From a virus (Duplodnaviria > Heunggongvirae > Uroviricota > Caudoviricetes), in the IMG/VR virus record IMGVR_UViG_3300042301_002383, positions 3,322 through 67,321 of that record: a stretch of 64,000 nucleotides of DNA. One strand, 5' to 3'. A model generated the notes under the pieces. The model was not told the DNA's origin. It saw nothing but the letters and a program-made list of their open reading frames with translations, and did no database searches. Numbering within the stretch: position 1 is the first letter of the stretch; the number at the start of each line of letters is the position of its first letter. Positions 1 to 64,000 of the stretch are shown here, piece by piece. Both the position numbers and the translations under genes were made by a program.

Positions 1-20
1 AACCAATAGACCTACACACT

Positions 21-341
21 ATGGACACTTTGTTCACTTCCCAAATCGAAAAAACTCTAAATTCCAATGTGGAGTTTGAGTTCTCCTTGGACTTCCAAGG
101 TCAAGTTGAATACATTGAGTCGGAGAACACCGACCAATTTTTGGAGTACGAACTCGTACTTCTATTCCTTGTTGAAAAGGATTTGATTCCTATCAACGAG
201 AGAACCGAAGGAGTTGTCACCATCGAGAATGGTGTTGTTGAAATTTTCTACAAGACTTGTACCCAAGTCGGTGAGGATTGGAATGATGATGTGTGGGATG
301 AAAAAACTTCCGAACATTCAGTACAAGATTTGTTGGTGTAA
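21..341 (+). CDS. hypothetical acidic early protein
   Basis: 106-aa ORF with ATG at 21; terminator-like hairpin+T-run follows at ~364-392; no recognisable motif. Confidence 0.5.
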   Translation: MDTLFTSQIEKTLNSNVEFEFSLDFQGQVEYIESENTDQFLEYELVLLFLVEKDLIPINERTEGVVTIENGVVEIFYKTCTQVGEDWNDDVWDEKTSEHSVQDLLV

Positions 342-363
342 TAAAACCACCTACTTTAATAAG

Positions 364-392
364 ACCTCCGATTCTGTCGGGGGTTTTTTTTA
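364..392 (+). terminator. rho-independent terminator (weak stem)
   Basis: CTCCGA-ttctg-TCGGGG hairpin followed by a run of 8 T. Confidence 0.45.
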
Positions 393-420
393 TGTCCAAG
401 AATTTTTCTCGACCTGATCG

Positions 421-512
421 TCCGGTAAGTTTACTGGGGTGTTTACCCAGTATTAATTCTCGGCAGGTCCCTGAACCGGTGTTCTTGTATTACCCAGTAA
501 TGTATTTGGATA
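421..512. repeat. intergenic TTACTGGGG/CCCCAGTAA palindrome module (copy in IG 342-590)
   Basis: AAGTTTACTGGGGTGTTTACCCAGTA ... GTATTACCCAGTAATG. Confidence 0.6.
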
Positions 513-529
513 CCAGGGTCAGATTTAAA

Positions 530-570
530 AAATAAATTTGGTGTATAACAATTATTGTTGTATATTTGTA
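530..570 (+). promoter_or_regulatory. Bacteroidetes-type promoter (-33 TTTGG, -7 TATATTTG)
   Basis: AAAAATAAATTTGG, then 19 nt, then TATATTTG, ending 23 nt before ATG 591; same architecture repeats before at least 7 other plus-strand genes. Confidence 0.6.
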
Positions 571-590
571 GACACTAAAAAATAAAATGT

Positions 591-860
591 ATGACACAAG
601 AAGAAATTGAAATTGTAAAGAAAACTATCTATTCAGTTGTTGAAGGACACGTTGATAGTGAAATTAATTATGAGTGGGTTGGTAGTGATTTTACCGAAAG
701 GATAATGGATAACCTACCGATTGATAAAAAAATGTCTTTCGTTAGGATTGTCCAAAATAGTGGTAGTGGTATTCAATTTGATAACGAATTGTATGTGAAG
801 TTCCTTAATCATATTACCGAATTTCTTTATAGTGGTTTGGAGTTTGAAACCAAAGAATAA
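591..860 (+). CDS. hypothetical protein
   Basis: 89-aa ORF bracketed by promoter (530-570) and terminator (877-903). Confidence 0.55.
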   Translation: MTQEEIEIVKKTIYSVVEGHVDSEINYEWVGSDFTERIMDNLPIDKKMSFVRIVQNSGSGIQFDNELYVKFLNHITEFLYSGLEFETKE

Positions 861-876
861 AATTTTTTAGATTTTA

Positions 877-903
877 ACCCTCACAGAAATGTGGGGGTTT
901 TTT
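877..903 (+). terminator. rho-independent terminator
   Basis: CCCTCACA-gaaa-TGTGGGGG hairpin + TTTTTT. Confidence 0.65.
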
Positions 904-904
904 A

Positions 905-1030
905 TGTCCACAGATTTCCCGTCCCTGATCATCCCATAAAATTACTGGGGTGTATCCGTATATATCTGTAAACGTATTCGATTCCCCAGTAATATTGGGA
1001 GCTCTGATCACAGGTGGATCCTCACCAAAA
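905..1030. repeat. intergenic module: conserved spacer GTCCACAGATTTCCCGTCCCTGATCATCCCATAA + TTACTGGGG ... CCCCAGTAAT palindrome + TGATCACAGGTGGATCC
   Basis: spacer sequence nearly identical at 2880-2915; diverged at 395-425. Confidence 0.6.
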
Positions 1031-1049
1031 AAATTAATTAGTTTTTTTT

Positions 1050-1092
1050 AAAAATAAATTTGGATTATACTCCAGATTAATTTATCTTTGTC
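1050..1092 (+). promoter_or_regulatory. Bacteroidetes-type promoter (-33 TTTGG, -7 TATCTTTG)
   Basis: AAAAATAAATTTGG ... TATCTTTG upstream of ATG 1129. Confidence 0.6.
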
Positions 1093-1128
1093 ATACAATC
1101 ATTTATTAAACCATAAAAAATTAAACAG

Positions 1129-1989
1129 ATGGAAATCGTAGAAAACAATCGGGTTAGTCAGTTCTTGGATAGAACTGGTTTAAATTGGAAAGTCCGTACC
1201 GAAGGACTTCAAACTTCGTCAGGAATTATTATCCCTGATAAAATTGGTATCGTTCGTGAGGATGATAGTACAATCTTGGGTATTCACTCTAATGGTTATG
1301 TACCATATCAGAATGACCAAATGATGGAACTATTGTTCAAAGTGTCCCAACAAACTGGACTTGATGTTCATAGGGGTGGTTTGTTCGGTGGTGGACGAAA
1401 AGTATTCGTTCAGTTAAAATCTAATGACTTAACTTTGGGGACGGATAGAATCGAGGGTTATGTTACTGGGATTAATTCTTTCGATGGTTCGACTTCATTA
1501 TCGTTCGGTCCTAGTTCGAAAACTATCAGTTGTCAAAACACATTCTTCGGTGTGTACAAAGATTTAGATTCAAAGGTACGTCATACAAAGAATATGGAAT
1601 TAAAGATAGAAGATATCTGTCGACAAATTGAGGGTGTAGTACAAGAAGAAAAGAATGTGTTCGGTTCTATCGTTAAAATGAGTGAAACTCGTTTCGATGA
1701 TATTATCAAGGATAGAGTAATCAAATCGTTATTCAATATCGAAAAGAATGTTGATATTAAGGATGTTGATTCATTATCTACCGTGACACAAAATAAATTA
1801 AGTAGATTCTATGTTGACCTTAATGGTGAAATTCAAGAAAAGGGTGATAACATTTGGGGTTTATTTAGTGGTGTAACAAAATACACAACTCATAGTATGG
1901 GTAAGGGTGACAATTCTGAAAATAAGATGTTCGGAACTTACGGAAATCGTGAGAGACAAATCTTCAAGGAACTTGTACATTTGGTGTAA
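1129..1989 (+). CDS. DUF932-like phage/plasmid protein (tentative)
   Basis: 286-aa ORF; segment GINSFDGSTSLSFG resembles the NSHDGSS core of the DUF932/TIGR03299 family, from memory only. Confidence 0.55.
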   Translation: MEIVENNRVSQFLDRTGLNWKVRTEGLQTSSGIIIPDKIGIVREDDSTILGIHSNGYVPYQNDQMMELLFKVSQQTGLDVHRGGLFGGGRKVFVQLKSNDLTLGTDRIEGYVTGINSFDGSTSLSFGPSSKTISCQNTFFGVYKDLDSKVRHTKNMELKIEDICRQIEGVVQEEKNVFGSIVKMSETRFDDIIKDRVIKSLFNIEKNVDIKDVDSLSTVTQNKLSRFYVDLNGEIQEKGDNIWGLFSGVTKYTTHSMGKGDNSENKMFGTYGNRERQIFKELVHLV

Positions 1990-2016
1990 GACATAGGTTA
2001 AAGATTATTTGTTAAA

Positions 2017-2046
2017 CCCTCGGACTTTTAGTTCGGGGGTTTTTTG
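2017..2046 (+). terminator. rho-independent terminator
   Basis: CCCTCGGAC-tttta-GTTCGGGGG (wobble pairs) + TTTTTT. Confidence 0.55.
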
Positions 2047-2084
2047 TTTGATGACCCCGTCACACTGTGGACCGGGTCGGAACT

Positions 2085-2310
2085 TTACTGGGATGTATTA
2101 CCTGTGCACTGTATCTGCACAGCACCGGTGATCAAGTTTACTGGGGTGTCCCAGTAATGTTCACCTGCGCACAGCGCCAATGTTCCTCTTGTACCCGAAG
2201 TACCACAAGTTCCTCAAAAGATGTACCACAAGTACCCGAAGTACCACATGTTCCGACAGAGTGATAAGTTTACTGGGTTATTTGTATTACCCCAGTAATG
2301 TTCCCCCTGT
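2085..2310. repeat. intergenic module with three TTACTGGG units (2087, 2136 perfect hairpin GTTTACTGGGGTGTCCCAGTAATG, 2268) flanking the 9-bp array
   Basis: seen directly. Confidence 0.6.
2192..2256 (+). repeat. tandem 9-bp array (GTACCnnAA, about 7 units)
   Basis: GTACCCGAA GTACCACAA GTTCCTCAA ... GTACCACAA GTACCCGAA GTACCACAT GTTCCGACA seen directly; gives the periodic VPQVPEVPHVP translations of spurious ORFs 2067..2264 and 2180..2362. Confidence 0.6.
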
Positions 2311-2347
2311 GATCACAGGTGAAAAAAAATTCTTAAAAAAAAGTAAA

Positions 2348-2387
2348 ATAATATTTGGATAATAAAGTTTTATGATGTATATTTGTG
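2348..2387 (+). promoter_or_regulatory. Bacteroidetes-type promoter
   Basis: TTTGG at ~2355 and TATATTTG at ~2378-2385, 24 nt before ATG 2409. Confidence 0.6.
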
Positions 2388-2408
2388 TTCACTAAAAATA
2401 TAAATGAT

Positions 2409-2831
2409 ATGAGTATGTTACAAAACATCGGAACCTATAAGGAGTTCTTGAAAAAACAAAAAGAAGAAAGAGAAACTTTCTCGGAAATTGTATCAACTAA
2501 AATCGTAGATGGTTTGACTGACTACATTAAAGATTTTGGTTGGGTTCGTAAAGGTAAAAGTGGTGGACTTCAAGGAGATAAAATCAAAGGAGTTAAGTTC
2601 ACTAAAAACTTCAATGGTAAAGATGTTACTATCGAGTATCGTAACAATTTACGAATTGACAATGACGGGTTACATTACTCGGGTGGTTATAATGAGTTCG
2701 TACATAGTAAGGAACTTGGAAATTCGTTAGAGGTAATTAGAATGAATCACTTCTATTGGAATGGGGAAACTGAAAGTGGTTGTAACTTGGATAGGGTACT
2801 TCAACGAATGGATGATTTCTATTCTAAATAG
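2409..2831 (+). CDS. hypothetical protein
   Basis: ORF-track ORF 2385..2831 starts on GTG inside the -7 box; first ATG (MSMLQNIG...) at 2409 fits the 22-24 nt promoter-to-ATG spacing seen elsewhere. Confidence 0.55.
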   Translation: MSMLQNIGTYKEFLKKQKEERETFSEIVSTKIVDGLTDYIKDFGWVRKGKSGGLQGDKIKGVKFTKNFNGKDVTIEYRNNLRIDNDGLHYSGGYNEFVHSKELGNSLEVIRMNHFYWNGETESGCNLDRVLQRMDDFYSK

Positions 2832-2853
2832 AAAACACACACCGAATTAAAGG

Positions 2854-2882
2854 GTGGGACGAAAGTCTCACCTTTTTTTATG
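2854..2882 (+). terminator. rho-independent terminator
   Basis: GGTGGGAC-gaaa-GTCTCACC + TTTTTTT. Confidence 0.65.
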
Positions 2883-3020
2883 TCCACAGATTTCTCGTCC
2901 CTGATCATCCCATAAGTTTACTGGGTTATGTTGTATTACCCCAGTAATCATTAGCCAGTTTTGCGCGCGCTGATCAGGAAATTTGCGCTGGTTAACAATT
3001 CAACCCAGTAATGTTTAGGA
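2880..3020. repeat. intergenic module (spacer + AAGTTTACTGGGTTATGTTGTATTACCCCAGTAAT + GCGCGCGCTGATCAGG + ACCCAGTAATGTTTAGG)
   Basis: seen directly. Confidence 0.6.
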
Positions 3021-3039
3021 ATGATAGTGCAGGAAAAAA

Positions 3040-3098
3040 TTCTTAAATGTGCACAGTAAAAAGTCTTAAATGTGCGCAGTAAAAAATTCTTAAAAATA
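3040..3098 (+). repeat. 2.5 direct repeats of a 24-bp unit (TCTTAAATGTGCRCAGTAAAAA) abutting the -33 element
   Basis: seen directly; candidate operator or UP element. Confidence 0.55.
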
Positions 3099-3133
3099 AA
3101 TTTGTATAATGAAATAAAAGTTATATCTTTGTC
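3094..3133 (+). promoter_or_regulatory. Bacteroidetes-type promoter
   Basis: AAAAATAAATTTG ... TATCTTTG before ATG 3154. Confidence 0.6.
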
Positions 3134-3153
3134 ATACACTAAAACAAAAAGAT

Positions 3154-3351
3154 ATGGAGTACAAAGTATTAACAAGTTCATCCCCCGAAGGATTGACCGA
3201 AAAAGTAAACAAGTACATTAACGAAGGGTTTATTCCCGTCGGTTCTCATCAAGTTGTAACCCAACGAGAAGTAAATCGTTATAGTGGTTCACAACACATG
3301 GACACACTTATTACACAAGAGTATTCTCAAACTTTAATTAAACAAGATTAA
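3154..3351 (+). CDS. hypothetical small protein
   Basis: 65-aa ORF directly after promoter. Confidence 0.5.
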   Translation: MEYKVLTSSSPEGLTEKVNKYINEGFIPVGSHQVVTQREVNRYSGSQHMDTLITQEYSQTLIKQD

Positions 3352-3352
3352 T

Positions 3353-3550
3353 ATGACAAGGTACGAAGTTTTATCCCCCGACGGGTTTACGATTGAATTC
3401 GATAGACCTTACTACACTTCAAAGGAAAAAGCATTTGAGGCTTTTGACAAATGGAAGGAACGATATAAAGTTCAAGGGTATTATAGTTCAAATAATGGAA
3501 GAATACCTTTGGAAGATTTGGAAGATTATATGTATATTCGTGAAATTTAA
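3353..3550 (+). CDS. hypothetical small protein
   Basis: 65-aa ORF, stop/start coupled (TAATATG) to previous gene. Confidence 0.5.
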   Translation: MTRYEVLSPDGFTIEFDRPYYTSKEKAFEAFDKWKERYKVQGYYSSNNGRIPLEDLEDYMYIREI

Positions 3551-3556
3551 AATTTA

Positions 3557-3658
3557 TGGAAATGAATATTTTATATTATTTATCATTGGGATTTGGGGTT
3601 ATAGTAACCTTCCTGATAATGATTGTATTACTTATTTTATCAATTAAAAAATCAATAG
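3557..3658 (+). CDS. possible 33-aa hydrophobic peptide (MEMNILYYLSLGFGVIVTFLIMIVLLILQLKNQ)
   Basis: hand-translated; single predicted TM helix; below the ORF-track cutoff; coordinates approximate. Confidence 0.25.
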
Positions 3659-3661
3659 AAA

Positions 3662-3934
3662 ATGGCACAGACCCAAACGACATTTAACTTTCATTTAGAC
3701 ACAAAGGTAACGACATGGTATCGTACCGAATTTGAAATTGAAGCTGAAACATTGGAAGAGGCTCATAAGTTAGCAATTGCTTTTCGTGAGAGAGGTGATA
3801 ACACGGAATTGCCGTGGGAACATATTGACGAAACTCTTGAAGGTTTAATACCCGAAGAAAATGGTGGAGAACCTACGGAGGAGTTGTATGACGAGAATGG
3901 TAATATAATTTGGGATAACACTAAATCAATTTAA
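3662..3934 (+). CDS. hypothetical acidic protein
   Basis: 90-aa ORF. Confidence 0.55.
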   Translation: MAQTQTTFNFHLDTKVTTWYRTEFEIEAETLEEAHKLAIAFRERGDNTELPWEHIDETLEGLIPEENGGEPTEELYDENGNIIWDNTKSI

Positions 3935-3935
3935 A

Positions 3936-4250
3936 ATGGAAAATTCAGAAATCATTAATCGTATTACGGACATCTTAAAAGTTAATGGATGTTTTAGTAT
4001 TGGAGAATTAGAAGGTGAGAATAGTATTCTTGTTGGTACATTGGGTAACTATGTAGGACTTGGGGAATATTTTACCGAAGATTATGTAGAAGTAAATGTG
4101 TACGAACCTCGTTCAAGTAGTTCGGACGCTATCGACACCTATGAAGAAAGTTATTGGGAGTTGAATGAGAATGTGTTGGGAGATGTATTACTTTTATGTG
4201 AGCAGTGGGAAGCTGAGTGTATTAGAACAGAAAAGAGAATATCGAATTAA
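3936..4250 (+). CDS. hypothetical acidic protein
   Basis: 104-aa ORF, 1-nt spacing from previous gene; terminator follows. Confidence 0.55.
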   Translation: MENSEIINRITDILKVNGCFSIGELEGENSILVGTLGNYVGLGEYFTEDYVEVNVYEPRSSSSDAIDTYEESYWELNENVLGDVLLLCEQWEAECIRTEKRISN

Positions 4251-4280
4251 TAGTTTTTAGTGTGTGGTTAGTGAATAAGA

Positions 4281-4308
4281 AGGTGGACAGAAATGTTCAC
4301 CTTTTTTT
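4281..4308 (+). terminator. rho-independent terminator
   Basis: GGTGGACA-gaaa-TGTTCACC + TTTTTTT. Confidence 0.65.
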
Positions 4309-4329
4309 ATGTATTACCCTCAGCGCAAA

Positions 4330-4450
4330 CACAGCCCGGACCAGCGCTGAAGTTTACTGGGGTGTCCCAGTAATTATTGGAGATATGATCTGCAGCGTGA
4401 TCTGCTGTTGTATTACCCCAGTAAACATGAGCATTGTTGCGCGCATGCGC
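4330..4450. repeat. intergenic module (CAGCGCTG + GAAGTTTACTGGGGTGTCCCAGTAAT + GTATTACCCCAGTAAACATG + GCGCGCATGCGC)
   Basis: seen directly. Confidence 0.6.
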
Positions 4451-4469
4451 TAACTCAAAAAAATATTTA

Positions 4470-4511
4470 AAAATAAATTTGGATTATAAAAGTATTAGTT
4501 GTATATTTGTG
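4470..4511 (+). promoter_or_regulatory. Bacteroidetes-type promoter
   Basis: AAAAATAAATTTGG ... TATATTTG before ATG 4532. Confidence 0.6.
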
Positions 4512-4531
4512 TACACTAAAAAAACAACACT

Positions 4532-4735
4532 ATGGTAAAAGTTTATTTCGAATTGGATAACGGCAAATATGCTGAACTGGTAGCAATCTTCGATGATGAA
4601 GAAACCTACGATGCGTGTCTACCCGCATTGGAAAAATTGTGTAAAAAAAACAATTTTGATTTGGTAACAGAATCGGTGGACGAAGAAACAATTACTCACT
4701 ACACTAAAAAATCAACAAATGATTTACACTACTAA
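4532..4735 (+). CDS. hypothetical small protein
   Basis: 67-aa ORF. Confidence 0.5.
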   Translation: MVKVYFELDNGKYAELVAIFDDEETYDACLPALEKLCKKNNFDLVTESVDEETITHYTKKSTNDLHY

Positions 4736-5477
4736 AGCTCAAGCAAAAAGATTAACTGGGATATCTTATTTAGGTTCCGTTAATATGACGACCAAACATC
4801 AGAAGGCATTCAAGTACGATGAACTAACATATAGTTTGTACTTAGCACCTGCAAAAATGAGTGGCTACGAGGTTTGTCCTATGAGAACGAAAGAATGTAC
4901 AAAGTTATGTTTGAACGAATCAGGGATGAACACGATGAACATGGAGGACGATAAAATTAATCGTTCACGAATTGCAAAAACTAAATTGTTTTTTGAACAC
5001 AGGGAATTTTTTGTCAATTGGTTGTTTGATGAAATTAAATCAACAGAATTGAAAGCTAAAAAACTGGGGTATAAATTTTCGGTTCGTTTGAATAACACAT
5101 CAGATATAACACCTGAATCATTTTATATTCATGTAAATGATAAACCCGTTAATATTTTACAATACTTTCAACACATTCAATTCTACGATTATACAAAGGT
5201 TCCTAAAAGAACTGAACTACTTAAAAAATATAAGAACTACGATTTAACTTTTTCTTATAGCGGTCACAATTTAAATGAGTGTCATACAATGTTAAATAAT
5301 AACATAAGGGTGGCGGTTGTTTTTAATAAAGTACCTAAAACATTTTGGGATAGGAAAGTAATCGACGGGGATCTTTACGATATGAGGTATAAAGATAAAA
5401 AGAATGTAATCGTTGGACTCAAATATAAACGAGTTCGAAATAAGTTAACAAAGAATAAATTTGTTATTGAACTTTAA
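4719..5477 (+). CDS. hypothetical protein
   Basis: 252-aa ORF overlapping previous gene by 17 nt; Cys-containing, basic C-terminus. Confidence 0.55.
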   Translation: MIYTTKAQAKRLTGISYLGSVNMTTKHQKAFKYDELTYSLYLAPAKMSGYEVCPMRTKECTKLCLNESGMNTMNMEDDKINRSRIAKTKLFFEHREFFVNWLFDEIKSTELKAKKLGYKFSVRLNNTSDITPESFYIHVNDKPVNILQYFQHIQFYDYTKVPKRTELLKKYKNYDLTFSYSGHNLNECHTMLNNNIRVAVVFNKVPKTFWDRKVIDGDLYDMRYKDKKNVIVGLKYKRVRNKLTKNKFVIEL

Positions 5478-5484
5478 TAAATGT

Positions 5485-5511
5485 CCTCACCGAAAGGTGG
5501 GGATTTTTTTT
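5485..5511 (+). terminator. rho-independent terminator
   Basis: CCTCACC-gaaa-GGTGGGG + TTTTTTTT. Confidence 0.65.
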
Positions 5512-5519
5512 GCACATTC

Positions 5520-5650
5520 TTCCGACGCAGCGCGCAACAGCGCTGAAGTTTACTGGGGTAATCCCAGTAATGTTTAGCCAGTTTTGCAGATCATGCGCCG
5601 ATCAGATCCGTATTACACCCCAGTAATGTTTAGGATTATGCATGTCGCCG
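5520..5650. repeat. intergenic module (CAGCGCTG + GAAGTTTACTGGGGTAATCCCAGTAATGTTTAG + GTATTACACCCCAGTAATGTTTAGG)
   Basis: seen directly. Confidence 0.6.
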
Positions 5651-5675
5651 GCAAATATTTTTAAAAAAAGTTTAA

Positions 5676-5714
5676 AATAAATTTGGTGGGTAATAAAAAA
5701 GTATTATCTTTGTA
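5676..5714 (+). promoter_or_regulatory. Bacteroidetes-type promoter
   Basis: TTTAAAATAAATTTGG ... TATCTTTG before ATG 5745. Confidence 0.6.
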
Positions 5715-5744
5715 CTATAATATTAATCACAAAAAAAATCTATT

Positions 5745-6197
5745 ATGGGAACTCGTTCAACTTACCGCATCATTGAGGAATACTCAACAGGTAAAAAAGT
5801 AAAAAAAGTAAAACAGAATGAAATCTGTTTAATCTATCGTCAGTACGACGGATACCCAACAGGTCATCCACTTGAAACCGCTGAATGGTTATCAACAGGG
5901 AAAGTCGTTAATGGGTATGGTGCTAATGAAAAGAAATTAGTATTCAACGGGGCTGGTTGTTTAGCGGCTCAACTCATTTGGAAATTAAAAGCTGGTGAAA
6001 CAGGAAACACCTATGTACAATCTTTGTCAAGTCGTGGAAATTCTTGGGAAGATTATCTTTATGACATTATTGTCAAAGAAGATTATTCGATTGAGTTTGT
6101 TTGTTATGAGAACGATACAACTAAAACTGAATTGTTTCGTGGTACTCCAAGCGCATTTGTTAAAAAATATAAAAAAGAAGAAGTTGAGAAAGCATAA
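5745..6197 (+). CDS. hypothetical protein
   Basis: 150-aa ORF. Confidence 0.55.
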   Translation: MGTRSTYRIIEEYSTGKKVKKVKQNEICLIYRQYDGYPTGHPLETAEWLSTGKVVNGYGANEKKLVFNGAGCLAAQLIWKLKAGETGNTYVQSLSSRGNSWEDYLYDIIVKEDYSIEFVCYENDTTKTELFRGTPSAFVKKYKKEEVEKA

Positions 6198-6231
6198 AGT
6201 TAGATTCAATCTCGGAAAGGGAGAGAATTAT

Positions 6232-6555
6232 ATGAAATGGAAAATAGAATATAACAACGGCTGGGTGAAATATTTTCATCCAGCTGAAGTTCAGTTAATA
6301 CTAACTGATTGCGTTCTGAAAAACAACAGGACAGCAGCGCAGAAGATATTTACTGGGGAAACCACCAAAGTCGTTTGTGCTTATGTTCTTTGTGAGGGAA
6401 TTGAAATCCTTACAGAAGATTTTATTCCTGAAACAACTGCACATTTAAAATACAATCCAAGAGTATTACCCTTTTGGAATTTAAACGGACAGAATGCTGA
6501 CGGAAGCGAGTACAAAGAATTGTTTACGATTGATAGTAAACTTTTCATAAAATAA
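6232..6555 (+). CDS. hypothetical protein
   Basis: in-frame ATG (MKWKIEYNNGW...) inside track ORF 5995..6555, whose 5' part overlaps 5745..6197 out of frame; purine-rich stretch just upstream. Confidence 0.5.
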   Translation: MKWKIEYNNGWVKYFHPAEVQLILTDCVLKNNRTAAQKIFTGETTKVVCAYVLCEGIEILTEDFIPETTAHLKYNPRVLPFWNLNGQNADGSEYKELFTIDSKLFIK

Positions 6556-6589
6556 TTTGGTAAAATAAAATTAAAGTTATATCTTTGTA
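6550..6589 (+). promoter_or_regulatory. Bacteroidetes-type promoter
   Basis: AATAATTTGG ... TATCTTTG before ATG 6618. Confidence 0.55.
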
Positions 6590-6617
6590 TTATTAATTCA
6601 CACTTAAATTTAAAATC

Positions 6618-7100
6618 ATGGGATTAGACATGTATCTGTACAAAAAAACTTATGTACAAAATTGGGAACACAACCCACCTGAACAACATCACCAAATCGA
6701 AATCAAACGAGGGGGTGTATTACGAACCGACATCAAACCAAATCGTATTTGTTACATTACCGAACAGGTAGCATATTGGAGAAAGTTCAATGCGCTTCAC
6801 GGATGGTTTATTAATAATTGTGGTGGTGGGGTTGATGAGTGTCAAGACATTTCTGTTGATGAAGAAAAATTGAAGGAGTTGTTGGAAACTCTAAAAGAAG
6901 TTAGTTCTAATTTCACTAAAGCTGATGAGCTTCTTCCACCAACACAGGGTTTCTTCTTTGGTAGTGATGAGGTTGATGAGTATTACAAAGAAGAAGTAAA
7001 CTCAACTATCAAAATCATTGAGGACTTGTTAGAGGAAAACGAACAATCTAAAGAATATGGATTGTACTCTGGTGAGTTTGAATACAGAGCTTCTTGGTAA
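6618..7100 (+). CDS. hypothetical protein
   Basis: 160-aa ORF, acidic C-terminus. Confidence 0.55.
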   Translation: MGLDMYLYKKTYVQNWEHNPPEQHHQIEIKRGGVLRTDIKPNRICYITEQVAYWRKFNALHGWFINNCGGGVDECQDISVDEEKLKELLETLKEVSSNFTKADELLPPTQGFFFGSDEVDEYYKEEVNSTIKIIEDLLEENEQSKEYGLYSGEFEYRASW

Positions 7101-7117
7101 AATAAAATAACGGGGAT

Positions 7118-7155
7118 ATTATTTGGAATAATAGTATCCCTGTTATATCTTTGTC
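7118..7155 (+). promoter_or_regulatory. Bacteroidetes-type promoter
   Basis: ATTTGG at ~7122, TATCTTTG at ~7146-7153. Confidence 0.55.
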
Positions 7156-7174
7156 AAATATAAATCATACTACT

Positions 7175-7825
7175 ATGCCAAATTGGTGCTACAATCACCT
7201 TACTATAAAAGGTGAAAAAGAAAACTTGGACAGAATTAAATTTCATCTTGAAGATATTGAAAAGAAGGATGATTCGTCCCCTGGTGTTTTTATGGCTCTC
7301 GTCGGTCGTGACCACGCTATTGAGTTAAATGAATACGAACACGGAGGATGGTACGACGCCAACATTAATTACTGGGGCTGTAAGTGGGATGTGTCATACA
7401 ATGAGTCGGGTGTCGAGTATAGTGACGATTCAATAACAATGTCACTCCAAACAGCTTGGTCACCACCAATAAAGTTCATTCAACACTTGGGTAGGTTATT
7501 CAATGTGGAGTGTGAGTTATATTATGAAGAACCAGGTTGTGACTTCTGTGGTAAATCCTACTTCAATAATGAGGATGGATTAACGGAGGAGGATTATTCA
7601 TATGATGAAGGTAGATTTGTTTTCGACAAGGATAATTTCTTTGAGAGCTGTGATGGTGACATTGACTATCTGTTCGAGTGTGATGAAGAAGTAACATTCG
7701 AGTCGGTGAAGGAGAGGTTTCCATTTATTACTGGGGAAGAAGACCTTGAGACATTAGAAGAAATTTTTAACGAAGTAAAAGAAAATTATGGAGAAGAAGC
7801 TGAAAGTAACAACGAGCAAATTTAA
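7175..7825 (+). CDS. highly acidic Cys-containing protein (DNA-mimic / anti-defence candidate)
   Basis: track ORF 7151..7825 starts on TTG inside the -7 box; first ATG (MPNWCYNHL...) at 7175; long D/E-rich C-terminal half. Confidence 0.55.
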   Translation: MPNWCYNHLTIKGEKENLDRIKFHLEDIEKKDDSSPGVFMALVGRDHAIELNEYEHGGWYDANINYWGCKWDVSYNESGVEYSDDSITMSLQTAWSPPIKFIQHLGRLFNVECELYYEEPGCDFCGKSYFNNEDGLTEEDYSYDEGRFVFDKDNFFESCDGDIDYLFECDEEVTFESVKERFPFITGEEDLETLEEIFNEVKENYGEEAESNNEQI

Positions 7826-8045
7826 AAATCCACTTACATTTAATGAGTGGGTAGAGAAGTATAAGGTGTCAAGCCAATATGTAGAACCAACTAAATACTT
7901 TCAAGGTAATGCTGGTTCCCCAAGAATTACTATGGACACCAAGATGGAATTCGATTCGAGTTTCCACAGACGGGATGGTAACAAATTTACTGGGATTTTA
8001 AACAAATTAAAAACAAAAATAAAATGGGTAGAGAAAATCGTTTAA
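7788..8045 (+). CDS. hypothetical protein
   Basis: 85-aa ORF overlapping previous gene by 38 nt. Confidence 0.4.
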   Translation: MEKKLKVTTSKFKNPLTFNEWVEKYKVSSQYVEPTKYFQGNAGSPRITMDTKMEFDSSFHRRDGNKFTGILNKLKTKIKWVEKIV

Positions 8046-8506
8046 CAGGGGGAGTATTCACTGAGATTGTGGGTACCCGAGATAGAATCAGTTCGTATGA
8101 TCGTTTCCTTAATGTGGACATCGATTTAAGTATTCCTCACACCGATGAGCTGGTGAAGTACTGTAATCAGTATAAGAACAGCATCCGTATGATGAAGACC
8201 AACTTCGAGATGTTAGCCAAGTTAGAAGAAATCATTATGCAACTCCGTTCTAAGGAATCAGTGGCTGATGAAATCAAACTGTCTTTGGTTCGTGAGTACA
8301 TCTACGCTCGAGCTCTATTCTATAGAGAGGGTAAAGGTACTAAGGACATTCGAGTTATCGTCGGGAAGACAGATGTGCACGGGACGGACATAGATTTACT
8401 GGGTAACAGTGTGGAGTTTATGGACTTAGCAAAGGAGAAGTTGTTAAAGGCTATGGACCTTGAGATTGATGAGAATGTTAAAGTTCTAAAAAATATTCTA
8501 GCATAA
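8024..8506 (+). CDS. hypothetical protein
   Basis: 160-aa ORF. Confidence 0.55.
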   Translation: MGRENRLTGGVFTEIVGTRDRISSYDRFLNVDIDLSIPHTDELVKYCNQYKNSIRMMKTNFEMLAKLEEIIMQLRSKESVADEIKLSLVREYIYARALFYREGKGTKDIRVIVGKTDVHGTDIDLLGNSVEFMDLAKEKLLKAMDLEIDENVKVLKNILA

Positions 8507-8562
8507 TTTGGAATATTCGAACATAAGTATTAATTTCGTATTACACTTAAACTATTAATCAT

Positions 8563-8886
8563 ATGAATTACTCTCAAGAGTTATCAAAGCTCCGTGATAT
8601 CATTCACCGAGATATCGTCCACAGAACCGTTAGGCTTAATCAAGGGGATGATTTTGAATTAGAATTAACCAGCCCGTTTTCGGTGTGGTTTACCCAAAAC
8701 TTCGACGATGACTACCAAGTCAAAGTTGCTGTTATAGGAATATGTGGTACCACAGGTGAGTTAATCACTCGAGGTATTACAGAGGATGGTTATGGTGACC
8801 TATACTATAACGATCTTACAATGGAACAGTTAGTATTCCTCCACAGACAAATCGAAACAGAATCATACACAATAAAAGTAATTTAA
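8563..8886 (+). CDS. hypothetical protein
   Basis: 107-aa ORF. Confidence 0.55.
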   Translation: MNYSQELSKLRDIIHRDIVHRTVRLNQGDDFELELTSPFSVWFTQNFDDDYQVKVAVIGICGTTGELITRGITEDGYGDLYYNDLTMEQLVFLHRQIETESYTIKVI

Positions 8887-8887
8887 A

Positions 8888-9454
8888 ATGGAAAAGATTT
8901 ATTTAGGATCAGAAGTTATGGTATCGGACCCTTATTACAGTGTCCCTACCTGGTGTCAGCATAAGTTGACAAATGTATTACCTGGTGAGTACTCCTCCAC
9001 AGCATTCAAATCGGATGACACAGGTGGTTGGGGTATGAGATGCGCAGCACTCGTTGCTGTCCATAAAGATTATGTTGAGGATGAATTAGCTTGGAGGACC
9101 GTTACATCATCAACAATTGGTGTTGACTCGGGTCAATGTGGGATATTCGATGTGGAGTCCTACAGGAATGATACCATTGCTGATGAGATAACAGCTCCTG
9201 AGTTGGGCTTTATGTTACCGTGTGATAGTGAGGGAGATAAGTGGTATGAGAAGATGTGCAGATTAACCTCAGCAGATCAACAGTGGGGATCATACAATAC
9301 TGGGGTGGTATCATCTTCAGGTTGTGGAGATGGTTCCTATCGACTTTTAGTAGCAAAACATAAGGGAAAGATAGTAGGAATCGCAATCGATTACCTAATG
9401 TTTAACCTGAAATCCATTCACTTCAATATGATTAAAACTGAAGAATTTGTTTAA
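8888..9454 (+). CDS. hypothetical Cys-rich protein
   Basis: 188-aa ORF, 1-nt spacing from previous gene. Confidence 0.55.
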   Translation: MEKIYLGSEVMVSDPYYSVPTWCQHKLTNVLPGEYSSTAFKSDDTGGWGMRCAALVAVHKDYVEDELAWRTVTSSTIGVDSGQCGIFDVESYRNDTIADEITAPELGFMLPCDSEGDKWYEKMCRLTSADQQWGSYNTGVVSSSGCGDGSYRLLVAKHKGKIVGIAIDYLMFNLKSIHFNMIKTEEFV

Positions 9455-9512
9455 GGGCTTGTTATTAGTCCTTAAACACCGTACCTTTGCGGAATTAACA
9501 AATAAAAAACAG

Positions 9513-9701
9513 ATGAAAAAGATTCACAGTAGAATTCAGCTCTCACCCAATGGTAAGTATTGGGAACGATGGGAGTCGACCGACAGAATCAATTGGAAGA
9601 TTACTCACGGACGAATGTCCTTAGAGGAGGCTCTTAAGAAACAGCAAGCCGTACTCATCCAAAATCACAGAAATCTTCTATCCGACATCCTCAGGAGGTA
9701 G
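9513..9701 (+). CDS. small AP2-like DNA-binding protein (tentative)
   Basis: internal ATG (MKKIHSRIQLSPNGKYWERWES...RMSLEEALKK) of track ORF 9447..9701; the NGK-W...LEEA pattern resembles AP2/integrase-type DNA-binding domains. Confidence 0.4.
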   Translation: MKKIHSRIQLSPNGKYWERWESTDRINWKITHGRMSLEEALKKQQAVLIQNHRNLLSDILRR

Positions 9702-9704
9702 AAG

Positions 9705-9960
9705 GTGGTACAAGTTTACTGGGGAATAAACAACAGCATATGAAAAAGTTCTTAAAAGAATTAGATTGGGTGTGGGATTACTACTTTGCAATATTCCTCT
9801 ACAACGGGAATAAGGTTTATAGGTACCATGAGTATATGACCAAGAAGTGGGGAGAACGGTATACCAACAGTGGGACCTGATCAAGGACTCGGAACATTAC
9901 TGGGGTGATTCACCTCAGGACGGGCAAAGATGGTACATGTTTACTGGGGTAAAATAGTTT
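9705..9960. repeat. three direct TTTACTGGGG copies (~9712, ~9897, ~9941) around a small ORF and between two AP2-like genes
   Basis: seen directly. Confidence 0.5.
9740..9883 (+). CDS. possible 47-aa protein (MKKFLKELDWVWDYYFAIFLYNGNKVY...)
   Basis: hand-translated, below ORF-track cutoff; flanked by TTTACTGGGG repeat copies; coordinates approximate. Confidence 0.3.
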
Positions 9961-10027
9961 GTGTAATATTTTTTTATTTGAATTTATTTTGTTATATTTT
10001 TATATAAACATTTAAATTTAAACACAA

Positions 10028-10213
10028 ATGAAAAAAACAACATCCCGTCGCACCACAGTTACTACATATGTTCCTGTGTCTGACAACATCTATCATGATG
10101 GTTCATCTTACCGTGTACGTGTAAGTGTTAATGGTACTAAGTACTCTAAGAATTTCTCTAGCAAGAGAAAGGCAGTACAGTTCCGTAACGAATTATTCTC
10201 TAAACAAGGATAA
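10028..10213 (+). CDS. small basic AP2/Arm-like DNA-binding protein (tentative)
   Basis: 61 aa; SSYRVRVSVNGTKYSKNFSSKRKAVQF resembles AP2 / integrase Arm-type beta-sheet DNA-binding domains. Confidence 0.5.
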   Translation: MKKTTSRRTTVTTYVPVSDNIYHDGSSYRVRVSVNGTKYSKNFSSKRKAVQFRNELFSKQG

Positions 10214-10237
10214 TTCCACACTTAGACTTGCATTAAG

Positions 10238-10270
10238 AGGTTCCACCACAATGGAACCTTTTTTTTTTAT
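10238..10270 (+). terminator. rho-independent terminator / attenuator
   Basis: AGGTTCCA-ccacaa-TGGAACCT hairpin + TTTTTTTTTT, between 10028..10213 and the next gene. Confidence 0.65.
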
Positions 10271-10280
10271 ATTTATTTGT

Positions 10281-11171
10281 ATGGGAAAATTTGTAAACAA
10301 ACTAGACTACGAGAGATTCGTGAAGAGTCTGAAGGGACCTTTGAAGTCATTAAATGGTGAAATATATTATGTTGCATCGGATACTCTTAGTAGTTTTGGA
10401 TGTTTCTTGAATATTGTAATACGTGAGACTCAGGTCCAACCTGATATAATATTTAAGTTGATGACCGAGCTTGCTGAGAAGTTCAAGCCTATGTATGACG
10501 AGTACATGGATCAATATGGTAGTGGGATGGGTGGAACCATGGTGAGGATCAAGGACCTATTACTTACTGGGGGATTAGATGAATTCATTGGAATTAATTT
10601 AAATAGTTCTATGGACAGTGTATTACCCGTGGAAAAACTTCAATGGGTTAAAGAAGTTCGTCAAGTAAAAACTATAATGACTTTTCTTGAAGACCCCGTG
10701 GGATTTAGATCAGTAATGGAACTTGACGACACCACCTTGGAAAGGGTTAATAGGAGTCTGAAGCAACTACAGTCTCAGAAGAACGTTCCACATAACCTTC
10801 AGGTTCATCTTGACTTCATTGAAGAGGGAACCTTTGATTTAGATATTTCCAATGGAACCAATATTTCAAACAACTTTATTAAAAATATTTACTATAAACT
10901 CCCCGAGAATATTAAACTTAAGTTTGTATGTGTTCCAGGGAACCACAACAAGATTACTGGGATGCTCGACTTCGATTGGAAATCAATCTATGTAGAATTT
11001 CCTTTATCACCTGAAGTAGGTAGAATCGTGAGAGATACCATTAGTTCAGTTTTATCAGATAAGATTAAAGAAATTCTTAAATCAAACGATTTAACCCCCG
11101 TTAACTTTTCGAGTAACTCAACCCATTATGATAAAGCCTATTTCAACTTTAGTTTTAAATGGGTAGGGTAG
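10281..11171 (+). CDS. hypothetical protein
   Basis: track ORF 10125..11171 overlaps previous gene and runs through the terminator; first ATG after the T-run (MGKFVNKLDYERF...) at 10281. An ATG at 10251 inside the hairpin is the alternative. Confidence 0.5.
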   Translation: MGKFVNKLDYERFVKSLKGPLKSLNGEIYYVASDTLSSFGCFLNIVIRETQVQPDIIFKLMTELAEKFKPMYDEYMDQYGSGMGGTMVRIKDLLLTGGLDEFIGINLNSSMDSVLPVEKLQWVKEVRQVKTIMTFLEDPVGFRSVMELDDTTLERVNRSLKQLQSQKNVPHNLQVHLDFIEEGTFDLDISNGTNISNNFIKNIYYKLPENIKLKFVCVPGNHNKITGMLDFDWKSIYVEFPLSPEVGRIVRDTISSVLSDKIKEILKSNDLTPVNFSSNSTHYDKAYFNFSFKWVG

Positions 11172-11230
11172 ACTATATTACGGGGTTCCTACGGAACCCC
11201 TTCATCCCGTACTTATTGTACTATACTAAG

Positions 11231-11261
11231 AACCCTTCGGAAAATCCCTAAGGGTTTTTTT
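11231..11261 (+). terminator. rho-independent terminator
   Basis: ACCCTT-cggaaaatccct-AAGGGT + TTTTTTT; preceded by perfect hairpin GGGGTTCC-tac-GGAACCCC at ~11181-11200. Confidence 0.55.
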
Positions 11262-11369
11262 AATTCCCATAGGATTATTCTAAGATTATCCTGAAGGGGA
11301 CCGAAGGTCCCCGTATAATAATCTGTAAAGTAAATCCCTTACAATATGTAAAGTGCCAAACAAAATGTA

Positions 11370-11450
11370 TCACCCCAGTAATATTAAAGTTGTTTGGCAA
11401 ACTATTTCCCATAGGTGGGTCACCCCAGTAATGTTTGTATTACGGTTCAG
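11370..11450. repeat. two inverted-orientation CACCCCAGTAATRTT copies inside the non-coding hairpin region
   Basis: TATCACCCCAGTAATATTAAAG ... GGTCACCCCAGTAATGTTTG. Confidence 0.5.
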
Positions 11451-12042
11451 GGATTATAGACGTATCACATTAGGACCGTATAAAAGTATTATGAGTATAC
11501 TCGGGGACCTTCGGTCCCCTTCATCCTGTATTACGAGTATTCTATTATACGGGGACACTTCGTGTCCCCTTCAGGGGGAACCTTAGGGACCGATGTATGA
11601 CACATTAATATAATATATAAAGGGTTATACTAAGACACTTGTATGACAGGGATGAAGGGAGGACTCGAAGAGTCCGACCGTAATATATAATGATATTAGG
11701 GGTATATTCTGGTAGAAAAAATAAAATGGTCTGTGATTCGCTCACGGGTCAATCCCCAGGGATATTCCTAGTAAGTGGGAAAAAGTGTTATTTTGTGGAT
11801 AAAATATACCAGAACCCAAAAATGGGATAAAAAAAGATAGTTTTAGATATATTAATTGATCACGATAACCGAACGGTAAAAAACACCGAAAAATATACGG
11901 ATATTACCGTTATAAACAGGAAAAAATTCGGGGTAAAATAAAACCCCTATGGAGGGGTTCTTAGGGGTAATTTTATAGGGGGTAATTGTACGGTCGTGAC
12001 TCCTGTCGGAGACCACGACCTTCAGAGACCTTCATGAATAAT

Positions 12043-12597
12043 CTACTTATTAACTTCTTTATCTAATACTATTCTTATTTCATCTCTTGTTTTATCCTTT
12101 AGGTAACTGTTAATCTTCCTATGTAAAAACTTATGTTCTTTCCTTGTAACCTCCATTAGATTATTAATACTATCATTATAATGATTATGATCTATGTGGT
12201 GAATTTCATTTCCTTTTGTTATCTTTCCAAAATAACTCTCAAATATCTTCCTATGATTCTGTCTTAATGATTCTTCACTATTACCTTTAACTCTTCCTTT
12301 CATTGTGGACCACATTAGATTATCCTTATGATTATTAGTTGTGTCACCATCAACATTTATTACTATAAGTTTACCTTCAAGGTGAGTTGGTTTTGGTAGG
12401 AAGTGTTCTGCTACCAATCTATGTTTATAATCTCTTATCCATTTCCCCTCATATCTAAATTTAAATCTTTCCCTTATCTTTGAACCTGATTTAGTTTTAT
12501 AGGGAATCATGTAGATATTCTCATTTATATTGAAAACATTTCCATATTCATCTATGGTATAATTTGAGAGATATACTCCTCTACATGTTACATTCAT
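12043..12597 (-). CDS. HNH homing endonuclease
   Basis: 184 aa; HNH motif GNEIHHIDHNHYNDSINNLMEVTRKEHKFLH with N-terminal NUMOD-like region; free-standing, not inside another ORF. Confidence 0.8.
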   Translation of the reverse strand: MNVTCRGVYLSNYTIDEYGNVFNINENIYMIPYKTKSGSKIRERFKFRYEGKWIRDYKHRLVAEHFLPKPTHLEGKLIVINVDGDTTNNHKDNLMWSTMKGRVKGNSEESLRQNHRKIFESYFGKITKGNEIHHIDHNHYNDSINNLMEVTRKEHKFLHRKINSYLKDKTRDEIRIVLDKEVNK

Positions 12598-12637
12598 AAC
12601 ACATAATATAAAATATTACCCCCGAAATGTAAAGATA

Positions 12638-12856
12638 TTAAAAGAATGAATCTGGGTACCAATCGTCCAATTGATGTTTATTATCTGTAACTTGTATGTG
12701 GTTTCTAATCATATCTTCTGTTATATCACCCTCATTCATTACCCTTAATGGTTTACCATTGAATATAGGTGAGATTACCTTATGGTATATTATTTCTCCT
12801 TCTGAGTCAAGGATAGTTTCTATCCTTACTTTATAGTTCCCTATTATTTTCTCCAT
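12638..12856 (-). CDS. hypothetical protein
   Basis: 72-aa ORF. Confidence 0.5.
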   Translation of the reverse strand: MEKIIGNYKVRIETILDSEGEIIYHKVISPIFNGKPLRVMNEGDITEDMIRNHIQVTDNKHQLDDWYPDSFF

Positions 12857-12866
12857 ATGTATATTG

Positions 12867-13127
12867 TTATTTTAGTATTCTATCTATGAAGTTCTTGATT
12901 GGATTCTTTTTTCTATTGATTTCCCCCGCTAATTGGACAATGTAGTCCTGATAGAGTTGTTCATCAAAGACATTCACCACCATGGACCGATTTAGTTCCA
13001 TTAAGTCCCTGATTGTTAAATCATATACATCTCTCTTCATTATCACCGTATCATTGTAGAACTTATAGGTGATTGTCACAGGTGTGGTCTTATGGATATC
13101 ATCCATGTAGGGTTTCTTTCTTCTCAT
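12867..13127 (-). CDS. hypothetical protein
   Basis: 86-aa ORF; minus-strand promoter (TTTGGAATATAC ... TATATTTG) about 20 nt upstream at ~13130-13170. Confidence 0.55.
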   Translation of the reverse strand: MRRKKPYMDDIHKTTPVTITYKFYNDTVIMKRDVYDLTIRDLMELNRSMVVNVFDEQLYQDYIVQLAGEINRKKNPIKNFIDRILK

Positions 13128-13129
13128 AC

Positions 13130-13170
13130 CACAAATATACGAAATGTTTTTGTATATTCCAAATATATGG
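13130..13170 (-). promoter_or_regulatory. minus-strand promoter (extended -33 GGAATAT(A/T)C + -7 TATATTTG)
   Basis: minus reads ..CATATATTTGGAATATACAAAAACATTTCGTATATTTGTGGTATG. Confidence 0.55.
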
Positions 13171-13173
13171 GCA

Positions 13174-13199
13174 TAAAAAAAGGGACCGTTAAGTCCCTT
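13174..13199 (-). terminator. rho-independent terminator (minus strand)
   Basis: minus reads AAGGGAC-ttaacg-GTCCCTT + TTTTTTT after stop of 13209..13583. Confidence 0.65.
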
Positions 13200-13208
13200 G
13201 TAATTTGT

Positions 13209-13583
13209 TTAGTTAAAATCAAACGGTTCGTTTTTCTGAATATCATATGACATAAAGGTTGGTAGGTTATTAAAATAACCCTCTTTTGCCATCTGAGTCA
13301 CAAAATTTATTGCTTGTTCGTCAGATATATCCTCCTCGTCGTAATTATAATCTAATTCAACACCAACCACTTTACCATCATCCATTTTAATAATCACGTC
13401 AACGCCATCTACGTTATCATCTTTTATTCCAACCGAAATCTTATATTCACTTATACTGGCAAATGCTAAGCTGCCAATTTCCAGTTCCATATTCCCTGAT
13501 TCATTATTGTTTGGTTCCTCTTGTTCATATAGTTTCTTTATATGTTTTCTATCGGATTCTGTAATTGTGAATTTCTGTCTCAT
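13209..13583 (-). CDS. hypothetical acidic protein
   Basis: 124-aa ORF. Confidence 0.55.
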   Translation of the reverse strand: MRQKFTITESDRKHIKKLYEQEEPNNNESGNMELEIGSLAFASISEYKISVGIKDDNVDGVDVIIKMDDGKVVGVELDYNYDEEDISDEQAINFVTQMAKEGYFNNLPTFMSYDIQKNEPFDFN

Positions 13584-13660
13584 TTTTATATTATTTATTT
13601 ATAAATATCTCTTAGTTGGGTAAATGTTATTTCTGTCCTCCGGAATCCCCGTTCGCAGAT

Positions 13661-15418
13661 TTATTGGGGTACGTAATCCCTGTCGATTGTATGGTCGGTT
13701 CTGTAATAAACGTATGTATTTTGACTTGTGAATCCAACCTCTTCGTGACTCCACTCTAATACTCTTGTTAAAAACTCCTCCTCACCCCCGTGTCTTTCAA
13801 CTATCTCATCCATTTCTATGTTCCCTGAGAACCATTGTTGTGCATTGACCTTATTCTTCTTTAGGATATCTTCCATATCATATACGGTATCAACACCATA
13901 TACCTCACTTAAGAAATCAGGAATATTGGATTCATCCTCCTCTTCGTGTTTTTTGTTAACATAATCATAGTACTCCTCCTCTATATCCAATACTTGAAGG
14001 AAATCCCACCCGTCAACAATACCACTTAATACTTCAATAACTTCGTGACCACCATAAATCTCAATAAAGTCATCTCTCATTATATCTGATGATCTTTCAA
14101 CCGCCTCGTCAAATGTTATAACCACATAGTCCTCCACAATATACCTTGAATTATCGAATCTTCTGTTCCTTACATTGATTCTTTCATCATCAATCACATC
14201 AATATTATTACGGTCAACATTTAATGCTGCCATTAATGCATTAATCTTACCCTCATTATTTATACCCGTACTCTTTAATTTATACTTATCCATGTAAGGT
14301 GTCGGTAATCCATCCACATTCTCATAATCATATGTGTCATCATCCTTACCCACGTTTTCTATTCCAGTACTCTCTGTAATAATATTATAAAATACGTTTT
14401 GTAGATTGGTTGGATATACCTTATCAAACATTACACCACCGTCTTTATTAACCCTTAATATACACCTCGCAATTGAAGTGTACGGATGTTCATTCCCCTT
14501 AGTGTCCTTATACGGTTTATTATATATAAGATAGGCAACCTTGGAGTTCTTATCAAATACATTCGATAACAACTTCTTATTCCATTGTGTACCCGGTTCA
14601 CCACCAGTGTATATGTTCTGACATGAATCGTAGAACTGAGATACCGACATCCTTAACTTATCGTCAGGTTTGTCCGTGATGTATAGATATAATGGGTACT
14701 GACCAATCTTATTAATGTTTTGTTGGTAATTTATAATCGGTTCCCTTAACCCAACGTAGTGTTTATCCCTGGTTATCTTATCCACATCCAAATAACCAAA
14801 TGTCTTTGGGAATACCTTTTTAATTGCAGCAATAAATCCCGGTAGACCCGTCGTGTTGTTTGACCATTTGATTTTATCCGCATTAATTGAATAATCCCAT
14901 CCTTTACCATCCTCAGGGTTACCCTGCAATGTGGAATCATTATTTAATCTGCTATCAGGTAATCTAAACGCCTTTGAATAAAACCAAGTATACTTTACCA
15001 ATGTACCAACACTTGAAGTATCTTCACTCATATACGGTAATCGTTTCTCCAAACTTGGAATCGATGCCCTCATAATAACTTTAAGAGGACCATCAACAAA
15101 TGAATAACCTGTCGGATTGTTATTATACTCCTTCCATATCTCGGACTTTCTTAGTTGTTCCACCAACTTATCGGTAACCGATCTAATCAATAGATTTGAA
15201 GCAAAGTCCACAACCTCATCATTCTTTATCTCCATATTCACATTTGGAATCTTGTCGGTGTGTTTTGGAACTTCCCTGTTTAAGTAATCACCTTTATATC
15301 TTTTCTGTATAATATCCTTCATGTAGTCAGGTATATCATCGGCAAGTACTTCCTGAAGATTTTTTGATTCATCAATTAATGACTTGTATTGATGTTCGGA
15401 TATTAATATTCTCATCAT
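13661..15418 (-). CDS. large hypothetical protein, member of N-terminal I-x-I-S-E-x-Q-Y motif group
   Basis: 585 aa; N-terminus MMRILISEHQYKSLIDES shares motif with 21674(+), 24848(-), 27280(-). Confidence 0.65.
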   Translation of the reverse strand: MMRILISEHQYKSLIDESKNLQEVLADDIPDYMKDIIQKRYKGDYLNREVPKHTDKIPNVNMEIKNDEVVDFASNLLIRSVTDKLVEQLRKSEIWKEYNNNPTGYSFVDGPLKVIMRASIPSLEKRLPYMSEDTSSVGTLVKYTWFYSKAFRLPDSRLNNDSTLQGNPEDGKGWDYSINADKIKWSNNTTGLPGFIAAIKKVFPKTFGYLDVDKITRDKHYVGLREPIINYQQNINKIGQYPLYLYITDKPDDKLRMSVSQFYDSCQNIYTGGEPGTQWNKKLLSNVFDKNSKVAYLIYNKPYKDTKGNEHPYTSIARCILRVNKDGGVMFDKVYPTNLQNVFYNIITESTGIENVGKDDDTYDYENVDGLPTPYMDKYKLKSTGINNEGKINALMAALNVDRNNIDVIDDERINVRNRRFDNSRYIVEDYVVITFDEAVERSSDIMRDDFIEIYGGHEVIEVLSGIVDGWDFLQVLDIEEEYYDYVNKKHEEEDESNIPDFLSEVYGVDTVYDMEDILKKNKVNAQQWFSGNIEMDEIVERHGGEEEFLTRVLEWSHEEVGFTSQNTYVYYRTDHTIDRDYVPQ

Positions 15419-15437
15419 AAATAAATATTAAACCATA

Positions 15438-15650
15438 TTAAATAATTTTACTATCAGGATATGCCAATAGTAGAAATCTTTTGTTGTATACACAATCCCA
15501 CGCTCTTCCATCCAAAGTGGATACCGCGGCGTAGTGTGCAGATTTAAGGGCTTCACTCGCGTGCATCTTGGCGAACTCAATCATCAACACTTCCGTTGTG
15601 ACACTTTCATTTTCAGATGTCATTTTTTCAATAAATTCTTTTGCCGTCAT
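15438..15650 (-). CDS. hypothetical protein
   Basis: internal ATG (MTAKEFIEK...) of track ORF 15438..15737, chosen to avoid 77-nt overlap with 15661..15969. Confidence 0.4.
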   Translation of the reverse strand: MTAKEFIEKMTSENESVTTEVLMIEFAKMHASEALKSAHYAAVSTLDGRAWDCVYNKRFLLLAYPDSKII

Positions 15651-15660
15651 GTTTTTGTGG

Positions 15661-15969
15661 TTAAAGGAAACTCTGTAGTATATAAGATAACTTGTACCCT
15701 GCGAAGGCACCAAGTGCCGATGGAATTGGGAATACAATAAGTTTACCCAAGTCAGTTACATATTTTGGTCGATTCACAATCCTTCCCATAAAGAAATAGT
15801 ATGTGAGGTAACCAAGAATGACCATTAAATCCGTTTTGGTACTAATGAATACCACAATGGTTGCACCAAGAAATCCAAAGATAAAGTTATCTCTTGTACC
15901 TTCCCACACCTCTTTGGGTGTTGCTTCATTCCATTCCTTAATTATTTTCTGAAATTGTCTCTTTGCCAT
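15661..15969 (-). CDS. small membrane protein
   Basis: 102 aa with two hydrophobic helices. Confidence 0.5.
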   Translation of the reverse strand: MAKRQFQKIIKEWNEATPKEVWEGTRDNFIFGFLGATIVVFISTKTDLMVILGYLTYYFFMGRIVNRPKYVTDLGKLIVFPIPSALGAFAGYKLSYILQSFL

Positions 15970-16003
15970 AATGAATATATTATATTAATAATAATTGACA
16001 AAG

Positions 16004-16723
16004 TCAATCCCAATATCCATGAGACTTCTTAAAAAATTCAGGATTGTTTCGGTTGAAGTAAGATTTCAACATTATACGGAACATCCATAACACACCCTTG
16101 TTCTTGAAGCGTCTGGATGATGTATATGCACCTTTAATCTTATGTACTTTAAATTCCTTTGGGTTAACCTTCTGAGATATAGAATAATCCTCGGCGAATA
16201 GTTCCTCAGGATTATATCCTCCCACTGACCAGTATGTGTCTGTATTCCATAGTTGAAATCCTCCTACTGCGAACGGAGTTCCAATCATTGTGGATAGGGT
16301 TTGGAATAGGTCGAACATTCTGAATACCCATCTGTATGGATAATCTGTATAGAATGGTACCGTGACCAAGTCCTTCTTATACCTTACACATTCAACTAAC
16401 GTATTCGGATTGGTTAGAAATACATCCGAGTCCAAGAATAACATATAAGGTGTTGTTACCAATTTGGATCCGTTTAATCTTCCGACACTTGGGTAACCAC
16501 CCTCAATTACATCAATCTTTAATGTATGTTTAAAATCTTTCTTTAACTTTATAATATACAATAACGATTTCATGTTATCCGAAACATCCGCAATAATAAC
16601 CCTTACCCCCCTTATATTATTTTGATTCGATAAATATTTTATGCAGGTGTATAGTGTTACCCCCTCGTTCTTGGATGGAATGACAATTGTAAGTTGATTA
16701 CTTAATGACCTTGTATTCTCCAT
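16004..16723 (-). CDS. family-2 glycosyltransferase-like protein
   Basis: track start 16765 is GTG; first ATG gives MENTRSLSNQLTIVIPSKNEG...; LFLDSDVF DxD-type motif. Confidence 0.6.
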   Translation of the reverse strand: MENTRSLSNQLTIVIPSKNEGVTLYTCIKYLSNQNNIRGVRVIIADVSDNMKSLLYIIKLKKDFKHTLKIDVIEGGYPSVGRLNGSKLVTTPYMLFLDSDVFLTNPNTLVECVRYKKDLVTVPFYTDYPYRWVFRMFDLFQTLSTMIGTPFAVGGFQLWNTDTYWSVGGYNPEELFAEDYSISQKVNPKEFKVHKIKGAYTSSRRFKNKGVLWMFRIMLKSYFNRNNPEFFKKSHGYWD

Positions 16724-17381
16724 CGTTGTATATGATATAACTATTATTCTCAATCCAATCCCCACAGTTTAGATATCTAACACCATTGATGCTCTTGTCA
16801 TCAGGATGATGAATATGACCACACATTACGGTGTTACAGTTATGTTTGATACCTTGTCTCACAATTTCCTCCTCGAAACTGGTCATGAACTTCACCGCCT
16901 CCTTTACCTTATCCTTTAGATACTTGGATAATGATCTCTTATAACCCCACGATTTAAGGGTTCTGTCGATGGATATGGCTATATCATAACCAATTGAACC
17001 AAGAACACCAAGCCATTTAAGTTTTACCACACCGTCATATAAATCACCATGGGTGATGTATGTGTTCTTGAAGATATATTCATTATGAATCTCTATGTTC
17101 CCGAAGTGAAGGTCAAGGTAGTCCCTCATGAACTCGTCATGATTACCCGGTATGTAGATAACCTTGGTCCCGTTCTTTGAATAGGACATTATCTTCCTTA
17201 TAACATTGGTGTGTGATTGTGGCCAACGGAACTTCCTCTTTAATAACCATCCGTCTATGATATCCCCCACAAGGAATAGATACTCGGGTTGGAATTGTTT
17301 AAGGACCTCTAAGACCTGTGTTGCATTTGAACCCTTGGAACCAAGGTGAACATCTGAAATGAATAATGCTTCTATCTTCAT
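16698..17381 (-). CDS. calcineurin-like metallophosphoesterase (LpxH-like)
   Basis: 227 aa; phosphoesterase motifs DVHLG, GDIIDGW, GNHDE, GHIHH. Confidence 0.75.
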   Translation of the reverse strand: MKIEALFISDVHLGSKGSNATQVLEVLKQFQPEYLFLVGDIIDGWLLKRKFRWPQSHTNVIRKIMSYSKNGTKVIYIPGNHDEFMRDYLDLHFGNIEIHNEYIFKNTYITHGDLYDGVVKLKWLGVLGSIGYDIAISIDRTLKSWGYKRSLSKYLKDKVKEAVKFMTSFEEEIVRQGIKHNCNTVMCGHIHHPDDKSINGVRYLNCGDWIENNSYIIYNDGEYKVIK

Positions 17382-17426
17382 TCACATAAATAGTACTCCG
17401 AAACTGGGACTGACATTATGGAATTA

Positions 17427-17915
17427 TTATTTAACAACACTTAAAAACACCGTATAAACTAACCTTCCATTGTTTATATTGTCCCCGAATGATTCCTTTA
17501 TTCTGTGCAACGTGGTTGATGGGTATATGGTTAATCTATTATATACATTCTCCACGTAGTCGATTTCCTCATTCTTATCATTATAGAAGATGGTCCCCGA
17601 GTTTGGTGGTGGGTTTGGTGTTAGGTATAGTACACCCGCGTAATCGAATATACCATCCGTATGTACAGTATTCGACATATCTTCATTCAAAGTATAATGA
17701 AAGAAACATCTTAAATTTGAACCAACGAACTTCGGGTCCAATTCATTAAGTTTGTTTTGTATCAATTCATTTAACTCTAAGTCAACCATATTGGTATATA
17801 AACATCTAAATCCTTTCCAACCAGGTGAGTTGGGTTGTGCTTTGGTGTAGTCCAATTCTAAACCTTCTTCCCTGATTCTATCAGGGTCTTCCAAAAAATT
17901 GTCAATTATTATCAT
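17427..17915 (-). CDS. hypothetical protein, possible small 2OG-Fe(II)/PhyH-like oxygenase
   Basis: 162 aa; N-terminus MIIIDNFLEDPDRIREEG and H-x-D (VHTDG) plus downstream His (TLHRIKE); fold assignment from memory, weak. Confidence 0.5.
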   Translation of the reverse strand: MIIIDNFLEDPDRIREEGLELDYTKAQPNSPGWKGFRCLYTNMVDLELNELIQNKLNELDPKFVGSNLRCFFHYTLNEDMSNTVHTDGIFDYAGVLYLTPNPPPNSGTIFYNDKNEEIDYVENVYNRLTIYPSTTLHRIKESFGDNINNGRLVYTVFLSVVK

Positions 17916-17928
17916 ATATTTTATTTAT

Positions 17929-17995
17929 AACTTCCGACTTTGTCACGTTTTTACTTCCGAGTTTGGACGTGTTTTACTTCCGACTTTGGCATTTA
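17929..17995. repeat. three tandem 23-bp direct repeats (ACTTCCGAsTTTGkmAyGT) in the 77-bp gap upstream of 17427..17915
   Basis: seen directly: ACTTCCGACTTTGTCACGTTTT / ACTTCCGAGTTTGGACGTGTTTT / ACTTCCGACTTTGGCATTT. Confidence 0.6.
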
Positions 17996-18214
17996 AATCC
18001 TTCTTCTTTCTATTTCGTTGTGGAATATATTAACCCATTCATCATGAGTTCTTCCCTCATATGGATTTGGAATCCTCATATTACCATCCCCATCCATACA
18101 CCTAATGATACTCACAATATGGTCGATGGATATGGTATGAATTGGATGTGTTAACCCATTGGCCGTTCTCCATCGAATTGTTTGTTCGGATTGAAAAAAT
18201 TTAAATGGTATCAT
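17993..18214 (-). CDS. FKFF-N-terminal family protein 1
   Basis: 73 aa, starts MIPFKFFQSEQ. Confidence 0.5.
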   Translation of the reverse strand: MIPFKFFQSEQTIRWRTANGLTHPIHTISIDHIVSIIRCMDGDGNMRIPNPYEGRTHDEWVNIFHNEIERRRI

Positions 18215-18650
18215 TTCTAAATGTTAAAGTTATGTCAGCGTTGGTGTGGAATAGTTCACCTACCATATCTTCTTCCCATTTACATTGTTCATAAATAATA
18301 TGATTAATTTCCGCTTCAACATCAATACTCATCCAAGCACCCGCTGCAAGTTCTTGTATATATCTTCTTATTGTTACACTATTTGTATGAACCGCGACCT
18401 CATCAATCTTCCTTCTAATATCATAATCACTATAAGAATTATATTTGTCCCTGTATAATTTGGTCATAACAATAATCAATATATTTTTAACCCTATCATT
18501 TTCCATTAGATTATTATCTACAATATATTTCCACGTGATGTCCAATACACCAATCAATAATGGAACATTTGTTGCATCATCTAATAAACCGGTTAGTTGC
18601 CAATTTATTCTTGTTTCGTTAGCTCTAAAAAATTTGAAATCTTTTATCAT
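18201..18650 (-). CDS. FKFF-N-terminal family protein 2
   Basis: 149 aa, starts MIKDFKFFRANE. Confidence 0.55.
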   Translation of the reverse strand: MIKDFKFFRANETRINWQLTGLLDDATNVPLLIGVLDITWKYIVDNNLMENDRVKNILIIVMTKLYRDKYNSYSDYDIRRKIDEVAVHTNSVTIRRYIQELAAGAWMSIDVEAEINHIIYEQCKWEEDMVGELFHTNADITLTFRNDTI

Positions 18651-18826
18651 ATTTTTATTTTAAAGAAATTAACTATTCTATCTGTGAAAGGTACTTTATT
18701 CTTCTTTAACATCTCTTGATATTCCACCACTTCAATCGCCTCACTCATTAAGATTGGGGTTCCTCTTCTTACCTTATCAGACAATTCTTCAAGACGTTTG
18801 TCTGTGAGTGTTTTTCTAAATTTCAT
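18647..18826 (-). CDS. possible 59-aa protein (MKFRKTLTDKRLEELSDK...NFFKIKI)
   Basis: hand-translated ORF filling the 186-bp gap; its stop overlaps the next start as ATGA; coordinates approximate. Confidence 0.35.
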   Translation of the reverse strand: MKFRKTLTDKRLEELSDKVRRGTPILMSEAIEVVEYQEMLKKNKVPFTDRIVNFFKIKI

Positions 18827-18836
18827 ATTATTTGTT

Positions 18837-19331
18837 TTATATTATATCAGGAAAATTATACATTGGATGTTCGGGATATATTGTATCTCCTTCTATTGTA
18901 TTTCCCTCTTCAATATGTCTGAACAACATAACTTTATATGGTTCACCGTCAAGCATACCTAATCTTTCTTCCGTTACATCAAAGAATATTAATTCATCTG
19001 TGTTATAGAACTCAGGATATGTTTCATCTATTGGTGGGTCGGGATTAACATTACCATAATTCATTTCTATTCTACCACGCCATCTTAAAAACCCTCTATT
19101 CCACAAACTACGTCTTATTCTATCGTGATATGGATTTGCTTCAACATTACTACGAGCATTTTCCCACCCTTGAATATAACATTCCATTTCTTGTAATGTT
19201 GAACCTCTTAAATCTTGTGGTAACAAATTCCAATGGCGATGTGATAAATTGAATGGTGGATTTTGTTGTGTTGGTAATGTATACTCATCACTATATGTGT
19301 ATCCGTTGAGTAGTTTAAATGGTTTTATCAT
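18837..19331 (-). CDS. FKFF-like (variant FKLL) family protein
   Basis: 164 aa, starts MIKPFKLLNGYTY. Confidence 0.5.
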   Translation of the reverse strand: MIKPFKLLNGYTYSDEYTLPTQQNPPFNLSHRHWNLLPQDLRGSTLQEMECYIQGWENARSNVEANPYHDRIRRSLWNRGFLRWRGRIEMNYGNVNPDPPIDETYPEFYNTDELIFFDVTEERLGMLDGEPYKVMLFRHIEEGNTIEGDTIYPEHPMYNFPDII

Positions 19332-19332
19332 A

Positions 19333-19596
19333 CTATTCTGGTTTACCGTCTTCTTCCCATTCTTTAATATCTTTCAAAATCTTATCTGTTAATTCCTTTG
19401 TTTTGTCATCAAGTATTCTCATTAATTCGATATCTCTAGGGTTTGATTCATTCCATGCCGACTCTTCTCTTGCACCTGAATCGTGAATCATATTATTTAA
19501 CACAAACCAACATGACATCTTAATTCTTGTTTCTAATGAAGTTTCTTTTAACAATTCATTTATTGTATTAGATAAAATCTTTCTTGCTTTTGTCAT
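19333..19596 (-). CDS. hypothetical protein
   Basis: 87-aa ORF. Confidence 0.5.
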   Translation of the reverse strand: MTKARKILSNTINELLKETSLETRIKMSCWFVLNNMIHDSGAREESAWNESNPRDIELMRILDDKTKELTDKILKDIKEWEEDGKPE

Positions 19597-19597
19597 A

Positions 19598-19822
19598 TTA
19601 TATTCGATTTAATTGTCTACCTGCGGCAGATGGTGTGTTTAAATAATCTTTATAACTCATTGCAATAGTGAATTCTGTTTCTTGCACCCAATATTCAAAA
19701 TGGTTTGGAAGCATTCTTGTTACACTACAATAGTATCCACGCAAAATAAACGAAGAACCTATTTGTAATCGACATCTATCTTTATATTTGTTCCGTTGAA
19801 AGAACTTGAACTTACTTACCAT
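19598..19822 (-). CDS. FKFF-N-terminal family protein 3
   Basis: 74 aa, starts MVSKFKFFQRNK; motif encoded TTC AAG TTC TTT, unlike TTT AAA TTT TTT in others, so conservation is at protein level. Confidence 0.5.
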   Translation of the reverse strand: MVSKFKFFQRNKYKDRCRLQIGSSFILRGYYCSVTRMLPNHFEYWVQETEFTIAMSYKDYLNTPSAAGRQLNRI

Positions 19823-20298
19823 ACATTTAATACTTTTGCAATCATTAAACCAAAAATAAATGTTACGGTGACAGCAATAAAAAATATACCTATCGCTTCG
19901 CTATGTGTTTCGATAACTGCATTAATCTTTATCTTTTGAAGGAACATCTTAATCTTCATCCACCACTTTGGATTAACGGTTGTTACTCTTGTTGCTTGAT
20001 ACAATTTAATTTGATTATCAGTTCCTCCACCGTTTATTCTTCTTGTAACTTCCTCTTGATTTAATGTTGGTCTAAATGTTTCAAAACGTCCTAACTGTCT
20101 ATCATAATAGTACCTTTCCATCTCATTATTATTAAATGGATTACGAAGTCTATTATATAATTCACTTTGTGCAGTGTGATATAAACGTCTTCTGGTATAA
20201 TAACCTTCAGGTGTGTCGGCATTGAATGAAGCAGTTGCTCGCACATCACCATCCATTATATCTAATGTCCCCTTTTGAAAAAATTTGAAGTCCTGCAT
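19816..20298 (-). CDS. FKFF-N-terminal family protein 4 (C-terminal TM helix)
   Basis: 160 aa, starts MQDFKFFQKG; EEVTRRINGGG matches EELTRRINGG in 59281(+); C-terminal hydrophobic helix. Confidence 0.55.
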   Translation of the reverse strand: MQDFKFFQKGTLDIMDGDVRATASFNADTPEGYYTRRRLYHTAQSELYNRLRNPFNNNEMERYYYDRQLGRFETFRPTLNQEEVTRRINGGGTDNQIKLYQATRVTTVNPKWWMKIKMFLQKIKINAVIETHSEAIGIFFIAVTVTFIFGLMIAKVLNVW

Positions 20299-20690
20299 TA
20301 CTTAATATTTGAAGTATAGAATGTATTTGTAGATATTGTTCCTGTTGTTGTAAACGCTCCACCAATACCTCCCGTAGTTGTTACCGTTCCGGTTGTATTT
20401 GATGTTGTTAAACTAAACCCTGTTGTTGCGGTATTGATTGTTCCACTAAATGGAATTGTGTAAGTACCAGTACCCGGTGTTGTTGTTATAGTATAATCAG
20501 GTATAGTATAGGTGGATGTTGCGTATTGAACTAACCCTGGATTAACTATCCAAGCTGGGTTGGTGGTTGTTGTGCCCCAATTTATTATTCCAGTTCCTGG
20601 CGTTGGTGGATAAGTTCTAAAAATATCCTCCCATTGTTCTGTTAATGTATTTTGTTTATACCCTCTGAAAAATTTGAATTCGCGTACCAT
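20298..20690 (-). CDS. FKFF-N-terminal family protein 5 (Thr/Gly-rich, fibre-like)
   Basis: 130 aa, starts MVREFKFFRGYK; C-terminal two-thirds low-complexity T/G/P-rich. Confidence 0.55.
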   Translation of the reverse strand: MVREFKFFRGYKQNTLTEQWEDIFRTYPPTPGTGIINWGTTTTNPAWIVNPGLVQYATSTYTIPDYTITTTPGTGTYTIPFSGTINTATTGFSLTTSNTTGTVTTTGGIGGAFTTTGTISTNTFYTSNIK

Positions 20691-20712
20691 AATTTCTTTT
20701 ACTATATATATT

Positions 20713-21159
20713 TTACATTTGGAATACTTCGTATTCTTTCATTCCATTTTCTTTTCTTTTATCTTCAATAACATCTTGGAAGTCTTCTAAGAATTCTTCA
20801 ACGTCATCAATACCATAGATTACAAAGTAACTAGTAAATTGGTCTGAACTTCTAACCATAATACTACCTACACCAAGAATTCTCATCCAAAACGGTCTTT
20901 CCATCATTACGGATTTAATTCTATGGAAATATATTTCTCTTGTTGTTACGGAAAACACACCACGACTTTCTACAATACGGTCGTCATAGATATCGTAGGT
21001 CCAACATGCATAATCTAAAATCTTATAGATTGGTATTAAAACTACAAGTGCAATCCAGTAAAATTCTGTTGACATTGCTGCGGATAGTGCAAATCCACCA
21101 ATGAATACCCAAAGAATGTTTATTAGTTGGGATGGTTTAACTGTGAAATCGGGAGTCAT
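20713..21159 (-). CDS. membrane-anchored bacterial PH-domain (bPH_2/DUF304-like) protein
   Basis: 148 aa; two N-terminal TM helices followed by a YdbT-like PH-domain pattern. Confidence 0.55.
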   Translation of the reverse strand: MTPDFTVKPSQLINILWVFIGGFALSAAMSTEFYWIALVVLIPIYKILDYACWTYDIYDDRIVESRGVFSVTTREIYFHRIKSVMMERPFWMRILGVGSIMVRSSDQFTSYFVIYGIDDVEEFLEDFQDVIEDKRKENGMKEYEVFQM

Positions 21160-21160
21160 G

Positions 21161-21601
21161 TTATTTAATTTTAGTGATTTTTACGTTTTTTATGGTGGTT
21201 TGTTTATCATCCTCACCAATTAAGATATCGATTCTATTTTTATATCTTTTGTTCATTACATCTTTAACGGTATAAACTCCGTTATATTTTCCAGCCATTT
21301 TAATTCTAACCTTGGTACCAAATGGCCACTTTTTCTTTAAATCTCTCGAAACGGCAATGATTCTGTGTCTTTCGGGGTTGTCCTTATCTATTTTGAACCC
21401 TGAGGCTGTCAAATGTGGGGTTGAATCTGTTTCCCCTTCCGTTGGTGAGTAGGTTGTAAGGGTAACTGTCTCATAACTAATTGGTTTTCTTACTTCTATG
21501 TATGAATTCGGTACATTCCCGATGTTGATTGACAGTGGGAATAATGACAATAAAATGGTTATTAGTAATGACAATAATATGGTTAATATTGATGTATTCA
21601 T
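21161..21601 (-). CDS. 3D-domain (MltA-like) cell-wall protein with N-terminal anchor
   Basis: 146 aa; hydrophobic N-terminus, then TTYSPTEGETDSTPHLTASG...RIIAVSRD...NRIDILIG typical of 3D domains. Confidence 0.65.
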   Translation of the reverse strand: MNTSILTILLSLLITILLSLFPLSINIGNVPNSYIEVRKPISYETVTLTTYSPTEGETDSTPHLTASGFKIDKDNPERHRIIAVSRDLKKKWPFGTKVRIKMAGKYNGVYTVKDVMNKRYKNRIDILIGEDDKQTTIKNVKITKIK

Positions 21602-21603
21602 AT

Positions 21604-21640
21604 CACAAATATACGAATAGTATTTTGAATATCCAAAAAT
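21604..21640 (-). promoter_or_regulatory. minus-strand promoter (TTTTTGGATATTC ... cgTATATTTG)
   Basis: minus reads TTTTTGGATATTCAAAATACTATTCGTATATTTGTGATATG (ATG = 21601). Confidence 0.55.
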
Positions 21641-21673
21641 ATTATTATTATTTTTAGAAAGTATTTATATACT

Positions 21674-22819
21674 ATGAGGATATCGATTACGGAAGCACAA
21701 TATGAGAAACTAATCCAAGCAAATGAGGTTGTTGGGGTTCCAGAAGGAATTTACGATACTGCAAAATCCATATACAGAAAGTATATTGATAGTTTAGTTG
21801 AAGAAGTGGGTCTACAATTCGGTAATATGAAATTGGGTGGATCTACCGATGTTGGTTTTTCAATTATGGGTGATTATCATGTTGGTGATTTATCTTTTAA
21901 TAGTGTTGATTTTATGGTTACATTTGATTTTGACAAATATAGAAATGTTGAAATTGAACAAATGAGTATTGGTGTTGGTGATAAATTAACAAACGATTAC
22001 AAACTAACATACAAAAAAACTGGTGGTCGTCTTGCTATGGGTGCAACATATCAAGTACCTGAAGATACATCTGAAGAAGATTTAATTAATAGTATTTTAA
22101 AATTTCAAACTAAAACAATATCGGCCATTGCTCACGAGTTGAAACATGCATATGATTTTGATAAGAAACCAACAAGGAATGCGGGTGAAAAAGTTAAGTA
22201 TCATTCTATCGAGAGTCTTATGGTTAGTGTTCGTCCGTTGATGAAATTTAAAAGTATGTTATATTATTCACACGTTGTTGAGGAGAGTGTTAGAAACAGT
22301 GAAATATATACACTAATGAGACTAAAAGGAATCACTAAAAAACAATTTAAAAGTTTCTTAACTAAAACAACTACATACGATTTCTTAAAATATATGATGG
22401 ATTATGATTATGAAAAATTCATTAAGGAGATGTACAATAGTATTCAGGGTATCGAATCTTTTTTAAGTTATGTTAAAATTGATTATGATAATATGACTGA
22501 TGAAGAAAAAGTAAACGCCGCACTGAAAAAGTTTTATGAAATAGTTTCAAGAAGACGTAAAGATTTTCTTAACGATGTGATGATGGATTCACAATCAGAT
22601 TTAATGTTGTTGTTAGCATCTGCACTTGGTATTGCTGATAATATTGTCAAGATGGGTGACAATGAGGCGAAAATTAAAGCAATGAAAAAAATCAACAAAC
22701 ACATTAATAGTTATAATGATTATATTGATTTTTATCAAAAAGAATTATCAGATATTAAAATTTCAACAACAAACACACTTAAAAAACTAGGTAAGTTATA
22801 TAGTTTAGCAGAAGACTAA
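21674..22819 (+). CDS. putative HExxH zinc metallopeptidase with I-x-I-T-E-x-Q-Y N-terminus
   Basis: 381 aa on the opposite strand inside the minus block; AHELKHAYD (HExxH); N-terminus MRISITEAQYEKLI. Confidence 0.6.
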   Translation: MRISITEAQYEKLIQANEVVGVPEGIYDTAKSIYRKYIDSLVEEVGLQFGNMKLGGSTDVGFSIMGDYHVGDLSFNSVDFMVTFDFDKYRNVEIEQMSIGVGDKLTNDYKLTYKKTGGRLAMGATYQVPEDTSEEDLINSILKFQTKTISAIAHELKHAYDFDKKPTRNAGEKVKYHSIESLMVSVRPLMKFKSMLYYSHVVEESVRNSEIYTLMRLKGITKKQFKSFLTKTTTYDFLKYMMDYDYEKFIKEMYNSIQGIESFLSYVKIDYDNMTDEEKVNAALKKFYEIVSRRRKDFLNDVMMDSQSDLMLLLASALGIADNIVKMGDNEAKIKAMKKINKHINSYNDYIDFYQKELSDIKISTTNTLKKLGKLYSLAED

Positions 22820-23145
22820 GGCTCAAATCTCAAAAACCTTATTGTTAGTAAATCGGATGTAATGTCGAATCCCCAACCATCTTCATATTGTGTATTGGCA
22901 TCATGAAATCTTCCGTTTGGTCCTGTTATTGATAATACGGGAACAATAAATCTATTGGGGAATCTATATAAGAATTCGTGTATACCGTCACTTTGAGTTT
23001 CAACAATATCGTATGTGTAATTAGTTAATGGTAATAGACTTGTCCATGACCAAGAAGCACTATCATCGTCCAACGCTTCGATTAAATGTTCTTCAACCTC
23101 ATCTTCATCTTCGTTACCAGAAAAAAATTTAAATGATTTTACCAT
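22816..23145 (-). CDS. FKFF-N-terminal family protein 6 (acidic)
   Basis: 109 aa, starts MVKSFKFFSGNEDEDE. Confidence 0.5.
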   Translation of the reverse strand: MVKSFKFFSGNEDEDEVEEHLIEALDDDSASWSWTSLLPLTNYTYDIVETQSDGIHEFLYRFPNRFIVPVLSITGPNGRFHDANTQYEDGWGFDITSDLLTIRFLRFEP

Positions 23146-23151
23146 ATTATT

Positions 23152-23829
23152 TTATAATCTATAAACAATAGTATCTGAAAAATCTTTTTCGTTTTTTGTT
23201 TCAACTTCTTTTTCAAATCTATGTATGTGTTCTTTCATATCGTCATCGATATCAATATCAATAACCTCACCTCCATTATTAACAAACTTATCAATTTCTT
23301 TTACAATAATATTAATTAAGTCTTCGTTATAATCACTGTACCATTCACCCTCAACCCATCTTTCTTCTAATAAACTATGCATGTATCTTTCAAATCTAAA
23401 GCAATCCGATTGTGATATTTTCCAACATCTTTGTGCTACGATTCTGATTGGTGTGTGAGTCTTGGTTCCTTTTCTTCCTGAACTAATTTCTCTTTGTAGT
23501 TGCTTCATTCTATCCTCAACATCAAATGCAATTCCTATTTTTTTATCAGGAAAAACCCATTTAAAATTTTCAGGTCTTTTGTTATCATGTTTATCAACAT
23601 ACGTTGCAACATATAGAAATGTTAGAATATCATTTCTAAAAAATTCACTGTCTCTTGGTGTTGGGATGCATCCCTTTTCAAAATCTCTTTTTTCTGATAC
23701 TCCACTATAGTGGTCTTTTTTGTGTCTGTAAAATTTTTTATTTATTTCTTTTTCTAACTCTTCTAAGTTTTCTTCTTTGATGATAAATTGTTTAGTTAAA
23801 TCTAATTCATTAGTTTCATTTTGATTCAT
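23152..23829 (-). CDS. hypothetical protein
   Basis: 225-aa ORF. Confidence 0.55.
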   Translation of the reverse strand: MNQNETNELDLTKQFIIKEENLEELEKEINKKFYRHKKDHYSGVSEKRDFEKGCIPTPRDSEFFRNDILTFLYVATYVDKHDNKRPENFKWVFPDKKIGIAFDVEDRMKQLQREISSGRKGTKTHTPIRIVAQRCWKISQSDCFRFERYMHSLLEERWVEGEWYSDYNEDLINIIVKEIDKFVNNGGEVIDIDIDDDMKEHIHRFEKEVETKNEKDFSDTIVYRL

Positions 23830-23888
23830 AAAAATATATAATGTTTAATTGTTAAAATATAAACAATAATTTTTAATTATCAAATAGA

Positions 23889-24071
23889 TTAACTACCAAT
23901 TAAATAAATTTCTTTTATAGATTTACCTTTTAACTCTGTACGGTAAAGATAACATTCGGATTCAGATGATCTTAAATTTTTCATCTTTTTCTCCGCTTGT
24001 TCCAAAGTTTCACACTCAATAATTTCTTCACCAACTTCGATGTGGTACTTTATTTTAATTTTGATTTCCAT
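23889..24071 (-). CDS. hypothetical small protein
   Basis: 60-aa ORF. Confidence 0.4.
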   Translation of the reverse strand: MEIKIKIKYHIEVGEEIIECETLEQAEKKMKNLRSSESECYLYRTELKGKSIKEIYLIGS

Positions 24072-24074
24072 TTT

Positions 24075-24299
24075 TTATAATGTTTGTTTTATTAATTTCT
24101 CCCATTTAGAATAGTCTATTTGGATGTCAATTGGTTCCTCATCGTAATTGTCCCAAGATGTTAAATGCCAATGGTTACAATCTGAACAATGGTAGTAGCG
24201 CACCTCTTTTCTCCATCGTTTACTTTGTTTAAAACGAATGTAGTTTAAGACAGTCTTTACTTCCTTTTTTCCAAATTTTACTTTTTGACACTGTTCCAT
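24075..24299 (-). CDS. small Cys/His-containing protein (possible zinc ribbon)
   Basis: 74 aa; YYHCSDCNHWHL. Confidence 0.45.
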   Translation of the reverse strand: MEQCQKVKFGKKEVKTVLNYIRFKQSKRWRKEVRYYHCSDCNHWHLTSWDNYDEEPIDIQIDYSKWEKLIKQTL

Positions 24300-24304
24300 T
24301 TAAA

Positions 24305-24778
24305 TTACTTTGAGATATGCTCTTCGTATTGTTCCCTCAACCATTGGAGGTAAATACATTTTTCATATTGTTCATCCTCAACATAATACTCAAGAAGATA
24401 ATTAACGTTATTGATAAATGTTTCATCAAATTCCAATTGTTCAACATTAACATAGTGTTCGTAGACCTCGTCAATATTCTCATGATAAGTTTTACCTGGT
24501 CTTCTAGGAATTGAAAAGAAACTTTGGATTCCATTTTTTATCATGAATTCAGTAATGTTCATTACCTCCTCAAATAAACCAAACGTTCTTGTTCCACGAG
24601 TACTGTTAATTTCAAACATCTCAGTTTTAAATTTACTTTTCCTCATAAAATTATCTAAATCTTTTTTTCTATCGTCACTCAACCCTTCTTTCATATCTTT
24701 TAACATAGCCCTAAACTTCTTCATGAACTTTTTAGGGTCGTTAAAATCCTCATCACTAAATTCGAAATTTTTGTTCAT
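24305..24778 (-). CDS. hypothetical protein
   Basis: 157-aa ORF; promoter-like TATATTTG about 27 nt upstream on minus strand. Confidence 0.55.
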   Translation of the reverse strand: MNKNFEFSDEDFNDPKKFMKKFRAMLKDMKEGLSDDRKKDLDNFMRKSKFKTEMFEINSTRGTRTFGLFEEVMNITEFMIKNGIQSFFSIPRRPGKTYHENIDEVYEHYVNVEQLEFDETFINNVNYLLEYYVEDEQYEKCIYLQWLREQYEEHISK

Positions 24779-24828
24779 CTTTTATTATTTGTTTACATGC
24801 AAATATACAATTATATTTTGTATATACC

Positions 24829-24859
24829 AAAAAAAAAACCCTGAAATTTATTCAGGGTT
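24829..24859 (-). terminator. rho-independent terminator (palindromic, could act in both directions)
   Basis: AACCCTGAA-ttta-TTCAGGGTT perfect 9-bp stem; minus strand then reads TTTTTTTTTT. Confidence 0.7.
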
Positions 24860-25372
24860 GTTGTCTATTGGTGTGATGTTAATTGTTTCTGGCGGATATT
24901 CTTTTTCAAAATATGACATTCTTTCGGACACTTTCCCATATTCAACAAATGGTTCAATAATGTCATTATACATGTCATGTAGGTTATCTAAATCTGTTTG
25001 TAAATTATCCATATCACTTACTAAGTGGTCAAACTTGTTAAATTCATCACTATAACGTCCATCATTGTTATATTCTTGTTGTTCATATGAATCTCTAATA
25101 TCATAATATTTGTTAAATTTAGTTCTATAAACTTCATGTAGTTTGGAACAATCTTGAACAATTTTAGAGTACTTAACAGGTTCTTCAAGAACATTACCAA
25201 TATTAATTGATTTTAAATAGGTAAGTAATTTACCCATTGCTTTTTTGCCCTCAATAACATCTTTCGTTATAGACTCAAGATGAGATGGTAGTTCACTCAA
25301 AGCGTAAAATACGGTTTGTTCAACCAATTTATTGAACTGTACTTCTGTTAAAATAACCTTTTTCATATCCAT
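24848..25372 (-). CDS. hypothetical protein with V-I-L-T-E-V-Q-F N-terminus
   Basis: 174 aa; MDMKKVILTEVQFNKLVEQ. Confidence 0.55.
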   Translation of the reverse strand: MDMKKVILTEVQFNKLVEQTVFYALSELPSHLESITKDVIEGKKAMGKLLTYLKSINIGNVLEEPVKYSKIVQDCSKLHEVYRTKFNKYYDIRDSYEQQEYNNDGRYSDEFNKFDHLVSDMDNLQTDLDNLHDMYNDIIEPFVEYGKVSERMSYFEKEYPPETINITPIDNNPE

Positions 25373-25377
25373 AAATA

Positions 25378-25599
25378 TTACTCATTAGGTAAATCTTCAA
25401 TAGATTCAATAACCAATCTGTCCGATGGGTATTGTGCAGTCAATTCAAAATGGGTTTCATATGAACCATACTCACCGATTACCTTAACTTTCTTATGAAA
25501 TCTAGTTGCACATACTGAGTCGGGATGTACGGTGTCAGCATCGATTGTTACTTCCCTTAGTTCACTACCAACAATTAAAAAACAATTATATCTTTTCAT
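25378..25599 (-). CDS. hypothetical protein
   Basis: internal ATG (MKRYNCFLIVG...) of track ORF 25378..25707, which otherwise overlaps the next gene. Confidence 0.4.
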   Translation of the reverse strand: MKRYNCFLIVGSELREVTIDADTVHPDSVCATRFHKKVKVIGEYGSYETHFELTAQYPSDRLVIESIEDLPNE

Positions 25600-25600
25600 A

Positions 25601-25774
25601 TTAATCTTTTGAATTTCCGTGAATATAAAACATAGCACCGAACAAAAACGTTGAACAATATCGATAAAAATCAACTGGTTGGTCGAATTTATATTCTTGG
25701 GTAACATATGCCCCTAAAATAAACGCTGATAATATCGAAAGTAACCTTGATAAACCTTTTGGGAAATTTTTCAT
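25601..25774 (-). CDS. small membrane protein
   Basis: internal ATG (MKNFPKGLSRLLSILSAFILGAY...) of track ORF 25601..25804. Confidence 0.35.
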   Translation of the reverse strand: MKNFPKGLSRLLSILSAFILGAYVTQEYKFDQPVDFYRYCSTFLFGAMFYIHGNSKD

Positions 25775-25778
25775 AAGA

Positions 25779-26291
25779 TTAGATTTTAATATAACTAATC
25801 CCACCTTGGGTCCCCTTCAAAGAGTTACTATATCTTTGTTCTGCGTTTTCTCTTTTAACTAACTTACCATTCTTATGATAGATAGCCCACTTCCATTCTT
25901 TGGTTGGTTTATATCCAGGTCCTTTCCAATGTGGATGTGCACCTTTTTCGTACTTCTCTAACTTATCGATTACCGCTTCTAACACATAATCATCCGACAC
26001 CTCCAAGTATCTCATACCAGGATATATCTTATCTCTTTTTGGACAATTATACATTACAGCATAACTACAATCTAAAGATATATCTAAGTCTTCATTACTT
26101 CTTGCACTAATCAATATTGCAAGTTGATCACCGGTTGTGTCGATTACCTTTTTAGTTTCCCTTGGGAGGTACTCAATTAATTTACTAATGTTTCCACGGT
26201 ATTCTCTAACCGCCTCTTGTCTTGTTTCGAATATCTTATCAGGTATTCTACCATCTAAGAGTTCTACTTTGTATTGTTTGTTTACTATCAT
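25779..26291 (-). CDS. hypothetical protein
   Basis: 170-aa ORF. Confidence 0.55.
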   Translation of the reverse strand: MIVNKQYKVELLDGRIPDKIFETRQEAVREYRGNISKLIEYLPRETKKVIDTTGDQLAILISARSNEDLDISLDCSYAVMYNCPKRDKIYPGMRYLEVSDDYVLEAVIDKLEKYEKGAHPHWKGPGYKPTKEWKWAIYHKNGKLVKRENAEQRYSNSLKGTQGGISYIKI

Positions 26292-26845
26292 GATTTATAA
26301 AGTCTATTGTGATTGTACAATGCGACAGGATTTTCCTCCGCAATAATTCCGTATTCTTTCATCACATTTTCATATATGACGTTTTTATCTTCATTAATGT
26401 ACTTACCAATAATGTTAACAAACCCATAGTTTGACTCATCAACTTCACCTTGTTGAGTTCCTGGTAATCCACAGTACAATGCCTCCCCAACCTCGCTGAT
26501 GAACATCCCAGAATAGAACCCAAGTAGTCCAAAGACATCAACAAACTTATCAGCATTACACCAAATAAAGACACTGTTGTCCTTTTCTTTTAAAAGTGGT
26601 ACCATTGATTGGTCGATGATATAACCTCCGTATTTTGCACCACAATTATCAAATTGACCTATTGAGAATAGACCACCTGGACTGCCATGACCCATCATCA
26701 TTACACGGTCGTGTTCTTTAATTAAGTTCATAACATCCATCTTACTACAACCACCTTTGACAACGGTTTTATTTGGAATGTTTTTATAAACTATATCAAG
26801 AAACGTAGTCGACTCATCCGCCGGATGTATTATTAAAGTTTTCAT
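26288..26845 (-). CDS. hypothetical protein
   Basis: 185-aa ORF. Confidence 0.55.
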   Translation of the reverse strand: MKTLIIHPADESTTFLDIVYKNIPNKTVVKGGCSKMDVMNLIKEHDRVMMMGHGSPGGLFSIGQFDNCGAKYGGYIIDQSMVPLLKEKDNSVFIWCNADKFVDVFGLLGFYSGMFISEVGEALYCGLPGTQQGEVDESNYGFVNIIGKYINEDKNVIYENVMKEYGIIAEENPVALYNHNRLYKS

Positions 26846-27222
26846 TATTCTATTTTTGATTTGATTTCTTGGAATACTCCATCAGCCACCTCTCTATATT
26901 CATCATACTGTTGGTACCTATCTTGAAATGTTTCCAATGAGTGGATAATAGTTGTATGGTCTCTATTTAAAATTTTACCGATGTGTTTTAAAGTGTGACC
27001 AAACTCTCTTTTCATAACCGCAACGAAAATAAATCTAGCATCGATTACTTCTCTATCTCTAACTCTTGATAATATTTGGGAAGCGGTGACACAGCAGTTC
27101 TTAGCAACTATATCGAGTATTTCGTCTTTTGTTATTCTATCTCTTTTAAACCTTTTTAATTTTTTATATTCATCGGTATTTTTCATACCGGGGTAAACAT
27201 AGGGACTGATGTTCTCTATCAT
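26845..27222 (-). CDS. DnaA domain IV-like (DnaA C-terminal HTH) protein
   Basis: 125 aa; VIDARFIFVAVMKREFGHTLKHIGKILNRDHTTIIHSLETFQDR matches the DnaA C-terminal DNA-binding signature (...IAMYL.REL...SL..IG..FG.RDHTTV.HA); no AAA+ domain. Confidence 0.7.
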   Translation of the reverse strand: MIENISPYVYPGMKNTDEYKKLKRFKRDRITKDEILDIVAKNCCVTASQILSRVRDREVIDARFIFVAVMKREFGHTLKHIGKILNRDHTTIIHSLETFQDRYQQYDEYREVADGVFQEIKSKIE

Positions 27223-27239
27223 GTTTTATTGTTTTAGAG

Positions 27240-27276
27240 TACAAATATATATGGTTTTTTAGAATATTCCAAAAAT
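27240..27276 (-). promoter_or_regulatory. minus-strand promoter (TTTTGGAATATTC ... TATATTTG)
   Basis: minus reads TTTTTGGAATATTCTAAAAAACCATATATATTTGTACTCTAAAACAATAAAACATG (ATG = 27222). Confidence 0.6.
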
Positions 27277-27279
27277 ATT

Positions 27280-27516
27280 TTAGAAATTCCCAAATAAAAA
27301 TTGGTAAACCACCTCGGGTATTTGGGTACAGATTGATTGTGCACCCTGATTGTCAGTACATTCAATATGTGGTAAATTCTTAATATAACCCCTCATATAT
27401 TTTGGAGCTCTGTTTAATCTACCAACAATATAGTCTCTTGGGTATAGTTTATCAGCTTCATAAAATCCTTCTGATATAACTCTTTGGTACTGAGACTCAC
27501 TTACAATTACTTTCAT
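27280..27516 (-). CDS. hypothetical protein with V-I-V-S-E-S-Q-Y N-terminus
   Basis: 78 aa; MKVIVSESQYQRVISEG. Confidence 0.5.
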   Translation of the reverse strand: MKVIVSESQYQRVISEGFYEADKLYPRDYIVGRLNRAPKYMRGYIKNLPHIECTDNQGAQSICTQIPEVVYQFLFGNF

Positions 27517-27527
27517 ACCTATAAATA

Positions 27528-28655
27528 TTACCCTCTTGGCGTTTCTGCACTTGGACCTCCGTTTCTAATATAATAACTTTCTCTATTATGTTCGATAGTT
27601 TCTGGAATTGAGTTGATTTCACCTGAATTCCACATCATTCTATCTATTATTGTATCTGATTGAGGGTCCGCAGCATTTTCGCTGTCTTCGTATTCCCTTT
27701 CTTCGGATCTTTCCTCTAACATCTCTTCCGTAGGGTCATTTTCTCTTCTAATGGCTGCACCGATTCTATTACTTAATCGTCTTTCAACTGGTTGCTCAAC
27801 TGGTGTTGGTTCGTATAGTCCACCACTCTTAAATAACCCACTATGTTTTAAAAGAATATCCTCTTTAGTTCTTTGGTCATCGTCTAACAGATATCTATTT
27901 GTTTTGGCATTTTTAGCCATCGATGTTTCACCAATTACTTTTCTTAACTCATCGTTTAATTCAGTTTGTAATGAATCAACACGAGTATCTTTTTGATTCC
28001 AAAATGAAAACTCTTGGTCGTTTTTATCTAATGAATAAAAACTTGCAACTTTATAACCTGTCTTTTTATTAATACAATAAATTAAAACACCTTTAGAACT
28101 ATACTTAATAAAGTATTCAGGATTGTTTGATTGAGTTGTACACCATTTAGTGTTAGAACCATATTTTTTAGATGCCAAATATGTTAATGGTCTAACTAAT
28201 AACCATTCATCATCTTCATAAACTTTAATGATTTGGTTCTCCATGTCCTTAGTTTCTACCTTCATGTCGGCAACACTAACGGAATTAACAACATCTTCAA
28301 AATTCTTATATCTACTTAAATCATTTTGTTCAATAAGATTTCTCTCATTGTAATCGCAAAATTTCTTAAAGTTTATTAAATCTTGAACATTAAAAAAACC
28401 ATCAACAAATTTATACAACAACATTAATTGGATTTCACTAAATTGATTTAGTTTTTCCACGCTAATGAATGTAAATTCAGTAGTTAATGTATCCTTAATT
28501 TCTTTAATATGTTCTTTTATATTTGGTGTACCTTTCATTAGTTTAAGTAACAAATCGGTATACTTAGATTTTCCTTCTGGACTAAACAATTCAAGTACAG
28601 TAACCAAATTTAAACTGTTGTCAGGATTGGTTTTTAATTCCTTAATTTTCGACAT
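27528..28655 (-). CDS. hypothetical protein
   Basis: 375 aa; acidic C-terminal third. Confidence 0.55.
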   Translation of the reverse strand: MSKIKELKTNPDNSLNLVTVLELFSPEGKSKYTDLLLKLMKGTPNIKEHIKEIKDTLTTEFTFISVEKLNQFSEIQLMLLYKFVDGFFNVQDLINFKKFCDYNERNLIEQNDLSRYKNFEDVVNSVSVADMKVETKDMENQIIKVYEDDEWLLVRPLTYLASKKYGSNTKWCTTQSNNPEYFIKYSSKGVLIYCINKKTGYKVASFYSLDKNDQEFSFWNQKDTRVDSLQTELNDELRKVIGETSMAKNAKTNRYLLDDDQRTKEDILLKHSGLFKSGGLYEPTPVEQPVERRLSNRIGAAIRRENDPTEEMLEERSEEREYEDSENAADPQSDTIIDRMMWNSGEINSIPETIEHNRESYYIRNGGPSAETPRG

Positions 28656-28668
28656 TTTTTTTTATTTT

Positions 28669-28953
28669 TTAATTTATATAAATAAATTCTGATTTTTTAT
28701 ATTTTTTTTTCAATTGGTAATCATATTCCCAATTTTCAATAATTTGTTCCGCTAATTCTTTTTGTTGAAACGGATAATCACCTGATACCCACACTTTAAA
28801 GGGTAATGTACCCATACTCGTCCTAAACCAAACTTTTTGCTGTGGTTGATACATTTTGGTACCATTTATAACATAAGTTTCAATTCGATACTTTGGTTTT
28901 GCTTCTAATGTCACCACTCCCAATAACATTAAAAATATAGTTAACTTTTTCAT
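28669..28953 (-). CDS. small secreted protein
   Basis: 94 aa with N-terminal signal peptide (MKKLTIFLMLLGVVTLEA). Confidence 0.5.
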   Translation of the reverse strand: MKKLTIFLMLLGVVTLEAKPKYRIETYVINGTKMYQPQQKVWFRTSMGTLPFKVWVSGDYPFQQKELAEQIIENWEYDYQLKKKYKKSEFIYIN

Positions 28954-28954
28954 A

Positions 28955-29611
28955 CTAATAAAATTTTCTTAACACCTCAATAACGTCCCAAGCATCTTCA
29001 AGTGCATTGTGGGTAACGATACCGTTAACCCCTGCACGTTCTTTACATTGTGTTAAGTTTGGTAATGACTTATCATTCTTCCAATCAACCACTAAAATTG
29101 ATGGGTCCAATACTCTTTGACGGGTACGAATTAACTTTTGCCACCAAGGAAGTTCTTGTAAGAATAACTTATCGAATGTTCCAAAGTTTTTACCTGCAAC
29201 ATTCAATGTAATTGCTTTAGTCTTGCTATCAATAACAGGTGTTAATTTTCCATTCACATGAGTTGATGGTGAATCTAAATGTGAAAATCCGTTACACCAA
29301 AGAAACTTATAGAACTCTTTAATGATATCATCTTTCTCATGGAAACTATAATCAGAATGTGTATTCATTATATTTCTCTCGAAATCAGTACCTTCAAGAT
29401 AATCACCAATCATTTCAATGATTTCTTTATTCATTGTGAGTGCTCGAGGTGAACCCGTGATTTCATTTTGAAGAATGATTGCGTTGAACTTAGGACATTC
29501 TTCGTATGGTAATTTCTTTTCAGTATCTTCAATGATTGCACCGATAGATAATGTTTTGTGTTTCTCGTGGTCAAGACCACTGGTTTCAATATCAATGCTG
29601 ACGTACACCAT
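28955..29611 (-). CDS. DEDDh 3'-5' exonuclease (DnaQ/RNase T-like)
   Basis: 218 aa; Exo I VSIDIETSGLD and Exo III H-x4-D (THNALEDAWD). Confidence 0.75.
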   Translation of the reverse strand: MVYVSIDIETSGLDHEKHKTLSIGAIIEDTEKKLPYEECPKFNAIILQNEITGSPRALTMNKEIIEMIGDYLEGTDFERNIMNTHSDYSFHEKDDIIKEFYKFLWCNGFSHLDSPSTHVNGKLTPVIDSKTKAITLNVAGKNFGTFDKLFLQELPWWQKLIRTRQRVLDPSILVVDWKNDKSLPNLTQCKERAGVNGIVTHNALEDAWDVIEVLRKFY

Positions 29612-29618
29612 AATTTTT

Positions 29619-29888
29619 TTATTTAATGTTAATTAAATTATTTATCTCAGACTCAATTTTAAACATCAAAGCAGCTTCTAACCCTTTATCTTTCCAATTA
29701 GTTTCGAAATAGAATCTTGCCATATTAAATTTCAACTTAATCTGGTGAAGTTCGAACCCCGGTATTAAAATTAATTCTTCCATTACTTTATCCAAGTAAT
29801 CGGTTACATCTGTAATATCAAATTCCAATCCATACCAACCTTTGGGTATGTACGGTTTATACTTTTCGTTGAATTCATTTGCTGTCAT
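29619..29888 (-). CDS. hypothetical protein
   Basis: 89-aa ORF. Confidence 0.5.
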   Translation of the reverse strand: MTANEFNEKYKPYIPKGWYGLEFDITDVTDYLDKVMEELILIPGFELHQIKLKFNMARFYFETNWKDKGLEAALMFKIESEINNLINIK

Positions 29889-30130
29889 TAGTATTTGTTT
29901 TTATCTGATTTACCTAAATGTGCACGACCTTTAATTGTTCCATTAAAGTTATCCTCTTCAATATTTCTATCAATAATCAATGATGTACTATTAAGACTTA
30001 TCATTTCTTGAAGTGCCTTCTTTGCAATTAATCCACCATACTTTCTTTTGTGTTTGGTGTTGTCTGCACCTAACAACGGTGCCTCAAATTCAACCTCAAC
30101 TTCCAAACTAATTGTATATTTGAATAACAT
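29888..30130 (-). CDS. hypothetical protein
   Basis: 80-aa ORF. Confidence 0.45.
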   Translation of the reverse strand: MLFKYTISLEVEVEFEAPLLGADNTKHKRKYGGLIAKKALQEMISLNSTSLIIDRNIEEDNFNGTIKGRAHLGKSDKNKY

Positions 30131-30140
30131 AATAATTGTT

Positions 30141-30617
30141 TTATAATCCTAAAACTTTTAGTTGATCGATAGTGTGCTTTGCACTTACATGATGAATACC
30201 GATACCTCCAGCATCTCTCCATCCTTGAATGTTATCCAATCTATCGTCAATTAATATTGAGGTTGGTGTTGCAAAATCTTTCTTGTGTTTTGCACTTCTA
30301 AGAATTAAATGTGTACCAGGTAATTCCCTCTCAACCCAATCGTGTTTTGCAACTATTGAGTCGTTTTGTCTTGATGGTGCTGATAGTATTTCTGGTGTAT
30401 ATTTTTCAATGTACTTCCATAATCTTTTACCATCTCCCGTCCATTCTAACTTAATCCAAAAATCGTAACCAGCTTTGTTGATGGGGTCCCAAAAATCTGT
30501 ATCATTTCTATGTACACCAGCAATTAAGTCTTCACCAGTTAATTCTTTGTAACCTTTGTCAAAGTCAACCAGGACTCCGTCCATGTCACAATATATCTTG
30601 TACTCTGTGTTTTTCAT
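30141..30617 (-). CDS. HAD-family 5'(3')-deoxyribonucleotidase-like protein
   Basis: start moved to ATG 30617 (MKNTEYKIYCDMDGVLVDF...) because the minus-strand promoter (TATCTTTG) lies between 30617 and the track start 30662; DMDGVL motif I. Confidence 0.6.
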   Translation of the reverse strand: MKNTEYKIYCDMDGVLVDFDKGYKELTGEDLIAGVHRNDTDFWDPINKAGYDFWIKLEWTGDGKRLWKYIEKYTPEILSAPSRQNDSIVAKHDWVERELPGTHLILRSAKHKKDFATPTSILIDDRLDNIQGWRDAGGIGIHHVSAKHTIDQLKVLGL

Positions 30618-30619
30618 AT

Positions 30620-30660
30620 AACAAAGATATATAAAATTTTTGAATATTCCAAAAAATAGC
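30620..30660 (-). promoter_or_regulatory. minus-strand promoter (TTTTTGGAATATTCAAAAA ... TATCTTTG)
   Basis: minus reads GCTATTTTTTGGAATATTCAAAAATTTTATATATCTTTGTTATATG. Confidence 0.6.
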
Positions 30661-30662
30661 AT

Positions 30663-30690
30663 AAAAAACCCTCACATTTTTTGTGAGGGT
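30663..30690 (-). terminator. rho-independent terminator (minus strand)
   Basis: CCCTCACA-tttttt-TGTGAGGG perfect 8-bp stem; minus strand then TTTTTTAT. Confidence 0.7.
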
Positions 30691-30699
30691 TAGAATATA

Positions 30700-30924
30700 T
30701 TAATCTTTAGCCACAATCTGACCAGTTCTTGCGTTGACTAAAAATAAGTTACCTTTTGCATCTTTAGCGGGATAAACGTCGATGTCACCACCGTCCATTT
30801 GCTCATCCACCTCTTCTTCGTGAGCAATACTATCGGGATTCATATCCTCTGTTTCTTGCTCGTTAACTATATTTGAAACAATTCTTTCAATATCGGATTG
30901 TTTTAATTTAATAACTTTTGACAT
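30700..30924 (-). CDS. hypothetical acidic protein
   Basis: 74-aa ORF. Confidence 0.45.
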   Translation of the reverse strand: MSKVIKLKQSDIERIVSNIVNEQETEDMNPDSIAHEEEVDEQMDGGDIDVYPAKDAKGNLFLVNARTGQIVAKD

Positions 30925-30977
30925 AATTCTATTTTATATATAAATACTCGTTATTAGGTTTTCTTTTTATAAATACA

Positions 30978-31517
30978 TTATAAAGATAGGAAAGTTGGGA
31001 GTTCTAGGTCCTTTTCTGAGACTCTTATGAAGTAATCACTTACCCCCCAATCTATGTTCAAGGTTGGGTCATTATAAATAATCCCACCTTCACTTTCCTT
31101 ATTATATGGATTATCAACCTTATATTGAAATATTGCATTATCACTTAACGCTGAGAATCCGTGAGCACATCCCCTTGGTATGAACACTTGTTTGTTTAGT
31201 GTCTGACCTAATTCCACCTCGACAACCTTACCGTAGCTTGGGGAATCCTTTCTAATATCAACAATAACGTCCAATACACGTCCACTGGTACATGTAACAA
31301 GTTTAGCCTGTTCATACTTACCTGTTTGGAAATGAAGTCCTCTAATGGTCCCTAAATGAGAATATGACATATTATCCTGAACGAACTCCACATCATAACC
31401 CACGTTACTATTGAAAACTTCTTTGTTATATGGTACCGCGAAGTATCCCCTACTATCTACAAACGTATCGTAATTTATTATATAACAACCACCAATGTCT
31501 GTTTTGGTAAATTTCAT
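30978..31517 (-). CDS. rmlC: dTDP-4-dehydrorhamnose 3,5-epimerase (RmlC-type cupin)
   Basis: 179 aa; RGYFAV..., VQDNMSYSHLGTIRGLHFQ, KLVTCTSGRVLDVIVDIRKDSPSYGK, IPRGCAHGF align with RmlC/RfbC. Confidence 0.8.
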   Translation of the reverse strand: MKFTKTDIGGCYIINYDTFVDSRGYFAVPYNKEVFNSNVGYDVEFVQDNMSYSHLGTIRGLHFQTGKYEQAKLVTCTSGRVLDVIVDIRKDSPSYGKVVEVELGQTLNKQVFIPRGCAHGFSALSDNAIFQYKVDNPYNKESEGGIIYNDPTLNIDWGVSDYFIRVSEKDLELPTFLSL

Positions 31518-32461
31518 TATTGTATATTCTTAAACATTTGAGGCACTTGACCATATACTGGTAACTTACCATCCCATTTATTAATGTACTCTAATTGTAA
31601 TAACAATGGTGTCAATGTTACTTGTTTCATTCTATTTGATTCAGCCTCAGCTTTTGCTGATGTTAACATTGCTTGGGCGTTACCTTCCGCAGTTGCCACT
31701 TTAATTTTAGCTTGAGCCTCTGCAGTTTTAACCTCATTCTCAGCTCTCAATGCTGCCTGAACCGCGTTGTTCTTAGCCTCAATAGACTTCTTAAACGTCT
31801 CAGGATAAATCAAATTAGATGTGAACTGATTGATAATAAATCCCTCTTTCAATAGTTGTCCATCTAACAATCTACGAACCTCCACCTCAAACACTGCTCT
31901 ATTTGAAATCAACTCATCCGCTGTGTATTTGTTAGTTGCCAATCTGAACGCATCGTACACCGCAGTCTTTAAGAAACCTTCTTCGATGTCCTCCAATGGT
32001 CTACGATACTTACTAAAAATCGAAGGTACTTTATCTCTTTGAACCGAGTAATTCATAATAGGTGACACACTAAACTCAGATCCATCTTTACTATTTACCA
32101 CGAATGAATTTTCTCCTTTATATTCTTTGTGTTGGATGAATGTTGGGAACTCATAAATGGCAGTTGTAAATGGGTTATAGAATACCATACCAGTGACTGC
32201 CACTACATCATCCACACCTTTATTATCTCCATATTGATTTACTTTAACTCCCACATGTCCTGCGTCGATTCTCTCACATGAGAAGAATAAAAAGGTTAAT
32301 GTAAAAAATGTTGCTACCCCAATTAAAATGTTTCTCATAATTTGTTTTTGTTTTATTTTTTGTTCTTGATAAAATTCTGATTCCATTCGGTCTAATTCTT
32401 CATTTGACCTTTGTCTACCATAACTGTCCCATCGGTTATCGTACCTATTAAATGCTTTCAT
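31517..32461 (-). CDS. SPFH/band-7 (prohibitin/HflC-like) membrane protein
   Basis: 314 aa; N-terminal TM helix; coiled-coil A/E/K-rich tail (AEAQAKIKVATAEGNAQAMLTSAKAEAE). Confidence 0.7.
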   Translation of the reverse strand: MKAFNRYDNRWDSYGRQRSNEELDRMESEFYQEQKIKQKQIMRNILIGVATFFTLTFLFFSCERIDAGHVGVKVNQYGDNKGVDDVVAVTGMVFYNPFTTAIYEFPTFIQHKEYKGENSFVVNSKDGSEFSVSPIMNYSVQRDKVPSIFSKYRRPLEDIEEGFLKTAVYDAFRLATNKYTADELISNRAVFEVEVRRLLDGQLLKEGFIINQFTSNLIYPETFKKSIEAKNNAVQAALRAENEVKTAEAQAKIKVATAEGNAQAMLTSAKAEAESNRMKQVTLTPLLLQLEYINKWDGKLPVYGQVPQMFKNIQ

Positions 32462-32474
32462 ATTATTTTTGTTA

Positions 32475-32741
32475 TTAATTTTCTACCATTTCATATGTCA
32501 TTTCAAAAATATCAGGTTTACATGGATAGTACTCACCTTGTACACCTCTAATGATATAATCACCAATTGAAGCAATCATCTCACCTTCCAATGTTGGTAT
32601 CTTAATGCATTGATTACCTTCTGAATCTTTTGAAACAATAAAATGTGACACTTCACTAATTGAGAAGCAATCTAAACATCTAAAATTACCATCGTACTGT
32701 ACCGCAGTTATCACTACGGGTTTCTTTCTAAATCTTGCCAT
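32475..32741 (-). CDS. hypothetical protein
   Basis: 88-aa ORF. Confidence 0.5.
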   Translation of the reverse strand: MARFRKKPVVITAVQYDGNFRCLDCFSISEVSHFIVSKDSEGNQCIKIPTLEGEMIASIGDYIIRGVQGEYYPCKPDIFEMTYEMVEN

Positions 32742-32742
32742 A

Positions 32743-33111
32743 TTATTTCTTATTAATTTTTTTTCTTGTTTTTACAAATGGTTCTTCACTTTTAATTTCA
32801 GAAAATTGTTTAGTGTTTCTTTTCTTTTTAAGAATCTCTTCTTTTGGAATGTAATCTAATTCGGTTTCGCCCAACTTAATTTCATCAAGAGATGATTCAA
32901 AAATGTTTTTAAAGTGGGCAAAATAACCTGGAGCTAAATAAATGAATAGCAACGTTGTTACAATACCGATTAACGCTGAAATTATATTTAATATTGTATT
33001 TGGTTCCGTTAATCCAGGAAACACAATGAATTCAAATACTAATACAATCCCAATAACCATTCCAACAAGATCTAACATGCCAGAATTAAAAAATGTTTTT
33101 ATCTTTTTCAT
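32743..33111 (-). CDS. membrane protein
   Basis: 122 aa, two TM helices. Confidence 0.5.
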   Translation of the reverse strand: MKKIKTFFNSGMLDLVGMVIGIVLVFEFIVFPGLTEPNTILNIISALIGIVTTLLFIYLAPGYFAHFKNIFESSLDEIKLGETELDYIPKEEILKKKRNTKQFSEIKSEEPFVKTRKKINKK

Positions 33112-33124
33112 AACTTATTTTTTT

Positions 33125-33436
33125 TTAATATAAATCTTCAGAATATAATTCCTTAAATGTTGTGTCTGATATAATTTGGTTAGCCTCTCTTGCTATTTTC
33201 ATACCCTCATATCTATCCACAAATCTATTGGTATTTGTAACAAATCCCTGAACCGATTCTCCGGAACAATCTTCACCATTTGTACAAGTCCTTTTACCTA
33301 ATAAAATCACCATAGTACGGATAATATCAGCATGTCTATGTCCTTCTACAACTAAACCTGTTTCAATGTTTATAGGTTTGTATTTGGGAGTTGGTATATC
33401 CTTATACCAAATTGCTGCACAATATATTCTTTCCAT
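33125..33436 (-). CDS. hypothetical protein
   Basis: 103-aa ORF. Confidence 0.5.
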   Translation of the reverse strand: MERIYCAAIWYKDIPTPKYKPINIETGLVVEGHRHADIIRTMVILLGKRTCTNGEDCSGESVQGFVTNTNRFVDRYEGMKIAREANQIISDTTFKELYSEDLY

Positions 33437-33594
33437 AACTTATTTTTTCATTTTCTAAAATTTACCCCATTGGGATTTATCTCGGTTTTGTTCGGCAATT
33501 TTAATACCTAACCAAATCTCGTTAAAGAATTGTTTAACCTTGTTAATTATTAATTTCATAATCTAATATAACTAAAATAATCCGAAATAAAAAA

Positions 33595-34248
33595 TTATCT
33601 ATCAACATTTAACATTTCATCCATATGATGATCATCAACACCTAATTCAGAACCAATTGGTCGTTTCTTCATATCGTTTAATAATCTTTTTAAATCGTAT
33701 GGTGCAAACTCGGGGTTACCATCCATTCCTACATCCATTCTACGTCCATTACCGAACTTTTTATGGTTAGGTAGGTGACAATGACCATGAAGGTGAACAC
33801 GTCCCTTACGAAGTCCATTCCACGATGCAATTGGGTAATGACACATCTCAATTGTTTCTCCTTGGTATGAGAACTGCTCAAACCAATTAACACTTAAAAA
33901 CTTACTTCTAATGTTTTCTCTATTCCTATCAATGTGATGGTCATGGTTACCTAATACCAAATGTATATTCTTACAGATTAATCTATTATAAAATTCTTCA
34001 ATAGTTTCAAACCCACCGAATGACCAGTCACCCAAATGTATCAACACATCATCTTGACCAACAAGTTCATTGATATTATTAACAATTGCAGAATTCATTT
34101 TATCAAGAGTATCAAAATTTCTTGTTTGTGATTCGGGTATTGATCCGTCGGGCATTCTCCAATTGGTCACACCTCTACATATGTTGGTGTGACTATAATG
34201 TGTGTCAGATGTTATCCAAACTTTTATATTGTTATCTATCTTTATCAT
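33595..34248 (-). CDS. calcineurin-like metallophosphoesterase
   Basis: 217 aa; motifs WITSDTHY, GDWSFGG, GNHDHH, GHCH. Confidence 0.75.
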   Translation of the reverse strand: MIKIDNNIKVWITSDTHYSHTNICRGVTNWRMPDGSIPESQTRNFDTLDKMNSAIVNNINELVGQDDVLIHLGDWSFGGFETIEEFYNRLICKNIHLVLGNHDHHIDRNRENIRSKFLSVNWFEQFSYQGETIEMCHYPIASWNGLRKGRVHLHGHCHLPNHKKFGNGRRMDVGMDGNPEFAPYDLKRLLNDMKKRPIGSELGVDDHHMDEMLNVDR

Positions 34249-34249
34249 A

Positions 34250-34750
34250 TTAACAAAAATCTGTTGATGAACTCACACGAAGCCCATCAATTATTTTATC
34301 ATCATATTCTGGTTTATCAAAAAATGAACCCATACCATTTGTTCTTTCTTTTCTACGATACTCTTCGTTAACCACTAATCCATCAGGTTCACCCCAACTA
34401 AGTGCCATGTCAATGAATTCTTCCAAAAACCACTCAGTACCATATTCATCAACAATCCTACCCGAACGAATAAACTCAAGTAACTCCTCTTTATTTGAAT
34501 AATATTTGTTGTCATGAAAATTCCAACAGAACTTCCAACCCGAACTTCTTTTACCCAAATGTATATTCGAATCTTTAATGAACATATCCCAAGGTGAATA
34601 CCATGACCAATCTTTGGTTGGACTAATGTACTTCATATCTCTTTCGAGGTTTTCAACACTCATATCCATTGATGTAACTTGTTGAATTAGAGTCTGTTGT
34701 CTCTTCAACATCTCTTCATTCGACGCAATTCTGTAATAATTTGTTCCCAT
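34250..34750 (-). CDS. hypothetical protein
   Basis: 166-aa ORF, ATGA-coupled to upstream gene. Confidence 0.55.
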   Translation of the reverse strand: MGTNYYRIASNEEMLKRQQTLIQQVTSMDMSVENLERDMKYISPTKDWSWYSPWDMFIKDSNIHLGKRSSGWKFCWNFHDNKYYSNKEELLEFIRSGRIVDEYGTEWFLEEFIDMALSWGEPDGLVVNEEYRRKERTNGMGSFFDKPEYDDKIIDGLRVSSSTDFC

Positions 34751-34806
34751 TGTGTGTTAGTTTATACACAAAAATATAAATTTTTTTTGATATTCCAAAA
34801 TATTGC

Positions 34807-34838
34807 AAAAAAAATCCCTCAAATTTCTTTGAGGGGAT
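34807..34838 (-). terminator. rho-independent terminator (copy 1 of a repeated ~55-nt terminator module)
   Basis: TCCCTCAAA-tttc-TTTGAGGGGA; minus strand followed by TTTTTTTT; near-identical module at 35552-35611. Confidence 0.7.
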
Positions 34839-34874
34839 AACTGAAACTCTACGTAGATTAGTCAATGGAGAATC

Positions 34875-35507
34875 TCAATTTTTTTTAAAATTCATATCGT
34901 ATCTAATACCCAATGCGGGTTCGAACTTGGTAACTCGACTATTTCCGTGCATTACTGAATATTTTACCACATTTCTAAACTTACCATTCGTTTCTAAATG
35001 GAATCGTTCTGTAATGCGAACTTCTTTTGTAAACCCAAAAATAAAATACCAAGATGCACTTGACTTTACATTGATATTATCAGTTAAATCGACTAACGAT
35101 TTTTGTAAATAATAACGTAAAAAACCAGCACCAGCAGAAAAATCAAACCCATATTTTAAAGGTGTTATATAATACATACCCATACCAAATCTTTTATTTG
35201 AATTTAATATGAATCTATCCGTTTCATTATAATACTTATTCTGAAAATCATCTGGATAAATTACTTTATCCCTATATATATCAACTCCAAATCCATCTCC
35301 CTTTGGTTCGTTTCTTCTTTCATAATAAGCATTACCATATGGAGAAACTCCTAAACTAATACTATTCCAACGTTCATATTCTGATGTGTTATCGTTATAC
35401 TCTTTAACATAAGAAACGGTTTTAATTTTTTTTAATTTATACTCTTGTGCGTAAGAAACAAGCGACAATAATATCATCAATAAAACTAATAATTTTTTCA
35501 TAATCAT
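34875..35507 (-). CDS. outer-membrane beta-barrel-like protein with signal peptide
   Basis: 210 aa; signal peptide ...LVSYAQE; alternating aromatic/hydrophobic pattern throughout. Confidence 0.55.
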   Translation of the reverse strand: MIMKKLLVLLMILLSLVSYAQEYKLKKIKTVSYVKEYNDNTSEYERWNSISLGVSPYGNAYYERRNEPKGDGFGVDIYRDKVIYPDDFQNKYYNETDRFILNSNKRFGMGMYYITPLKYGFDFSAGAGFLRYYLQKSLVDLTDNINVKSSASWYFIFGFTKEVRITERFHLETNGKFRNVVKYSVMHGNSRVTKFEPALGIRYDMNFKKN

Positions 35508-35551
35508 TTATATTTTATGCAGAAAGATAAATTTTCGTTTTGATATTGTAA

Positions 35552-35582
35552 AGTACCACAAAAAAAATCCCCCAAATTTCTT
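35552..35582 (-). terminator. rho-independent terminator (copy 2 of repeated module)
   Basis: TCCCCCAAA-tttc-TTTGGGGGA; minus strand followed by TTTTTTTT. Confidence 0.7.
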
Positions 35583-35638
35583 TGGGGGACTAACTGAAAC
35601 CCTACGTAGGTCAGACCTTGGAAATTACCAAGGAGAGG

Positions 35639-36973
35639 TTATTTTCTTTTTATTTCTTTCATGATGGTTGATACTAATTTAGTTATTGTATCTTCATTCA
35701 TTCTTTGTGTGATATCACTTCTATCCACAACACTTCTTGATTCTAATTCTTCGGTAACATCCATTGATAAAATATCTCCCTTAACTTTGTTTAAACATTT
35801 AACCAATGCTTCCACACATTCACTATATTGTAATGGATTACCCGCACATAAAAATGGTTCGGAGGCTTCGGTACATGTAAAATTCTTATCTTTTTGTCTA
35901 TCGTTACCAGAAATTCTCATTTGGTCTTTTAATTTCTTACCAATTAAAGTACTGAAATCAACTGTCCACTCATATTTTGAATTACCATCATTTAATATTC
36001 TTTCAACTCCTCTAATAGAAATACTACTTGAAACCGCAACATCTCTATCTTCAGGACGATATCCTCTTTTTGCCAATTTTAGTAATGGTGTTAACGGATC
36101 ATTTTTATAATTTAAATCCATATTCTCTGTCGGTCTTAGTGCGTCCCAGTTAGCACCATGATTGTATTGGCGAGGCATGTGAGTTGTTAATATATCCACA
36201 GTTGGTGCATCACCATATAATCTATCTTCATTTGCTTGTGCAAAATCTGCAATGTTCAAATAAAAATCATAGTTGTGACCACCAAAATGAATTATATTAT
36301 TAGAGACTGTACTGTGTCTATCGATTGCCGCCTTTTGTCCTTTAAACATTTGGTCAGGCATTTTTAGTGGAGGAAATCCAGATTCAATTAACTTATCATT
36401 TACTTCTTGGTTAATTAAAATTTTACTAACTATTGGATTAAAACTTCTTAATATCTTTTCTCTATCACTCGTTGGTCCAGAATCTTTAGTTTCAAAACTT
36501 AAATTAGTTTTTTGTCTAAGACTAAGTGCTTTAGGTGAAGGTTTAGCTTTACCTGGTTCAAGAGGGTCATGATGAACTTTATTCATTTGAATAATATGTA
36601 CCCTATCTCCCATTTCTTTTTGAGCCCACTCAAAAAATTTAGGATTAGCCGCCCTTAGTTCTTCTTCAGTAATTGGTACTAACCCTGTTGGGATTACCGC
36701 AGTCCTTTCACCTTGTGGGTCCTTTGTTGGACTATAAATCCAAACATCAACCGGTGGCATATCTTTAGGTTGTGTACCAATTGGGGGTTTTTGGAAACGA
36801 TAAGACTTTGTAACAGATCTTTTCTCAAATCTTTGTCTTTCTGCTCTCTCTTCGGGTGTTTCGTCCCAAGGATTCTTTTCCTCTCTACCCGGATTATATT
36901 TTGACATTTCATCCATTTCAAGGGATGATTCGTTTAATTTAGCCAATAAATCTTTCTTTAATATTTCTTTCAT
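35639..36973 (-). CDS. hypothetical protein
   Basis: 444-aa ORF, charged N-terminal third. Confidence 0.6.
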   Translation of the reverse strand: MKEILKKDLLAKLNESSLEMDEMSKYNPGREEKNPWDETPEERAERQRFEKRSVTKSYRFQKPPIGTQPKDMPPVDVWIYSPTKDPQGERTAVIPTGLVPITEEELRAANPKFFEWAQKEMGDRVHIIQMNKVHHDPLEPGKAKPSPKALSLRQKTNLSFETKDSGPTSDREKILRSFNPIVSKILINQEVNDKLIESGFPPLKMPDQMFKGQKAAIDRHSTVSNNIIHFGGHNYDFYLNIADFAQANEDRLYGDAPTVDILTTHMPRQYNHGANWDALRPTENMDLNYKNDPLTPLLKLAKRGYRPEDRDVAVSSSISIRGVERILNDGNSKYEWTVDFSTLIGKKLKDQMRISGNDRQKDKNFTCTEASEPFLCAGNPLQYSECVEALVKCLNKVKGDILSMDVTEELESRSVVDRSDITQRMNEDTITKLVSTIMKEIKRK

Positions 36974-37014
36974 TTGATTGTAGATTTCTTATATGTATAT
37001 AAATACTCGGATTA

Positions 37015-37482
37015 TTACAATTGGAACCACTCTGGAGTATTTCTACCTTTCCATACACAGAATCCTTTTTTGTCCCCAATGTAATAATTGCGATAAGATT
37101 GGATTGTGTCTCCATAAACCTTAAATTCTTCAGGCATTGCAAGTGCGGGTGGTGTAAACTCTAAGTCTTTTATTTTGGGTCTATGATAAGCACACCATTC
37201 AATTATGTCTTGGGTTTTGTGACGTTTTCCATAACGGTAAGTGTATTCCTGACATAGGTTAAATCCTAAATCAACTAACCAAATATAGTTTTGTAAATCT
37301 TCTCTAACCCATTTAGAACATGGGTGATTCTTGTGTGATAGTTTATATGGTGCCTCTCCATTGGTTGCCCAATGTGCTCCACAAAGTAATTGGGCGGTTT
37401 CCAATATCATTTTAACAACGTGTTTATCGTTATGATATTGTGCACATAACTTGGGGTTCCAATCTAAAAAGAAAATGTTCAT
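37015..37482 (-). CDS. hypothetical protein
   Basis: 155 aa; conserved-looking N-terminus FLDWNPKLCAQYHNDKHVVKMILETAQLL, not assignable. Confidence 0.55.
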   Translation of the reverse strand: MNIFFLDWNPKLCAQYHNDKHVVKMILETAQLLCGAHWATNGEAPYKLSHKNHPCSKWVREDLQNYIWLVDLGFNLCQEYTYRYGKRHKTQDIIEWCAYHRPKIKDLEFTPPALAMPEEFKVYGDTIQSYRNYYIGDKKGFCVWKGRNTPEWFQL

Positions 37483-37483
37483 A

Positions 37484-37717
37484 TTATTCGTATGTATCGT
37501 GAAAGAATTTTCTAACCTTTGAACCTAACTCCATATCGTTGGGGTATTCATTAATGAAACGTTTTGGTATTGTGATGTGTTCTCTGTCAGTACCTTTTAA
37601 ATAACATTCGGCACATAATTGTCCAGCACCTTCAATATAACCTGTTCTGTAATCAACGTGAGTGTTAATATCTACCGTGGTTTCTTTACCACACAATATA
37701 CAAATTTCGTTTGGCAT
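37484..37717 (-). CDS. small Cys-rich (zinc-ribbon-like) protein
   Basis: 77 aa; CILCGKE...CAECY. Confidence 0.5.
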   Translation of the reverse strand: MPNEICILCGKETTVDINTHVDYRTGYIEGAGQLCAECYLKGTDREHITIPKRFINEYPNDMELGSKVRKFFHDTYE

Positions 37718-37786
37718 ATAATAGTTTTATATACTAAATATATAAAACTTATTTGATAAATCCAAGAAAATAATGGAATAATCTTA

Positions 37787-39253
37787 TTAACTAACCGTTG
37801 ACGCAATTCGATTAACTTCACCCGCAATTTTATTAATTACAGGTTCATAGTTTGCAGTTGCATATCTATTACCGTCCTTGTTAACAAAGTTTTGAACTAA
37901 GTCATTTGCGGTTTTACCACCAGTTAGGTAATTCTTAGCAATTAAATTGTAATAAGTGTTAATACCACTTTGTACGTCGTTATGTTGAACATTTGCCCCA
38001 CTGTCGGTATTTCCAACGTTGAATGGGTTTCTCGTTCTAATAGGTCTACTCTGTGGGTCTTTATTACCAATTCCACCTTCAGCGGCTAATTGAGCTAATG
38101 CTAATTCGGGTGGGACATACTTTCTAAACTTAACAAAGGCTCCCTTAGCCCCTTCCGCCATCATTTCACCTGTAATATTTAAAAGGTTCGGTTGTCTACT
38201 ATCAATAAATTTTTGAGATATTTGAGCGTATTTCCTATAACCATCATCTGTGTTTAAATCTAAATCGGTAAACGATGCACCACCTCCAGTAAGAACCGCA
38301 GCGTCGATATATTTTTTAAGTTCTTCTGACTTAACACCCCTTTCTTTTAACAACTCAATTAGTTTAGTTAACATTTCGGGGGTTGCTTTAACCATTGTTT
38401 CAGATGGTGCAGAACCTGAAACTCCTTCTTTATTAGATACGTGTAAATGATTGTAGTGGTTACCTCCGGTGTCTGTTTGCCATAATACTGCTTTTTGATT
38501 ACCGCCCTCAGCATTTAATGAATAACCTATTTTAACTAACTCGTTCTTCACTCTTTCACCTAACTCCCTAAATCTTGGGTTACCATTAGATTTGTTTGAT
38601 GCACCACCCGCACCGATACCATCTAATATCGCAATATCAACGGCAGTATTTGTAGCGTGTCTACTCGGTTTTCCATTTATGGTTAGATTTCCATGTCCGG
38701 ATTTTGCAGTTGTTATTGTGACAACCACACCAGCATTGGATGCCGCTGTCTGTAAATCATCTAATAGTGGTTGATTTATTTGATCATTTTGAGTTGCGTC
38801 ATTATCAATTTTTACGTTAGAATAATTAGTATTTCCCAATCTAACGAACGCCTCAGAAATTGGGGTTTTAGTACCACCACTTACTTTTTCATTTATAAAC
38901 TTACCAACTGCATTTGCAGTTTCGGGTCCAAATAAACCATCAACACCATGTCTTGGTAATTCATACCCTAATAACATTAAACCTATTTGCATAGACTCAA
39001 CTTCTTTTTGGAATGACATTCCACCACTTTGTTGTTGACTTAATCCATTTTGTGATGCCTTTTCTAATGATAAAAAGAAATCATTCACATCAGTACTAAC
39101 CAAATCGGCTTTCTTTGGGTCATCAACCTTTTTTTCGTCCTTATTTAACCCAACTGATTTTAATATATTATCTAAAAATCCCTCTTCAATTAAGGTTTTA
39201 CCATAAGTAAGGGTATGAATTCTTTTTAAATCTTCTTGTAACGACTTCTTCAT
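37787..39253 (-). CDS. peptidoglycan hydrolase: PG-binding domain + LAS/M15 peptidase domain
   Basis: 488 aa; PG_binding_1-like LMLLGYELPRHGVDGLFGPETANAV; M15/VanY-type motifs SRHATNTAVD and HYNHLHVS (H-x-H). Confidence 0.65.
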   Translation of the reverse strand: MKKSLQEDLKRIHTLTYGKTLIEEGFLDNILKSVGLNKDEKKVDDPKKADLVSTDVNDFFLSLEKASQNGLSQQQSGGMSFQKEVESMQIGLMLLGYELPRHGVDGLFGPETANAVGKFINEKVSGGTKTPISEAFVRLGNTNYSNVKIDNDATQNDQINQPLLDDLQTAASNAGVVVTITTAKSGHGNLTINGKPSRHATNTAVDIAILDGIGAGGASNKSNGNPRFRELGERVKNELVKIGYSLNAEGGNQKAVLWQTDTGGNHYNHLHVSNKEGVSGSAPSETMVKATPEMLTKLIELLKERGVKSEELKKYIDAAVLTGGGASFTDLDLNTDDGYRKYAQISQKFIDSRQPNLLNITGEMMAEGAKGAFVKFRKYVPPELALAQLAAEGGIGNKDPQSRPIRTRNPFNVGNTDSGANVQHNDVQSGINTYYNLIAKNYLTGGKTANDLVQNFVNKDGNRYATANYEPVINKIAGEVNRIASTVS

Positions 39254-39274
39254 ATCATTATAAATATAACAAAA

Positions 39275-39670
39275 CTATACTTTTATCCATTTTTGTGTTG
39301 AATCTAACTTAAAGGACCCAACATATTTTTTATTCCATTGATTGGGGTTAATCAATGATAAAAATGTACTATCATTTTCTCTCACATATAAGTGATATAT
39401 TTCCCCCATTACTGGTATAAATGAGTATGTGGACTGATAGACTAATTCGTTCCAATTAACCTCATCGATTAACTTTTGGAACTCCTCTTTTAACTCATCG
39501 TACCTTGATTTAAATTGTTTGTTGGCCACACCTGCTTGCATTTGTTTCCAACCACCAACATCCTCTAATTTAATTGCAGGAGCACCCTGATTACTACCAT
39601 AAGTTAATTCTCTTTGGTAGTACCCCTTCTCTTCATCCCATACAACTAAGTCAGGTTTCTTTTTAGCCAT
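39275..39670 (-). CDS. hypothetical protein
   Basis: 131-aa ORF. Confidence 0.5.
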   Translation of the reverse strand: MAKKKPDLVVWDEEKGYYQRELTYGSNQGAPAIKLEDVGGWKQMQAGVANKQFKSRYDELKEEFQKLIDEVNWNELVYQSTYSFIPVMGEIYHLYVRENDSTFLSLINPNQWNKKYVGSFKLDSTQKWIKV

Positions 39671-39837
39671 TACATGATTTGATTTTTATCATCTTCGTGG
39701 TCATCACCCCAATTAAGAAAATCATCACCCTTATAATCCGGATGGTTATTTTTCATGTAATCGATACCAACAACCCATCTCCAAGAAATCAACCCAACAA
39801 TAAAAAATATTATTCCAAAAATCGGTAAGTGTTCCAT
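39670..39837 (-). CDS. small membrane protein
   Basis: internal ATG (MEHLPIFGIIFFIVGLISW...) of track ORF 39670..39882, avoiding 44-nt overlap. Confidence 0.4.
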   Translation of the reverse strand: MEHLPIFGIIFFIVGLISWRWVVGIDYMKNNHPDYKGDDFLNWGDDHEDDKNQIM

Positions 39838-39838
39838 G

Positions 39839-40201
39839 TTATTTATTCTTTTTGTTATGTGCTTTAGGTTTACCATCTTCATCTAACAAAACAAAGATAA
39901 TTTTTTCTATTTTAATTATCGACTGTTTGGTGTTTTTATTTCTAACGTCACAACATAACGTTACTGATGTTGTTCCAAATTTAACCAAGTCCATACCAAA
40001 TTCAATTACATCACCAACCTTTGCAGTTGTTACGAAATCAATCTCAGACATTGCTTTGGTAACAATGTTTGGACTACCCAATTGACAGATTGCAAATATT
40101 GCTGCCTCTTCATCTATCCATTTCAATAGTTGTCCACCAAATAATGTTCCCCTCGGGTTTAAATCACCTGGTTTAATCAACTTTCGTGTCCTGTATATCA
40201 T
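39839..40201 (-). CDS. hotdog-fold acyl-CoA thioesterase (YciA-like)
   Basis: 120 aa; LNPRGTLFGGQLLKWIDEEAAIFA...SEIDFVTTAKVGDVIEF aligns with the YciA/4HBT signature. Confidence 0.7.
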   Translation of the reverse strand: MIYRTRKLIKPGDLNPRGTLFGGQLLKWIDEEAAIFAICQLGSPNIVTKAMSEIDFVTTAKVGDVIEFGMDLVKFGTTSVTLCCDVRNKNTKQSIIKIEKIIFVLLDEDGKPKAHNKKNK

Positions 40202-40793
40202 CAGTTAAAAACTTTAAAATTTTCTCTTTAATACCACTCTGCTTAATTCCCTCCGAATCTAACGGAGTCTCCACAAAATTATCTAATCCCCATTCATGTT
40301 CGTATGGTACACTATAGTCCAAACCAGATTTCCCCATTCTCAAATCATCGATAGATACCCAATGAGTTATTTCGGGATGGTCAACAAGATACTGTTTGAT
40401 TTCAATAGTTCTGGTTTGTTCTAACTCCCAAGATCGGGACCAAATAAAACCAGCAGGATATGCATCAATATACCAAGTACATTGACTTAAGTTTGGGGTG
40501 AGAGCTATAGGTTTCTTTTTGATTCCTTGTGACTCATAATACTCACCCATCTCCTCAACAGTGGCCCATCTTTTCCAATCAGATGAGACAACAATTTCAG
40601 CATCAGTTTTTTCCAATATTTCATTTAACAACTTAATAGCTTTCTTATTAAAATTATCAAATCTCATCTCAACAGGCATCTCTAAAATACCTTGACTCAT
40701 CTTACGTCCAAACTCTTTTTGTTTCTTGTGTCTACCTCCCCATTCGGTGGATAAACATATCACCCCATCGTGATCTAAAAATATTACTTTCAT
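40173..40793 (-). CDS. HAD-superfamily phosphatase (HAD-IIIA / GmhB-like?)
   Basis: 206 aa; N-terminal VIFLDHDGVI (motif I DxDG); subfamily tentative. Confidence 0.5.
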   Translation of the reverse strand: MKVIFLDHDGVICLSTEWGGRHKKQKEFGRKMSQGILEMPVEMRFDNFNKKAIKLLNEILEKTDAEIVVSSDWKRWATVEEMGEYYESQGIKKKPIALTPNLSQCTWYIDAYPAGFIWSRSWELEQTRTIEIKQYLVDHPEITHWVSIDDLRMGKSGLDYSVPYEHEWGLDNFVETPLDSEGIKQSGIKEKILKFLTDDIQDTKVD

Positions 40794-40839
40794 ATAATGT
40801 TATTAACCTATACAAATATACGAAATATTTTTAATTATA

Positions 40840-41265
40840 TTAAGAGTTTTCGTTAATATATTGCAATTGTGGAGACCAAGTACCTTCAGATATTACCGTT
40901 GGTTTACTGTTCCTATCAATCATTACCCACTCCACATTAACAATACCCCAAGGTTCAAATTGTTCTAAAACATCTGACAATGTGAAACATTTACAACTAT
41001 AAATGTCAAATTGAGCCATTGCCGGTTGACCTTGATCCCAAATATGTATTGATGAGTGTGATGTTGCGAGAGTTACAGTTCCCGTTAATCCTTCATTACC
41101 CGGATAATCCACGTAGACACTCGTCGGTCCACCAACCACTTCCATCTTAACTTTATGAACTAAATCAATGAACCATTTATTGAGAACATCCACCTCTTTT
41201 GGTGGGTTTGTAATCCAAATCTTCATTAGAAGATGTTGGTGATACGGTACGAATTCTTCCTGCAT
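40840..41265 (-). CDS. pyruvoyl-dependent decarboxylase, S-adenosylmethionine decarboxylase (SpeH/class 1)-like
   Basis: 141 aa; VTLATSHSSIHIWDQG aligns with the SpeH autoprocessing region VVISESHLTIHTWPE (serine retained); substrate cannot be inferred. Confidence 0.6.
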   Translation of the reverse strand: MQEEFVPYHQHLLMKIWITNPPKEVDVLNKWFIDLVHKVKMEVVGGPTSVYVDYPGNEGLTGTVTLATSHSSIHIWDQGQPAMAQFDIYSCKCFTLSDVLEQFEPWGIVNVEWVMIDRNSKPTVISEGTWSPQLQYINENS

Positions 41266-41323
41266 TAATGTATTTTTTACTACACATATATATCAGGAAA
41301 ATTGTATTTTTCTAAGTTCTATT

Positions 41324-41737
41324 TTATTTAATTAACCAAGATGATGATTGAATTTTATCCCCTAAACCGTCAATCAATTTTATACCTAACCAATCACATA
41401 CTTGTCTCTCAGGGATAGCATCATTAAGTTGGTCCCCACCATTTGCAAACATTAGTTCGTTTGTTGAATCTTCTAAAGAATGAATGATTCCGATTGTTTG
41501 AGAAACAGTTCTATCCGTATCTACAGATAAGAATACCCTGTCAACCATTTTTAGATTTTGAATGATGAACATTCTCTCGTCTTCATCCTGAAACTCTTTA
41601 CTACCCTTTAACTCTCTCTGCTTGTCATTGTTAACAATGACGTAGAGTTTATCACCAAGTTCTTTGGACTTATTGAAATAATCAATGTGTCCTTTATGAA
41701 GAGGGTTAAAGTATCCACTTACAATCACAATTTTCAT
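41324..41737 (-). CDS. cytidylyl-/adenylyl-transferase (TagD / RfaE domain-II-like)
   Basis: 137 aa; (H/T)xGH motif in IVIVSGYFNPLHKGHIDYF plus ANGGDQ. Confidence 0.7.
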   Translation of the reverse strand: MKIVIVSGYFNPLHKGHIDYFNKSKELGDKLYVIVNNDKQRELKGSKEFQDEDERMFIIQNLKMVDRVFLSVDTDRTVSQTIGIIHSLEDSTNELMFANGGDQLNDAIPERQVCDWLGIKLIDGLGDKIQSSSWLIK

Positions 41738-42417
41738 TTATTAAACTTTTTAAAGTTTTTGATAAATTCTTTTTCGTACTTCTTGAGTTCCTTTGTGTCT
41801 AACCCATTATATAAACCAGTTGACATGAAAGCGTTAATTTCATCATCAATAATCTTCTTATCATTAACATAACCCATTTTAATAAGTTTCTTTTTTAACT
41901 TCTCATAATGGGTTGGTTTAATATTGTTAATTAAACTATTAACTATTTTTCTGTATTCCTTATTGGTAAAGTATAAACCATGTGCAATTTCATGATCCAT
42001 AGTTTTCAAATCTTTAGAACTCGCACCAATCAAATACCAATCACATCTTGTTCCATCATTTTTATTTTGTGAATCAATTGCGCAATAAAAATAAATGTCG
42101 TTCATAATTTGATCGTACTCTGTGTCTTTACAGAATATATGATTTGCTCTCTGCATAATATTACTTGGGATATTATAACCAGACCAATCGTCAGGATATG
42201 TGAACGTTCTTTTCTTCCATGCTAATTTATAATGTCTCATGTATTCCATCCATGTGAATGGTTTACCTCTGAACTTCTTATATGGTGATTCGTAGAATTC
42301 TTGATATCTACAAAATAACATGGCTCTATCATAATCATCATCAACAGTTACACAATATATTCTTGGTTTAACTTCTTTAATTACACCTTTAACTAATGGG
42401 TGCTTTATTTTTTTCAT
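41734..42417 (-). CDS. hypothetical protein with HExxH motif
   Basis: 227 aa; MDHEIAHGLY. Confidence 0.5.
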   Translation of the reverse strand: MKKIKHPLVKGVIKEVKPRIYCVTVDDDYDRAMLFCRYQEFYESPYKKFRGKPFTWMEYMRHYKLAWKKRTFTYPDDWSGYNIPSNIMQRANHIFCKDTEYDQIMNDIYFYCAIDSQNKNDGTRCDWYLIGASSKDLKTMDHEIAHGLYFTNKEYRKIVNSLINNIKPTHYEKLKKKLIKMGYVNDKKIIDDEINAFMSTGLYNGLDTKELKKYEKEFIKNFKKFNK

Positions 42418-42622
42418 AAATTTTGTTTTTACTAAACCAAATCATATGTGTTATTAATATTGCCAAATTAACAAACATAGTTGGGTTATTTTGTATTAGA
42501 TATCCGTAGTATAACCACATAACACAAGCGATTGCATTTACCAATCTTAGTTTCCACATTGTTTTAAATGTCATTGACAATAACACAACCGCAGACGATG
42601 CCCAACCCAGTAATTCAATCAT
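42389..42622 (-). CDS. small membrane protein
   Basis: 77 aa, 2-3 TM helices. Confidence 0.45.
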   Translation of the reverse strand: MIELLGWASSAVVLLSMTFKTMWKLRLVNAIACVMWLYYGYLIQNNPTMFVNLAILITHMIWFSKNKIYEKNKAPIS

Positions 42623-42706
42623 CTTTAATTTTATTAATTTGTCTAATCATATCGATTGTTCCAAATACGGATATAACCGCAAGAAACACAAATCCTAAAA
42701 TCACTA

Positions 42707-43321
42707 TCATATACAACTTTTTAATATTTCTAAACATAAGTCCGCCGGTATCTTACTTCTTTCGTAAGCATTGGCTCGACCCTGAGTTCCTGTTCTACTA
42801 CCTCTTGGTGCAGCAACGTGACAAGGATCACCGTTCTTACACATTGGTTTTGGTGTCCACATAATACTGTTCGTCCATATGTCAGTTGGTTTCATTCTTT
42901 CATCACCATATTGACAATAGGTTACCGATTGTTTATTTAACCCTTTAACAACATCCAATTTACGTAGAACTCCTCTTGGATTTTCCATGAACCAAAATGT
43001 TGGTTGGAAGTGATTAATTATTTCTAATGTCTTCTTAACTAACTCAATACCCAACTTCGCAGTTTCTGTTTTAGGTATGTAAGCACCTTTGCCACCAGAC
43101 CAATGATGTCCGATTGCGGCAACACTAAATCCGGTACACGGCGGTGATGCCCAAATTATATCTGGTTGAAACGGAACTTTGGTAACATCAAAATCTAATA
43201 TACTAATTGGGTAATGAATACCTTCAAACTCAATTAAATCGGATGAGAATACCTCCATCCCTAAACTTTCAGCAATCTTTCCAACAGAACGACTACCAGC
43301 AAATAATTCTAACACTTTCAT
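42707..43321 (-). CDS. small C5-cytosine methyltransferase-like protein (no obvious target-recognition domain)
   Basis: 204 aa; motif I LELFAGSRSVG, motif IV ASPPCTGFS, motif VI FMENPRGV. Confidence 0.6.
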   Translation of the reverse strand: MKVLELFAGSRSVGKIAESLGMEVFSSDLIEFEGIHYPISILDFDVTKVPFQPDIIWASPPCTGFSVAAIGHHWSGGKGAYIPKTETAKLGIELVKKTLEIINHFQPTFWFMENPRGVLRKLDVVKGLNKQSVTYCQYGDERMKPTDIWTNSIMWTPKPMCKNGDPCHVAAPRGSRTGTQGRANAYERSKIPADLCLEILKSCI

Positions 43322-43602
43322 TAACGTAAGTGTTTAAATTTGTTCGCAAGGTTGTTGATGAAATTTTCTTCTTCAATTGATAACAAATCTCTACACTTTG
43401 CAAGACGTTCTAAATTCTCCCAAAATATTTGATCATTGATGTTTGGTCGACGAACACCGTTGTTCTTACTTGTGGTTTCTTCTGAAGGTTGAATATGTCC
43501 ATCTTCTTCTAAAATCTCAACTAATCTTTTTAATTCTCTTTGATTACATGAGTCAATAAACTCACTTGGGTCGATGTCAACCTCAGCTGTAAATTCCGGC
43601 AT
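43321..43602 (-). CDS. hypothetical protein
   Basis: 93-aa ORF. Confidence 0.5.
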   Translation of the reverse strand: MPEFTAEVDIDPSEFIDSCNQRELKRLVEILEEDGHIQPSEETTSKNNGVRRPNINDQIFWENLERLAKCRDLLSIEEENFINNLANKFKHLR

Positions 43603-43658
43603 AATATTATGTTTTATTGTTTAATAAAAATATACGAAAAATTTTTGAAATAAAAAAA

Positions 43659-43982
43659 TTAAAGAGCGAAACTCTCACCACAACCACAAGTACGTGATGC
43701 GTTAGGATTTATAAATTGAAAACCCTTTCCGTTTAATCCATCTGAAAATTCTAATTCGGTACCAAAAAGATAAAGTAATGATTTATTGTCTATTAAAATT
43801 TGTACCCCTTTATCTTCCGAAAGTGTGTCCGATGGTTGTTGTTCCGTATCAAATGAAAGATCATATGACAACCCACTACATCCACCTCCTTTAACCGCCA
43901 CTCTTACAAATGGGGTTTGGAATCCACTTTCTTCAATTAGTGACTTTAATTTCTTCGCCGCTGTTTCTGATACTGTTACCAT
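43659..43982 (-). CDS. iscA: A-type Fe-S cluster carrier (IscA/SufA/HesB family)
   Basis: 107 aa; VKGGGCSGLSY and C-terminal CGCGESF. Confidence 0.8.
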   Translation of the reverse strand: MVTVSETAAKKLKSLIEESGFQTPFVRVAVKGGGCSGLSYDLSFDTEQQPSDTLSEDKGVQILIDNKSLLYLFGTELEFSDGLNGKGFQFINPNASRTCGCGESFAL

Positions 43983-44392
43983 TAAATGTGAGTTTCCCCA
44001 AAGATTAGTTGTTCTAATCCTTGTTTTTGTCTATAATCGTTTATTGCTGATTTAATTGCATCTTCCGCCAATACCGAACAATGTATTTTTACCGGTGGTA
44101 AATTTAATTCTTCAACCAAATCCATATTATCAATGGTTACCGCCTCATCTAAACTCTTACCTTTTAACCATTCTGTTGCTACGGAAGAAGATGCAATTGC
44201 TGAACCACAACCAAAGGTTTTGAATTTGGCGTCGGTTATAATATTGTCAACCACTTCAATTTGTAATCTCATTACATCACCACACTCAGGAGCACCGACT
44301 AACCCAGTACCAACGTTTGATTTAGACTTGTCTAATGTTCCTACGTTTTTAGGGTTTGAGTAGTGGTCCAAGACCTTATCTGAATATGCCAT
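43982..44392 (-). CDS. iscU: Fe-S cluster assembly scaffold IscU/NifU
   Basis: 136 aa; HYSNPKNVG, GAPECGDVM, FKTFGCGSAIASSS, HCSVLAEDAIKSAINDY; stop/start overlap with iscA (TAATG). Confidence 0.85.
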   Translation of the reverse strand: MAYSDKVLDHYSNPKNVGTLDKSKSNVGTGLVGAPECGDVMRLQIEVVDNIITDAKFKTFGCGSAIASSSVATEWLKGKSLDEAVTIDNMDLVEELNLPPVKIHCSVLAEDAIKSAINDYRQKQGLEQLIFGETHI

Positions 44393-44415
44393 AGTATTTG
44401 TTTATATGATAAATA

Positions 44416-44661
44416 TCAGTTAATTAGTTCATCAGTATTGATGTTATGGTCATCTAATATTTCGTGTATCTTTTCATACACCAATTCCAAAGCGTCATAT
44501 TTGTCAATTTCTTTACCCTCCATTGACCATTCTAAACCTTTTTTAGTGTTATGCACAATGTCCCATAAAGCCATTGCCATATCTAAAGATTTAACGGCTC
44601 TTTTGTGTGCCATAACATCATCCGGATCACTCAAATCGTATTCTAACGTTGCTTTCGCCAT
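44416..44661 (-). CDS. hypothetical protein
   Basis: 81-aa ORF. Confidence 0.5.
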   Translation of the reverse strand: MAKATLEYDLSDPDDVMAHKRAVKSLDMAMALWDIVHNTKKGLEWSMEGKEIDKYDALELVYEKIHEILDDHNINTDELIN

Positions 44662-44795
44662 AAGTCACTTAGTTTTTTAGTTGGTCGTTTAGTTCTATAT
44701 CCACCATCTTCCATTTCTTCTAAAAGTGGCGCTCTCCAAATCTCATATGCAATCCATACACCTGAAACAATTAATAATAATGCAAAATACTTCAT
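44643..44795 (-). CDS. possible 50-aa membrane peptide (MKYFALLLIVSGVWIAYEIW...)
   Basis: hand-translated, below ORF cutoff; approximate coordinates. Confidence 0.25.
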   Translation of the reverse strand: MKYFALLLIVSGVWIAYEIWRAPLLEEMEDGGYRTKRPTKKLSDLWRKQR

Positions 44796-44805
44796 ATGTT
44801 AATTT

Positions 44806-45129
44806 TTATATTGTGAAATATTGTGTCTTCCAAAACTGCCACCATTTCTTTTTTTGAACTGGTTTACATTCCGAAAATGGATTGTTCCCAAATGAAACTG
44901 AGTTGGAGTATTTTGATGTCAATACATTTAAAAATACTTCATGATATTTTTTTGGTATTTCGTCAAAATCCGCACTTATGTTAACATTTAAATACTTTGG
45001 TCCATCTTCAGTATAAACTGTAAATTGTTCATTCATACTAATCATAGTACTAGCCTTAATATTCAAGTACTTTGTTCCACCTAAATTTAGGTCACCGCTA
45101 ATATGTTTTTTAAAATCCTCGTCCGACAT
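44806..45129 (-). CDS. hypothetical protein
   Basis: 107-aa ORF. Confidence 0.5.
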   Translation of the reverse strand: MSDEDFKKHISGDLNLGGTKYLNIKASTMISMNEQFTVYTEDGPKYLNVNISADFDEIPKKYHEVFLNVLTSKYSNSVSFGNNPFSECKPVQKKKWWQFWKTQYFTI

Positions 45130-45130
45130 T

Positions 45131-45433
45131 TTACTCTGTTTGTGTGGTTAATATTAATTCAAATTCTTCTGCTCCATTTTTATTTTTCTCTTTAAACATT
45201 TCGAAGGCAACTTCATAACGACCTAATTGAACCGCAGTAACAAATAGTTCCGATTTTAAACTATCTCTTTCATCAATTAACATTTGTTTTTCAATGTCAC
45301 CACCTTGTATGAAATCATTACCTTCCTTACATTTCTGCAACTCATCTTGTTGTTGAAAATAAAAGAACGTCATAATTACCAAACCCAACAAGGACATTGC
45401 GATTCCTCCTCTAAATTTTGTTTCTCTTGTCAT
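45131..45433 (-). CDS. hypothetical membrane-anchored protein
   Basis: 100 aa; one TM helix. Confidence 0.5.
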   Translation of the reverse strand: MTRETKFRGGIAMSLLGLVIMTFFYFQQQDELQKCKEGNDFIQGGDIEKQMLIDERDSLKSELFVTAVQLGRYEVAFEMFKEKNKNGAEEFELILTTQTE

Positions 45434-45434
45434 C

Positions 45435-45734
45435 TTAGTCTAAGTTTTTAATATCCGATAATGTTTTTTCAACTTCTTGTTCCGATAGGTACCCAAGTAC
45501 ATCGTCTGTAATTGGAGTACTATATGTAATATGACCATCTTTACCGAAGACTGCTAATTCATACAACCCATCTTTTCCACCGTAGGTGTGTGGTCCTTGT
45601 ACAATACTAGCCCCATATCCATTTGAGAATTGAACTATACACTGTTGTCCCATTCCCGCTGGGTGTGGTTGGAAGTTCAGTTCTTCGAACACTACTGTGT
45701 TGAGATTGTTTGTTGGTCTTTCTTTTGTTTTCAT
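45435..45734 (-). CDS. hypothetical protein
   Basis: 99-aa ORF. Confidence 0.5.
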   Translation of the reverse strand: MKTKERPTNNLNTVVFEELNFQPHPAGMGQQCIVQFSNGYGASIVQGPHTYGGKDGLYELAVFGKDGHITYSTPITDDVLGYLSEQEVEKTLSDIKNLD

Positions 45735-45789
45735 CTTTTAATTTTTTTACGAATGCTCGTGTTAAATAAAAATTCATAGTTAAAATATT

Positions 45790-45954
45790 TCTTCAGCAAT
45801 ACCTAAGACTTCTGCTAGTCCAAATAATACTGCCGCAATTTTTACATCACCTTGGAAGAGGAAAAAACAAGCACCAAATCTGATGCCTGATTTTACAATA
45901 CTTATCCAAAAATGACTATTTGATTTTGATTCTTTCGGTTCCATATATCTAATA
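45790..45954 (-). CDS. possible 54-aa protein (MEPKESKSNSHFWISIVKSG...)
   Basis: hand-translated; fills the gap between 45734 and 45958; approximate coordinates. Confidence 0.3.
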
Positions 45955-45957
45955 TAG

Positions 45958-46932
45958 TTAATTTTTATGAGATTTCAAAACTTTTTGTGATTCAATATAA
46001 TTGTCAATAAAGTTTATTCGTTGACCAATCCAATACATCACATTGACTGTCATAGAGTTACCAATTGCACCTTTAACACTTGAATACGATGGTTTCTTAC
46101 CAGCAACTTCAAAGTCTAAATAACCGTCTGGAAATCCTTGGAGTCTCTCCAATTCTCTTTCTGTGAAGGTTCTAATACTATCATTATCAATCCAATAGTT
46201 AGATGTGGATACTTTACCAAATCCATCAACTAATGTTTGTGCATATGATTTGGTTACTGTACCTGCGAGTTTAATTTCTCCAAGAATATTTCTGGCGTAC
46301 TCATCCCTCTTGATTCTATTCTTTTCTTTAACGCTTTCAAAACATCCTTCTTCAAATAATACGGAGAATGGGACTTTCCAATTGTTTCCACGATATCCAA
46401 CAATGAAGATTCTTTTGCGTCGTTGGGGAACTCCGAAGTATTGGCTGTCGAAAACCCGATAAGCGATTGAGTATTCTTCTCCTTGGACAACTCCTTGTTT
46501 GTCGAGGTTTTCGACTTGGAAGTTAGTACCGGTGAAAGAGGAGATGATTTCACACAACGCTCTTCTGTGTTTTTTCTTAAAAACGCCTTCGACATTTTCC
46601 CAAACGAACCATCTTGGTCGTTTGTCTTTAAGAATTTCTCCATACTTAAGGGAGAGTTGACCACGGATATCATCCATTCCTTCGTTGAGTCCTGCATCGG
46701 AAAAAGATTGACAAGGCGTTCCTCCGACCAATACGTCGAAGTTGATGTTTTTGTAGACTGCATAGTCGTTTAGTTTAGTTAAATCTGAAAATAAGGGAAC
46801 GTTGGGGTAGTGATGTGATAAGACTTTTTGTGGGAAAGAGGCGAAGTCACATAAACCTTCACACTCCCAACCTAATGGTGACCAAGCCACGGTTGCGGCC
46901 TCGATTCCACTACATACTGAGAAATATTTCAT
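45958..46932 (-). CDS. DNA (cytosine-5)-methyltransferase (Dcm-like)
   Basis: 324 aa; motif I FSVCSGIEA, motif IV GGTPCQSFSDAG, motif VI FVWENVEG. Confidence 0.8.
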   Translation of the reverse strand: MKYFSVCSGIEAATVAWSPLGWECEGLCDFASFPQKVLSHHYPNVPLFSDLTKLNDYAVYKNINFDVLVGGTPCQSFSDAGLNEGMDDIRGQLSLKYGEILKDKRPRWFVWENVEGVFKKKHRRALCEIISSFTGTNFQVENLDKQGVVQGEEYSIAYRVFDSQYFGVPQRRKRIFIVGYRGNNWKVPFSVLFEEGCFESVKEKNRIKRDEYARNILGEIKLAGTVTKSYAQTLVDGFGKVSTSNYWIDNDSIRTFTERELERLQGFPDGYLDFEVAGKKPSYSSVKGAIGNSMTVNVMYWIGQRINFIDNYIESQKVLKSHKN

Positions 46933-47015
46933 AACTGTTTTGTTTAATGATGAAACAAAGTTATGTATATTTTATGAAATACAAAAAAAAATTTAGAATA
47001 TTTTTTAAATTATTC

Positions 47016-48428
47016 TTAAGATATTGAAAATGAATTAGTTAGGAAGTCATATTTTTCCTTTTTCCATTCAAGATATGTGTATTTTTTAAACCTTTGGGTT
47101 AGTACGGTAATCGCATCGTTGAACATTTCCAAAGTCGGGGTGTTAGCCTTACCATATGATTGTACCAAACCGCCTTTACGATATTGTAGATTAATTCTTT
47201 TTCGTTTACACTGTAAACCAACATAAATGTATATTGATCCGTGGGGAAACTGCTTAGACATACAGTTTTTCATATTAAACCCTTCAATTCTAAAGTCCTC
47301 TTCAGTTACTAAAACTTTCGGTTTAAAAGATTCCCCACCAACTATGATGTCCTCCTCGATTTCATCTATAAATTCTTTTGGTAAATCATATCTAACTTTG
47401 TAACCTCGAGCAAAATGAAATTTAATTCCCGACCACATTTCTAATAAATTATCAAAGTCGTTATCATTCTTGGCTTTAAATTTTAATTCCACATTTCTAA
47501 CCTCAAGTAACTCTCTAATTGATAATAACTTATTAACTAAATAAACTAAAGAATCTGTTTTTAAAGAATCACTCTCCCATTTATTGATTACACTAACCAT
47601 ACAGTTTTTTTCTGTATCGTTTTTTAATACGTGTAATTTTTTATTTGGTGCATAATCAAAACAATGCTTCTCCCACTTTATCTTCTTTAGATAATCTATA
47701 TAGTTGTCACCAAATAATTTACAGATGTAGTTTAGAGAATCTAACTTAACACTCTTATTAGTATTTTGTTTATTCAATTCACCAATAAGATATTTCGATT
47801 TTATCCCATAATGGTCTAACACTGATGGTAAAAATTTATAATCGTTTTTCTCCAACCATTTCTTTTTAGGATAGTCGTGTTGGATGTCATAATAGACGCT
47901 GTTATGTCCCTTAATACCCTTCATTTCTAAATGATAGTCTACTATCATATCATATAAATAATTGACCTCACATTCACCTTTATTGATTTTATTAACAATG
48001 TAATCTGATTTTAATTTATCTTTAATCAAACTATATATTAAATCTATAATTTTACCTGTCGCCCTTGCATATTTCACACCCCAAAACCCCACTCTCTTTT
48101 CCCCTCTCTCAAAACCATTTTCAGTTAAATCCAATAACAAACTAAAATTATTCTTTTTTTGTTTGGTGGTGGTTCTAAACATTTTCATATCTGTTAAACC
48201 ATCATTTATGATTTTGTAGGTTATAAAGATATCCCCCGTTTTTTTATTTATAACTAATTCATGTTCAAATAGAACTCTTTTATTTTTACCATATCTCTGG
48301 TAATCAAAATCAAATGCAGATTTATAAACAATATCGTCATCATTATTGTATAATTTTAAATCACATGTTGATAATGATTTAATTTTCTTGTCTCTCTTTT
48401 CTTGATTGTGTGTAAATAATAAATCCAT
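47016..48428 (-). CDS. large hypothetical protein (paralogue A)
   Basis: 470 aa; shares ...(L/V)LD.(F/Y)GIKSK...FGDNY and a C-terminal M.N/HC..S...G..N segment with 48465..50360. Confidence 0.6.
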   Translation of the reverse strand: MDLLFTHNQEKRDKKIKSLSTCDLKLYNNDDDIVYKSAFDFDYQRYGKNKRVLFEHELVINKKTGDIFITYKIINDGLTDMKMFRTTTKQKKNNFSLLLDLTENGFERGEKRVGFWGVKYARATGKIIDLIYSLIKDKLKSDYIVNKINKGECEVNYLYDMIVDYHLEMKGIKGHNSVYYDIQHDYPKKKWLEKNDYKFLPSVLDHYGIKSKYLIGELNKQNTNKSVKLDSLNYICKLFGDNYIDYLKKIKWEKHCFDYAPNKKLHVLKNDTEKNCMVSVINKWESDSLKTDSLVYLVNKLLSIRELLEVRNVELKFKAKNDNDFDNLLEMWSGIKFHFARGYKVRYDLPKEFIDEIEEDIIVGGESFKPKVLVTEEDFRIEGFNMKNCMSKQFPHGSIYIYVGLQCKRKRINLQYRKGGLVQSYGKANTPTLEMFNDAITVLTQRFKKYTYLEWKKEKYDFLTNSFSIS

Positions 48429-48464
48429 ATATAAAATATATATGGATTTATTTGAATTGTGTAG

Positions 48465-50360
48465 TTAAAATGGAAGTGGTCTTCTCACCTCTTCTTGAAT
48501 CAATTCATCGATTCTTCTTGGTTCCCTATGTTCAGACATCACCTCAATACCATTTATTTTAATTGGTACCTTTTTCTTATCTAATGAATGTAGAATACCC
48601 ATCCTCGCATAGATTTTAGTTTTTTCCTTTAACTTATTAACCGCCATTTCAATATCTGCGGGTGGTTGGTTATTACAAAAATGTCTAGCTTGGATTAGAT
48701 TACCTGTTTGACAATCAAATTCACAGGTAACTCTATCTTGTTTATTTTCAGTTCTTATGGAAATAATTATTGATTTTTCTTTATCAGAATACGACGCAAC
48801 ACAATGGTGCATGAACCTACCTTCTTCATCATAATCCACTTCACGTTTCAATATGTATGGATAGAATGTAATGTCCCCAAATTCATCATCACCTAAATTT
48901 ATTTTTAAATCAATAGGTAATTCAATATCTGATATCATTTTATTTGAAAATTGATATTCAACTTCCCAACCCTTTTTAATCAATTTCATCATCTTAGATA
49001 CCTCATGATGTTCATCGTTAAACTCATTAATGTGTTTTGATTTTAAATGTAAATCAGGTATATACTCACGTAATTTCCCAATCATTCTAAAATGATCGTG
49101 TAAATCACCAATAAATCTCTCATTAATAATTGTTTCCTTTTCACTAGTTAATCTTACATATCCTTTATTTTCTATTTTTAAACTATTAATAATTTTCACA
49201 ATATTTTCTTTTTCAATATTGGTTATTAGAAATTTTTCTTTTTTAAATTCTTTCTCAAAGTTAAATTTAGAAACTCCAAAATTATTTGAATTCTCATATC
49301 TTGAATTCATAAAATGAATAGGGTCGATACTACCAATATATTTTGAATAGTTGTCACCAAAATAATAACATAATCTAGCCAATGACTGTATATCAATTTT
49401 ACTATTTTCATGCATTATTTTAATTGTGATTTTAGACTTAATCCCGAACATATCTAAAATGGACGCTATAAGTTTTCTATCGTTTTTCTTTAGAAACTTT
49501 TCCGTTGGGTAAAATATCTTAATCCAATAACTGTAATCGTTACAAATTTTAATCTTTTTTAATTCAACAAAACGTTCTAACATTAATTGTGCAAACCATA
49601 TTCCGTTGAATGTTATATTTTGTTGATTTAAATTAAAAACATCATTTAAAACTGACACAAATTTTTTATTATCGAACGTTTGATTGTGTTCATCCAAAAG
49701 AACCGAATTCTTATCCAATGGTTTACGCATCTCAATAATTCCACCATCCCTAAATGATTGTTCTAAATAATTGAAGTTGTTGGTCCTAAAAGTTTTGGTG
49801 GTTTTTTTACCAACCTTAGTCATATTAAGTGTTGTGAAATTACCCGTAACCAGGTTAAAGGTAACCGAAGTAACACTCATTGATTTTTTAAAATAGATAC
49901 TATTAAATTGTCTATGTTTATGTTGACGATAGATTTTAATTGTAACTTTATCACCATGTCGTCTGATGGAACGTTCGATTGCATTTACTGTAATCTCACT
50001 AAATGGATTACCGTAATGTCTTTTGATATGTCTATCGTTTCTTGTTTCAAAATTGTAGATTGCATAATTCATACTGACTCTTTCACCAATATCAGAATCA
50101 CCATAAAAATATCTTGTCTTTCTTTTATCTATCTGTTTATGAAAGTCAACCATTCGACCAACTTTAGGTCTTCTTAATTCCCCAAGACGAATAGTAAGTT
50201 TCTTTGTTGGGGTGGTTACTTGAGTTAAATCCTCCTCAAAGTCAAAAAAATCTAAATCATCGTTAAAATTGGTGACTTCTTTCTTGTCCCCAATTTTACA
50301 ATAATCCTTAAAAAGGGTAATGGTGGCATAGTTGAATTTTTGGGTTATTACGTCTTCCAT
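48465..50360 (-). CDS. large hypothetical protein (paralogue B)
   Basis: 631 aa; LASILDMFGIKSKITIKIMHENSKIDIQSLARLCYYFGDNY vs LPSVLDHYGIKSKYLIGELNKQNTNKSVKLDSLNYICKLFGDNY in paralogue A; C-terminal FMHHCVASYSDKEKSII...CEFDCQTGNLIQARHF. Confidence 0.6.
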   Translation of the reverse strand: MEDVITQKFNYATITLFKDYCKIGDKKEVTNFNDDLDFFDFEEDLTQVTTPTKKLTIRLGELRRPKVGRMVDFHKQIDKRKTRYFYGDSDIGERVSMNYAIYNFETRNDRHIKRHYGNPFSEITVNAIERSIRRHGDKVTIKIYRQHKHRQFNSIYFKKSMSVTSVTFNLVTGNFTTLNMTKVGKKTTKTFRTNNFNYLEQSFRDGGIIEMRKPLDKNSVLLDEHNQTFDNKKFVSVLNDVFNLNQQNITFNGIWFAQLMLERFVELKKIKICNDYSYWIKIFYPTEKFLKKNDRKLIASILDMFGIKSKITIKIMHENSKIDIQSLARLCYYFGDNYSKYIGSIDPIHFMNSRYENSNNFGVSKFNFEKEFKKEKFLITNIEKENIVKIINSLKIENKGYVRLTSEKETIINERFIGDLHDHFRMIGKLREYIPDLHLKSKHINEFNDEHHEVSKMMKLIKKGWEVEYQFSNKMISDIELPIDLKINLGDDEFGDITFYPYILKREVDYDEEGRFMHHCVASYSDKEKSIIISIRTENKQDRVTCEFDCQTGNLIQARHFCNNQPPADIEMAVNKLKEKTKIYARMGILHSLDKKKVPIKINGIEVMSEHREPRRIDELIQEEVRRPLPF

Positions 50361-50430
50361 CGCTTAATAGTTTATAGGACAAATATACAAAAAATATTTA
50401 AGAAATACTTATTAATATAAAATATATATT

Positions 50431-50559
50431 ATGGCAAAAGCGAAAGGAAGTTCTTCAGCAATGAAGGTGTCATTTGGTAAAAAGACCACGGGTAAAGCTC
50501 GTAAATCTTACGGTCCTAAGGACCAAAAACCGAAGAAATATAGGGGTCAAGGTCGTTAA
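50431..50559 (+). CDS. possible 42-aa very basic protein (MAKAKGSSSAMKVSFGKKTTGKARKSYGPKDQKPKKYRGQGR)
   Basis: hand-translated plus-strand ORF; its TAA overlaps the converging stop of the NlpC/P60 gene, with a perfect hairpin GGTCGTT-aatcta-AACGACC over both stops; approximate. Confidence 0.3.
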   Translation: MAKAKGSSSAMKVSFGKKTTGKARKSYGPKDQKPKKYRGQGR

Positions 50560-51095
50560 TCTAAACGACCAGCACCTTTATATGAACTAAGATAACGGGG
50601 TTCGGATAAGCTACTTATCTTGACCCCTTCCTTCTTATTTGCCGCATGTACAAAGGTATCCTTACCTAAATACACCCCACAATGCCATCCACTTGGACTT
50701 TGTGTACTCCTAAAGAATACAATATCTCCGACCGCTAAACTATCTTTTTTAATTCTAGTTGTTTGTTTCCATTGTTCCGCACAAGTGTTATTTAGTTTCT
50801 TACCATATACATCCCAATAAAGTTTTTTAGCAAATTGGGAACAATCAATACCGTTTTTTGTGTTTCCACCTAATTGATATTTGGCTCCATACCAATCCAT
50901 AACAAATGTTGATAATGGAGTTAGTTGTTTATCGTTTAACCTTATTAACAATGGTTTATTGTCGACCAAAACATACATATAATCACCGTCCGCCGATAAT
51001 TTGTTTTGATTTGCGTGGTCTATAATTTGGTTTTGAGCTAAACAGGTTATATTCGTTATGAATATTAATATAAGTAAAATTTTAATCTTTTTCAT
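50556..51095 (-). CDS. NlpC/P60 (C40) cell-wall peptidase with signal peptide
   Basis: 179 aa; signal peptide; catalytic Cys GIDCSQFA, GDIVFF, His in GWHCGVYLG. Confidence 0.75.
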   Translation of the reverse strand: MKKIKILLILIFITNITCLAQNQIIDHANQNKLSADGDYMYVLVDNKPLLIRLNDKQLTPLSTFVMDWYGAKYQLGGNTKNGIDCSQFAKKLYWDVYGKKLNNTCAEQWKQTTRIKKDSLAVGDIVFFRSTQSPSGWHCGVYLGKDTFVHAANKKEGVKISSLSEPRYLSSYKGAGRLD

Positions 51096-51330
51096 TTTTT
51101 ATTATGTTAATTGTTATTCCTGCAGAACCTGCACTTACTTTGTATGTGTTATGTCGATTATCATTTATCCACCCATACTTCTTAAATCTGAATATTGTAA
51201 CCAACTTACCTTCAAAAACGGCATAAATTGCATTATCCGCATAATCAATTGATGGGTGTATAATGTGTCCTAATTTCCAGGACTCTATAAATTCTTCTTC
51301 TAATTCGTCAGGGGTAATATGAATAAACAT
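51082..51330 (-). CDS. hypothetical protein
   Basis: 82-aa ORF. Confidence 0.45.
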   Translation of the reverse strand: MFIHITPDELEEEFIESWKLGHIIHPSIDYADNAIYAVFEGKLVTIFRFKKYGWINDNRHNTYKVSAGSAGITINIIKNEKD

Positions 51331-51331
51331 A

Positions 51332-52495
51332 CTAGTTCGATAGTTTTGCCTTTATAGATGGATGTGATTCATACCCATCGATTATGAATTGATGGGGTTG
51401 TAAATTGTTTATAAACCCATCAAATGTATCTTTATGGTGTTCAAAGTGTGCCAACACTAAGGGACTAAAATTTAATGTTGGTAAATTTTTAAATGGTTCT
51501 CTACCGATTTGTTCTTTAGCTTGTTCGATGTGATTCGAATACAGATGAACATCACCTAAGTTACCAATTAATTCATCGGGTATCATATTAACTTCCATAG
51601 CTAGAATTTCTAATAACAAACCATATGATGCAATATTAAATGGTAACCCTAAGAATGTATCTACACTTCGTTGATTCCACATTAGAGATATTGCTCGTTT
51701 AGGTATATTATATGATTCTAACTCTTCGCTCAAACCACCACCAAATGGTACAATATCATCTACCATTGATTTAAATCTTTCCTCACCAACTTTCTTTTTT
51801 AATAGCTCCCACATCTCTTCTCCTGTTAACTTTCTAGTGTACACTTGAAATCCATAATGACAAGGTGGTAAGACCATTTCATCCAATTGACCAACATTCC
51901 AAGCGTTTACAAGTAATCGTCTACTATCTGGATTTGTTTTCAACTCATCAATTAAGTTTTGAATTTGATCAATCCATTTATCACCTTCAACGTATGTATC
52001 ATGTCCGGTTAATGGGTCTTTTATTGTTGTCTTAATTAATGTTTTAGTGTGCCACTCTCTCCATTGTGCACCGTAGATTGGTCCTAACTCACCAAAAATA
52101 TTACAAAATCTTTCATCCGTTTTAATTAAACGAATAAAATTTTCTTTATCCCATGGTTCTCCGTTATTAGACCATAATGAATTTCCTACCCAAGCAGCAT
52201 AACTATTCTCATATCTTTTATAAGCATCACCATCCCAAATGTGACAATCATTATCAACAAGGTATTTGATGTTAGTGTCACCACGGAGGAACCATAACAA
52301 TTCAGTTACCATTGTCTTCCATGCCATTTTCTTCGTTGTCAACAATGGAAATCCCTGTGACATTTTATGTCTAATCTGACGACCAAATACCGATATGGTA
52401 CCAGTGCCAGTCCTATCAGTTTTAATAACTCCATTATCTAAAATGTCTTGTAATAATTCTTGATATTTTGAATCCAATCTATTCATACTTACCAT
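51332..52495 (-). CDS. thyA: thymidylate synthase ThyA homologue with two large insertions
   Basis: 387 aa (ThyA is usually ~264-320); DRTGTGT, ELLWFL.GDTN, catalytic PCH, DVFLGLPFNIASY (Asn retained), GDVHLYSNH; about 50-aa insert after DGDAY and about 45-aa insert after PCHYGFQ. Confidence 0.8.
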   Translation of the reverse strand: MVSMNRLDSKYQELLQDILDNGVIKTDRTGTGTISVFGRQIRHKMSQGFPLLTTKKMAWKTMVTELLWFLRGDTNIKYLVDNDCHIWDGDAYKRYENSYAAWVGNSLWSNNGEPWDKENFIRLIKTDERFCNIFGELGPIYGAQWREWHTKTLIKTTIKDPLTGHDTYVEGDKWIDQIQNLIDELKTNPDSRRLLVNAWNVGQLDEMVLPPCHYGFQVYTRKLTGEEMWELLKKKVGEERFKSMVDDIVPFGGGLSEELESYNIPKRAISLMWNQRSVDTFLGLPFNIASYGLLLEILAMEVNMIPDELIGNLGDVHLYSNHIEQAKEQIGREPFKNLPTLNFSPLVLAHFEHHKDTFDGFINNLQPHQFIIDGYESHPSIKAKLSN

Positions 52496-52857
52496 TTTGG
52501 TGTCTCCAATCTTTTTATATTTTCTTGTTCGTCTTGTCTATTGAAATTTTCTTTGTGAGACAAAATTCTATGAAACTCTCTATATGCTTGTGGTTGATAA
52601 TTTTTTAAGTGGTCAATTCCATATTCATATTCAAATATGACATCTTCATATCTTCTTTCTTTAGAATCAAAACCATCCGATTGCATTTTCAAATCCATTT
52701 GTAACTCATTGATTACATTTTGTAACGAATCTTGTTTACATGTTTCAATTGGTGGAGGTATCATATCATGTGGTTGTCTAATAGCAATTATTGTTAACAA
52801 GACAATGATAATCACTCCACCAAATACTCTAATCAAAAAATCTTTTTTATTTTCCAT
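52489..52857 (-). CDS. membrane-anchored hypothetical protein
   Basis: 122 aa, N-terminal TM helix. Confidence 0.5.
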   Translation of the reverse strand: MENKKDFLIRVFGGVIIIVLLTIIAIRQPHDMIPPPIETCKQDSLQNVINELQMDLKMQSDGFDSKERRYEDVIFEYEYGIDHLKNYQPQAYREFHRILSHKENFNRQDEQENIKRLETPKW

Positions 52858-53041
52858 ATCCTTGTTGTATTTGTATTCCCATCATATATGTTAACCACCT
52901 AACAGTTATTCCCCAAGATGGTGATGTTACGCCCGACTCGAGAAATTCAGTTTTATTGTAAAAAAAAACAATTGTTGGTATTAAAAACCAATGATGTCTC
53001 TTTTTATAGATAAAAAAATCTTTATAATATTTCTTTTTCAT
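52847..53041 (-). CDS. small membrane protein
   Basis: 64-aa ORF. Confidence 0.4.
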   Translation of the reverse strand: MKKKYYKDFFIYKKRHHWFLIPTIVFFYNKTEFLESGVTSPSWGITVRWLTYMMGIQIQQGYGK

Positions 53042-53324
53042 TTCTTTTAAAGAATGGTTTAAATTTATCTTTTATTTTTTCGTAATGAACCATTGCGAAC
53101 CATTTCCCAATAATACTTCCAGCAATATAAAATACAACCCCTAAGTAATCTCCTTTGAATAATCCATCTAGTGAGTAGTATGTTGCCCCCAATGAGACAA
53201 GACTTATCCAAAAACTATTAACCAATAAACTTTTAATATTATTCTCATATGTAAATTTTATCTCCATGACTTTGAAGATATTAAACATAATTTGAAACAC
53301 TAAAATTAATAAATAATTACTCAT
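53022..53324 (-). CDS. membrane protein
   Basis: 100 aa, 3 TM helices. Confidence 0.45.
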   Translation of the reverse strand: MSNYLLILVFQIMFNIFKVMEIKFTYENNIKSLLVNSFWISLVSLGATYYSLDGLFKGDYLGVVFYIAGSIIGKWFAMVHYEKIKDKFKPFFKRNEKEIL

Positions 53325-53607
53325 CGTAGTTGCCGGTCGTTCTTCTTAATAATTTATCAACATCATCTTCTCTTTCTTTCATTTCAATTATACGAATGTA
53401 ATAACCATTAGGATTTGCATTAGTGTCTTCTGATTTAACATTTTTATCAAACCATTTACTAAACCATTTACCTTTGTAAGTTAAGACCTGACATCTTTCA
53501 GAAAATTCTTCCGAATCGGTTTTGTCTAATAGACCCTCACTTACTAATTTGTTCAGTACAATGTCTTTAACCTTGTTGTAATTCTCCATTTCTACTGTTA
53601 AGTCCAT
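53317..53607 (-). CDS. hypothetical protein
   Basis: 96-aa ORF. Confidence 0.5.
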   Translation of the reverse strand: MDLTVEMENYNKVKDIVLNKLVSEGLLDKTDSEEFSERCQVLTYKGKWFSKWFDKNVKSEDTNANPNGYYIRIIEMKEREDDVDKLLRRTTGNYDE

Positions 53608-53619
53608 ATTATTTCTTTT

Positions 53620-54192
53620 TTAGATTGCTTCATATTCAATGTCACCGTAGTCATAATACTCATTGTCGTCATTATGTTCCACACCATCTTCTTCACCATC
53701 TTCGATTTTCTTAATTGCGGCACATGCACTTTTTGCCATAACTCTATAGGTCCATGACTGTGTTAATGGTTGCTCAGCTTTAATCTCCCACTCGGTTTCT
53801 TCTACATCCTCTTCGTCATCACAATCATCCAAGTCACTACTTGTAACCTTAGTAACTTTTGGTTCCCTTTTGAATGAATCAATTGATTTCATTAACTCAT
53901 CTCTGAATCTAATCAAATCTTTTAAATCACTAAATGTGAAATTGAAACTTCCATTTGAACTTGATAGTTGAATATCCACATGTGGAGTTTCATCATTACC
54001 AAAATCATAAACCATAAAACCATTTTGTTCCCCCAACTCAATGTTGGATGTTTCGGGATAAATCGAAATCCATGTATCAGGATTTGATTCGACCATTTCT
54101 TTAAATTCTTTCTCCATTGATTCCAATTGAGATAGGCAATCGGAATATTTTTTAGTGAACTCTTTGTCCCACTTTTTGGTGTATTTTGCCAT
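53620..54192 (-). CDS. highly acidic protein
   Basis: 190 aa; D/E-rich runs (DDCDDEEDVEETEWE..., GEEDGVEHNDDNEYYDYGD). Confidence 0.55.
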   Translation of the reverse strand: MAKYTKKWDKEFTKKYSDCLSQLESMEKEFKEMVESNPDTWISIYPETSNIELGEQNGFMVYDFGNDETPHVDIQLSSSNGSFNFTFSDLKDLIRFRDELMKSIDSFKREPKVTKVTSSDLDDCDDEEDVEETEWEIKAEQPLTQSWTYRVMAKSACAAIKKIEDGEEDGVEHNDDNEYYDYGDIEYEAI

Positions 54193-54296
54193 ATTATTTC
54201 TTTTTAGGTTTTCTAAAATAATCTAACACCAGGTTAAATGAACCTAATGATATACTACCCCATCCAAAATACTTCACTAATTCAGGGTCAGCACCT

Positions 54297-54563
54297 TTAA
54301 GACCGTACTTCTGAACTAATATCCCCGTCACTATCATCATTATGTAGATGATTTCTTTTAATCTGATTTGCATCTTCTTTTAATTTAATTAAACATTTAT
54401 ATAACGTATTGGCCTCCATTAAGTTAAACATTCTGTTTTGATTACAGAAGTCCAACGCCTTACCGATTATTGTTAAAGCGGACTCTTTATCTATATCATA
54501 TACAAATTGGTCGAATTCATCTATGTTTTCAAATTCGATTAGACCACCAAATATTTTTTCCAT
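54297..54563 (-). CDS. hypothetical protein
   Basis: 88-aa ORF; -7-like box only ~4 nt upstream, so the start is uncertain. Confidence 0.4.
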   Translation of the reverse strand: MEKIFGGLIEFENIDEFDQFVYDIDKESALTIIGKALDFCNQNRMFNLMEANTLYKCLIKLKEDANQIKRNHLHNDDSDGDISSEVRS

Positions 54564-54610
54564 AAAACAAATATATAAAATTCTTTTGATAATTCCAAAT
54601 AATTATTGTT

Positions 54611-54976
54611 ATGTCAGTACACATCAACAACAAAACATTTCAAGCCGAATACCTATCAAATCCAGAAGACATTAGTCGAGGTATGATGGGTAGAAACTCA
54701 TTGGACGGTTGTATGGTATTCAAGATGGGTAAGGGTCATCATTCATTTTGGATGAAGAATTGCCTCATCCCACTTGACATCGTATTTGTTTTAAATAATC
54801 GTATCAATCGTATCCATCCCAATTGTCCCGTTGAAGATTCCCATAGAATGACTCTACCTCGTTACACCGGTATTGGTGACCACGTGATAGAGTTTCCTGC
54901 AGGAACTACAGAGGGTTGGAAAGTAGGGGATCGTGTTGCAATGTATCTAGGGTCTCCTCAGAATCCTGTTCGATAG
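54611..54976 (+). CDS. DUF192-family protein
   Basis: 121 aa; GMMGRNSLDGCMVFKM...FWMKNCLIPLDIVFV matches the DUF192 (COG1430) core; plus-strand gene inside the minus block. Confidence 0.6.
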   Translation: MSVHINNKTFQAEYLSNPEDISRGMMGRNSLDGCMVFKMGKGHHSFWMKNCLIPLDIVFVLNNRINRIHPNCPVEDSHRMTLPRYTGIGDHVIEFPAGTTEGWKVGDRVAMYLGSPQNPVR

Positions 54977-55619
54977 GACTATCATATTTCACTCTTGGTT
55001 TAACCTTCTCAAATACCCAAAAATAACTATGGTACTTACGAGCATGTTCTTGTTTAGTCCATTTAGTCCCAAAACTATTGATACGAACGTTTGATGTTAG
55101 GATAAATAAATCTCTCGGATAGAACCCTAACTCTTGGGCCATATTCATAACCATAACGTGAGAGAAGTGGTTCTTACCTCCAGATACCGTATCTTGACAT
55201 TTAAAGACTACGTAACCACCTTTATCACAAACTCGGTACAATTCCTTCAATGTGTTATAATAATGGGTTTTTAGGTGGTTATATGACTCATAACCCTCGA
55301 ATCTCTTTGCAATAATAGAACTCCCTTCTTTATTATCACGATATGACTTACCAGCAATAACAAATGGAGGATCAAACATTATACTTTTCATTGAACCGTC
55401 CTCAAATGATAAGTTTTCGGAACTACACTCAACCACTGTATCATTATAAGGATACAAATCTGATTTGTTAGTAGGTTCTGGTAAATCTTTCCAAAAAGCA
55501 CCTTTAGAATAGGTACAATCTAAATCAAATCTTTCAATGTTGTAAAGAAACATGATGCTCTTTATAGCCTCGTAGTTAGAGGTGTAGACACTTTTTACGG
55601 GTTTAAAATCTTTTTCCAT
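54906..55619 (-). CDS. DNA amino-methyltransferase (N6-adenine or N4-cytosine; DPPF motif)
   Basis: 237 aa; motif IV SIMFDPPFVIAG; its 3' end overlaps the converging DUF192 gene by about 70 nt. Confidence 0.7.
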   Translation of the reverse strand: MEKDFKPVKSVYTSNYEAIKSIMFLYNIERFDLDCTYSKGAFWKDLPEPTNKSDLYPYNDTVVECSSENLSFEDGSMKSIMFDPPFVIAGKSYRDNKEGSSIIAKRFEGYESYNHLKTHYYNTLKELYRVCDKGGYVVFKCQDTVSGGKNHFSHVMVMNMAQELGFYPRDLFILTSNVRINSFGTKWTKQEHARKYHSYFWVFEKVKPRVKYDSPIEQDSEETLDTLQHDPLLSNPL

Positions 55620-55707
55620 TTGTTTTTTAATATTTTTTTTGTATACTTTAGTAAAATATAAGAAATAAAAAACAATAAACCAAAATATTTATAAAAAAAG
55701 AAATACT

Positions 55708-55872
55708 ATGGGCTGCGGATGCAAAAAAAACAATTCTAACTCACAACCGGTTCAACCAACGAACATTACATTAACCGAAACAGGAACGCCTGTGGTTACA
55801 CAACCAGCACCGGCACCAACAACTAATCAAACGGAAGTTAATGACATCATTGACCGTTTAAATAATCAATAA
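55708..55872 (+). CDS. 54-aa protein starting MGCGCKK, Thr/Pro/Gln-rich
   Basis: hand-translated ORF with its own terminator (55901-55926); below the ORF-track cutoff. Confidence 0.4.
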   Translation: MGCGCKKNNSNSQPVQPTNITLTETGTPVVTQPAPAPTTNQTEVNDIIDRLNNQ

Positions 55873-55900
55873 TATCGTATATATTAACGATTAAATGAAG

Positions 55901-55926
55901 TATCGTCTTAATTGACGATATTTTTT
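55901..55926 (+). terminator. rho-independent terminator
   Basis: TATCGTC-ttaat-tGACGATA + TTTTTT. Confidence 0.6.
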
Positions 55927-55962
55927 AATCATTTAAGTATATACTAATATATATAAAACAAT

Positions 55963-56160
55963 ATGAAAGCAGATACAAAATTAACTAGTGTTAACATTTT
56001 AGATGATGTTTACAAAAGGTTTAAAATTAAATCGATTGAAGGTTCAATGAATCTACAAAAATTAGTAAATCGTTCTTTAGATTTATATTCTAAAGATGAA
56101 AACTTTAGAAATTTAATAAACAACCACAATGGTTTAGCAACAACAGGGTCTAAATTTTAA
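55963..56160 (+). CDS. small ribbon-helix-helix-like regulator (tentative)
   Basis: 65 aa; predicted beta-strand (TSVNILDD) followed by two short helices; sits directly upstream of the glycosyltransferase operon. Confidence 0.45.
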   Translation: MKADTKLTSVNILDDVYKRFKIKSIEGSMNLQKLVNRSLDLYSKDENFRNLINNHNGLATTGSKF

Positions 56161-56161
56161 T

Positions 56162-57511
56162 ATGAAGAAAAAAATACTTTTATTATCAGATGATTTAAGA
56201 ATGACAAGTGGTATTGCCACTATGTCCAAAGAATTCGTTTTAGGAACCATTCACAAATATGATTGGATTCAATTAGGTGCGGCAATTAAACATCCAGAAC
56301 TTGGTAAGATAGTTGACATCAATGATGATGTTAGAAAAAGAACCGGTATTAAAGATGCCAATTTAAAAATTATACCATATAATGGTTATGGTGATATTGG
56401 TATATTAAGAAAATTAATCGCTGAAGAGAAACCAGATGCAATTTTACATTTCACGGACCCGCACTATTGGCAATGGTTATATGATAACGAACATGAGATT
56501 AGACAACAAGTCCCAATTTTATTTTATCATATTTGGGATAACTTACCTGACCCATATTACAATAGAGATTACTATGAATGTTGTGATTGGTTAGGTTGTA
56601 TCTCTAAACAAACCTATGGTATCGTTCATCGTGTTGGTAAAACCACAAGGGAAGTTACACATAAACCATTGGAAGATTGGCAAATTAGTTACGTTCCTCA
56701 TGGAATCAATCCTGATGTGTTTAAACCAGTTAAGAAAGTGGATGAAGAATTATCTAAACTTATTCATGGTGATAAGAAATATGATTTCATTCTATTCTAT
56801 AACAATAGAAACATTAGAAGAAAACAACCATCTGATGTGATTTATTCATTTAAATTATTCTGTGACAGTTTACCTAAAAAAGAATCTGATAAATGTTTGT
56901 TATTGATGCACACCAATCCCGTGGATGAGAATGGTACAGATTTAAATGCAGTAATTAATGAGTTATGTCCTAACTACGATGTTAAATTTACCAACGCTAA
57001 ATTAGAACAAGACAAATTAAATGATTTATATAACATTGTTGATTGTACAATCAACATTGCAAATAATGAGGGGTTTGGATTAACGACCGCAGAATCATTA
57101 ATGGCAGGTACACCAATTATTGTTAGCGTGACAGGAGGTCTACAAGATCAATGTGGATTTAATTTTAGTGCTGATGATTATATTGAGGTTGGGACGTTGC
57201 ACAAATCTAAAGGGACACCACATGGTGATTGGGTTATACCTGTTTGGGCCGCAGCAACTAATTTAAATGGATCGGTACCAACACCTTATATCTTTGATGA
57301 TAGGGTTAATGACGATGATGTTGCAGATGCAATTATGACAGTATATAAATGGGGACGTAAAGAAAGAAAAGAAAGAGGAAAGAAAGGTAGAGAATTTATG
57401 AAGAAGAACTTATCTTCTAAAGTAATGTCAGATACTTTTATTGAGGGAATAGAAAAAACATTAAATAACTTTAAACCGAGAAAAAGATTCGATTTATATA
57501 AGATAGTATAA
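56162..57511 (+). CDS. GT4-family (GT-B) glycosyltransferase
   Basis: 449 aa; C-terminal NEGFGLTTAESLMAGTPIIVSVTGG (E-x7-E region). Confidence 0.8.
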   Translation: MKKKILLLSDDLRMTSGIATMSKEFVLGTIHKYDWIQLGAAIKHPELGKIVDINDDVRKRTGIKDANLKIIPYNGYGDIGILRKLIAEEKPDAILHFTDPHYWQWLYDNEHEIRQQVPILFYHIWDNLPDPYYNRDYYECCDWLGCISKQTYGIVHRVGKTTREVTHKPLEDWQISYVPHGINPDVFKPVKKVDEELSKLIHGDKKYDFILFYNNRNIRRKQPSDVIYSFKLFCDSLPKKESDKCLLLMHTNPVDENGTDLNAVINELCPNYDVKFTNAKLEQDKLNDLYNIVDCTINIANNEGFGLTTAESLMAGTPIIVSVTGGLQDQCGFNFSADDYIEVGTLHKSKGTPHGDWVIPVWAAATNLNGSVPTPYIFDDRVNDDDVADAIMTVYKWGRKERKERGKKGREFMKKNLSSKVMSDTFIEGIEKTLNNFKPRKRFDLYKIV

Positions 57512-57512
57512 T

Positions 57513-58763
57513 ATGAGCAAACCAAGTTTATTATTTAGAGGGCCGGTAAAAACAAGAAGTGGGTACGGCGCACACTCAAGAGATTTATTACAAGCACTGT
57601 ATGAAATGAATCTATTCGATATTAATGTTGATAGTTGTATGTGGGGATCAACTCCATTAACGGCATTAGAAGAAGAAAATACATTTCACAAATGGATTGA
57701 AAGCGTAATTGTAACAAGAATAGAACATAGACCAGACATCTATGTTCAAGTTACAGTACCAAATGAATTTCAAACATTAGGTAAATTCAACGTAGGGATA
57801 ACTGCTGGAATTGAAACTACCGTTGCACCTAAAGAATGGATTGATGGGTGCAATAAAATGGATTTAATTGTTACAACATCCACATTTTCGAAAGATGTAT
57901 TGTTATCTACCGTTTACAATGAAACGGAAAACAACACGGGTAAATTAATTAAACAACATAAGATTGAAAAACCAATTAAGGTTTTGTTTGAAGGTGTTGA
58001 TTTGTCAATTTACAATAACGAGTACAAAGGTTTAGATATTGATATTAAAGAGGAGTTCGCATTTCTTTTCGTTGGTCATTGGTTAAAAGGTAATCTTGGT
58101 CAAGATAGAAAAGACATCGGTATGTTAATTAAATGTTTTAGTAAATCATTTGAGGACGTTGAAAATCCACCGGCTTTAGTTCTTAAAACATCTTCAGCAA
58201 CATTTTCAGTTAAGGAAAGAGAATCTTTCAGAAAACGTATTAGTGATTTAGTTAAAGACATTAAAAATCCACCTCCAATTTATTTGTTGTTTGGTGAATT
58301 AACTAACGATGAAATGAATCAATTATATAATCATCCAAAGATTAAAGCAATGATATCATTAACTAAAGGTGAAGGGTTTGGTAGACCTCTATTAGAATTC
58401 ACTATGTCAGGTAAACCTGTGATAGCATCTAATTGGTCAGGTCATAAAGATTTCTTACCTATGGATAAGGCAATCATGGTCGGTGGGTCATTAACTGAAG
58501 TTGATAATAGTGCGGTTGATACGTTTATTATTAAAGGTTCTAAGTGGTTTACCGCAAATTATAATGAGGCTTCGGAGGTGATGAAATTAGTGCATGAAGA
58601 TTATAATAAATTCTTAGAAAAATCAGAAACTTTAAGGATTGAAAATAAAGAAAAGTTTTCGTTAGATAAAATGAGAGAAACATTTAAAGATATGTTTCAA
58701 TTATTCCAAACTAAACCACAGGAACAAAAATTAGTTCTACCTAAATTAACAAAAACTAAATAA
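57513..58763 (+). CDS. GT-B fold glycosyltransferase (GT4-like)
   Basis: 416 aa; GEGFGRPLLEFTMSGKPVIAS; 1-nt spacing from previous gene. Confidence 0.7.
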   Translation: MSKPSLLFRGPVKTRSGYGAHSRDLLQALYEMNLFDINVDSCMWGSTPLTALEEENTFHKWIESVIVTRIEHRPDIYVQVTVPNEFQTLGKFNVGITAGIETTVAPKEWIDGCNKMDLIVTTSTFSKDVLLSTVYNETENNTGKLIKQHKIEKPIKVLFEGVDLSIYNNEYKGLDIDIKEEFAFLFVGHWLKGNLGQDRKDIGMLIKCFSKSFEDVENPPALVLKTSSATFSVKERESFRKRISDLVKDIKNPPPIYLLFGELTNDEMNQLYNHPKIKAMISLTKGEGFGRPLLEFTMSGKPVIASNWSGHKDFLPMDKAIMVGGSLTEVDNSAVDTFIIKGSKWFTANYNEASEVMKLVHEDYNKFLEKSETLRIENKEKFSLDKMRETFKDMFQLFQTKPQEQKLVLPKLTKTK

Positions 58764-58764
58764 T

Positions 58765-59040
58765 ATGGCAAGAGGTAGAAAAAAAATAAAGGATGAATTA
58801 TTACAATCTGTTATTGATAAATTAACAATCGACGACACACCAAAAATTGAAACATACATGCCATGTGAATGGGTGATTCAATTTGATAATGATGAACCAC
58901 AATTATTTACAACCGCAGATGAAACTGTAGAATCACCAGAAGTTATTATTAGAATACAAAATACTAACGAAGGTTATATTAAGTTTACAGACCCAACATC
59001 GGGTAAAACATTTAAATTATTTGCAAGACCAAAAAAATAG
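58765..59040 (+). CDS. hypothetical protein, tandem paralogue of 59043..59288
   Basis: 91 aa; C-terminal GKTFKLFARPKK vs NKVFKLFAREIQ, and VIQFDNDEPQLFT vs FCFQFGDEEPIVFAT. Confidence 0.5.
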   Translation: MARGRKKIKDELLQSVIDKLTIDDTPKIETYMPCEWVIQFDNDEPQLFTTADETVESPEVIIRIQNTNEGYIKFTDPTSGKTFKLFARPKK

Positions 59041-59042
59041 TA

Positions 59043-59288
59043 ATGAACTTTAAATTTTTTCAAAAGGAGGAATTAAAACATAATAATTTTATTGTGTTAG
59101 AACCTACAAGATTTAATCCACAAAATGTTGAGTTTTGTTTTCAATTTGGTGATGAGGAACCAATTGTATTTGCAACTGGTCCTAATGAATGTAGTATTCA
59201 TTTAAGTCCAACAACCAACACCAACATGACGTTCAATGATAATAATAAAGTTTTTAAATTATTCGCAAGAGAAATACAAAATGGTTAA
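59043..59288 (+). CDS. FKFF-N-terminal family protein 7
   Basis: 81 aa; starts MNFKFFQKEELK. Confidence 0.5.
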   Translation: MNFKFFQKEELKHNNFIVLEPTRFNPQNVEFCFQFGDEEPIVFATGPNECSIHLSPTTNTNMTFNDNNKVFKLFAREIQNG

Positions 59289-59523
59289 AAATTTTAAATT
59301 TTTTCATGGGGTAATTAGGAGTAGTTTAACTGCGACATGGACTCATCAAGAGGGAGAGTTGTTTGGTATCGACGCAGAAGAAGAATTAACAAGATTGATG
59401 TCTAATGAAATTGCTAGAGAAATTGACAATAACATTATTGAGGAATTAACAAGAAGAATTAATGGTGGGAATCCATCGATATTTGGGGGTCCGATTATCG
59501 GTTTTAACAATAATGTAGCATGA
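59281..59523 (+). CDS. FKFF-N-terminal family protein 8
   Basis: ATG at ~59281 (MVKNFKFFHGVIRS...) inside track ORF 59236..59523, overlapping the previous stop (ATGGTTAA); EELTRRINGG matches 19816..20298. Confidence 0.5.
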   Translation: MVKNFKFFHGVIRSSLTATWTHQEGELFGIDAEEELTRLMSNEIAREIDNNIIEELTRRINGGNPSIFGGPIIGFNNNVA

Positions 59524-59610
59524 GATGTGAAAGACATAATTGGGACACGGAAGATAGGGAGTGGTGTTGGAAATGTGAAGAATTAACATTAAAAGAAAAT
59601 AAACAAAAAT

Positions 59611-60234
59611 ATGAAGATAAGTTTCGCCATAACAGTTTGCAACGAGTTGGAGGAAATCAAGAGATTAGTTCCGTTCTTATTGAAACACAAAAGGTCTCAG
59701 GACGAGATTGTGATTCTATATGATGACAAGAATGGTAACAAAGAAATATTAGATTTCTTATTACCATACAATAAATTACCTAACGTTCAAACATGGAGAG
59801 GTTTTGATTGGAATAACAATTTCGCAGATTGGAAAAATACTTTAAACGAATATTGTGCTGGTGATTACATTTACCAAATTGATGCTGATGAAATGATTAG
59901 TGAATATATGGTTAAAAATTTGCACGATATATTAGGAATGAATCCTGATGTGGATTTAATATTTGTCCCAAGAATAAACACTGTTGAGGGTTTAACCGAT
60001 AATCATATTAGAAAATGGGGGTGGCATGTAAACGATAAGGGGTGGGTTAACTTTCCGGATGCTCAGGGAAGAATTTACAAAAAGGGAATGACTTGGTATG
60101 GTCGTGTACATGAAAGAATAATTGGCGGTCAAAAATTCGCATCGTTACCAACAGATGACGATGATTATTTTATTCAACACCATAAAACAATAGAACGTCA
60201 AGAAAAACAAAATAATTTTTATCAATCAATTTAA
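59611..60234 (+). CDS. GT2-like glycosyltransferase
   Basis: 207 aa; ISFAITVCNE N-terminus and IYQIDADE (DxD). Confidence 0.6.
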   Translation: MKISFAITVCNELEEIKRLVPFLLKHKRSQDEIVILYDDKNGNKEILDFLLPYNKLPNVQTWRGFDWNNNFADWKNTLNEYCAGDYIYQIDADEMISEYMVKNLHDILGMNPDVDLIFVPRINTVEGLTDNHIRKWGWHVNDKGWVNFPDAQGRIYKKGMTWYGRVHERIIGGQKFASLPTDDDDYFIQHHKTIERQEKQNNFYQSI

Positions 60235-60242
60235 GATATTAT

Positions 60243-60824
60243 ATGAGTAAAATAGAATTTATTATACCAACATACAATAGACCACACCATTTGATGTGTC
60301 TTCTTAATTCACTTTGTGCACAAAGAAGTGACAAGTGGTGTGCACATGTTATTGCCGATTGTCCTCCTGAAGGTTCATTGGATAAAGTTATGGATTATTT
60401 TAAGGATAATGAAAAGATAAAATTTACAATTTTACCTGAACGTTATAATGATTGGGGTCACACCCCTAGAAATTATGGTGTAGAACATTCAACGGAAGAT
60501 TGGATTGTTATGACAGGTGAAGATAATTACTATGTTCCAGTATTCGTTGATACTTTTTTATCTGTTGTTAGTGAAAAAGTGGGATTTGTATTTTGTAATA
60601 TGGTTCATAATTGGAAAAATTTTGAGTATATTGGTATAGATTGTGAACCTTCGTGGGGTAAAATCGATATTGGAAATTTTATGATTAAAAGAAAATTTGC
60701 TAAACAAATGAGATTAAATCCGTCAATTGAACAAGCAGATGGGGTTTATGTTGAAGAATTTAAGGTAAAATTTCCTTATATACAAATAATTAAAATACAT
60801 AAAGTATTATATATACACAATTAA
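60243..60824 (+). CDS. GT2 glycosyltransferase
   Basis: 193 aa; IEFIIPTYNRPHHL, MTGEDNYY. Confidence 0.65.
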   Translation: MSKIEFIIPTYNRPHHLMCLLNSLCAQRSDKWCAHVIADCPPEGSLDKVMDYFKDNEKIKFTILPERYNDWGHTPRNYGVEHSTEDWIVMTGEDNYYVPVFVDTFLSVVSEKVGFVFCNMVHNWKNFEYIGIDCEPSWGKIDIGNFMIKRKFAKQMRLNPSIEQADGVYVEEFKVKFPYIQIIKIHKVLYIHN

Positions 60825-60825
60825 T

Positions 60826-61443
60826 ATGCACGCTACAGCAGAACAAAACGCAAGAAGATTTTTTAACACTTATGTTAATAATAAAAACGGTAATTTTTTA
60901 GAAATAGGATCATATCTAAGTAGTTTTAACATACGGTCATTAGCACCGAATGGTTCTAACTATGTGGGTGTTGATTTAGGTGCCGGCCCCGGTGTTGATA
61001 TTGTTTTAACTGACCCATATGTTTTGCCATTTGGTGATAATTCATTTGACTTTGTTGTTAGTTCATCTTGTTTTGAACATAGTGAATTTTTTTGGTTAAC
61101 ATATATGGAAGTTATGAGAGTATTGAAACCTTCTGGACTGTTTTATTTAAACGCTCCATCAAATGGTGATTTTCATAGATTTCCAGTCGATTGTTGGAGA
61201 TTCTTTCCTGATAGTGGTAATGCATTATCTAATTGGTCAAGACGTAATGGAATGAATACTGCAGTACTTGAACAATATACAAGTGGTGGGGGTACCGACA
61301 TATGGTGCGATTACGTGTCAATATTTATAAAAGATATAGATATGATTAACAATTACCCAAATAGAATAATAACAAATTTTAATGATTATACAAATGGTTC
61401 GGTATTTCCACACGAAACATTATTAAATAAGAAATTATGGTAG
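60826..61443 (+). CDS. class I SAM-dependent methyltransferase
   Basis: 205 aa; FLEIGSY...VGVDLGAGPGVD glycine-rich motif I; FDFVVSSSCFEH. Confidence 0.6.
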   Translation: MHATAEQNARRFFNTYVNNKNGNFLEIGSYLSSFNIRSLAPNGSNYVGVDLGAGPGVDIVLTDPYVLPFGDNSFDFVVSSSCFEHSEFFWLTYMEVMRVLKPSGLFYLNAPSNGDFHRFPVDCWRFFPDSGNALSNWSRRNGMNTAVLEQYTSGGGTDIWCDYVSIFIKDIDMINNYPNRIITNFNDYTNGSVFPHETLLNKKLW

Positions 61444-61985
61444 ATAGATTATATACAATGCGTGATGAAACATACGCAAAAGGTTTGGAGGATTTAATTC
61501 AATATGTTAAACAACATGGAGATACTAAAAAAATGACTATGATTGAGATTGGTTCATATGCTGGAGAATCTACACAAATGTTCTCTAATGAATTTGAGAC
61601 AGTTATTTCAATTGACCCCTACATTAATGATTATGACCCAAATGATATAACTTGTAGTTATATGAAATTAGAAAAAGTTTATGATACATTTAAAGAGGTA
61701 GTTGACCGAAATAATAATATCAAACATATCAGAATGACGTCTGATGATGCAATAGAATCATTAATAGGTATGTCGGTTGATTTTATTTATATTGATGGAT
61801 TACATACCTATGAACAAATAAAAAAAGATATAACGAATTATCTTCCTTTACTTAAACCTAACTGTTTAATTGGTGGTCATGATTACCACGTAAACTGGGG
61901 TGGTGTAGTAAAAGGTGTTAATGAATTGTTAGGTGAACCAGACACAACGTTCTCTGACACTAGTTGGATTAAACTTATAAAATAA
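61437..61985 (+). CDS. class I SAM-dependent O-methyltransferase (Methyltransf_24 / TylF-MycF-like sugar O-MTase)
   Basis: 182 aa; MIEIGSYAGEST ... IYIDGLHTYEQIKKDI ... GGHDY. Confidence 0.65.
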   Translation: MVDRLYTMRDETYAKGLEDLIQYVKQHGDTKKMTMIEIGSYAGESTQMFSNEFETVISIDPYINDYDPNDITCSYMKLEKVYDTFKEVVDRNNNIKHIRMTSDDAIESLIGMSVDFIYIDGLHTYEQIKKDITNYLPLLKPNCLIGGHDYHVNWGGVVKGVNELLGEPDTTFSDTSWIKLIK

Positions 61986-61986
61986 T

Positions 61987-62529
61987 ATGTTTTTAAATAT
62001 AATAACTCCCTGTAGTCGACCTAAAAATCTACTAGAAATTTCTAAAAGTATAAACATACCGAGAGAAAACTATCGATGGATTGTTGTTTTTGATATGGAT
62101 GCATTACCACCATCCGAATTAATACCTTTAAATTGTGAAACACATCTACATCGTAACAAATTAAGTATTGCGGGGCATTCACAAAGAAATTATGCCTTAA
62201 GTTTAATAAATGATGGACACATCTATTCTAATGATGATGATACAATTATACACCCAAATTTATGGGATAATATAAAAGACTTGGATGATGATTTCATATC
62301 ATTTGAACAAGAGGATAAAAATCATAATTTAAGATTAAAGGGAAATGTAATAAGATTATATAATATCGATAGTCATAATTTTATAGTTAAAAGGTCAATA
62401 ATAGGTGAGACTTCTTTTATAGTAGGTGATTATAATGCCGATGGTTATTTTGCTGAAGAATGTTATTCTAAATCATCATCAACCATTTTTATACCCAAAG
62501 TTCTCTCAACATATAATTCATTAAGATGA
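61987..62529 (+). CDS. hypothetical protein (possible glycosyltransferase-like)
   Basis: 180 aa; IITPCSRPKNL N-terminus and NDDD acidic motif; weak. Confidence 0.45.
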   Translation: MFLNIITPCSRPKNLLEISKSINIPRENYRWIVVFDMDALPPSELIPLNCETHLHRNKLSIAGHSQRNYALSLINDGHIYSNDDDTIIHPNLWDNIKDLDDDFISFEQEDKNHNLRLKGNVIRLYNIDSHNFIVKRSIIGETSFIVGDYNADGYFAEECYSKSSSTIFIPKVLSTYNSLR

Positions 62530-63632
62530 ACATAACATTTGTAATGGCAGTGTATAATAAGCTAGAGTTAACAAAAGAATGTTATCGTTACTTACGCGAC
62601 TTATATCCCGAAGCCCCATTAGTAATTAGTAGCGGTGGTTCAAGTGATGGTACAAAGGAATGGTTGGAATCATTAGAAGATGATGACTACCTATCTTATC
62701 TTCACGATGATGATAGATTAACATTCTCTGACACATACAATGCTGGTATTAAATTAGTCGATACTGAAAAATTAGTATTGATACATAACGATATGGTTAT
62801 TGGTGAAGGATTCTTAGAGGCAATCGAAAGATTATTAACACCTAATATGTTGTTATCATATACAACAATTGAACCCCCAATATTCAAAGGTCATAAAAGA
62901 CCGGGTAAAGTATTGCTAGAATTAGGTTCGTCATTTTTAAATTTTGATAACTATCACTTCAACAACTACGTTAAACAATGGAAGGATAGTGATAACCTAT
63001 ATGATGGTGCAGTATTCTTCATGAGTGGATATAAAAAAATGTTTGAAGATGTTGGTGGATTTGACGGGTTTAGTTTTGTTCCGTGTTTCTGTGAGGATGA
63101 TGATTTCTTAATTCGTGCGAAACTAAAAGGGTATGAATTAAAAACTTGTGATTCAGCAATAACTTATCATTTTGTTTCGCAGACATCCAGATTTAGTGAT
63201 GAAATGAAGACCGATAGATTTAGAATAGAAATTTGTTCAAACAGAAACTTTGTAAGAAAGTGGGGTATATCAATTGCTTCATTCAACGAATTAAGATATT
63301 GGGAAGATAAAGATTTTAAATATAAAACGTTTTCAATGGGTTTAACAACTCGTAACAAATCAAGATTGGGTGAAGTGGAACCATACTTCGATAAAATCGA
63401 TTTAGGGGAGATTCCTGAGGACTACATAGAGAATGAACAAAAGAATACACGTTATGATTTAAGGTCGAAATTTACCCTACAGGACACCGTTGATGTGATG
63501 GTATACGAGATGAATCCATTCACGGATGAAGACATGTATATATTGAATAAAATAAGATTATCGTTACCATATTATGAGCCGGACGAATACGAGGTTGGAA
63601 ATATGAAGATAGTTATTAAAAAAATTATTTAA
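62526..63632 (+). CDS. GT2 glycosyltransferase with C-terminal extension
   Basis: 368 aa; ITFVMAVYNK, LIHNDMVI. Confidence 0.7.
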   Translation: MNITFVMAVYNKLELTKECYRYLRDLYPEAPLVISSGGSSDGTKEWLESLEDDDYLSYLHDDDRLTFSDTYNAGIKLVDTEKLVLIHNDMVIGEGFLEAIERLLTPNMLLSYTTIEPPIFKGHKRPGKVLLELGSSFLNFDNYHFNNYVKQWKDSDNLYDGAVFFMSGYKKMFEDVGGFDGFSFVPCFCEDDDFLIRAKLKGYELKTCDSAITYHFVSQTSRFSDEMKTDRFRIEICSNRNFVRKWGISIASFNELRYWEDKDFKYKTFSMGLTTRNKSRLGEVEPYFDKIDLGEIPEDYIENEQKNTRYDLRSKFTLQDTVDVMVYEMNPFTDEDMYILNKIRLSLPYYEPDEYEVGNMKIVIKKII

Positions 63633-64000
63633 TGAATGTACTTGTAACTGGAGGTGCTGGATTTGTCGGTACCAATTTAATTAAAAGGTTATTAAAAGAT
63701 GGTCACGATGTAACATCCTTAGATAACTACTTAAGTGGTTTTAGTTCTAACCACCAAGATGGAGCAAATTACATATATGGTGATGTTAGAAATTTAACAA
63801 TACTAGATAATCTGAAATACGATATTGTATTTCATTTAGCGGCAATTGCAAGAATACAACCATCATTTAAACATCCGGTTGAGTATTTTGAAACAAATAC
63901 AAATGGTACATTGAATATGGTACAATATTGTATTAAGAACGATATACCATTAGTTTATGCAGGAAGTAGTTCACACCATAGCGGTAAGTTTAAAAATCCA
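63632..64000 (+). CDS. NAD-dependent sugar epimerase/dehydratase (SDR), 3'-truncated by window edge
   Basis: VLVTGGAGFVGTNL Rossmann motif; ATG at ~63632 overlapping the previous stop; runs past the window end. Confidence 0.75.
   Translation, partial: MNVLVTGGAGFVGTNLIKRLLKDGHDVTSLDNYLSGFSSNHQDGANYIYGDVRNLTILDNLKYDIVFHLAAIARIQPSFKHPVEYFETNTNGTLNMVQYCIKNDIPLVYAGSSSHHSGKFKNP

Follow-up and report, generated by a model that had tools for sequence, protein, structure and literature searches.

Site arrays in the intergenic spacers

The window, by which we mean the whole stretch of 64,000 nucleotides analysed here, is best explained (we find this reading, taken as a whole, somewhat more probable than otherwise) as starting inside a block of small accessory genes, all read in one direction, that belongs to a large uncultured phage with a Bacteroidota (Flavobacteria-like) host. 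This block measures ~19 kb in close relatives, and it is from the sequence that we infer both its early timing and its regulation. All six long spacers are modules of 250-420 bp built as terminator, site array and promoter:

342..590, + strand: module IG1; terminator 361-387; diverged spacer; imperfect palindrome 431-452; third half-site GTATTACCCAGTAAT 487-501; promoter 537-568.
861..1128, + strand: module IG2; terminator 876-899; 36-nt spacer 904-939; wide convergent pair 942-949(+)/985-992(-); TGATCA/GGATCC; promoter 1059-1090.
1990..2408, + strand: module IG3; terminator 2014-2042; + site 2085; tight palindrome 2138-2157; pair 2270-2277(+)/2291-2298(-) with GTATTAC 2284; TGATCA; promoter 2354-2385.
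2832..3153, + strand: module IG4; terminator 2849-2876; 36-nt spacer 2879-2914; pair 2918(+)/2940(-) with GTATTAC 2933; GCGCGCGC/TGATCA; - site 3004-3011; two CTTAAATGTGCRCAGTAAAAA repeats; promoter 3101-3131.
4251..4531, + strand: module IG5; terminator 4277-4306; GTATTAC 4311; CAGCGCTG; tight palindrome 4354-4373; two GATC; third half-site GTATTACCCCAGTAA 4410-4424; GCGCGCATGCGC; promoter 4478-4509.
5478..5744, + strand: module IG6; terminator 5483-5504; CAGCGCTG; tight palindrome 5550-5570; three GATC; third half-site GTATTACACCCCAGTAAT 5610-5627; promoter 5682-5712.

Tight palindromes, with arms 12-14 nt apart from start to start, are found at 431/445 (imperfect), 2138/2150, 4354/4366 and 5550/5563; a wider pair takes their place in IG2 (942/985) and IG4 (2918/2940), and IG3 carries both types (2138/2150 and 2270/2291). 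Copies of the third half-site, GTATTAC(C)CCAGTAAT, are at 487, 2284, 2933, 4410 and 5610, with one lacking GTATTAC at 3004. The same order in all six spacers, as originally predicted, is thus a good scheme but not a strict one, spacer and palindrome type varying by module: the 36-nt spacer ATGTCCACAGATTTCyCGTCCCTGATCATCCCATAA, expected in all six, occurs at 904-939 and 2879-2914, is diverged in IG1 and is absent from IG3, IG5 and IG6. The CAGCGCTG copies, formerly placed at 4364 and 5533, lie at ~4341 and ~5537.

Short palindromic words are concentrated in the 1.8 kb of spacers, with 16 GCGC (1.9 expected), 13 GATC (6 expected) and 6 TGATCA (0.6 expected), against 4 GCGC (35 expected) and 35 GATC (152 expected) in the other 52 kb; the genome-wide depletion of GATC and GCGC shows strong restriction pressure. 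A second word, the conserved and strand-polar heptamer GTATTAC, also distinguishes this block; elsewhere, both strands are purged of it.

Distribution of the word and its exchange among relatives

On both strands of the window TTACTGGG occurs 32 times, compared with 1.69 +/- 1.24 expected from dinucleotide shuffles (shuffle maximum, 6). All copies but a single outlier at 42606 lie at or before 11431, within the first 11.5 kb, and every one of the 19 copies of TTACTGGGG falls within the module block. This count over both strands of the window, of the kind that the original prediction had called for, confirms the clustering; the predicted confinement (about 25 copies in 11.5 kb and essentially none elsewhere) holds, while the number was too low, being 31 plus the outlier. 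Among the individual copies named beforehand, 9897 and 9941 are right, and 9712, 11375 and 11430 become 9716, 11374(-) and 11424(-). Two related site families may coexist in the window, since a perfect pair of the "other" word TTGTTTGGCA is also present. The remaining sites and promoters of the block are the following:

1463..1470, + strand: site inside the DUF932 gene, at codons Val-Thr-Gly; in relatives L011 (GTTACCGGG) and L038 (TTGACTGGC) the local word is formed by the orthologous codons.
6350..6357, + strand: site within a gene, 206 nt before the -33 element at 6556; at the orthologous position L032 has TTTACTGGAG and L041 has TTGTCTGGCA.
6556-6587 and 7122-7153, + strand: two more Bacteroidota-type promoters, with no adjoining site array.
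7369..8403, + strand: four sense-strand in-gene sites (7369, 7728, 7987, 8396); the position orthologous to 8396 has TTGTCTGGCA in L041 and L013 and TTGTTTGGCA in L007.
9716..9948, + strand: three + sites (9716, 9897, 9941) upstream of a conserved AP2-like gene.
10564..10961, + strand: two sense-strand in-gene sites (10564, 10954) within a lineage-unique 296-aa gene.
11374..11431, - strand: two minus-oriented sites 50 nt apart (TCACCCCAGTAAT) at the right block boundary, in a convergent non-coding zone.

In the close relative L002, which has 61 word copies over 17.6 kb, 19 of 20 sites are intact at 86.6% DNA identity, compared with 50% of random 8-mers (P = 2e-5); by this comparison the sites are under purifying selection. 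More distant relatives keep the architecture with the word swapped, for example to TTACCGGG, TTACTGGA, TGACTGGC or TTGTCTGGCA. The over-represented word is a different one in each relative, and all fit a single positional frame, TT(K)NN-TGG-NN; this frame comes from our alignment of consensus sequences and not from a statistical test. L011 reproduces the layout of palindrome and third site with TTACCGGG/CCTGGTAA. The exchange extends into coding sequence: in three conserved genes orthologous codons form the local word in 3-4 lineages each, the amino acids being altered to fit, and the slot upstream of the AP2-like gene holds the local word in seven lineages (including L032, L037, L038, L041, L013 and L012). 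These word swaps, orthologous codons included, provide strong indirect evidence for a putative trans-acting DNA-binding factor that co-evolves with the word.

Promoters, site geometry and candidate binders

The module promoters are of the Bacteroidota sigma-A host type, with an A-tract, -33 TTTG, ~20 nt and -7 TAnnTTTG. AAATAAATTTGG, previously read as the -7 element, carries the -33 TTTG instead, and the -7 box TAnnTTTG (TATATTTG or TATCTTTG) lies ~20 nt further downstream. When 11 lineages are pooled, sites are found only upstream of the -33 element, where they fill -200 to -20, with essentially none in the core promoter or leader; in L005 and L006 a site is fixed at -23 or -34 from the -33 element in at least 14 of 20 promoters. 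Because the sites never overlap the core promoter, and because of this fixed placement in L005 and L006, the pattern resembles an effect exerted via the upstream/UP region more than classical steric repression. Two points count against the explanation favoured below: an activator should not be needed, since the module promoters conform to the host consensus and have A-tracts of their own, and a simple repressor would need core-promoter overlap, of which the sites show none.

Neighbouring sites are convergent rather than divergent (12:1, 13:0 and 3:1 in three lineages), and across three lineages their spacing is either tight (12-16 nt) or, for sites in the same orientation, 44-64 nt, about five helical turns. 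The distance between arms is variable (12-16 and 21-25 nt), and isolated half-sites are numerous; what is recognised would therefore be the half-site, and not by a rigid dimer. The dimeric regulator proposed earlier does fit the 22-bp palindrome.

Two small proteins encoded beside the three + sites had been named as plausible binders:

9513..9701, + strand: fast-diverging 62-aa beta-beta-beta-alpha protein family.
10028..10213, + strand: conserved protein of 61 aa, AP2/arm-type-like in fold; its gene, which has its own terminator at 10235-10262, is the last of the block or nearly so.

The 10028-10213 protein has no Pfam or PDB match at sequence level. Its predicted structure is a three-stranded sheet plus C-terminal helix, as in AP2 and integrase arm-type domains, and the best fold matches are the arm-binding domains of P4-like and HPI integrases and plant and Plasmodium AP2 domains (TM 0.5-0.6, Foldseek E-values ~1). 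Unlike those domains, it is a stand-alone 61-aa protein with a surface that is invariant where the word varies. Its core, including the DNA-facing strands, is invariant in eight lineages with differing words, so it cannot set word specificity and was rejected as the determinant; should it bind DNA at all, a conserved sequence would be the target. In the 9513-9701 family, which does vary, similarity between members fails to track word similarity, and the family's role as binder gains no support. None of four candidates (10028, 9513, 8024 and a DnaA-domain-IV protein) was identified as the binder, each being invariant, uncorrelated with the word, without a DNA-binding fold or not common to the lineages; the DnaA-like protein was rejected as reader on account of its invariant recognition motif.

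Proposed coordinated control and competing explanations

Coordinated control of the block promoters by one sequence-specific factor acting from upstream sites is the best explanation, to which we give slightly more than an even chance. The genes would be organised as cassettes, each long spacer supplying an intrinsic terminator for the upstream gene, a site array and a strong host sigma-A-type promoter for the downstream gene. (A)GTTTACTGGGG would be the ~10-bp half-site of a sequence-specific DNA-binding protein; that the reader is a protein, phage-encoded and with a transcriptional output, we infer. It would meet three types of site: a 22-bp palindrome of two 10-bp arms and a 2-bp gap (TTTACTGGGG-NN-CCCCAGTAAA), centred ~115 nt upstream of -33; looser convergent pairs; and additional half-sites at a distance of some five helical turns (44-64 nt), including a proximal reverse-oriented site ~60 nt upstream of -33. 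Where genes abut, the sites would be written into coding sequence. Operator arrays at the block promoters, as first proposed, are retained insofar as these promoter-tied, conserved, co-evolving and upstream-only elements behave as binding sites; the rigid-dimer reading and the named binders are not.

Global operator networks include the P1 C1 operators, the IncP KorB OB sites and the phiC31 conserved inverted repeats, with 10-20 sites per genome read by C1, KorB and the phiC31 repressor, some of them far upstream of the promoters they control. The arrangement proposed here resembles them in having one regulator, many dispersed operators and a coordinated gene set, but differs in its at least 60 sites in 19 kb, its in-gene sites and the absence of a detected ParB-like or C1-like protein.

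A possible though rather unlikely alternative is that the sites are polar roadblocks for silencing or insulation, a monomer on an asymmetric site halting RNA polymerase from one direction. Rightward transcription of the block would be stopped by the + sites, which follow terminators or lie in genes, and read-through coming leftward out of the large convergent gene block by the - sites, which precede promoters or stand at the right boundary. The sense strand holds all nine in-gene copies, a bias that is easier to reconcile with an orientation-dependent process, for instance a roadblock to elongation, than with initiation control alone; boundary copies 11374 and 11424 face the convergent minus-strand block; and within modules + sites come before - sites, divergent pairs being almost absent. 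There is precedent in the L5-type repressors of mycobacteriophages, which bind as monomers to >20 asymmetric 13-mers whose orientation tracks transcription direction and whose reversal abolishes repression (PMC9283540); stoperator words are reported to differ between immunity groups (PMC6550527). The present sites share with Cluster A stoperators (L5 gp71) the dozens of short asymmetric words, the orientation linked to transcription direction, a word that co-evolves with its reader and is not the same in related phages, and some copies outside promoters. Unlike stoperators, they are restricted to one block and avoid core promoters, and many are paired as tight 22-bp palindromes and phased at five helical turns; moreover, no repressor, integrase or sign of a temperate life style was found in the 64 kb. 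The sense-strand bias is also aided by coding constraints, as CCCAGTAA makes a stop codon in one reading frame.

It is unlikely that the repeats are chiefly recombination substrates without a regulator, whether as homologous modules or as sites of a site-specific recombinase, cf. integron attC. The modules are indeed the junctions of gene-cassette gains and losses: two whole cassettes (~441-892 and ~2174-2921) differ between the window and L001/L002, other cassettes differ from L003/L004/L092, and at each place where L002 differs its single module is a chimera of the window modules on either side, changing from one to the other at or close to the TTACTGGGG element. The PeSL cassettes of T4-type phages likewise recombine, gaining, losing and swapping genes (Arbiol et al. 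2010, PMC2839356). Like the modules, they are repeated intergenic cassettes with a strong host-type promoter and a stem-loop terminator, flanking small non-essential genes of a plastic region where inter-cassette recombination changes gene content. The modules differ in their length (250-420 bp), in the order terminator then promoter, in the Bacteroidota -33/-7 promoter type, in giving no evidence of mini-circles, and in the long array between terminator and promoter, with its lineage-specific 8-10-mer, conserved heptamer and GATC/GCGC palindromes. Recombination alone leaves unexplained the conservation of in-gene half-sites, word replacement at orthologous codons and the fixed site geometry relative to promoters; no recombinase gene was seen in or beside the block, and every cassette has its own promoter, unlike integron cassettes.

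Centromere-, origin-like or architectural sites, on which a protein resembling ParB/KorB or an initiator would load for DNA organisation, segregation or replication, any effects on promoters being secondary, are less probable still. KorB of IncP plasmids, with 12 palindromic operators at variable distances from promoters, is a precedent, at the left edge of the L002 block (2157-2780) 11-16 sites lie densely clustered in non-coding DNA, with A-tracts and a phasing of 51-57 nt, L011 has a similar cluster, and L012 has a 46-bp tandem array. The sites of the block nevertheless follow promoters singly and at fixed distances, the precomputed Pfam lists for the window contain no ParB, Rep or partition ATPase domain, and the sole DnaA-like protein is the one with the invariant motif; the centromere/ori-like role also suggested originally finds no specific support.

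Elements acting in RNA, with the palindromes as hairpins in read-through transcripts (nut-like antitermination, processing or stabilising sites), are very improbable. Tight palindromes would form 8-10-bp stems, and the conserved linear GTATTAC combined with a lineage-specific hairpin recalls the boxA/boxB elements of lambdoid phages; but the palindromes, placed between a strong intrinsic terminator and the promoter that comes after it, are normally untranscribed for that reason, most sites are lone half-sites unable to fold, arm spacing runs from 2 to >30 nt, the purging of GTATTAC affects both strands, and Rfam gave no RNA family match. We give equally little weight to translocating-nuclease or restriction signals (Chi-like protective sites or decoys following host specificity): in-gene copies and GTATTAC are strand-polar, GATC and GCGC are depleted, and words differ among lineages probably infecting different hosts, yet Chi-like sites are not expected to show convergent pairing, palindromes or a fixed promoter distance, and single-base word changes separate very close lineages.

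Under coordinated control by one factor, cassette exchange would be a by-product: being mutually similar, the modules would double as crossover points at which gene cassettes are added or removed. As related phages have each replaced the word, even inside genes, the word marks the putative docking site of a fast-evolving regulator.

Modules, promoters and motif copies of the small-gene block

The first 11.2 kb of the window carry small plus-strand genes running in one direction, which meet a long minus-strand block at 11.2-12.0 kb; their products include DUF932, GP88 and DUF1281/Api92-like proteins and many ORFans. Six long spacers (IG1 to IG6) separate some of these genes, and the features used in this analysis are listed below.

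342-590, IG1: spacer with a tight palindrome
861-1128, IG2: spacer with a wider convergent pair
1990-2408, IG3: spacer with a tight palindrome and a second, wider convergent pair
2832-3153, IG4: spacer with a wider convergent pair
4251-4531, IG5: spacer with a tight palindrome
5478-5744, IG6: spacer with a tight palindrome
8024-8506: gene of a conserved 160-aa protein
9513-9701: gene of a variable, fast-evolving family
10028-10213, plus strand: gene of the AP2-like protein (61 aa)
11170-12040: 870-bp non-coding convergent zone
26845-27222, minus strand: gene of a stand-alone DnaA domain IV protein (125 aa)

All six spacers open with a predicted terminator (hairpin and T-run) and close with a predicted promoter that matches TTTG-N17-22-TAnnTTTG in full and lies just 5' of the following start codon; TTTG is the -33 element and TAnnTTTG the -7 box of the Bacteroidota sigma-A type. 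The palindromes and convergent pairs lie between terminator and promoter, as does a proximal reverse-oriented copy, mostly GTATTAC-CCCAGTAAT. The element AAAAATAAATTTGG, originally read as the -7 promoter, is in fact the -33 element plus an A-tract, the -7 box being located ~20 nt downstream. Since eight further promoters of this type, on the minus strand of the window, lack the motif, it is not a part of the promoter. An 11-codon frame in the post-terminator spacer (ATG TCC ACA ... TAA) was dismissed as a gene, having neither promoter nor ribosome-binding context; the same spacer starts (904-912 and 2879-2887) with ATGTCCACA, similar to a relaxed DnaA box. The promoter at 7122-7153 has its -33 element inside a hairpin with a 17-bp stem (7107-7146), an arrangement also kept in the related contigs L006 (~17400) and L002 (~15200). 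Rfam returned only two chance-level matches at E<=1 and no known RNA.

The motif array described in the original prediction was confirmed and extended: TTACTGGG occurs 32 times on both strands of the 64-kb window, against 1.69 in dinucleotide shuffles (maximum 6), with 31 copies at or before position 11431 and one in the other 52 kb. The count of the 9-mer TTACTGGGG on both strands, proposed as a check for an even spread, placed all 19 window copies within the same limit (<=11431). Copies inside genes are always on the sense strand (9/9), while those between genes are found in either orientation, arranged as convergent pairs; both copies located at the right boundary point toward the convergent minus-strand block. 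The site reads TTTACTGGGGTGTCCCAGTAAA in the window and TTTACCGGGATATCCTGGTAAA in the related lineage L011, and the motif words, searched as literature strings, matched only primers and unrelated sequences. A repeat of the REP/BIME kind would be a self-palindromic unit scattered genome-wide; the unit found here is an asymmetric 8-10-mer, held in one block and present also in coding sequence, and no RAYT-like transposase gene was seen. A dense CCCCAGTAA run and a GCACCGAAGGTGC hairpin flank a four-helix-bundle gene in an Alistipes MAG from gut Bacteroidales (L111:320-360 and 1095-1165), but that cluster sits among GC-rich repeats, shows no resemblance to the phage, and is probably unrelated.

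The window begins mid-block. In the close relative L002 the block measures ~19 kb and contains 61 motif copies, some of them densely clustered in non-coding DNA at the left edge (L002:1560-2880). This edge also has CTTAAATGTGCGCAGTAAAAAGT three times as a direct repeat, two of the repeats recurring in the window at 3040-3090, as well as a palindrome of G/C runs and 700 bp rich in A-tracts, where 11-16 motif copies are phased at 51-57 nt in runs of single orientation. At the other end, the convergent zone contains several GC hairpins with TTCG-type loops, such as GGGGACCTTCGGTCCCC at 11503-11519 and a diverged repeat copy at 11546-11573, and two 16-nt repeats bearing minus-oriented sites; a hairpin similar to these follows GTATTAC in the lineage L013 at 18822. 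The site at 11374 is flanked by TTGTTTGGCA, which is the word of other lineages, in the form of a perfect inverted pair (11354-11363 and 11390-11399).

Measured from the first T of the -33 element, L002 sites peak at about -125 (plus), -112 (minus) and -63 (minus), with extra plus copies every ~55 nt. Pooling 11 lineages, plus sites spread across -200 to -100 and minus sites across -80 to -60, the core promoter and leader being nearly devoid of them; L005, L006 and L007 have an additional plus site fixed at -23, -24 or -34. Neighbouring sites are convergent versus divergent in ratios of 12:1, 13:0 and 3:1 in three lineages, in which tight spacings are 12-16 or 21-25 nt and same-orientation spacings 44-64 nt, with a median near 52-54. 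A 10+2+10 palindrome (12-14 nt start to start) recurs in the window, L002, L011 and L032; arms spaced 16 nt or 21-25 nt apart are conserved equally well, as are isolated half-sites. At most promoters of L005 and L006 a near-invariant TTGGCAACAAAG precedes the -33 TTTG by a fixed 23 or 34 nt and is followed by an A-tract, and just 5' of it there is a conserved GGTTCAGGG, also found at window position 11446.

Relatives, cassette shuffling and lineage-specific words

Neither megablast (12 kb) nor tblastn (a 631-aa protein) matched deposited phages, among which DUF932 and GP88 have only counterparts of up to ~42% identity in actinobacterial, proteobacterial and other unrelated-host phages. The nearest cultured link is ThyA, 60% identical to that of Flavobacterium phage immuto, and no comparable divergent/convergent block was found in two 50-kb stretches of immuto. 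IMG/VR has close relatives (DUF932 protein 96-99% identical) and a graded series of distant ones. Because the related contigs reach 170-330 kb, with those of L001, L007, L011, L013, L014, L032, L037, L038 and L041 at 176-334 kb, the element belongs to a large phage genome; the phage would be a jumbo phage, its host a freshwater member of the Bacteroidota. The promoter type, read against the established consensus, points to a Bacteroidota host as well. A scan of the genome collection for the palindrome gave mainly single chance matches; the real ones were two short fragments of the window phage binned into a freshwater Lake Erken Bacteroidetes MAG, a weak hint of the host. The rest of the window (12043-64000) encodes auxiliary metabolism, three DNA methyltransferases and the stand-alone DnaA domain IV protein; it also has cargo unusual for a phage (PcfJ-like, NifU/Fe-S assembly, AdoMet decarboxylase, several glycosyltransferases and sugar-nucleotide enzymes, Band_7, ThyA).

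Compared with L001 and L002, the window has two extra gene-plus-module units (~441-892 and ~2174-2921), and the further relatives L003, L004 and L092 differ from it by other cassettes. Each corresponding single module of L002 is a chimera that resembles the upstream window module on its left and the downstream one on its right, with the switch point at or near the TTACTGGGG element. The PeSL (promoter-early stem-loop) cassettes of T4-type phages show the same shuffling behaviour (PMC2839356), and the modules agree with them on two counts: the repeated spacer unit consists of a predicted stem-loop terminator and a host-type promoter in all 6 modules, and cassettes are gained, lost and replaced between close relatives with junctions inside the modules. 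Integron cassettes have no promoter of their own, and their attC sites are imperfect palindromes that fold as a single strand beside a tyrosine-recombinase integrase; each cassette here has its own predicted promoter, and no integrase was found in or beside the block.

Over 9 kb of alignment with L002 (86.6% identity), 19 of 20 motif sites are intact versus 50% of all 8-mers (P = 2e-5), which we take as evidence of purifying selection on the motif. Relatives whose DUF932 is 45-66% identical lack TTACTGGG, and each has a hugely over-represented word of its own; in our own informal alignment these words fit a single frame, TT(K)NN-TGG-NN.

Over-represented words of the window phage and of related lineages
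Lineage: word
Window: TTTACTGGGG
L011: TTTACCGGGA / TTTACCAGGA
L032: TTTACTGGAT
L037: AAAACTGGAAA
L038: TGACTGGCT
L041: TTGTCTGGCA
L013: TTGTGTGGCA
L007: TTGATTGGCA
L005/L006: TTG(G/T)TTGGCG
L012: TTCTTTGGCA
L040: TTGTTTCGCA

The layout of L011 is an exact copy of that of the window, with a 10+2+10 palindrome and then a third, reverse site ~45-55 nt further. The exchange of words extends to orthologous codons: where DUF932 encodes Val/Leu-Thr-Gly, the window has GTTACTGGG, L011 has GTTACCGGG and L038 has TTGACTGGC; the position orthologous to site 6350 has TTTACTGGAG in L032 and TTGTCTGGCA in L041; and that of site 8396 has TTGTCTGGCA in both L041 and L013 and TTGTTTGGCA in L007, the residues varying between LLG, LSG and LFG to fit the local word. 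The local word is also found upstream of the conserved AP2-like gene in seven lineages. This pattern is evidence that the motif is functional and probably read in trans, because concerted rewriting across the genome is expected for the site of a diverging factor and not for a cis-only element such as a recombination scar or structural DNA feature. Directly upstream of the AP2-like gene of L012 there is a tandem array (L012:13480-13800) of seven copies of the L012 word (CCTGCCAAAGAATATTCAGA...) with a period of ~46 bp.

The GTATTAC heptamer, candidate readers and GATC/GCGC sites

GTATTAC occurs 20 times in the window (487-11534; for example at 487, 2095, 3625, 6463, 8975 and 11528), all below 11.6 kb and 19 of them on the sense strand, with no copy on either strand of the other 52 kb, where a Markov model expects ~4.4 and 4.2. 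The sense-strand excess is repeated in at least 10 lineages with differing words, and 65 kb of the relatives' non-block flanks hold 1 copy versus 15 expected. In L002, 15 of 17 copies are intact (P = 0.003), several in-gene ones being kept at orthologous codons, and both the window and L011 have the heptamer as the 5' flank of the proximal reverse site. The phiKZ early-promoter consensus may be similar to the heptamer, but a literature search did not bear this out. Early promoters of jumbo-phage virion RNA polymerases are ~10-nt AT-rich motifs near -10 of early starts, upstream of early operons (PMC7598289). The heptamer was rejected as a promoter of this kind: about half of its copies are in coding sequence, their distance to gene starts is not fixed, the genes have host-type promoters, and no gene for a phage RNA polymerase turned up in the window.

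Regarding the proteins that might read these sequences, the original prediction had proposed regulation by AP2-like proteins; this was partly right, in that the array of trans-factor sites tied to promoters was supported and the AP2-like protein as specificity determinant was not. The AlphaFold model of the 10028-10213 product (pLDDT 78) has strands at 15-18/21-23, 28-34 and 37-43 and a helix at 46-60, that is, a three-stranded antiparallel sheet on a C-terminal helix as in AP2 and arm-type domains. Its top fold matches are 3rmp_C, 3jtz, 7et4_G and 6sy0_B (TM 0.45-0.58, E about 1), and since the best of them are integrase arm-binding and AP2 domains the label "AP2-like" appears reasonable for the modeled fold. 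By sequence, Pfam gave nothing at E<=5 except a sub-threshold dsrm, with no AP2 or Integrase_AP2 membership, and PDB sequences gave no match. The sheet does not vary among eight lineages that differ in their words, nor among 35 metagenomic homologues, which rules out this protein as the determinant of word specificity; if it binds DNA, a natural guess for its target would be a conserved sequence such as GTATTAC.

Other candidates were also set aside. The 9513-9701 family is variable and fast-evolving, but its similarities are discordant with those of the words, the window protein clustering with L038, and L032 with L013/L041. The 8024-8506 protein has a confident model without a DNA-binding fold match, and L002:3627-4262 has a sub-threshold AT-hook only. 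The DnaA domain IV protein (Pfam Bac_DnaA_C, E = 4e-15, RDHTT signature intact) occurs in the close lineage only, and its GKILNRDHT motif is invariant even in remote homologues. No immunity repressor combining an HTH and a second domain was found within the window by Pfam, PHROGs or precomputed Pfam lists.

The GC-rich palindromes noticed in the spacers proved real. GCGC is found 16 times in the 1.8 kb of spacers (1.9 expected) versus 4 times in the rest of the window (35 expected), and GATC 13 times (6 expected) versus 35 (152 expected), respectively; AGCT, CTAG and CGCG are also strongly depleted genome-wide. L005, L006, L007, L011, L012 and L014 have zero GATC in 15-21 kb (40-70 expected), and in GATC-tolerant lineages GATC is clustered upstream of promoters. 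The three DNA methyltransferases of the window comprise one N6/N4 and two C5-type enzymes.

Regulatory readings of the arrays

From these comparisons, the best-supported reading is that of arrays of operators or upstream sites, carried in PeSL-like cassettes, for a rapidly diverging DNA-binding protein encoded by the phage; through the arrays, this putative protein would control the block promoters co-ordinately. The upstream-only placement, together with the fixed proximal site of L005 and L006, looks like action on the UP or upstream region. Both the restriction of in-gene copies to the sense strand and the orientation at the boundary would fit an orientation-dependent roadblock, as described for L5 stoperators (PMC9283540), but stoperators would be expected genome-wide, late operons included, and the other 52 kb of the window have a single copy.

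A more elaborate scheme, which we regard as unlikely, is a two-layer, strand-aware DNA code with a two-part reader, giving orientation-dependent silencing or insulation of one jumbo-phage segment. The GTATTAC heptamer would be the first layer, possibly read by the invariant AP2/arm-type-like protein from the block end, and the fast-evolving 10-mer the second, read by a variable partner. The logic would be stoperator-like, evolved independently in Bacteroidota phages with the phage being lytic, and the lineage word would serve as a private "address" against cross-regulation among co-infecting relatives. Part of the data would also suit sites of pure recombination, arrays of a centromere- or origin-like kind, RNA hairpins or Chi-like signals, but none of these accounts for both the co-evolving in-gene sites and the promoter geometry.

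Read as operator arrays in shuffled cassettes, the locus appears to be an unusually clear comparative case of regulatory cassettes and multi-operator phage regulons, both of already known kinds. To our knowledge, almost nothing is known of gene regulation in Bacteroidota phages, and still less for large uncultured freshwater ones. The dozen related lineages amount to a natural experiment, with a common regulatory architecture, differing words and swaps that reach orthologous codons, and with complete genomes the covariation could identify the reader protein and its recognition code. The polar heptamer and the clustering of GATC and GCGC in the modules are leads on how the phage may mark its putative first-expressed region. 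The idea of a mobile regulatory cassette would thereby extend from T4-type coliphages to phages of another phylum, in which such cassettes can bear a private regulatory address.

Follow-up and report, generated by a model that had tools for sequence, protein, structure and literature searches.

The window analysed here is the whole stretch of 64,000 nucleotides (64 kb) of phage DNA, and the feature under study is an island of 871 nt at positions 11172-12042. The island lies between a + strand gene, which has its stop codon at 11171, and a - strand HNH endonuclease gene, the 3' end of which is at 12043. The initial annotation had proposed that it contains no open reading frame longer than 80 aa, and this was borne out, the largest ORF within 11172-12042 being 77 aa long. 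A 34-codon ORF starting at 11726 was considered as a possible small protein. It looks conserved in one related locus (L079), but three others (L010, L013 and L001) interrupt it with a frameshift or a stop, and this candidate was rejected. The proposal that + and - strand transcription converge at the island was confirmed by the ORF map, in which the two gene blocks meet at this point, and by the GC skew, which switches at about 12 kb. The conserved neighbour gene on the + strand side (10290-11171) gave a confident structure model, with no match to a fold or a family.

Nineteen promoters of the Bacteroidota type (TTTG-N17-22-TAnnTTTG) were found upstream of genes in both blocks, while the island itself contains none (0 vs 19 elsewhere in the window). 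The thymidylate synthase of the phage has its nearest match in a Flavobacterium phage enzyme. Taken together, these two findings indicate a host from the Bacteroidota, the polymerase of which transcribes both gene blocks. The motif TATATTAC was also considered as an early promoter of the phiKZ type. The literature gave no confirmation of this, and such a promoter is not needed, since both blocks use Bacteroidota-type promoters. The features of the locus, from left to right, are the following.

11179-11204, - strand: unit U1, TGAAGGGGTTCC-GTA-GGAACCCCGTA, with an 8-bp stem (11182-11200) and a GTA loop
11228-11263, + strand: intrinsic terminator of the + gene block, an AACCCTT...AAGGGTT stem followed by T7, invariant in close relatives
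11290-11320, + strand: unit U3, CCTGAAGGGGACC-GAA-GGTCCCCGTATAATA, with a 7-bp stem and a GAA loop
11355-11443, + strand: left sub-core, with an inverted repeat, the CACCCCAGTAAT direct repeats and TGTATTAC
11496-11534 (core 11502-11523), - strand: unit U4, GGATGAAGGGGACC-GAA-GGTCCCCGAGTATAC, with a TGTATTAC flank at 11527
11543-11576 (core 11548-11573), - strand: unit U5, CCCTGAAGGGGACAC-GAA-GTGTCCCCGTATAATA, the stem of which shows compensatory changes with respect to relatives
11594-11648, + strand: direct repeat TGTATGACA (copies at 11594 and 11640), bracketing the A+T-rich tract ATTAATATAATATATAAAGGGTTATAC
11650-11687, + strand: unit U6 (class B), GGATGAAGG-GA-GGACTC-GAA-GAGTCC-GA-CCGTAATAT
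11700-11933, no strand: conserved core, with invariant boxes, phased repeats, a variable spacer and AACAGGAAAAAATTCGGGG
11930-11959, - strand: intrinsic terminator of the - gene block, AACCCCT-ccat-AGGGGTT, followed by TTTTATTTTA on the - strand
11988-12027, - strand: unit U8 (composite, a class B variant), CTGAAGGTCGTGGTCTCC-GACA-GGAGTCACGACCGTACA
12043-12856, - strand: variable cargo outside the element, consisting of the HNH endonuclease gene (12043-12597) and a 72-aa ORF (12638-12856)

A census of perfect GC hairpins (stem of at least 6 bp, at least 4 GC, loop of 3-5 nt) returned six in the 871-nt island (6.9 per kb) and nine in the 63 kb outside it (0.14 per kb), which makes the island about 48 times as dense in such hairpins as the rest of the window. 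In 500 dinucleotide shuffles of the island the mean number of perfect hairpins was 0.24, and the maximum was 4. The six hairpins, with their loops in brackets, are located at 11182-11200 (tac), 11296-11312 (gaa), 11503-11519 (ttc), 11551-11569 (ttc), 11661-11675 (gaa) and 11942-11959 (atgg). Together with two further structures, namely a stem of 7 bp that encloses a 12-nt loop and runs into T7 (11231-11263), and a composite hairpin (11992-12018), they largely match the GC hairpins annotated initially. The hairpins had been interpreted in part as bidirectional terminators. What stands of this is a pair of real intrinsic terminators, one per strand: a hairpin followed by a T-run was found only at 11228-11263 (+) and at 11959-11930 (-). 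The six flanked units described below have no T-run. The canonical terminators of this genome possess T-runs and longer loops, four of which contain GAAA, whereas the units favour triloops and lack T-runs.

The recurring hairpin tails, reported at the outset, are real. The pattern ACGG-N(8-30)-CCTTCA occurs six times in the 64-kb window, with five occurrences inside the island, against an expectation of 1.07, and CCCCTTCA occurs five times, four of them within the island. Read in the orientation used in the initial annotation, the flanks are TA(T)TACGG...CCTTCA(T/G). An AT-rich direct repeat had been noted as well, and it was recovered as GTATGACA at 11595 and 11641. The supposedly inverted copies of CACCCCAGTAAT, by contrast, are direct repeats 50 nt apart (11371-11382 and 11421-11432). 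They belong to the left sub-core, where they start at 11371 and 11421, along with TGTATTAC at 11436 and an inverted repeat, GCCAAACAA/TTGTTTGGC, at 11355-11363 and 11390-11398, which in locus L079 reads GCCAGACAA/TTGTCTGGC. The motif families of the left sub-core are otherwise present only in intergenic modules of the + block.

The six flanked hairpins (U1, U3, U4, U5, U6 and U8) are copies of one unit, five being perfect hairpins and U8 a composite. The consensus of the unit is (GGA/CC)TGAA, a perfect stem, a G-N-A or G-N-N-A loop, and GYAWWA. The functional strand is + for U3 and U6, and - for U1, U4, U5 and U8, and within the 64-kb window the unit is confined to the island. In U6, a 6-bp stem and an outer GG/CC pair are separated by tandem G.A mismatches. 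When read as 5'-TGAAGG...CCG-3', 185 instances reduced to 42 distinct units. Their loops comprise 22 GNA, 14 GNNA and 6 others, so that 36 of the 42 have a loop of either the GNA or the GNNA type, and with respect to the flanks the loop is specific to one strand. CCGAAGG is part of the commonest unit. A hairpin census performed without reference to the flanks yielded 118 distinct hairpins, 81 of which carry TGAA directly 5' of the stem, and the loop is of the G...A form in 76 of these 81. Most of the remaining census hairpins belong to class B, TGAAGG-GA-stem-loop-stem-GA-CCG, in which the stem is split by tandem G.A mismatches.

The stems of the units evolve solely through double substitutions. 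In 15 distinct variants of the 8-bp stem, all 120 of 120 cells are Watson-Crick pairs, and no wobble pair is present. Four positions are variable, with 21 cells changed on both sides and none changed on one side only, and stem covariation is 0.50, compared to 0.09 in shuffles. U1 provides an example, its stem differing from that of relatives by a compensatory change (GGGGTTCC vs GGGGGACC). Since only two-sided Watson-Crick changes are seen in the stems, selection keeps the hairpin perfect on both strands; the identity of the loop is tied to one strand. The earlier suggestion that the repeated tails mean more than termination is upheld in this respect, as the units make up a conserved family in which hairpin formation is under selection.

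Related phages in viral and metagenome collections carry the island in about 55 contigs, some of them 316-335 kb long. These relatives were retrieved with DNA patterns only, using the unit in the first step and then two core motifs; protein-seeded searches with the locus retrieved no relatives. The phages bearing the locus have no cultured representative: nucleotide and protein searches among cultured phages returned a single match, to a Tenacibaculum phage, which covers 49 nt within the HNH gene. All relatives have the island between converging gene blocks. In close relatives its identity is 77-95% per 100 nt, compared to 54-91% in the adjacent gene, and some other coding stretches reach up to 98%. 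Conservation of the hairpin positions, on which the initial annotation had made its case depend, holds for the units around the core (U4/5 in 26 of 32 lineages, U8 in 22 of 27) but not for the left half of the island, where only about one lineage in three retains U1 and U3. Among 185,579 bacterial genomes the units gave four matches, all at chance level. The units being absent from these bacterial genomes, a REP-like origin from the host was rejected.

The conserved island has its right edge at unit U8. There, at about 11997-12007, homology to relatives breaks off, and it returns at 12867. The intervening ORF 12043-12597 had been annotated as an HNH endonuclease, an assignment confirmed by a PHROG match (E=1e-18). 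The HNH gene is missing from most relatives, which carry different cargo in its place: a TnpB/Cas12f-like gene in L012 and L023, an unknown protein of 462 aa in L010, an unknown protein of 354 aa in L013 and L098, a zinc-finger nuclease-like protein in L033 and another HNH in L079. The TnpB/Cas12f-like cargo gene is accompanied by a mini repeat array. Since the island is retained whatever the cargo, it is independent of the HNH gene, and the functional link between the two that had been suggested previously finds no support. The locus appears to anchor an adjoining hot spot of nuclease-cargo exchange, which includes the TnpB/Cas12f-like gene.

The most widely conserved part of the island is its right half, which consists of a core of about 190 bp. 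Two invariant boxes, GGGTCAATCCC (11746-11756) and TGATCACGATAA (11857-11868), are each present in a single copy in the window, and their spacing is 121-123 bp in 35 distinct lineages. Between them are GTGG repeats of the GTGGG(A/G)AAA type at 11775, 11785 and 11795, that is with a 10-bp phasing, and the third of these holds TGTGGATAA (11794-11802), which corresponds to the DnaA-box consensus. The phased repeats are short, and there are only three or four of them; the pattern GTGGRDRAW is not enriched across the window. A cluster of DnaA boxes was considered and rejected, as only one box in the island fits the consensus, and a further one turns up by chance within a coding region. The second invariant box is followed by the variable spacer of the core, in which an 11-nt lineage-specific insert is located (11869-11879), and AACAGGAAAAAATTCGGGG is conserved at 11915-11933. 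In one subgroup of relatives the GTGGG repeat block is inverted in place, and in another it is displaced, which is the behaviour of protein-binding sites and not of an RNA helix. When 31 sequences of the core (11686-11943) were examined for a consensus RNA structure with RNAalifold, there were 3 invariant pairs and the covariation term was 0. With no RNA consensus fold, a broken ORF and no host promoter, these features point to protein-binding DNA rather than RNA or a gene as the probable nature of the core.

The initial annotation had also entertained a cluster of small structured RNAs, and for this idea we found no support. ARAGORN detected 0 tRNA or tmRNA genes in the island, and the search against the Rfam covariance models gave 0 matches at gathering score, with three at E 1.5-6, far under the thresholds. 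The island contains no host-type promoter, and no consensus structure was obtained with RNAalifold for the best-conserved 250 nt in the 31 sequences. A CRISPR array, or a solitary repeat acting as an RNA anti-CRISPR, was looked for as well; in the island the orientations of the units are mixed, their spacing is irregular (50-440 nt), and there is no tandem array.

How could such an island function? The motif C-G(N)NA-G forms an extraordinarily stable DNA mini-hairpin, found in the priming sites of G4 and St-1, in RSF1010 ssiA and in N4 promoters (PMC13037366). Our favoured interpretation, to which we give a probability of roughly 35%, is that the island may be a cis-acting DNA site, single-copy within the window, origin-like and shielded from transcription. 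An origin-like function is favoured because the phased repeats, the A+T tracts and the opposed ssiA-like hairpins with conserved flanks resemble known priming sites. The two terminators, one on each side, would block converging transcripts from an interior of about 670 bp. The right half would serve as the protein-binding core, with its boxes at fixed spacing, three 10-bp-phased repeats and A+T-rich tracts, while the six mini-hairpins (6-9 bp GC stems, C-G(N)NA-G loops, fixed flanks) would be arranged around and to the left of it. The hairpins would form in DNA, either extruded from the supercoiled duplex or on DNA that is transiently single-stranded, and a phage protein would read them in a strand-specific manner. 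Their most likely role would then be that of single-strand initiation (priming) signals of a replication origin, where U6 (+, left of the core) and U8 (-, right of the core) might direct outward synthesis in opposite directions. A role at the level of DNA is supported by U1: it falls within the 3' UTR of the + strand gene that stops at 11171, yet has its G-N-A loop on the - strand, which argues against a role of this copy at the level of the mRNA. Several points weigh against an origin. No replication, primase or initiator gene was identified in the 64-kb window; the 40 ORFs scanned near the island include no replication gene, nor one for packaging. The island is placed at a convergent gene junction, has a single consensus DnaA box, and its repeats are few and short. 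Converging gene blocks are more usually the site of a replication terminus than of an origin, and G-N-R-A loops are favourable in RNA too.

The last point leads to the view that the units act in RNA, at converging 3' ends. There they might serve as backup terminators or as terminators for both directions, hold off 3' exonucleases, or be bound by an RNA-binding protein. They would then be comparable to the REP/BIME elements at E. coli operon ends, and the conserved core would be a separate regulatory DNA site. The island is exactly where + and - strand transcription converge, U1 and U8 are transcribed, each between a stop codon and a terminator, and the orientation of the G-N-N-A loop in U8 matches the - strand transcript. 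G-N-R-A sequences make good RNA loops, the genome's own terminators often have GAAA, and the + strand RNA of the island folds well below shuffled controls (z = -11.7; z = -6.2 for the - strand). However, none of the six units has a T-run in a genome that uses T-run terminators throughout, the mRNA that carries U1 has it in the wrong orientation, and the four internal units are behind the terminators, without a promoter. Moreover, triloops dominate and the stems have no G.U pairs, which is unusual for RNA helices, and the units are found at one locus and at no other operon end in the window. We therefore regard an action in RNA as rather unlikely, though worth keeping in mind. More improbable still, in our estimate, is a site for packaging or for the genome terminus, which might be a pac or cos site, a terminal-repeat boundary or a T5-like injection stop, bound by the terminase or by a host protein. 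Phased A-tract repeats are typical of small-terminase sites, the locus is single-copy, and contig ends pile up at the island: five true contig ends are located 2-13 nt past GATCACGATAA, and 14 loci, of which 12 are true contig ends, stop at most 180 nt from it. The anatomy of the island resembles that of T5 Repeat Region 3 (iss) (10.1101/866236). Against this, many contigs pass straight through the island, other contig ends are scattered through it, and the points of the pile-up coincide with junctions at which the invariant block meets lineage-specific sequence, where the assembly graphs of mixed strains branch. We infer that such branching accounts for the pile-up better than physical termini, because the ends sit at lineage branch points and others scatter through the island. 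The start of the window, which is within 191 nt of the contig end of L012, was considered as a genome end and rejected, as other contigs run about 8 kb further upstream. This additional DNA carries more + strand genes, so the + block is not at a genome end. There is no terminase gene nearby, and only one DnaA box.

Two further proposals take the hairpins themselves as their starting point. The units could be promoters for a polymerase resembling the N4 vRNAP, producing short non-coding transcripts such as one running from about 11203 up to the terminator at 11263. The N4 vRNAP recognizes a template-strand hairpin with a stem of 5-7 bp and a 3-nt loop, in which the C:G closing pair and a loop with 5'G and 3'A are needed for extrusion at physiological supercoiling and for resistance to SSB (PMC4496689). 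The stem length (6-9 bp), the GNA triloops (22 of 42 distinct units), the C:G closing pair of nearly all loops and the conserved flanks fit this geometry (PMC4496689; PMC13037366), and a canonical terminator is found about 55 nt downstream of U1 in the predicted direction. On the other side of the balance, the window has no gene for a giant polymerase, the largest ORF being 631 aa, and both gene blocks use host-type promoters. Downstream of the units there are no genes or conserved RNA structures, and several of the predicted transcripts would merely be antisense to the variable cargo, so promoters of this kind seem to us quite improbable. We attach the least credence to the proposal that the units are scars or miniatures of a hairpin-dependent mobile element, such as IS200/IS605 ends or REP/RAYT-like elements, at a recombination hot spot. 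The short conserved flanks (TTAC-like and TTCA-like tetranucleotides) recall IS608 ends, and the cargo-swap hot spot, with its TnpB/Cas12f-like gene in two loci and nucleases in others, is directly to the right. Yet neither a Y1 transposase nor a RAYT is present in the window or in the loci of relatives, the stems are perfect whereas IS200/IS605 hairpins are imperfect and bulged, and the units are dispersed neither in the phage window nor in bacterial genomes. The conservation of their positions and orientations across divergent lineages also argues against mobility.

Returning to the origin-like DNA site, we would suggest, still more tentatively, that the whole family of Bacteroidota phages of about 320 kb may start a DNA transaction here by means of the mini-hairpins, be it replication priming or RNA synthesis templated by single-stranded DNA. 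The mini-hairpins, extrudable like those of N4 and with fixed TGAA and GYAWWA flanks, would then be strand-specific initiation signals placed around a nucleoprotein core of constant geometry, an origin or promoter architecture undescribed for any tailed phage with so large a genome. To our knowledge, hardly any cis-acting sites or origins of giant phages are known, and there is no description of one from a Bacteroidota jumbo phage. The locus is a precise candidate for such a cis site, conserved in dozens of environmental lineages and equipped with a defined hairpin unit, the loop chemistry of which matches the few known cases of protein-started synthesis on folded single-stranded DNA (RSF1010 ssiA, G4 and N4). 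If it is an origin, metagenome coverage would reveal the replication direction and growth state of these phages, and there would be a new hairpin-recognising enzyme to look for. Should the island turn out to be merely a zone of termination or insulation, it would still be a useful marker, since its ultraconservation breaks metagenome assemblies at this point.

Several known systems invite comparison. With the REP/BIME elements of bacteria the island shares palindromic units in alternating orientation, an extragenic location and the placement where converging transcription units end. REPs are imperfect, occur scattered in hundreds of copies and start with GTAG, whereas the island units are perfect, restricted to one locus and absent from bacterial genomes. 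Repeat Region 3 (iss) of T5 is a 1.2-kb untranslated block with direct and inverted repeats, palindromes, DnaA boxes and fixed spacers, conserved above its neighbouring ORFs, and some relatives have an HNH insertion (10.1101/866236). The island is likewise an untranslated block dense in repeats and palindromes, with fixed spacers, a DnaA-box consensus, conservation above that of the adjacent ORFs, and HNH insertions in some relatives. It differs in showing no sign of a terminal-repeat location, with the + block continuing upstream in other contigs, in having one DnaA box compared to eight paired boxes in T5, and in its repeat families; its host and phage lineage are unrelated to those of T5. 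The likeness to the N4 early promoters concerns the short perfect stem, the 3-nt loop with 5'G and 3'A, the C:G closing pair and the strand specificity (PMC4496689). The island stems are, however, longer and have different flanks, the window contains no vRNAP-like gene, and the units are at an operon end without genes downstream instead of upstream of early genes.

A further comparison is with RSF1010 oriV (ssiA/ssiB) and with the complementary-strand origins of the G4/St-1 type. In these systems, as in the island, GC hairpins with C-G(N)NA-G loops and conserved single-stranded flanks are present, with copies on opposite strands, beside short direct repeats and A+T-rich DNA (PMC13037366). The motif CCGAAGG of the commonest island unit is found in RSF1010 ssiA, the corresponding sequences in G4 and St-1 being GCGAAAGC and GCGTTAGC, respectively, and the GTTA and GAAA loops of island units match the priming hairpins of St-1/alpha3 and G4 (PMC13037366). 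The island has six units, two on the + and four on the - strand, compared to two in RSF1010. In place of the 20-bp iterons of RSF1010 it has three to four phased GTGGG repeats of 10 nt next to its A+T tracts, with no homologue of RepA/B'/C or of another initiator or primase known from the window. The candidate origin would moreover be located at a convergent junction, in a phage of about 320 kb. The kind of element, a hairpin-rich cis site with mini-hairpin initiation signals, is already known, and it is this family, with its unit and its core, that had previously gone undescribed.

Nineteen full Bacteroidota-type promoters (TTTGG-N-TAnnTTTG) lie upstream of genes in both blocks, and many genes of the plus-strand block have a promoter and a terminator of their own, with long intergenic gaps of 270-1100 nt. 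In the same block, two octamers recur far beyond expectation: CCCAGTAA/TTACTGGG was matched 32 times versus 1.65 expected, with 31 of the 32 matches before window position 11432, and TGTATKAC was matched 23 times versus 7 expected, every time before 11648. Bar one CCCAGTAA/TTACTGGG match, the range of both octamers is the plus-strand block together with the gene-free, hairpin-studded island (window 1-11650). The octamers combine into composite modules, such as aagTTTACTGGGttattTGTATTACCCCAGTAAT, each placed after a terminator and before the next host-type promoter, and they also form hairpins such as TTTACTGGGGtgtCCCAGTAAT. A regulator of the plus-strand gene block probably uses these elements as operator-like sites. 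The positions concerned are as follows.

537-7153 (+): Bacteroidota-type promoters
13132-54599 (-): Bacteroidota-type promoters
2085-2160, 2265-2300, 2915-2950, 4350-4425 and 5550-5626: examples of octamer-bearing stretches

The hexamer TGATCA is rarer than expected in the window as a whole (13 sites versus about 30), and eight of the 13 sites fall within its first 12 kb:

six sites: intergenic modules of the plus-strand block
one site, 9878: small-ORF region
one site: an invariant box of the island

The window carries genes for a C5 methylase and for an N6/N4 DNA methylase. It also encodes a thymidylate synthase (51332-52495), whose nearest cultured relative is that of Flavobacterium phage immuto (60% identity). 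All 266 positions of the Pfam profile are matched, from end to end, in a protein 387 aa long, so about 120 aa are additional to the profile.

The constant left neighbour of the island is a gene at window 10290-11171, with a product of about 290 aa. This protein was found only in the island-bearing phage family, where it has 109 homologues (46-97% identity); searches of Pfam, PHROGs and the PDB gave nothing significant for it. Its AlphaFold model is confident (pLDDT 85) and consists of two alpha/beta modules.

Within the core of the island, the alignment revealed one subgroup of the related phage contigs (L125, L128, L137, L142, L152, L161, L166 and L009) in which the three phased GTGGG repeats keep their place but run in the opposite orientation (CCACTTTTCCCCACTTTTTCCACAAAAT), and in which the 121-nt spacing of the flanking invariant boxes is unchanged. 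An 11-nt insert, CCGAACGGTAA (window 11869-11879), is present directly 3' of the invariant GATCACGATAA in the window, L123, L127 and L143 only. Several metagenome contigs also end at the position of this insert.

Directly to the right of U8, the hairpin unit at the right edge of the conserved island, lies a cargo-exchange hot spot (window 11997-12866). The equivalent gap was compared in L010, L012, L013, L023, L033, L079 and L098, and its contents differ by lineage: HNH, TnpB-like, zinc-finger nuclease-like or unknown genes. The junction is constant, reading ...CCTTCAG in every case, and in the window ACCTTCA is duplicated there (12018-12034). Two relatives carry a TnpB/Cas12f-like gene of 455 aa in this slot, with profile matches to PF07282 (E=2e-14) and PF01385. 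The cargo region is located as follows.

L023, 6995-7163 and 7335-8702: TnpB/Cas12f-like cargo region
L012, 267-956: TnpB/Cas12f-like cargo region

Upstream of the gene, a repeat of about 37 nt, GTTGTGAATACCATTACTTTGAAAGGTTTATACAAC, recurs with a period of 64-66 nt, in 2.6 copies plus degenerate ones. These repeats may represent either a miniature CRISPR-like array of type V, carried by the phage, or a repeat associated with TnpB.

Follow-up and report, generated by a model that had tools for sequence, protein, structure and literature searches.

What does a short N-terminal peptide do when it recurs on proteins that have nothing else in common? The question is raised by four proteins encoded in the window, by which we mean the whole 64-kb stretch of DNA analysed; its source is an uncultured T4-like phage of Bacteroidota. 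The coordinates and starts of the four ORFs were confirmed, and the true start of the 174-aa gene is likely its second ATG. The tagged genes and their leaders are:

13661..15418, minus strand: 585-aa protein, function not assigned; tag MMRILISEHQYKSLIDESKNLQE followed by VLADDIP; leader residues 1-23, nt 15350-15418
21674..22819, plus strand: 381-aa protein with an invariant HELKH; tag MRISITEAQYEKLIQANE followed by VVGVPEG; leader residues 1-18, nt 21674-21727
24848..25372, minus strand: 174-aa protein, function not assigned; tag MDMKKVILTEVQFNKLVE followed by QTV; leader nt 25319-25372
27280..27516, minus strand: 78-aa protein; tag MKVIVSESQYQRVISE followed by GFYE; tag nt 27469-27516

All four open with M-[KR]-[IV]-x-[IVL]-[ST]-E-x-Q-[YF]-x-x-[LV]-[IV]. 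The literal pattern of the preliminary description matches three of them; ORF 24848-25372 (KVILTE) has leucine at the fourth position and is captured once that position is widened to [IVL]. So widened, the pattern has four matches among the six-frame ORFs of at least 30 aa in the window, all inside the first 8 residues and none elsewhere. The amino-acid composition of the window predicts 3.6e-5 matches anywhere and 1.3e-6 at N-termini, and the comparison with shuffled proteomes, a check named beforehand, gave 0 matches in 2000 proteome shuffles, all for a pattern drawn up post hoc from these same four sequences. Because the pattern was defined after the sequences had been seen, an independent test in IMG/VR counts more. 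The proteins are otherwise dissimilar, as had been proposed, with no similarity beyond residue 22 (best BLASTP E 0.9-4, 7-sequence database), and the HExxH noticed in the 381-aa protein is present at residues 154-158 (HELKH) and invariant across its family. The codons differ as well, one tag position being encoded TCC, ACG, ACA and AGT in the four genes, and similarity between the window copies at the nucleotide level is limited to a 7-8-nt upstream element, which excludes a DNA-level repeat or shared 5' cassette.

The independent test was a search of metagenomic phages, where the preliminary description had suggested looking. The back-translated pattern ATGAARATHNNNYTNACNGARWSNCAR (MKIxLTE[S/T/R]Q) matches at least 119 IMG/VR loci, against 5 loci for a scrambled-order control with the same codons. 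Among the matches listed, the tag is carried by about 41 unrelated protein families, and positions left free in the search pattern are conserved in them: position 10 is Y/L/F/I/V in 90/103, position 13 is L/I/V in 95/103 and position 14 is I/L/V/F/M in 79/103, conservation of such positions reaching residue ~16. In the 1612 ORFs of related loci, 135 occurrences of the tag are N-terminal and 10 are internal. The leader consensus is about 16 residues long, M-K-[IV]-x-[ILV]-[ST]-E-x-Q-[YFL]-x-x-[LIV]-[IVL]-x-E, fused to unrelated proteins.

In three families the tag is kept by some homologues and missing from distant ones. It is retained down to 25-40% identity, which points to purifying selection on the peptide. 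Within the 174-aa family, 16/36 representative homologues carry the tag, with Q9 in 16/16 and [LIVMF]-x-E at positions 13-17 in 15/16, and distant homologues begin directly at the conserved core. A homologue of the 78-aa protein (55-60% identity) keeps the tag as MKIKLTESQYNKVLLE in an IMG/VR locus, L111, that is syntenic with window positions 26288-28655. A related-locus search of IMG/VR with the 585-aa protein found none. Cultured phages yielded neither tag nor tagged family: megablast, and tblastn with the consensus peptide and the 585-aa, 381-aa and 284-aa families, returned no match or untagged megaphage paralogues only. In the papers covered, full-text searches for the peptides themselves and for capsid targeting sequences in connection with T4-like phages and metagenomes gave no description of the motif.

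The preliminary description likened the tag to a T4-type leader with an (L/I)-x-E cleavage site and took it to mark a cargo set, an idea that the indirect tests run here all agree with and support in part. The tag's modular, strictly N-terminal character stands, as do two [LIV]-x-E sites, one near residue 7 and one near 15/16, and the presence of an S77 protease in phages that bear it; E7, the residue to which that description pointed, is not strictly kept (it is N in 39/99 members of the 585-aa family and K in 3/16 members of the 174-aa family). Q9 is the best-conserved residue of the tag, and both it and the terminal [LIV]-x-E are better conserved than E7, so that release is more likely after residue ~15-23. 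Among the matches listed, an [LIV]-x-E closing on residue 15/16 is present in 63/83 tagged IMG/VR proteins, while each of the adjacent positions accounts for 1-4. All 110/110 full-length members of the 585-aa family have [LIVF]-x-E at the boundary between leader and body, where the Glu is invariant and 108/110 have L, I or V at P3. The leader sites in the window are IDE-17 and LQE-23, LVE-18, and ISE-16; the 381-aa protein has ANE-18, and this A-N-E, not [LI]-x-E, lies at its boundary, AxE being found in the 381-aa family only. AlphaFold models place the tag outside the protein fold: in two unrelated window proteins pLDDT is below 50 for residues 1-20 and the confident fold starts directly past the invariant Glu, with a short, low-confidence AF2 helix from residues 7/8 to 17/19.

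In related contigs tagged genes keep company with head genes. Tag-bearing contigs (L118, L089, L023, L120) encode a T4-type portal (Portal_T4 E 3e-80 and 1e-75), an S77 prohead protease (Peptidase_S77 E 6e-23 and 4e-15) and a T4-type TerL, and on such contigs tagged genes lie inside the T4-type head module. A tagged 283-285-aa family, present in about 19 of the loci listed, lies directly upstream of TerL in the neighbourhood examined (L006), and a tagged 128-aa ORF directly upstream of the protease. Tagged genes also form tandem arrays, for example five consecutive in L008. The 64-kb window itself holds no S77 protease, portal or capsid gene, so the link to the protease rests on relatives. In the 5-8 kb beyond the window ends we found tail-fibre-like genes on the right side, and an exact-match walk outward from the window in IMG/VR found no extension. 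A protease search of IMG/VR gave 7985 matches; the 120 listed share 92-100% identity with the protease of Flavobacterium phage immuto, and among these 120, none was tied to the contig of the window.

Immuto is a cultured relative with which the window has ThyA (60%) and a collinear glycosyltransferase cluster in common, and it encodes gp20, an S77 protease and gp23. LLTE followed by S occurs near the N-terminus of its protease, and IVSE followed by A at about residue 59 of its MCP. Over the whole 150-kb stretch of immuto scanned there are no strict tags, though the protease and the promoter element described below are present. Microcystis phage Mel-JY01, the closest portal match, has no tags in the 50 kb examined and uses GGAG-type ribosome sites.

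Upstream of every tagged gene in the window lies a late-promoter-like element:

15421..15427, minus strand: TATTTAT late-promoter-like element, -12 from the second ATG of the 585-aa gene
21661..21669, plus strand: GTATTTATA late-promoter-like element, -12 from the start of the 381-aa gene
25371..25377, minus strand: TATTTAT element, -11 from the second ATG of the 174-aa gene
27520..27528, minus strand: ATATTTATA element, -11 from the start of the 78-aa gene

TATTTAT thus stands 11-12 nt before the start in 4/4 tagged window genes versus 8/114 others (hypergeometric p about 6e-5). TATTTAT(A) also precedes TerL, portal, protease, sheath, tube and tail spike genes in immuto and related loci, and the predicted timing, late expression of tagged genes along with head genes, would fit a role in the head.

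We consider that the tag is probably a prohead-targeting propeptide like the capsid targeting sequence (CTS) of T4. In T4, gp21 cuts after Glu in [LI]-x-E-type motifs and removes the CTS of IPI, IPII and IPIII. That CTS is MKTYQEFIAE (PMC8442874), in which residues 4 and 7 serve targeting and residues 8 and 10 processing (PMC9026906). Tag residues Y10, L13, I14 and E16 align with Y4, F7, I8 and E10, a correspondence of 4-5 positions that is too short for statistics. Like the tag, the T4 CTS is a short (10-19 aa), strictly N-terminal leader on unrelated, fast-evolving proteins; it has the hydrophobic pattern Y-x-x-Phi-I-x-E closing on Glu, occurs in a lineage with a T4-type portal, S77 protease and gp23-type capsid, and belongs to genes scattered among non-structural genes yet provided with late-type promoters, which in the case of the tag are putative. 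The tag differs in being longer and of another consensus: it adds the half M-K-I-x-L-T-E-S-Q and contains a Gln that hardly varies. Its carriers span dozens of families, among them enzymes and a sigma factor, whereas the T4 set comprises a few small basic proteins; the host belongs to the Bacteroidota, and targeting and cleavage are here predicted from sequence. The first half, M-[KR]-[IV]-x-[ILV]-[ST]-E, closely copies in position and chemistry the M-E-L-I-T-E of T4 Alt, whose N-terminus is removed at ITE-6 (PMC5694885), but E7 is often N or K in homologues and the early site is hence probably optional.

For such a propeptide we infer docking, cleavage, packaging and ejection in the following way. 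Tagged genes would be transcribed late, each from its own TATTTAT(A) promoter, and the short helix Q-Phi-x-x-Phi-Phi would dock the protein on the scaffolding core of the assembling prohead. After closure of the shell, the T4-type S77 prohead protease would cut after Glu in the [LIV]-x-E sites, mainly at the leader end (residue ~15-23) and optionally after residue 7. The mature protein, freed inside the head, would then enter the next host cell together with the DNA.

Giant phages of the phiKZ/SPN3US type also have N-terminal propeptides on many head-internal proteins, with several cleavage sites after Glu. They use an S80 protease that cuts at S/A/G-x-E, with a small P3, whereas tag-bearing contigs encode an S77 protease and P3 is hydrophobic here; the L/I/V at P3 in the 585-aa family and the proteases found, which are S77, speak against a phiKZ-type (S80) propeptide. 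To our knowledge, a consensus tag shared by unrelated families has not been reported from those phages. Their paralogues can have an identical N-terminal 15-mer (PMC5694885).

Another reading of the same peptide, which we hold to be unlikely, is a generic N-terminal interaction helix that binds a widespread partner in phage or host (a chaperonin, RNA polymerase or a membrane, for instance), or else a tag for regulation or degradation. It would then have no connection with head packaging, and an amphipathic helix with much E, K, L and I would give rise to [LIV]-x-E incidentally. The short, low-confidence AF2 helix is typical of a segment that folds on binding, and the near-invariance of Q9 is not accounted for by a cleavage motif. 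A tagged ECF sigma factor and tagged Zn-ribbon proteins could act in the cytoplasm, and immuto encodes GroEL/GroES. However, an interaction helix leaves unexplained why conservation ends at a Glu with a hydrophobic P3, why the boundary Glu is invariant in two unrelated families, and why tagged genes lie in a T4-type head module and have their element in common with structural genes; no candidate partner was found.

The upstream element bears on two further readings. On leaderless or short-leader late mRNAs, the first codons could be constrained by ribosome binding rather than by peptide function: with TATTTAT 11-12 nt before the ATG of many tagged genes, the ATG lies where the transcript would start and there is no room for a Shine-Dalgarno sequence. 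We regard such a constraint as very improbable, and synonymous codon usage speaks against it: the Leu, Ser and Thr codon families at tag positions, including both Ser and both Leu families, all occur in background proportions, which argues for selection on the peptide. Moreover, many genes with equal element spacing carry no tag, and tagged genes within operons lack the element. The second reading is that the tag, itself without function, is left over from cassettes of promoter and leader that recombination has spread, much as the stem-loops of T4 early promoters shuffle genes. The promoter-like element and tag co-occur, and the tandem arrays (L008) would suit such a history. It is nevertheless highly unlikely, given the confinement of nucleotide similarity between window copies to the element and the purifying selection indicated by the three families.

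The proteins that carry the tag offer a further view of its purpose. Pfam families above cut-off are Phage_lysozyme with LysM, Peptidase_M23 and PG_binding_1; inspection of the sequences themselves added proteins with TM segments and a very basic protein of 442 aa that matches no Pfam family. The lysozyme, the M23 peptidase and the very basic proteins are plausible as ejected cargo, whereas for some others, such as the ECF sigma factor and the Zn-ribbon proteins, a place in the head is not obvious. A signal for export or lysis, carried by muralytic enzymes and membrane proteins, would suit the several tagged proteins that are peptidoglycan hydrolases or have TM segments, but we find it scarcely credible, since the tag is charged or polar throughout (K, E, S/T, Q, K/R, E) and without the hydrophobic h-region, some ten residues or more behind a basic n-region, of Sec, Tat and lipoprotein signal peptides, hence not Sec-, Tat-, lipoprotein- or SAR-like, since genuine signal peptides in the window look different (MKKLLVLLMILLSLVSYAQ), and since the sigma factor and Zn-ribbon proteins are tagged as well.

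Three further proteins of the window have N-termini of other or degenerate classes:

13209..13583, minus strand: 124-aa protein, related second tag class; MRQKFTITESDRKHIKKLYEQE; TATTTATA at -24
30700..30924, minus strand: 74-aa protein, degenerate tag; MSKVIKLKQSDIERIVSNIVNE; two upstream TATTTATA elements
37787..39253, minus strand: 488-aa putative peptidoglycan hydrolase, third N-terminal class; MKKSLQEDLKRIHTL; TATTTATA at -13

The second tag class, [LIVF]x[ILV][ST]E[SE][ED][KR]xx[IL], comprises 14 ORFs of related loci, 11/14 of them behind TATTTAT. The 488-aa protein has Pfam matches below the curated cut-offs (PG_binding_1, 19.9 bits vs 23; Glucosaminidase, 17.1 vs 30.2) and a weak endolysin PHROG match. 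The FKFF group, which had been joined to this motif as part of one tag set, has the late-promoter element in 0/8 and no LxE site, and so cannot be pooled with the tag group.

A bolder proposal, which we put forward tentatively and think doubtful as it stands, is that a large uncultured clade of T4-like Bacteroidota phages uses portable address peptides (the LTESQ, IITE(S/E)E(K/R) and EE(L/I)NRIK classes) to load dozens of unrelated effectors for co-injection. These effectors would include peptidoglycan hydrolases, the ECF sigma factor, Zn-ribbon and very basic proteins, and each class might set its own position or copy number within the core. If this were true, the injected proteome could be read directly from metagenomic sequence, and a sigma factor delivered by injection would be a novel means of taking control of host transcription. 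If the tag is CTS-like, the T4 principle would extend from a few coliphage internal proteins to a lineage of Bacteroidota phages that is broad and abundant in the environment, with a different and longer consensus and a cargo repertoire much larger than that of T4. Candidate injected proteins (anti-defence, wall-degrading, possibly a sigma factor) could then be listed from sequence only, with neither host nor virion in hand, and the tag would provide a ready-made packaging signal for engineering such phages.

We recovered the four open reading frames that the preliminary description had reported to share an N-terminal motif, and which begin with a tag of about 16 residues (the LTESQ class):

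13661-15418, minus strand, 585-aa tagged ORF, N-terminus MMRILISEHQYKSLI
21674-22819, plus strand, 381-aa tagged ORF, N-terminus MRISITEAQYEKLI
24848-25372, minus strand, 174-aa tagged ORF, N-terminus MDMKKVILTEVQFNKLV
27280-27516, minus strand, 78-aa tagged ORF, N-terminus MKVIVSESQYQRVI

Three of these fit the literal form of the motif, while 24848-25372 has L at the fourth position. With this residue allowed, [RK][IV]x[IVL][ST]ExQ[YF]xx[LV][IV] gives four matches in six-frame window ORFs of at least 30 aa, all N-terminal, against 3.6e-5 predicted from the window proteome (118 genes, 19,231 aa) and none in 2000 shuffles. The four proteins are indeed dissimilar otherwise, being unrelated past residue 22, and the HExxH of the 381-aa protein is present as HELKH, invariant across its family. 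The motif is confirmed and extends well beyond the window. A back-translated pattern for M-K-I-x-L-T-E-[S/T/R]-Q matched at least 119 IMG/VR loci, as opposed to five for a scrambled-order control with identical codons. Among the matches listed, nearly all mark true ORF starts, in that a stop codon precedes them by a few codons and no ATG lies further upstream. The 103 distinct tagged proteins sort into about 41 families that are unrelated to one another beyond residue 20; in these 103, the positions left free in the pattern are Y/L/F/I/V (position 10, 90 proteins), L/I/V (position 13, 95) and I/L/V/F/M (position 14, 79). Positions 15-16 are mostly E/N, then E, and conservation drops off past about residue 16. 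The tag spans dozens of families in many uncultured Bacteroidota phages.

The tag is a separable module within three window families. It is kept in 99 of 120 homologues of the 585-aa protein, the most distant members having other short leaders, and in 16 of 36 representatives of the 174-aa family, the remainder of which start at the conserved core. Homologues of the 381-aa protein (HELKH family) at 25-30% identity start with MKKEIKE-VVGVPEG or, in one case (P0185), MKIIITEKQYEKL. The conserved domain of an untagged 375-aa window protein (27528-28655, PHROG 17056) recurs, tagged, as a 169-aa protein in another phage (L066:4791-5297), a further case of tag gain or loss. Three tandem 585-aa-family paralogues were also seen in a 636-kb uncultured megaphage (L136, LR756504.1 319945-334132; five matching genome places); they lack the LTESQ tag, and their short leaders end in [IV]-K-E before ALKD[EQ]IP.

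The concept of a capsid targeting sequence (CTS) is already known from phage T4, where 10-19 N-terminal residues of internal proteins attach to the scaffolding core, and the prohead protease gp21 takes them off; in MKTYQEFIAE, residues 4 and 7 matter for targeting and 8 and 10 for processing, and T4-like phages are believed to use the CTS for bringing diverse proteins into their heads (PMC9026906, PMC8442874, PMC3012670). gp21 cleaves after Glu, and Alt is shortened by six residues at its N-terminus (ITE-6) and by a C-terminal piece at LTE-619 (PMC5694885). Within the tag, the second half, Q-Y-x-x-L-I-x-E, aligns with T-Y-Q-E-F-I-A-E of the T4 CTS at exactly residues 4, 7, 8 and 10, and the first half, M-R-I-S-I-T-E, mirrors the Alt N-terminus; both are resemblances of sequence.

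The likeness to the T4 cleavage consensus that had been drawn from the I/L-x-E element holds in part: [ILV]-[ST]-E7 is present, but E7 is often N (39/99 in the 585-aa family) or K (3/16 in the 174-aa family). Q9 is almost invariant across families (98/99, 20/20, 16/16), and the terminal [LIVMF]-x-E is retained in 96/99 and 15/16 members of the 585-aa and 174-aa families, respectively. In 63 of 83 IMG/VR proteins the second [LIV]-x-E ends at position 15 or 16, each flanking position accounting for one to four of the same 83. The leader/body boundary of the 585-aa family, with an invariant E23, reads [L/I/V/F]-x-E-[AV]-L-x-D-[DE]-[IL]-P in 110/110 members without N-terminal truncation; the HELKH family has a near-invariant Glu (E18) before x-[VLI]-G-V-P, with A (19), L (4), I (4) or M (1) at P3. 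Because E7 is variable and the terminal [LIVMF]-x-E conserved, a putative release site is more likely to lie at the leader end than after E7.

The most economical explanation, and in our judgement a fairly probable one, is that the tag acts like a CTS, as a propeptide that targets proteins to the prohead and is then processed by the T4-type protease; from docking onward, we infer the steps of such a route. Its main rival, in which the tag is a general interaction helix with no part in packaging, seems unlikely to us. AlphaFold2 places a low-confidence helix from residue 7/8 to 17/19 in the 585-aa and 381-aa proteins (pLDDT 36-49 over residues 1-20), ahead of a confident fold from about residue 21-24. 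Recombination-relic, export-signal and RNA-level readings are disfavoured: for the last, synonymous codons are used at the conserved tag positions just as elsewhere in these ORFs, both Leu and both Ser codon families occur, and the S/T codon in the four window genes is TCC, ACG, ACA and AGT, so that selection acts on the peptide rather than on RNA or DNA.

Pfam matches above cut-off in tagged IMG/VR proteins include Phage_lysozyme with LysM, Peptidase_M23, PG_binding_1, a Phage_L5_gp82 domain behind a Zn-ribbon and an ECF-type sigma factor (Sigma70_r2 + r4), and by inspection we found a 442-aa protein carrying long stretches of K/R, TM-segment proteins and a nuclease-like protein. The classic proteins of heads or ejection include wall-degrading enzymes and basic and membrane-active proteins, but not sigma factors. 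A genuine tag was seen on no enzyme of replication or nucleotide metabolism.

The window (G+C about 33%) lacks close relatives among GenBank phages. Its auxiliary genes encode thymidylate synthase, DNA methyltransferases, glycosyltransferases, a NifU/IscU-like Fe-S cluster protein, DUF932 and T5orf172, and the right-end flanks beyond it, on the 131,212-bp contig, carry tail-fibre-like genes. The thymidylate synthase homologue (51332-52495) has 387 aa for a 266-position Pfam profile, an insertion of about 120 aa. Signal peptides of two secreted proteins (34875-35507, 50556-51095) end in ...SYAQ and ...CLAQ; Gln at +1 (the Q-rule) is typical of Bacteroidota, a clue to the host. The closest cultured relative is the 160-kb Flavobacterium phage vB_FspM_immuto (immuto), which has in common with the window ThyA, 60% identical over 434 aa, and a glycosyltransferase/epimerase cluster in collinear order (42-64%). 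Among its genes are those for a T4-type portal, a prohead core protease of family S77 and a gp23-type capsid protein. Apparent gp21-type sites (slash) occur in its protease (...GLLTE/SK, near the N-terminus) and capsid protein (...KQIVSE/ANVTG, about residue 59), and a 360-aa protein just upstream of the protease begins with the comparable MRTLQEKYNAIQEGKFSKEHFIAE/A.

Tag-bearing loci carry Portal_T4 (L118, E 3e-80; L120, E 1e-75), Peptidase_S77 (L023, E 6e-23; L089, E 4e-15, with a Hint intein inside) and, in 23 cases, T4-type TerL; the IMG/VR loci with a genuine tag showed no head gene of any other type. The 283-285-aa family, the commonest to carry the tag (about 19 loci), immediately precedes TerL in the neighbourhood read (L006). 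In L118 a tagged 128-aa ORF sits directly upstream of the protease, three genes past the portal, a place held in T4 by the core proteins gp67/gp68. Head genes of these related phages are split by inteins, namely the Hint domain in the S77 protease (L089:1834-3045) and a LAGLIDADG-containing insertion in a large terminase (L006:10215-13385).

In all four tagged window genes TATTTAT(A/T/G) begins 11-12 nt before the likely start codon (the second ATG in 13661-15418 and 24848-25372), compared with 8 of 114 other window genes (hypergeometric p ~6e-5); of the eight, four have variant motifs at the N-terminus. In related loci the element lies 9-26 nt upstream of 43% of LTESQ-class ORFs and 15% of all other ORFs; tandem arrays of tagged genes occur, in which only the first gene needs a promoter. 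Copies of (R)TATTTATA lie at 13600-13608, 21661-21669, 27520-27528, 30939-30947, 30968-30976, 36998-37006, 39259-39267 and 55685-55693, and in L127-L129; eight of nine exact window copies are in sense orientation just upstream of a gene start, with two preferred distances to the ATG, -11/-12 and roughly -20 to -24. Fe-S cluster assembly proteins of IscA-like and NifU/IscU-like type are encoded at 43659-44392; the IscU-like gene has TATTTAT at -23 and recurs in L102 as a copy of 85% identity. Since the element also precedes TerL (18 loci), portal and S77 protease in IMG/VR loci, and TerL, portal, tail sheath, tail tube, tail spike and other virion genes in immuto, TATTTATA probably serves this lineage as its late promoter. 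The T4 late-promoter consensus, TATAAATA, is its reverse complement; the orientation to genes here is consistently TATTTATA. The -12 spacing leaves no room for a leader, so mRNAs of that class may be leaderless.

Two further N-terminal classes share the element. The second, x-[KR]-x-[LIF]-[IV]-I-[ST]-E-[SE]-[ED]-[KR]-x-x-I-[LRK]-x-x-[HY], or IITE(S/E)E(K/R), occurs on unrelated proteins (window 13209-13583; L011, L013, L021, L039, L052, L076, L100), 79% (11/14) of them behind TATTTAT. The third, ...L-x-E-[ED]-[LI]-[NK]-R-[IL]-[KRH]-x-L-[MT], or EE(L/I)NRIK, is preceded by it in 4/4 examples (window 37787-39253; L029:9041-9808; L045:3464-4270; L071:5518-7014); its 488-aa window member is a putative peptidoglycan hydrolase, with weak, sub-threshold matches to PG_binding_1, Glucosaminidase and endolysin. 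The FKFF group, previously joined with the tag as one set, differs from it: its seven or eight small ORFs (17993-20690, 22816-23145; internally 59236-59523), most of which share a single overlapping operon, begin with M-x(1-4)-F-K-F-F and have neither TATTTAT (0/8) nor an LxE site, and a single similar ORF was found in about 1 Mb of related loci. They should be assessed apart. In our full-text searches of the literature we found no description of the LTESQ consensus, its breadth, the companion classes or the TATTTATA late-element link.

The tagged ECF-type sigma factor (Sigma70_r2 + r4) of L117:294-851, present in six loci, has 186 aa and TATTTAT at -12. Were it packaged, this would be an interesting case of a sigma factor delivered by injection.
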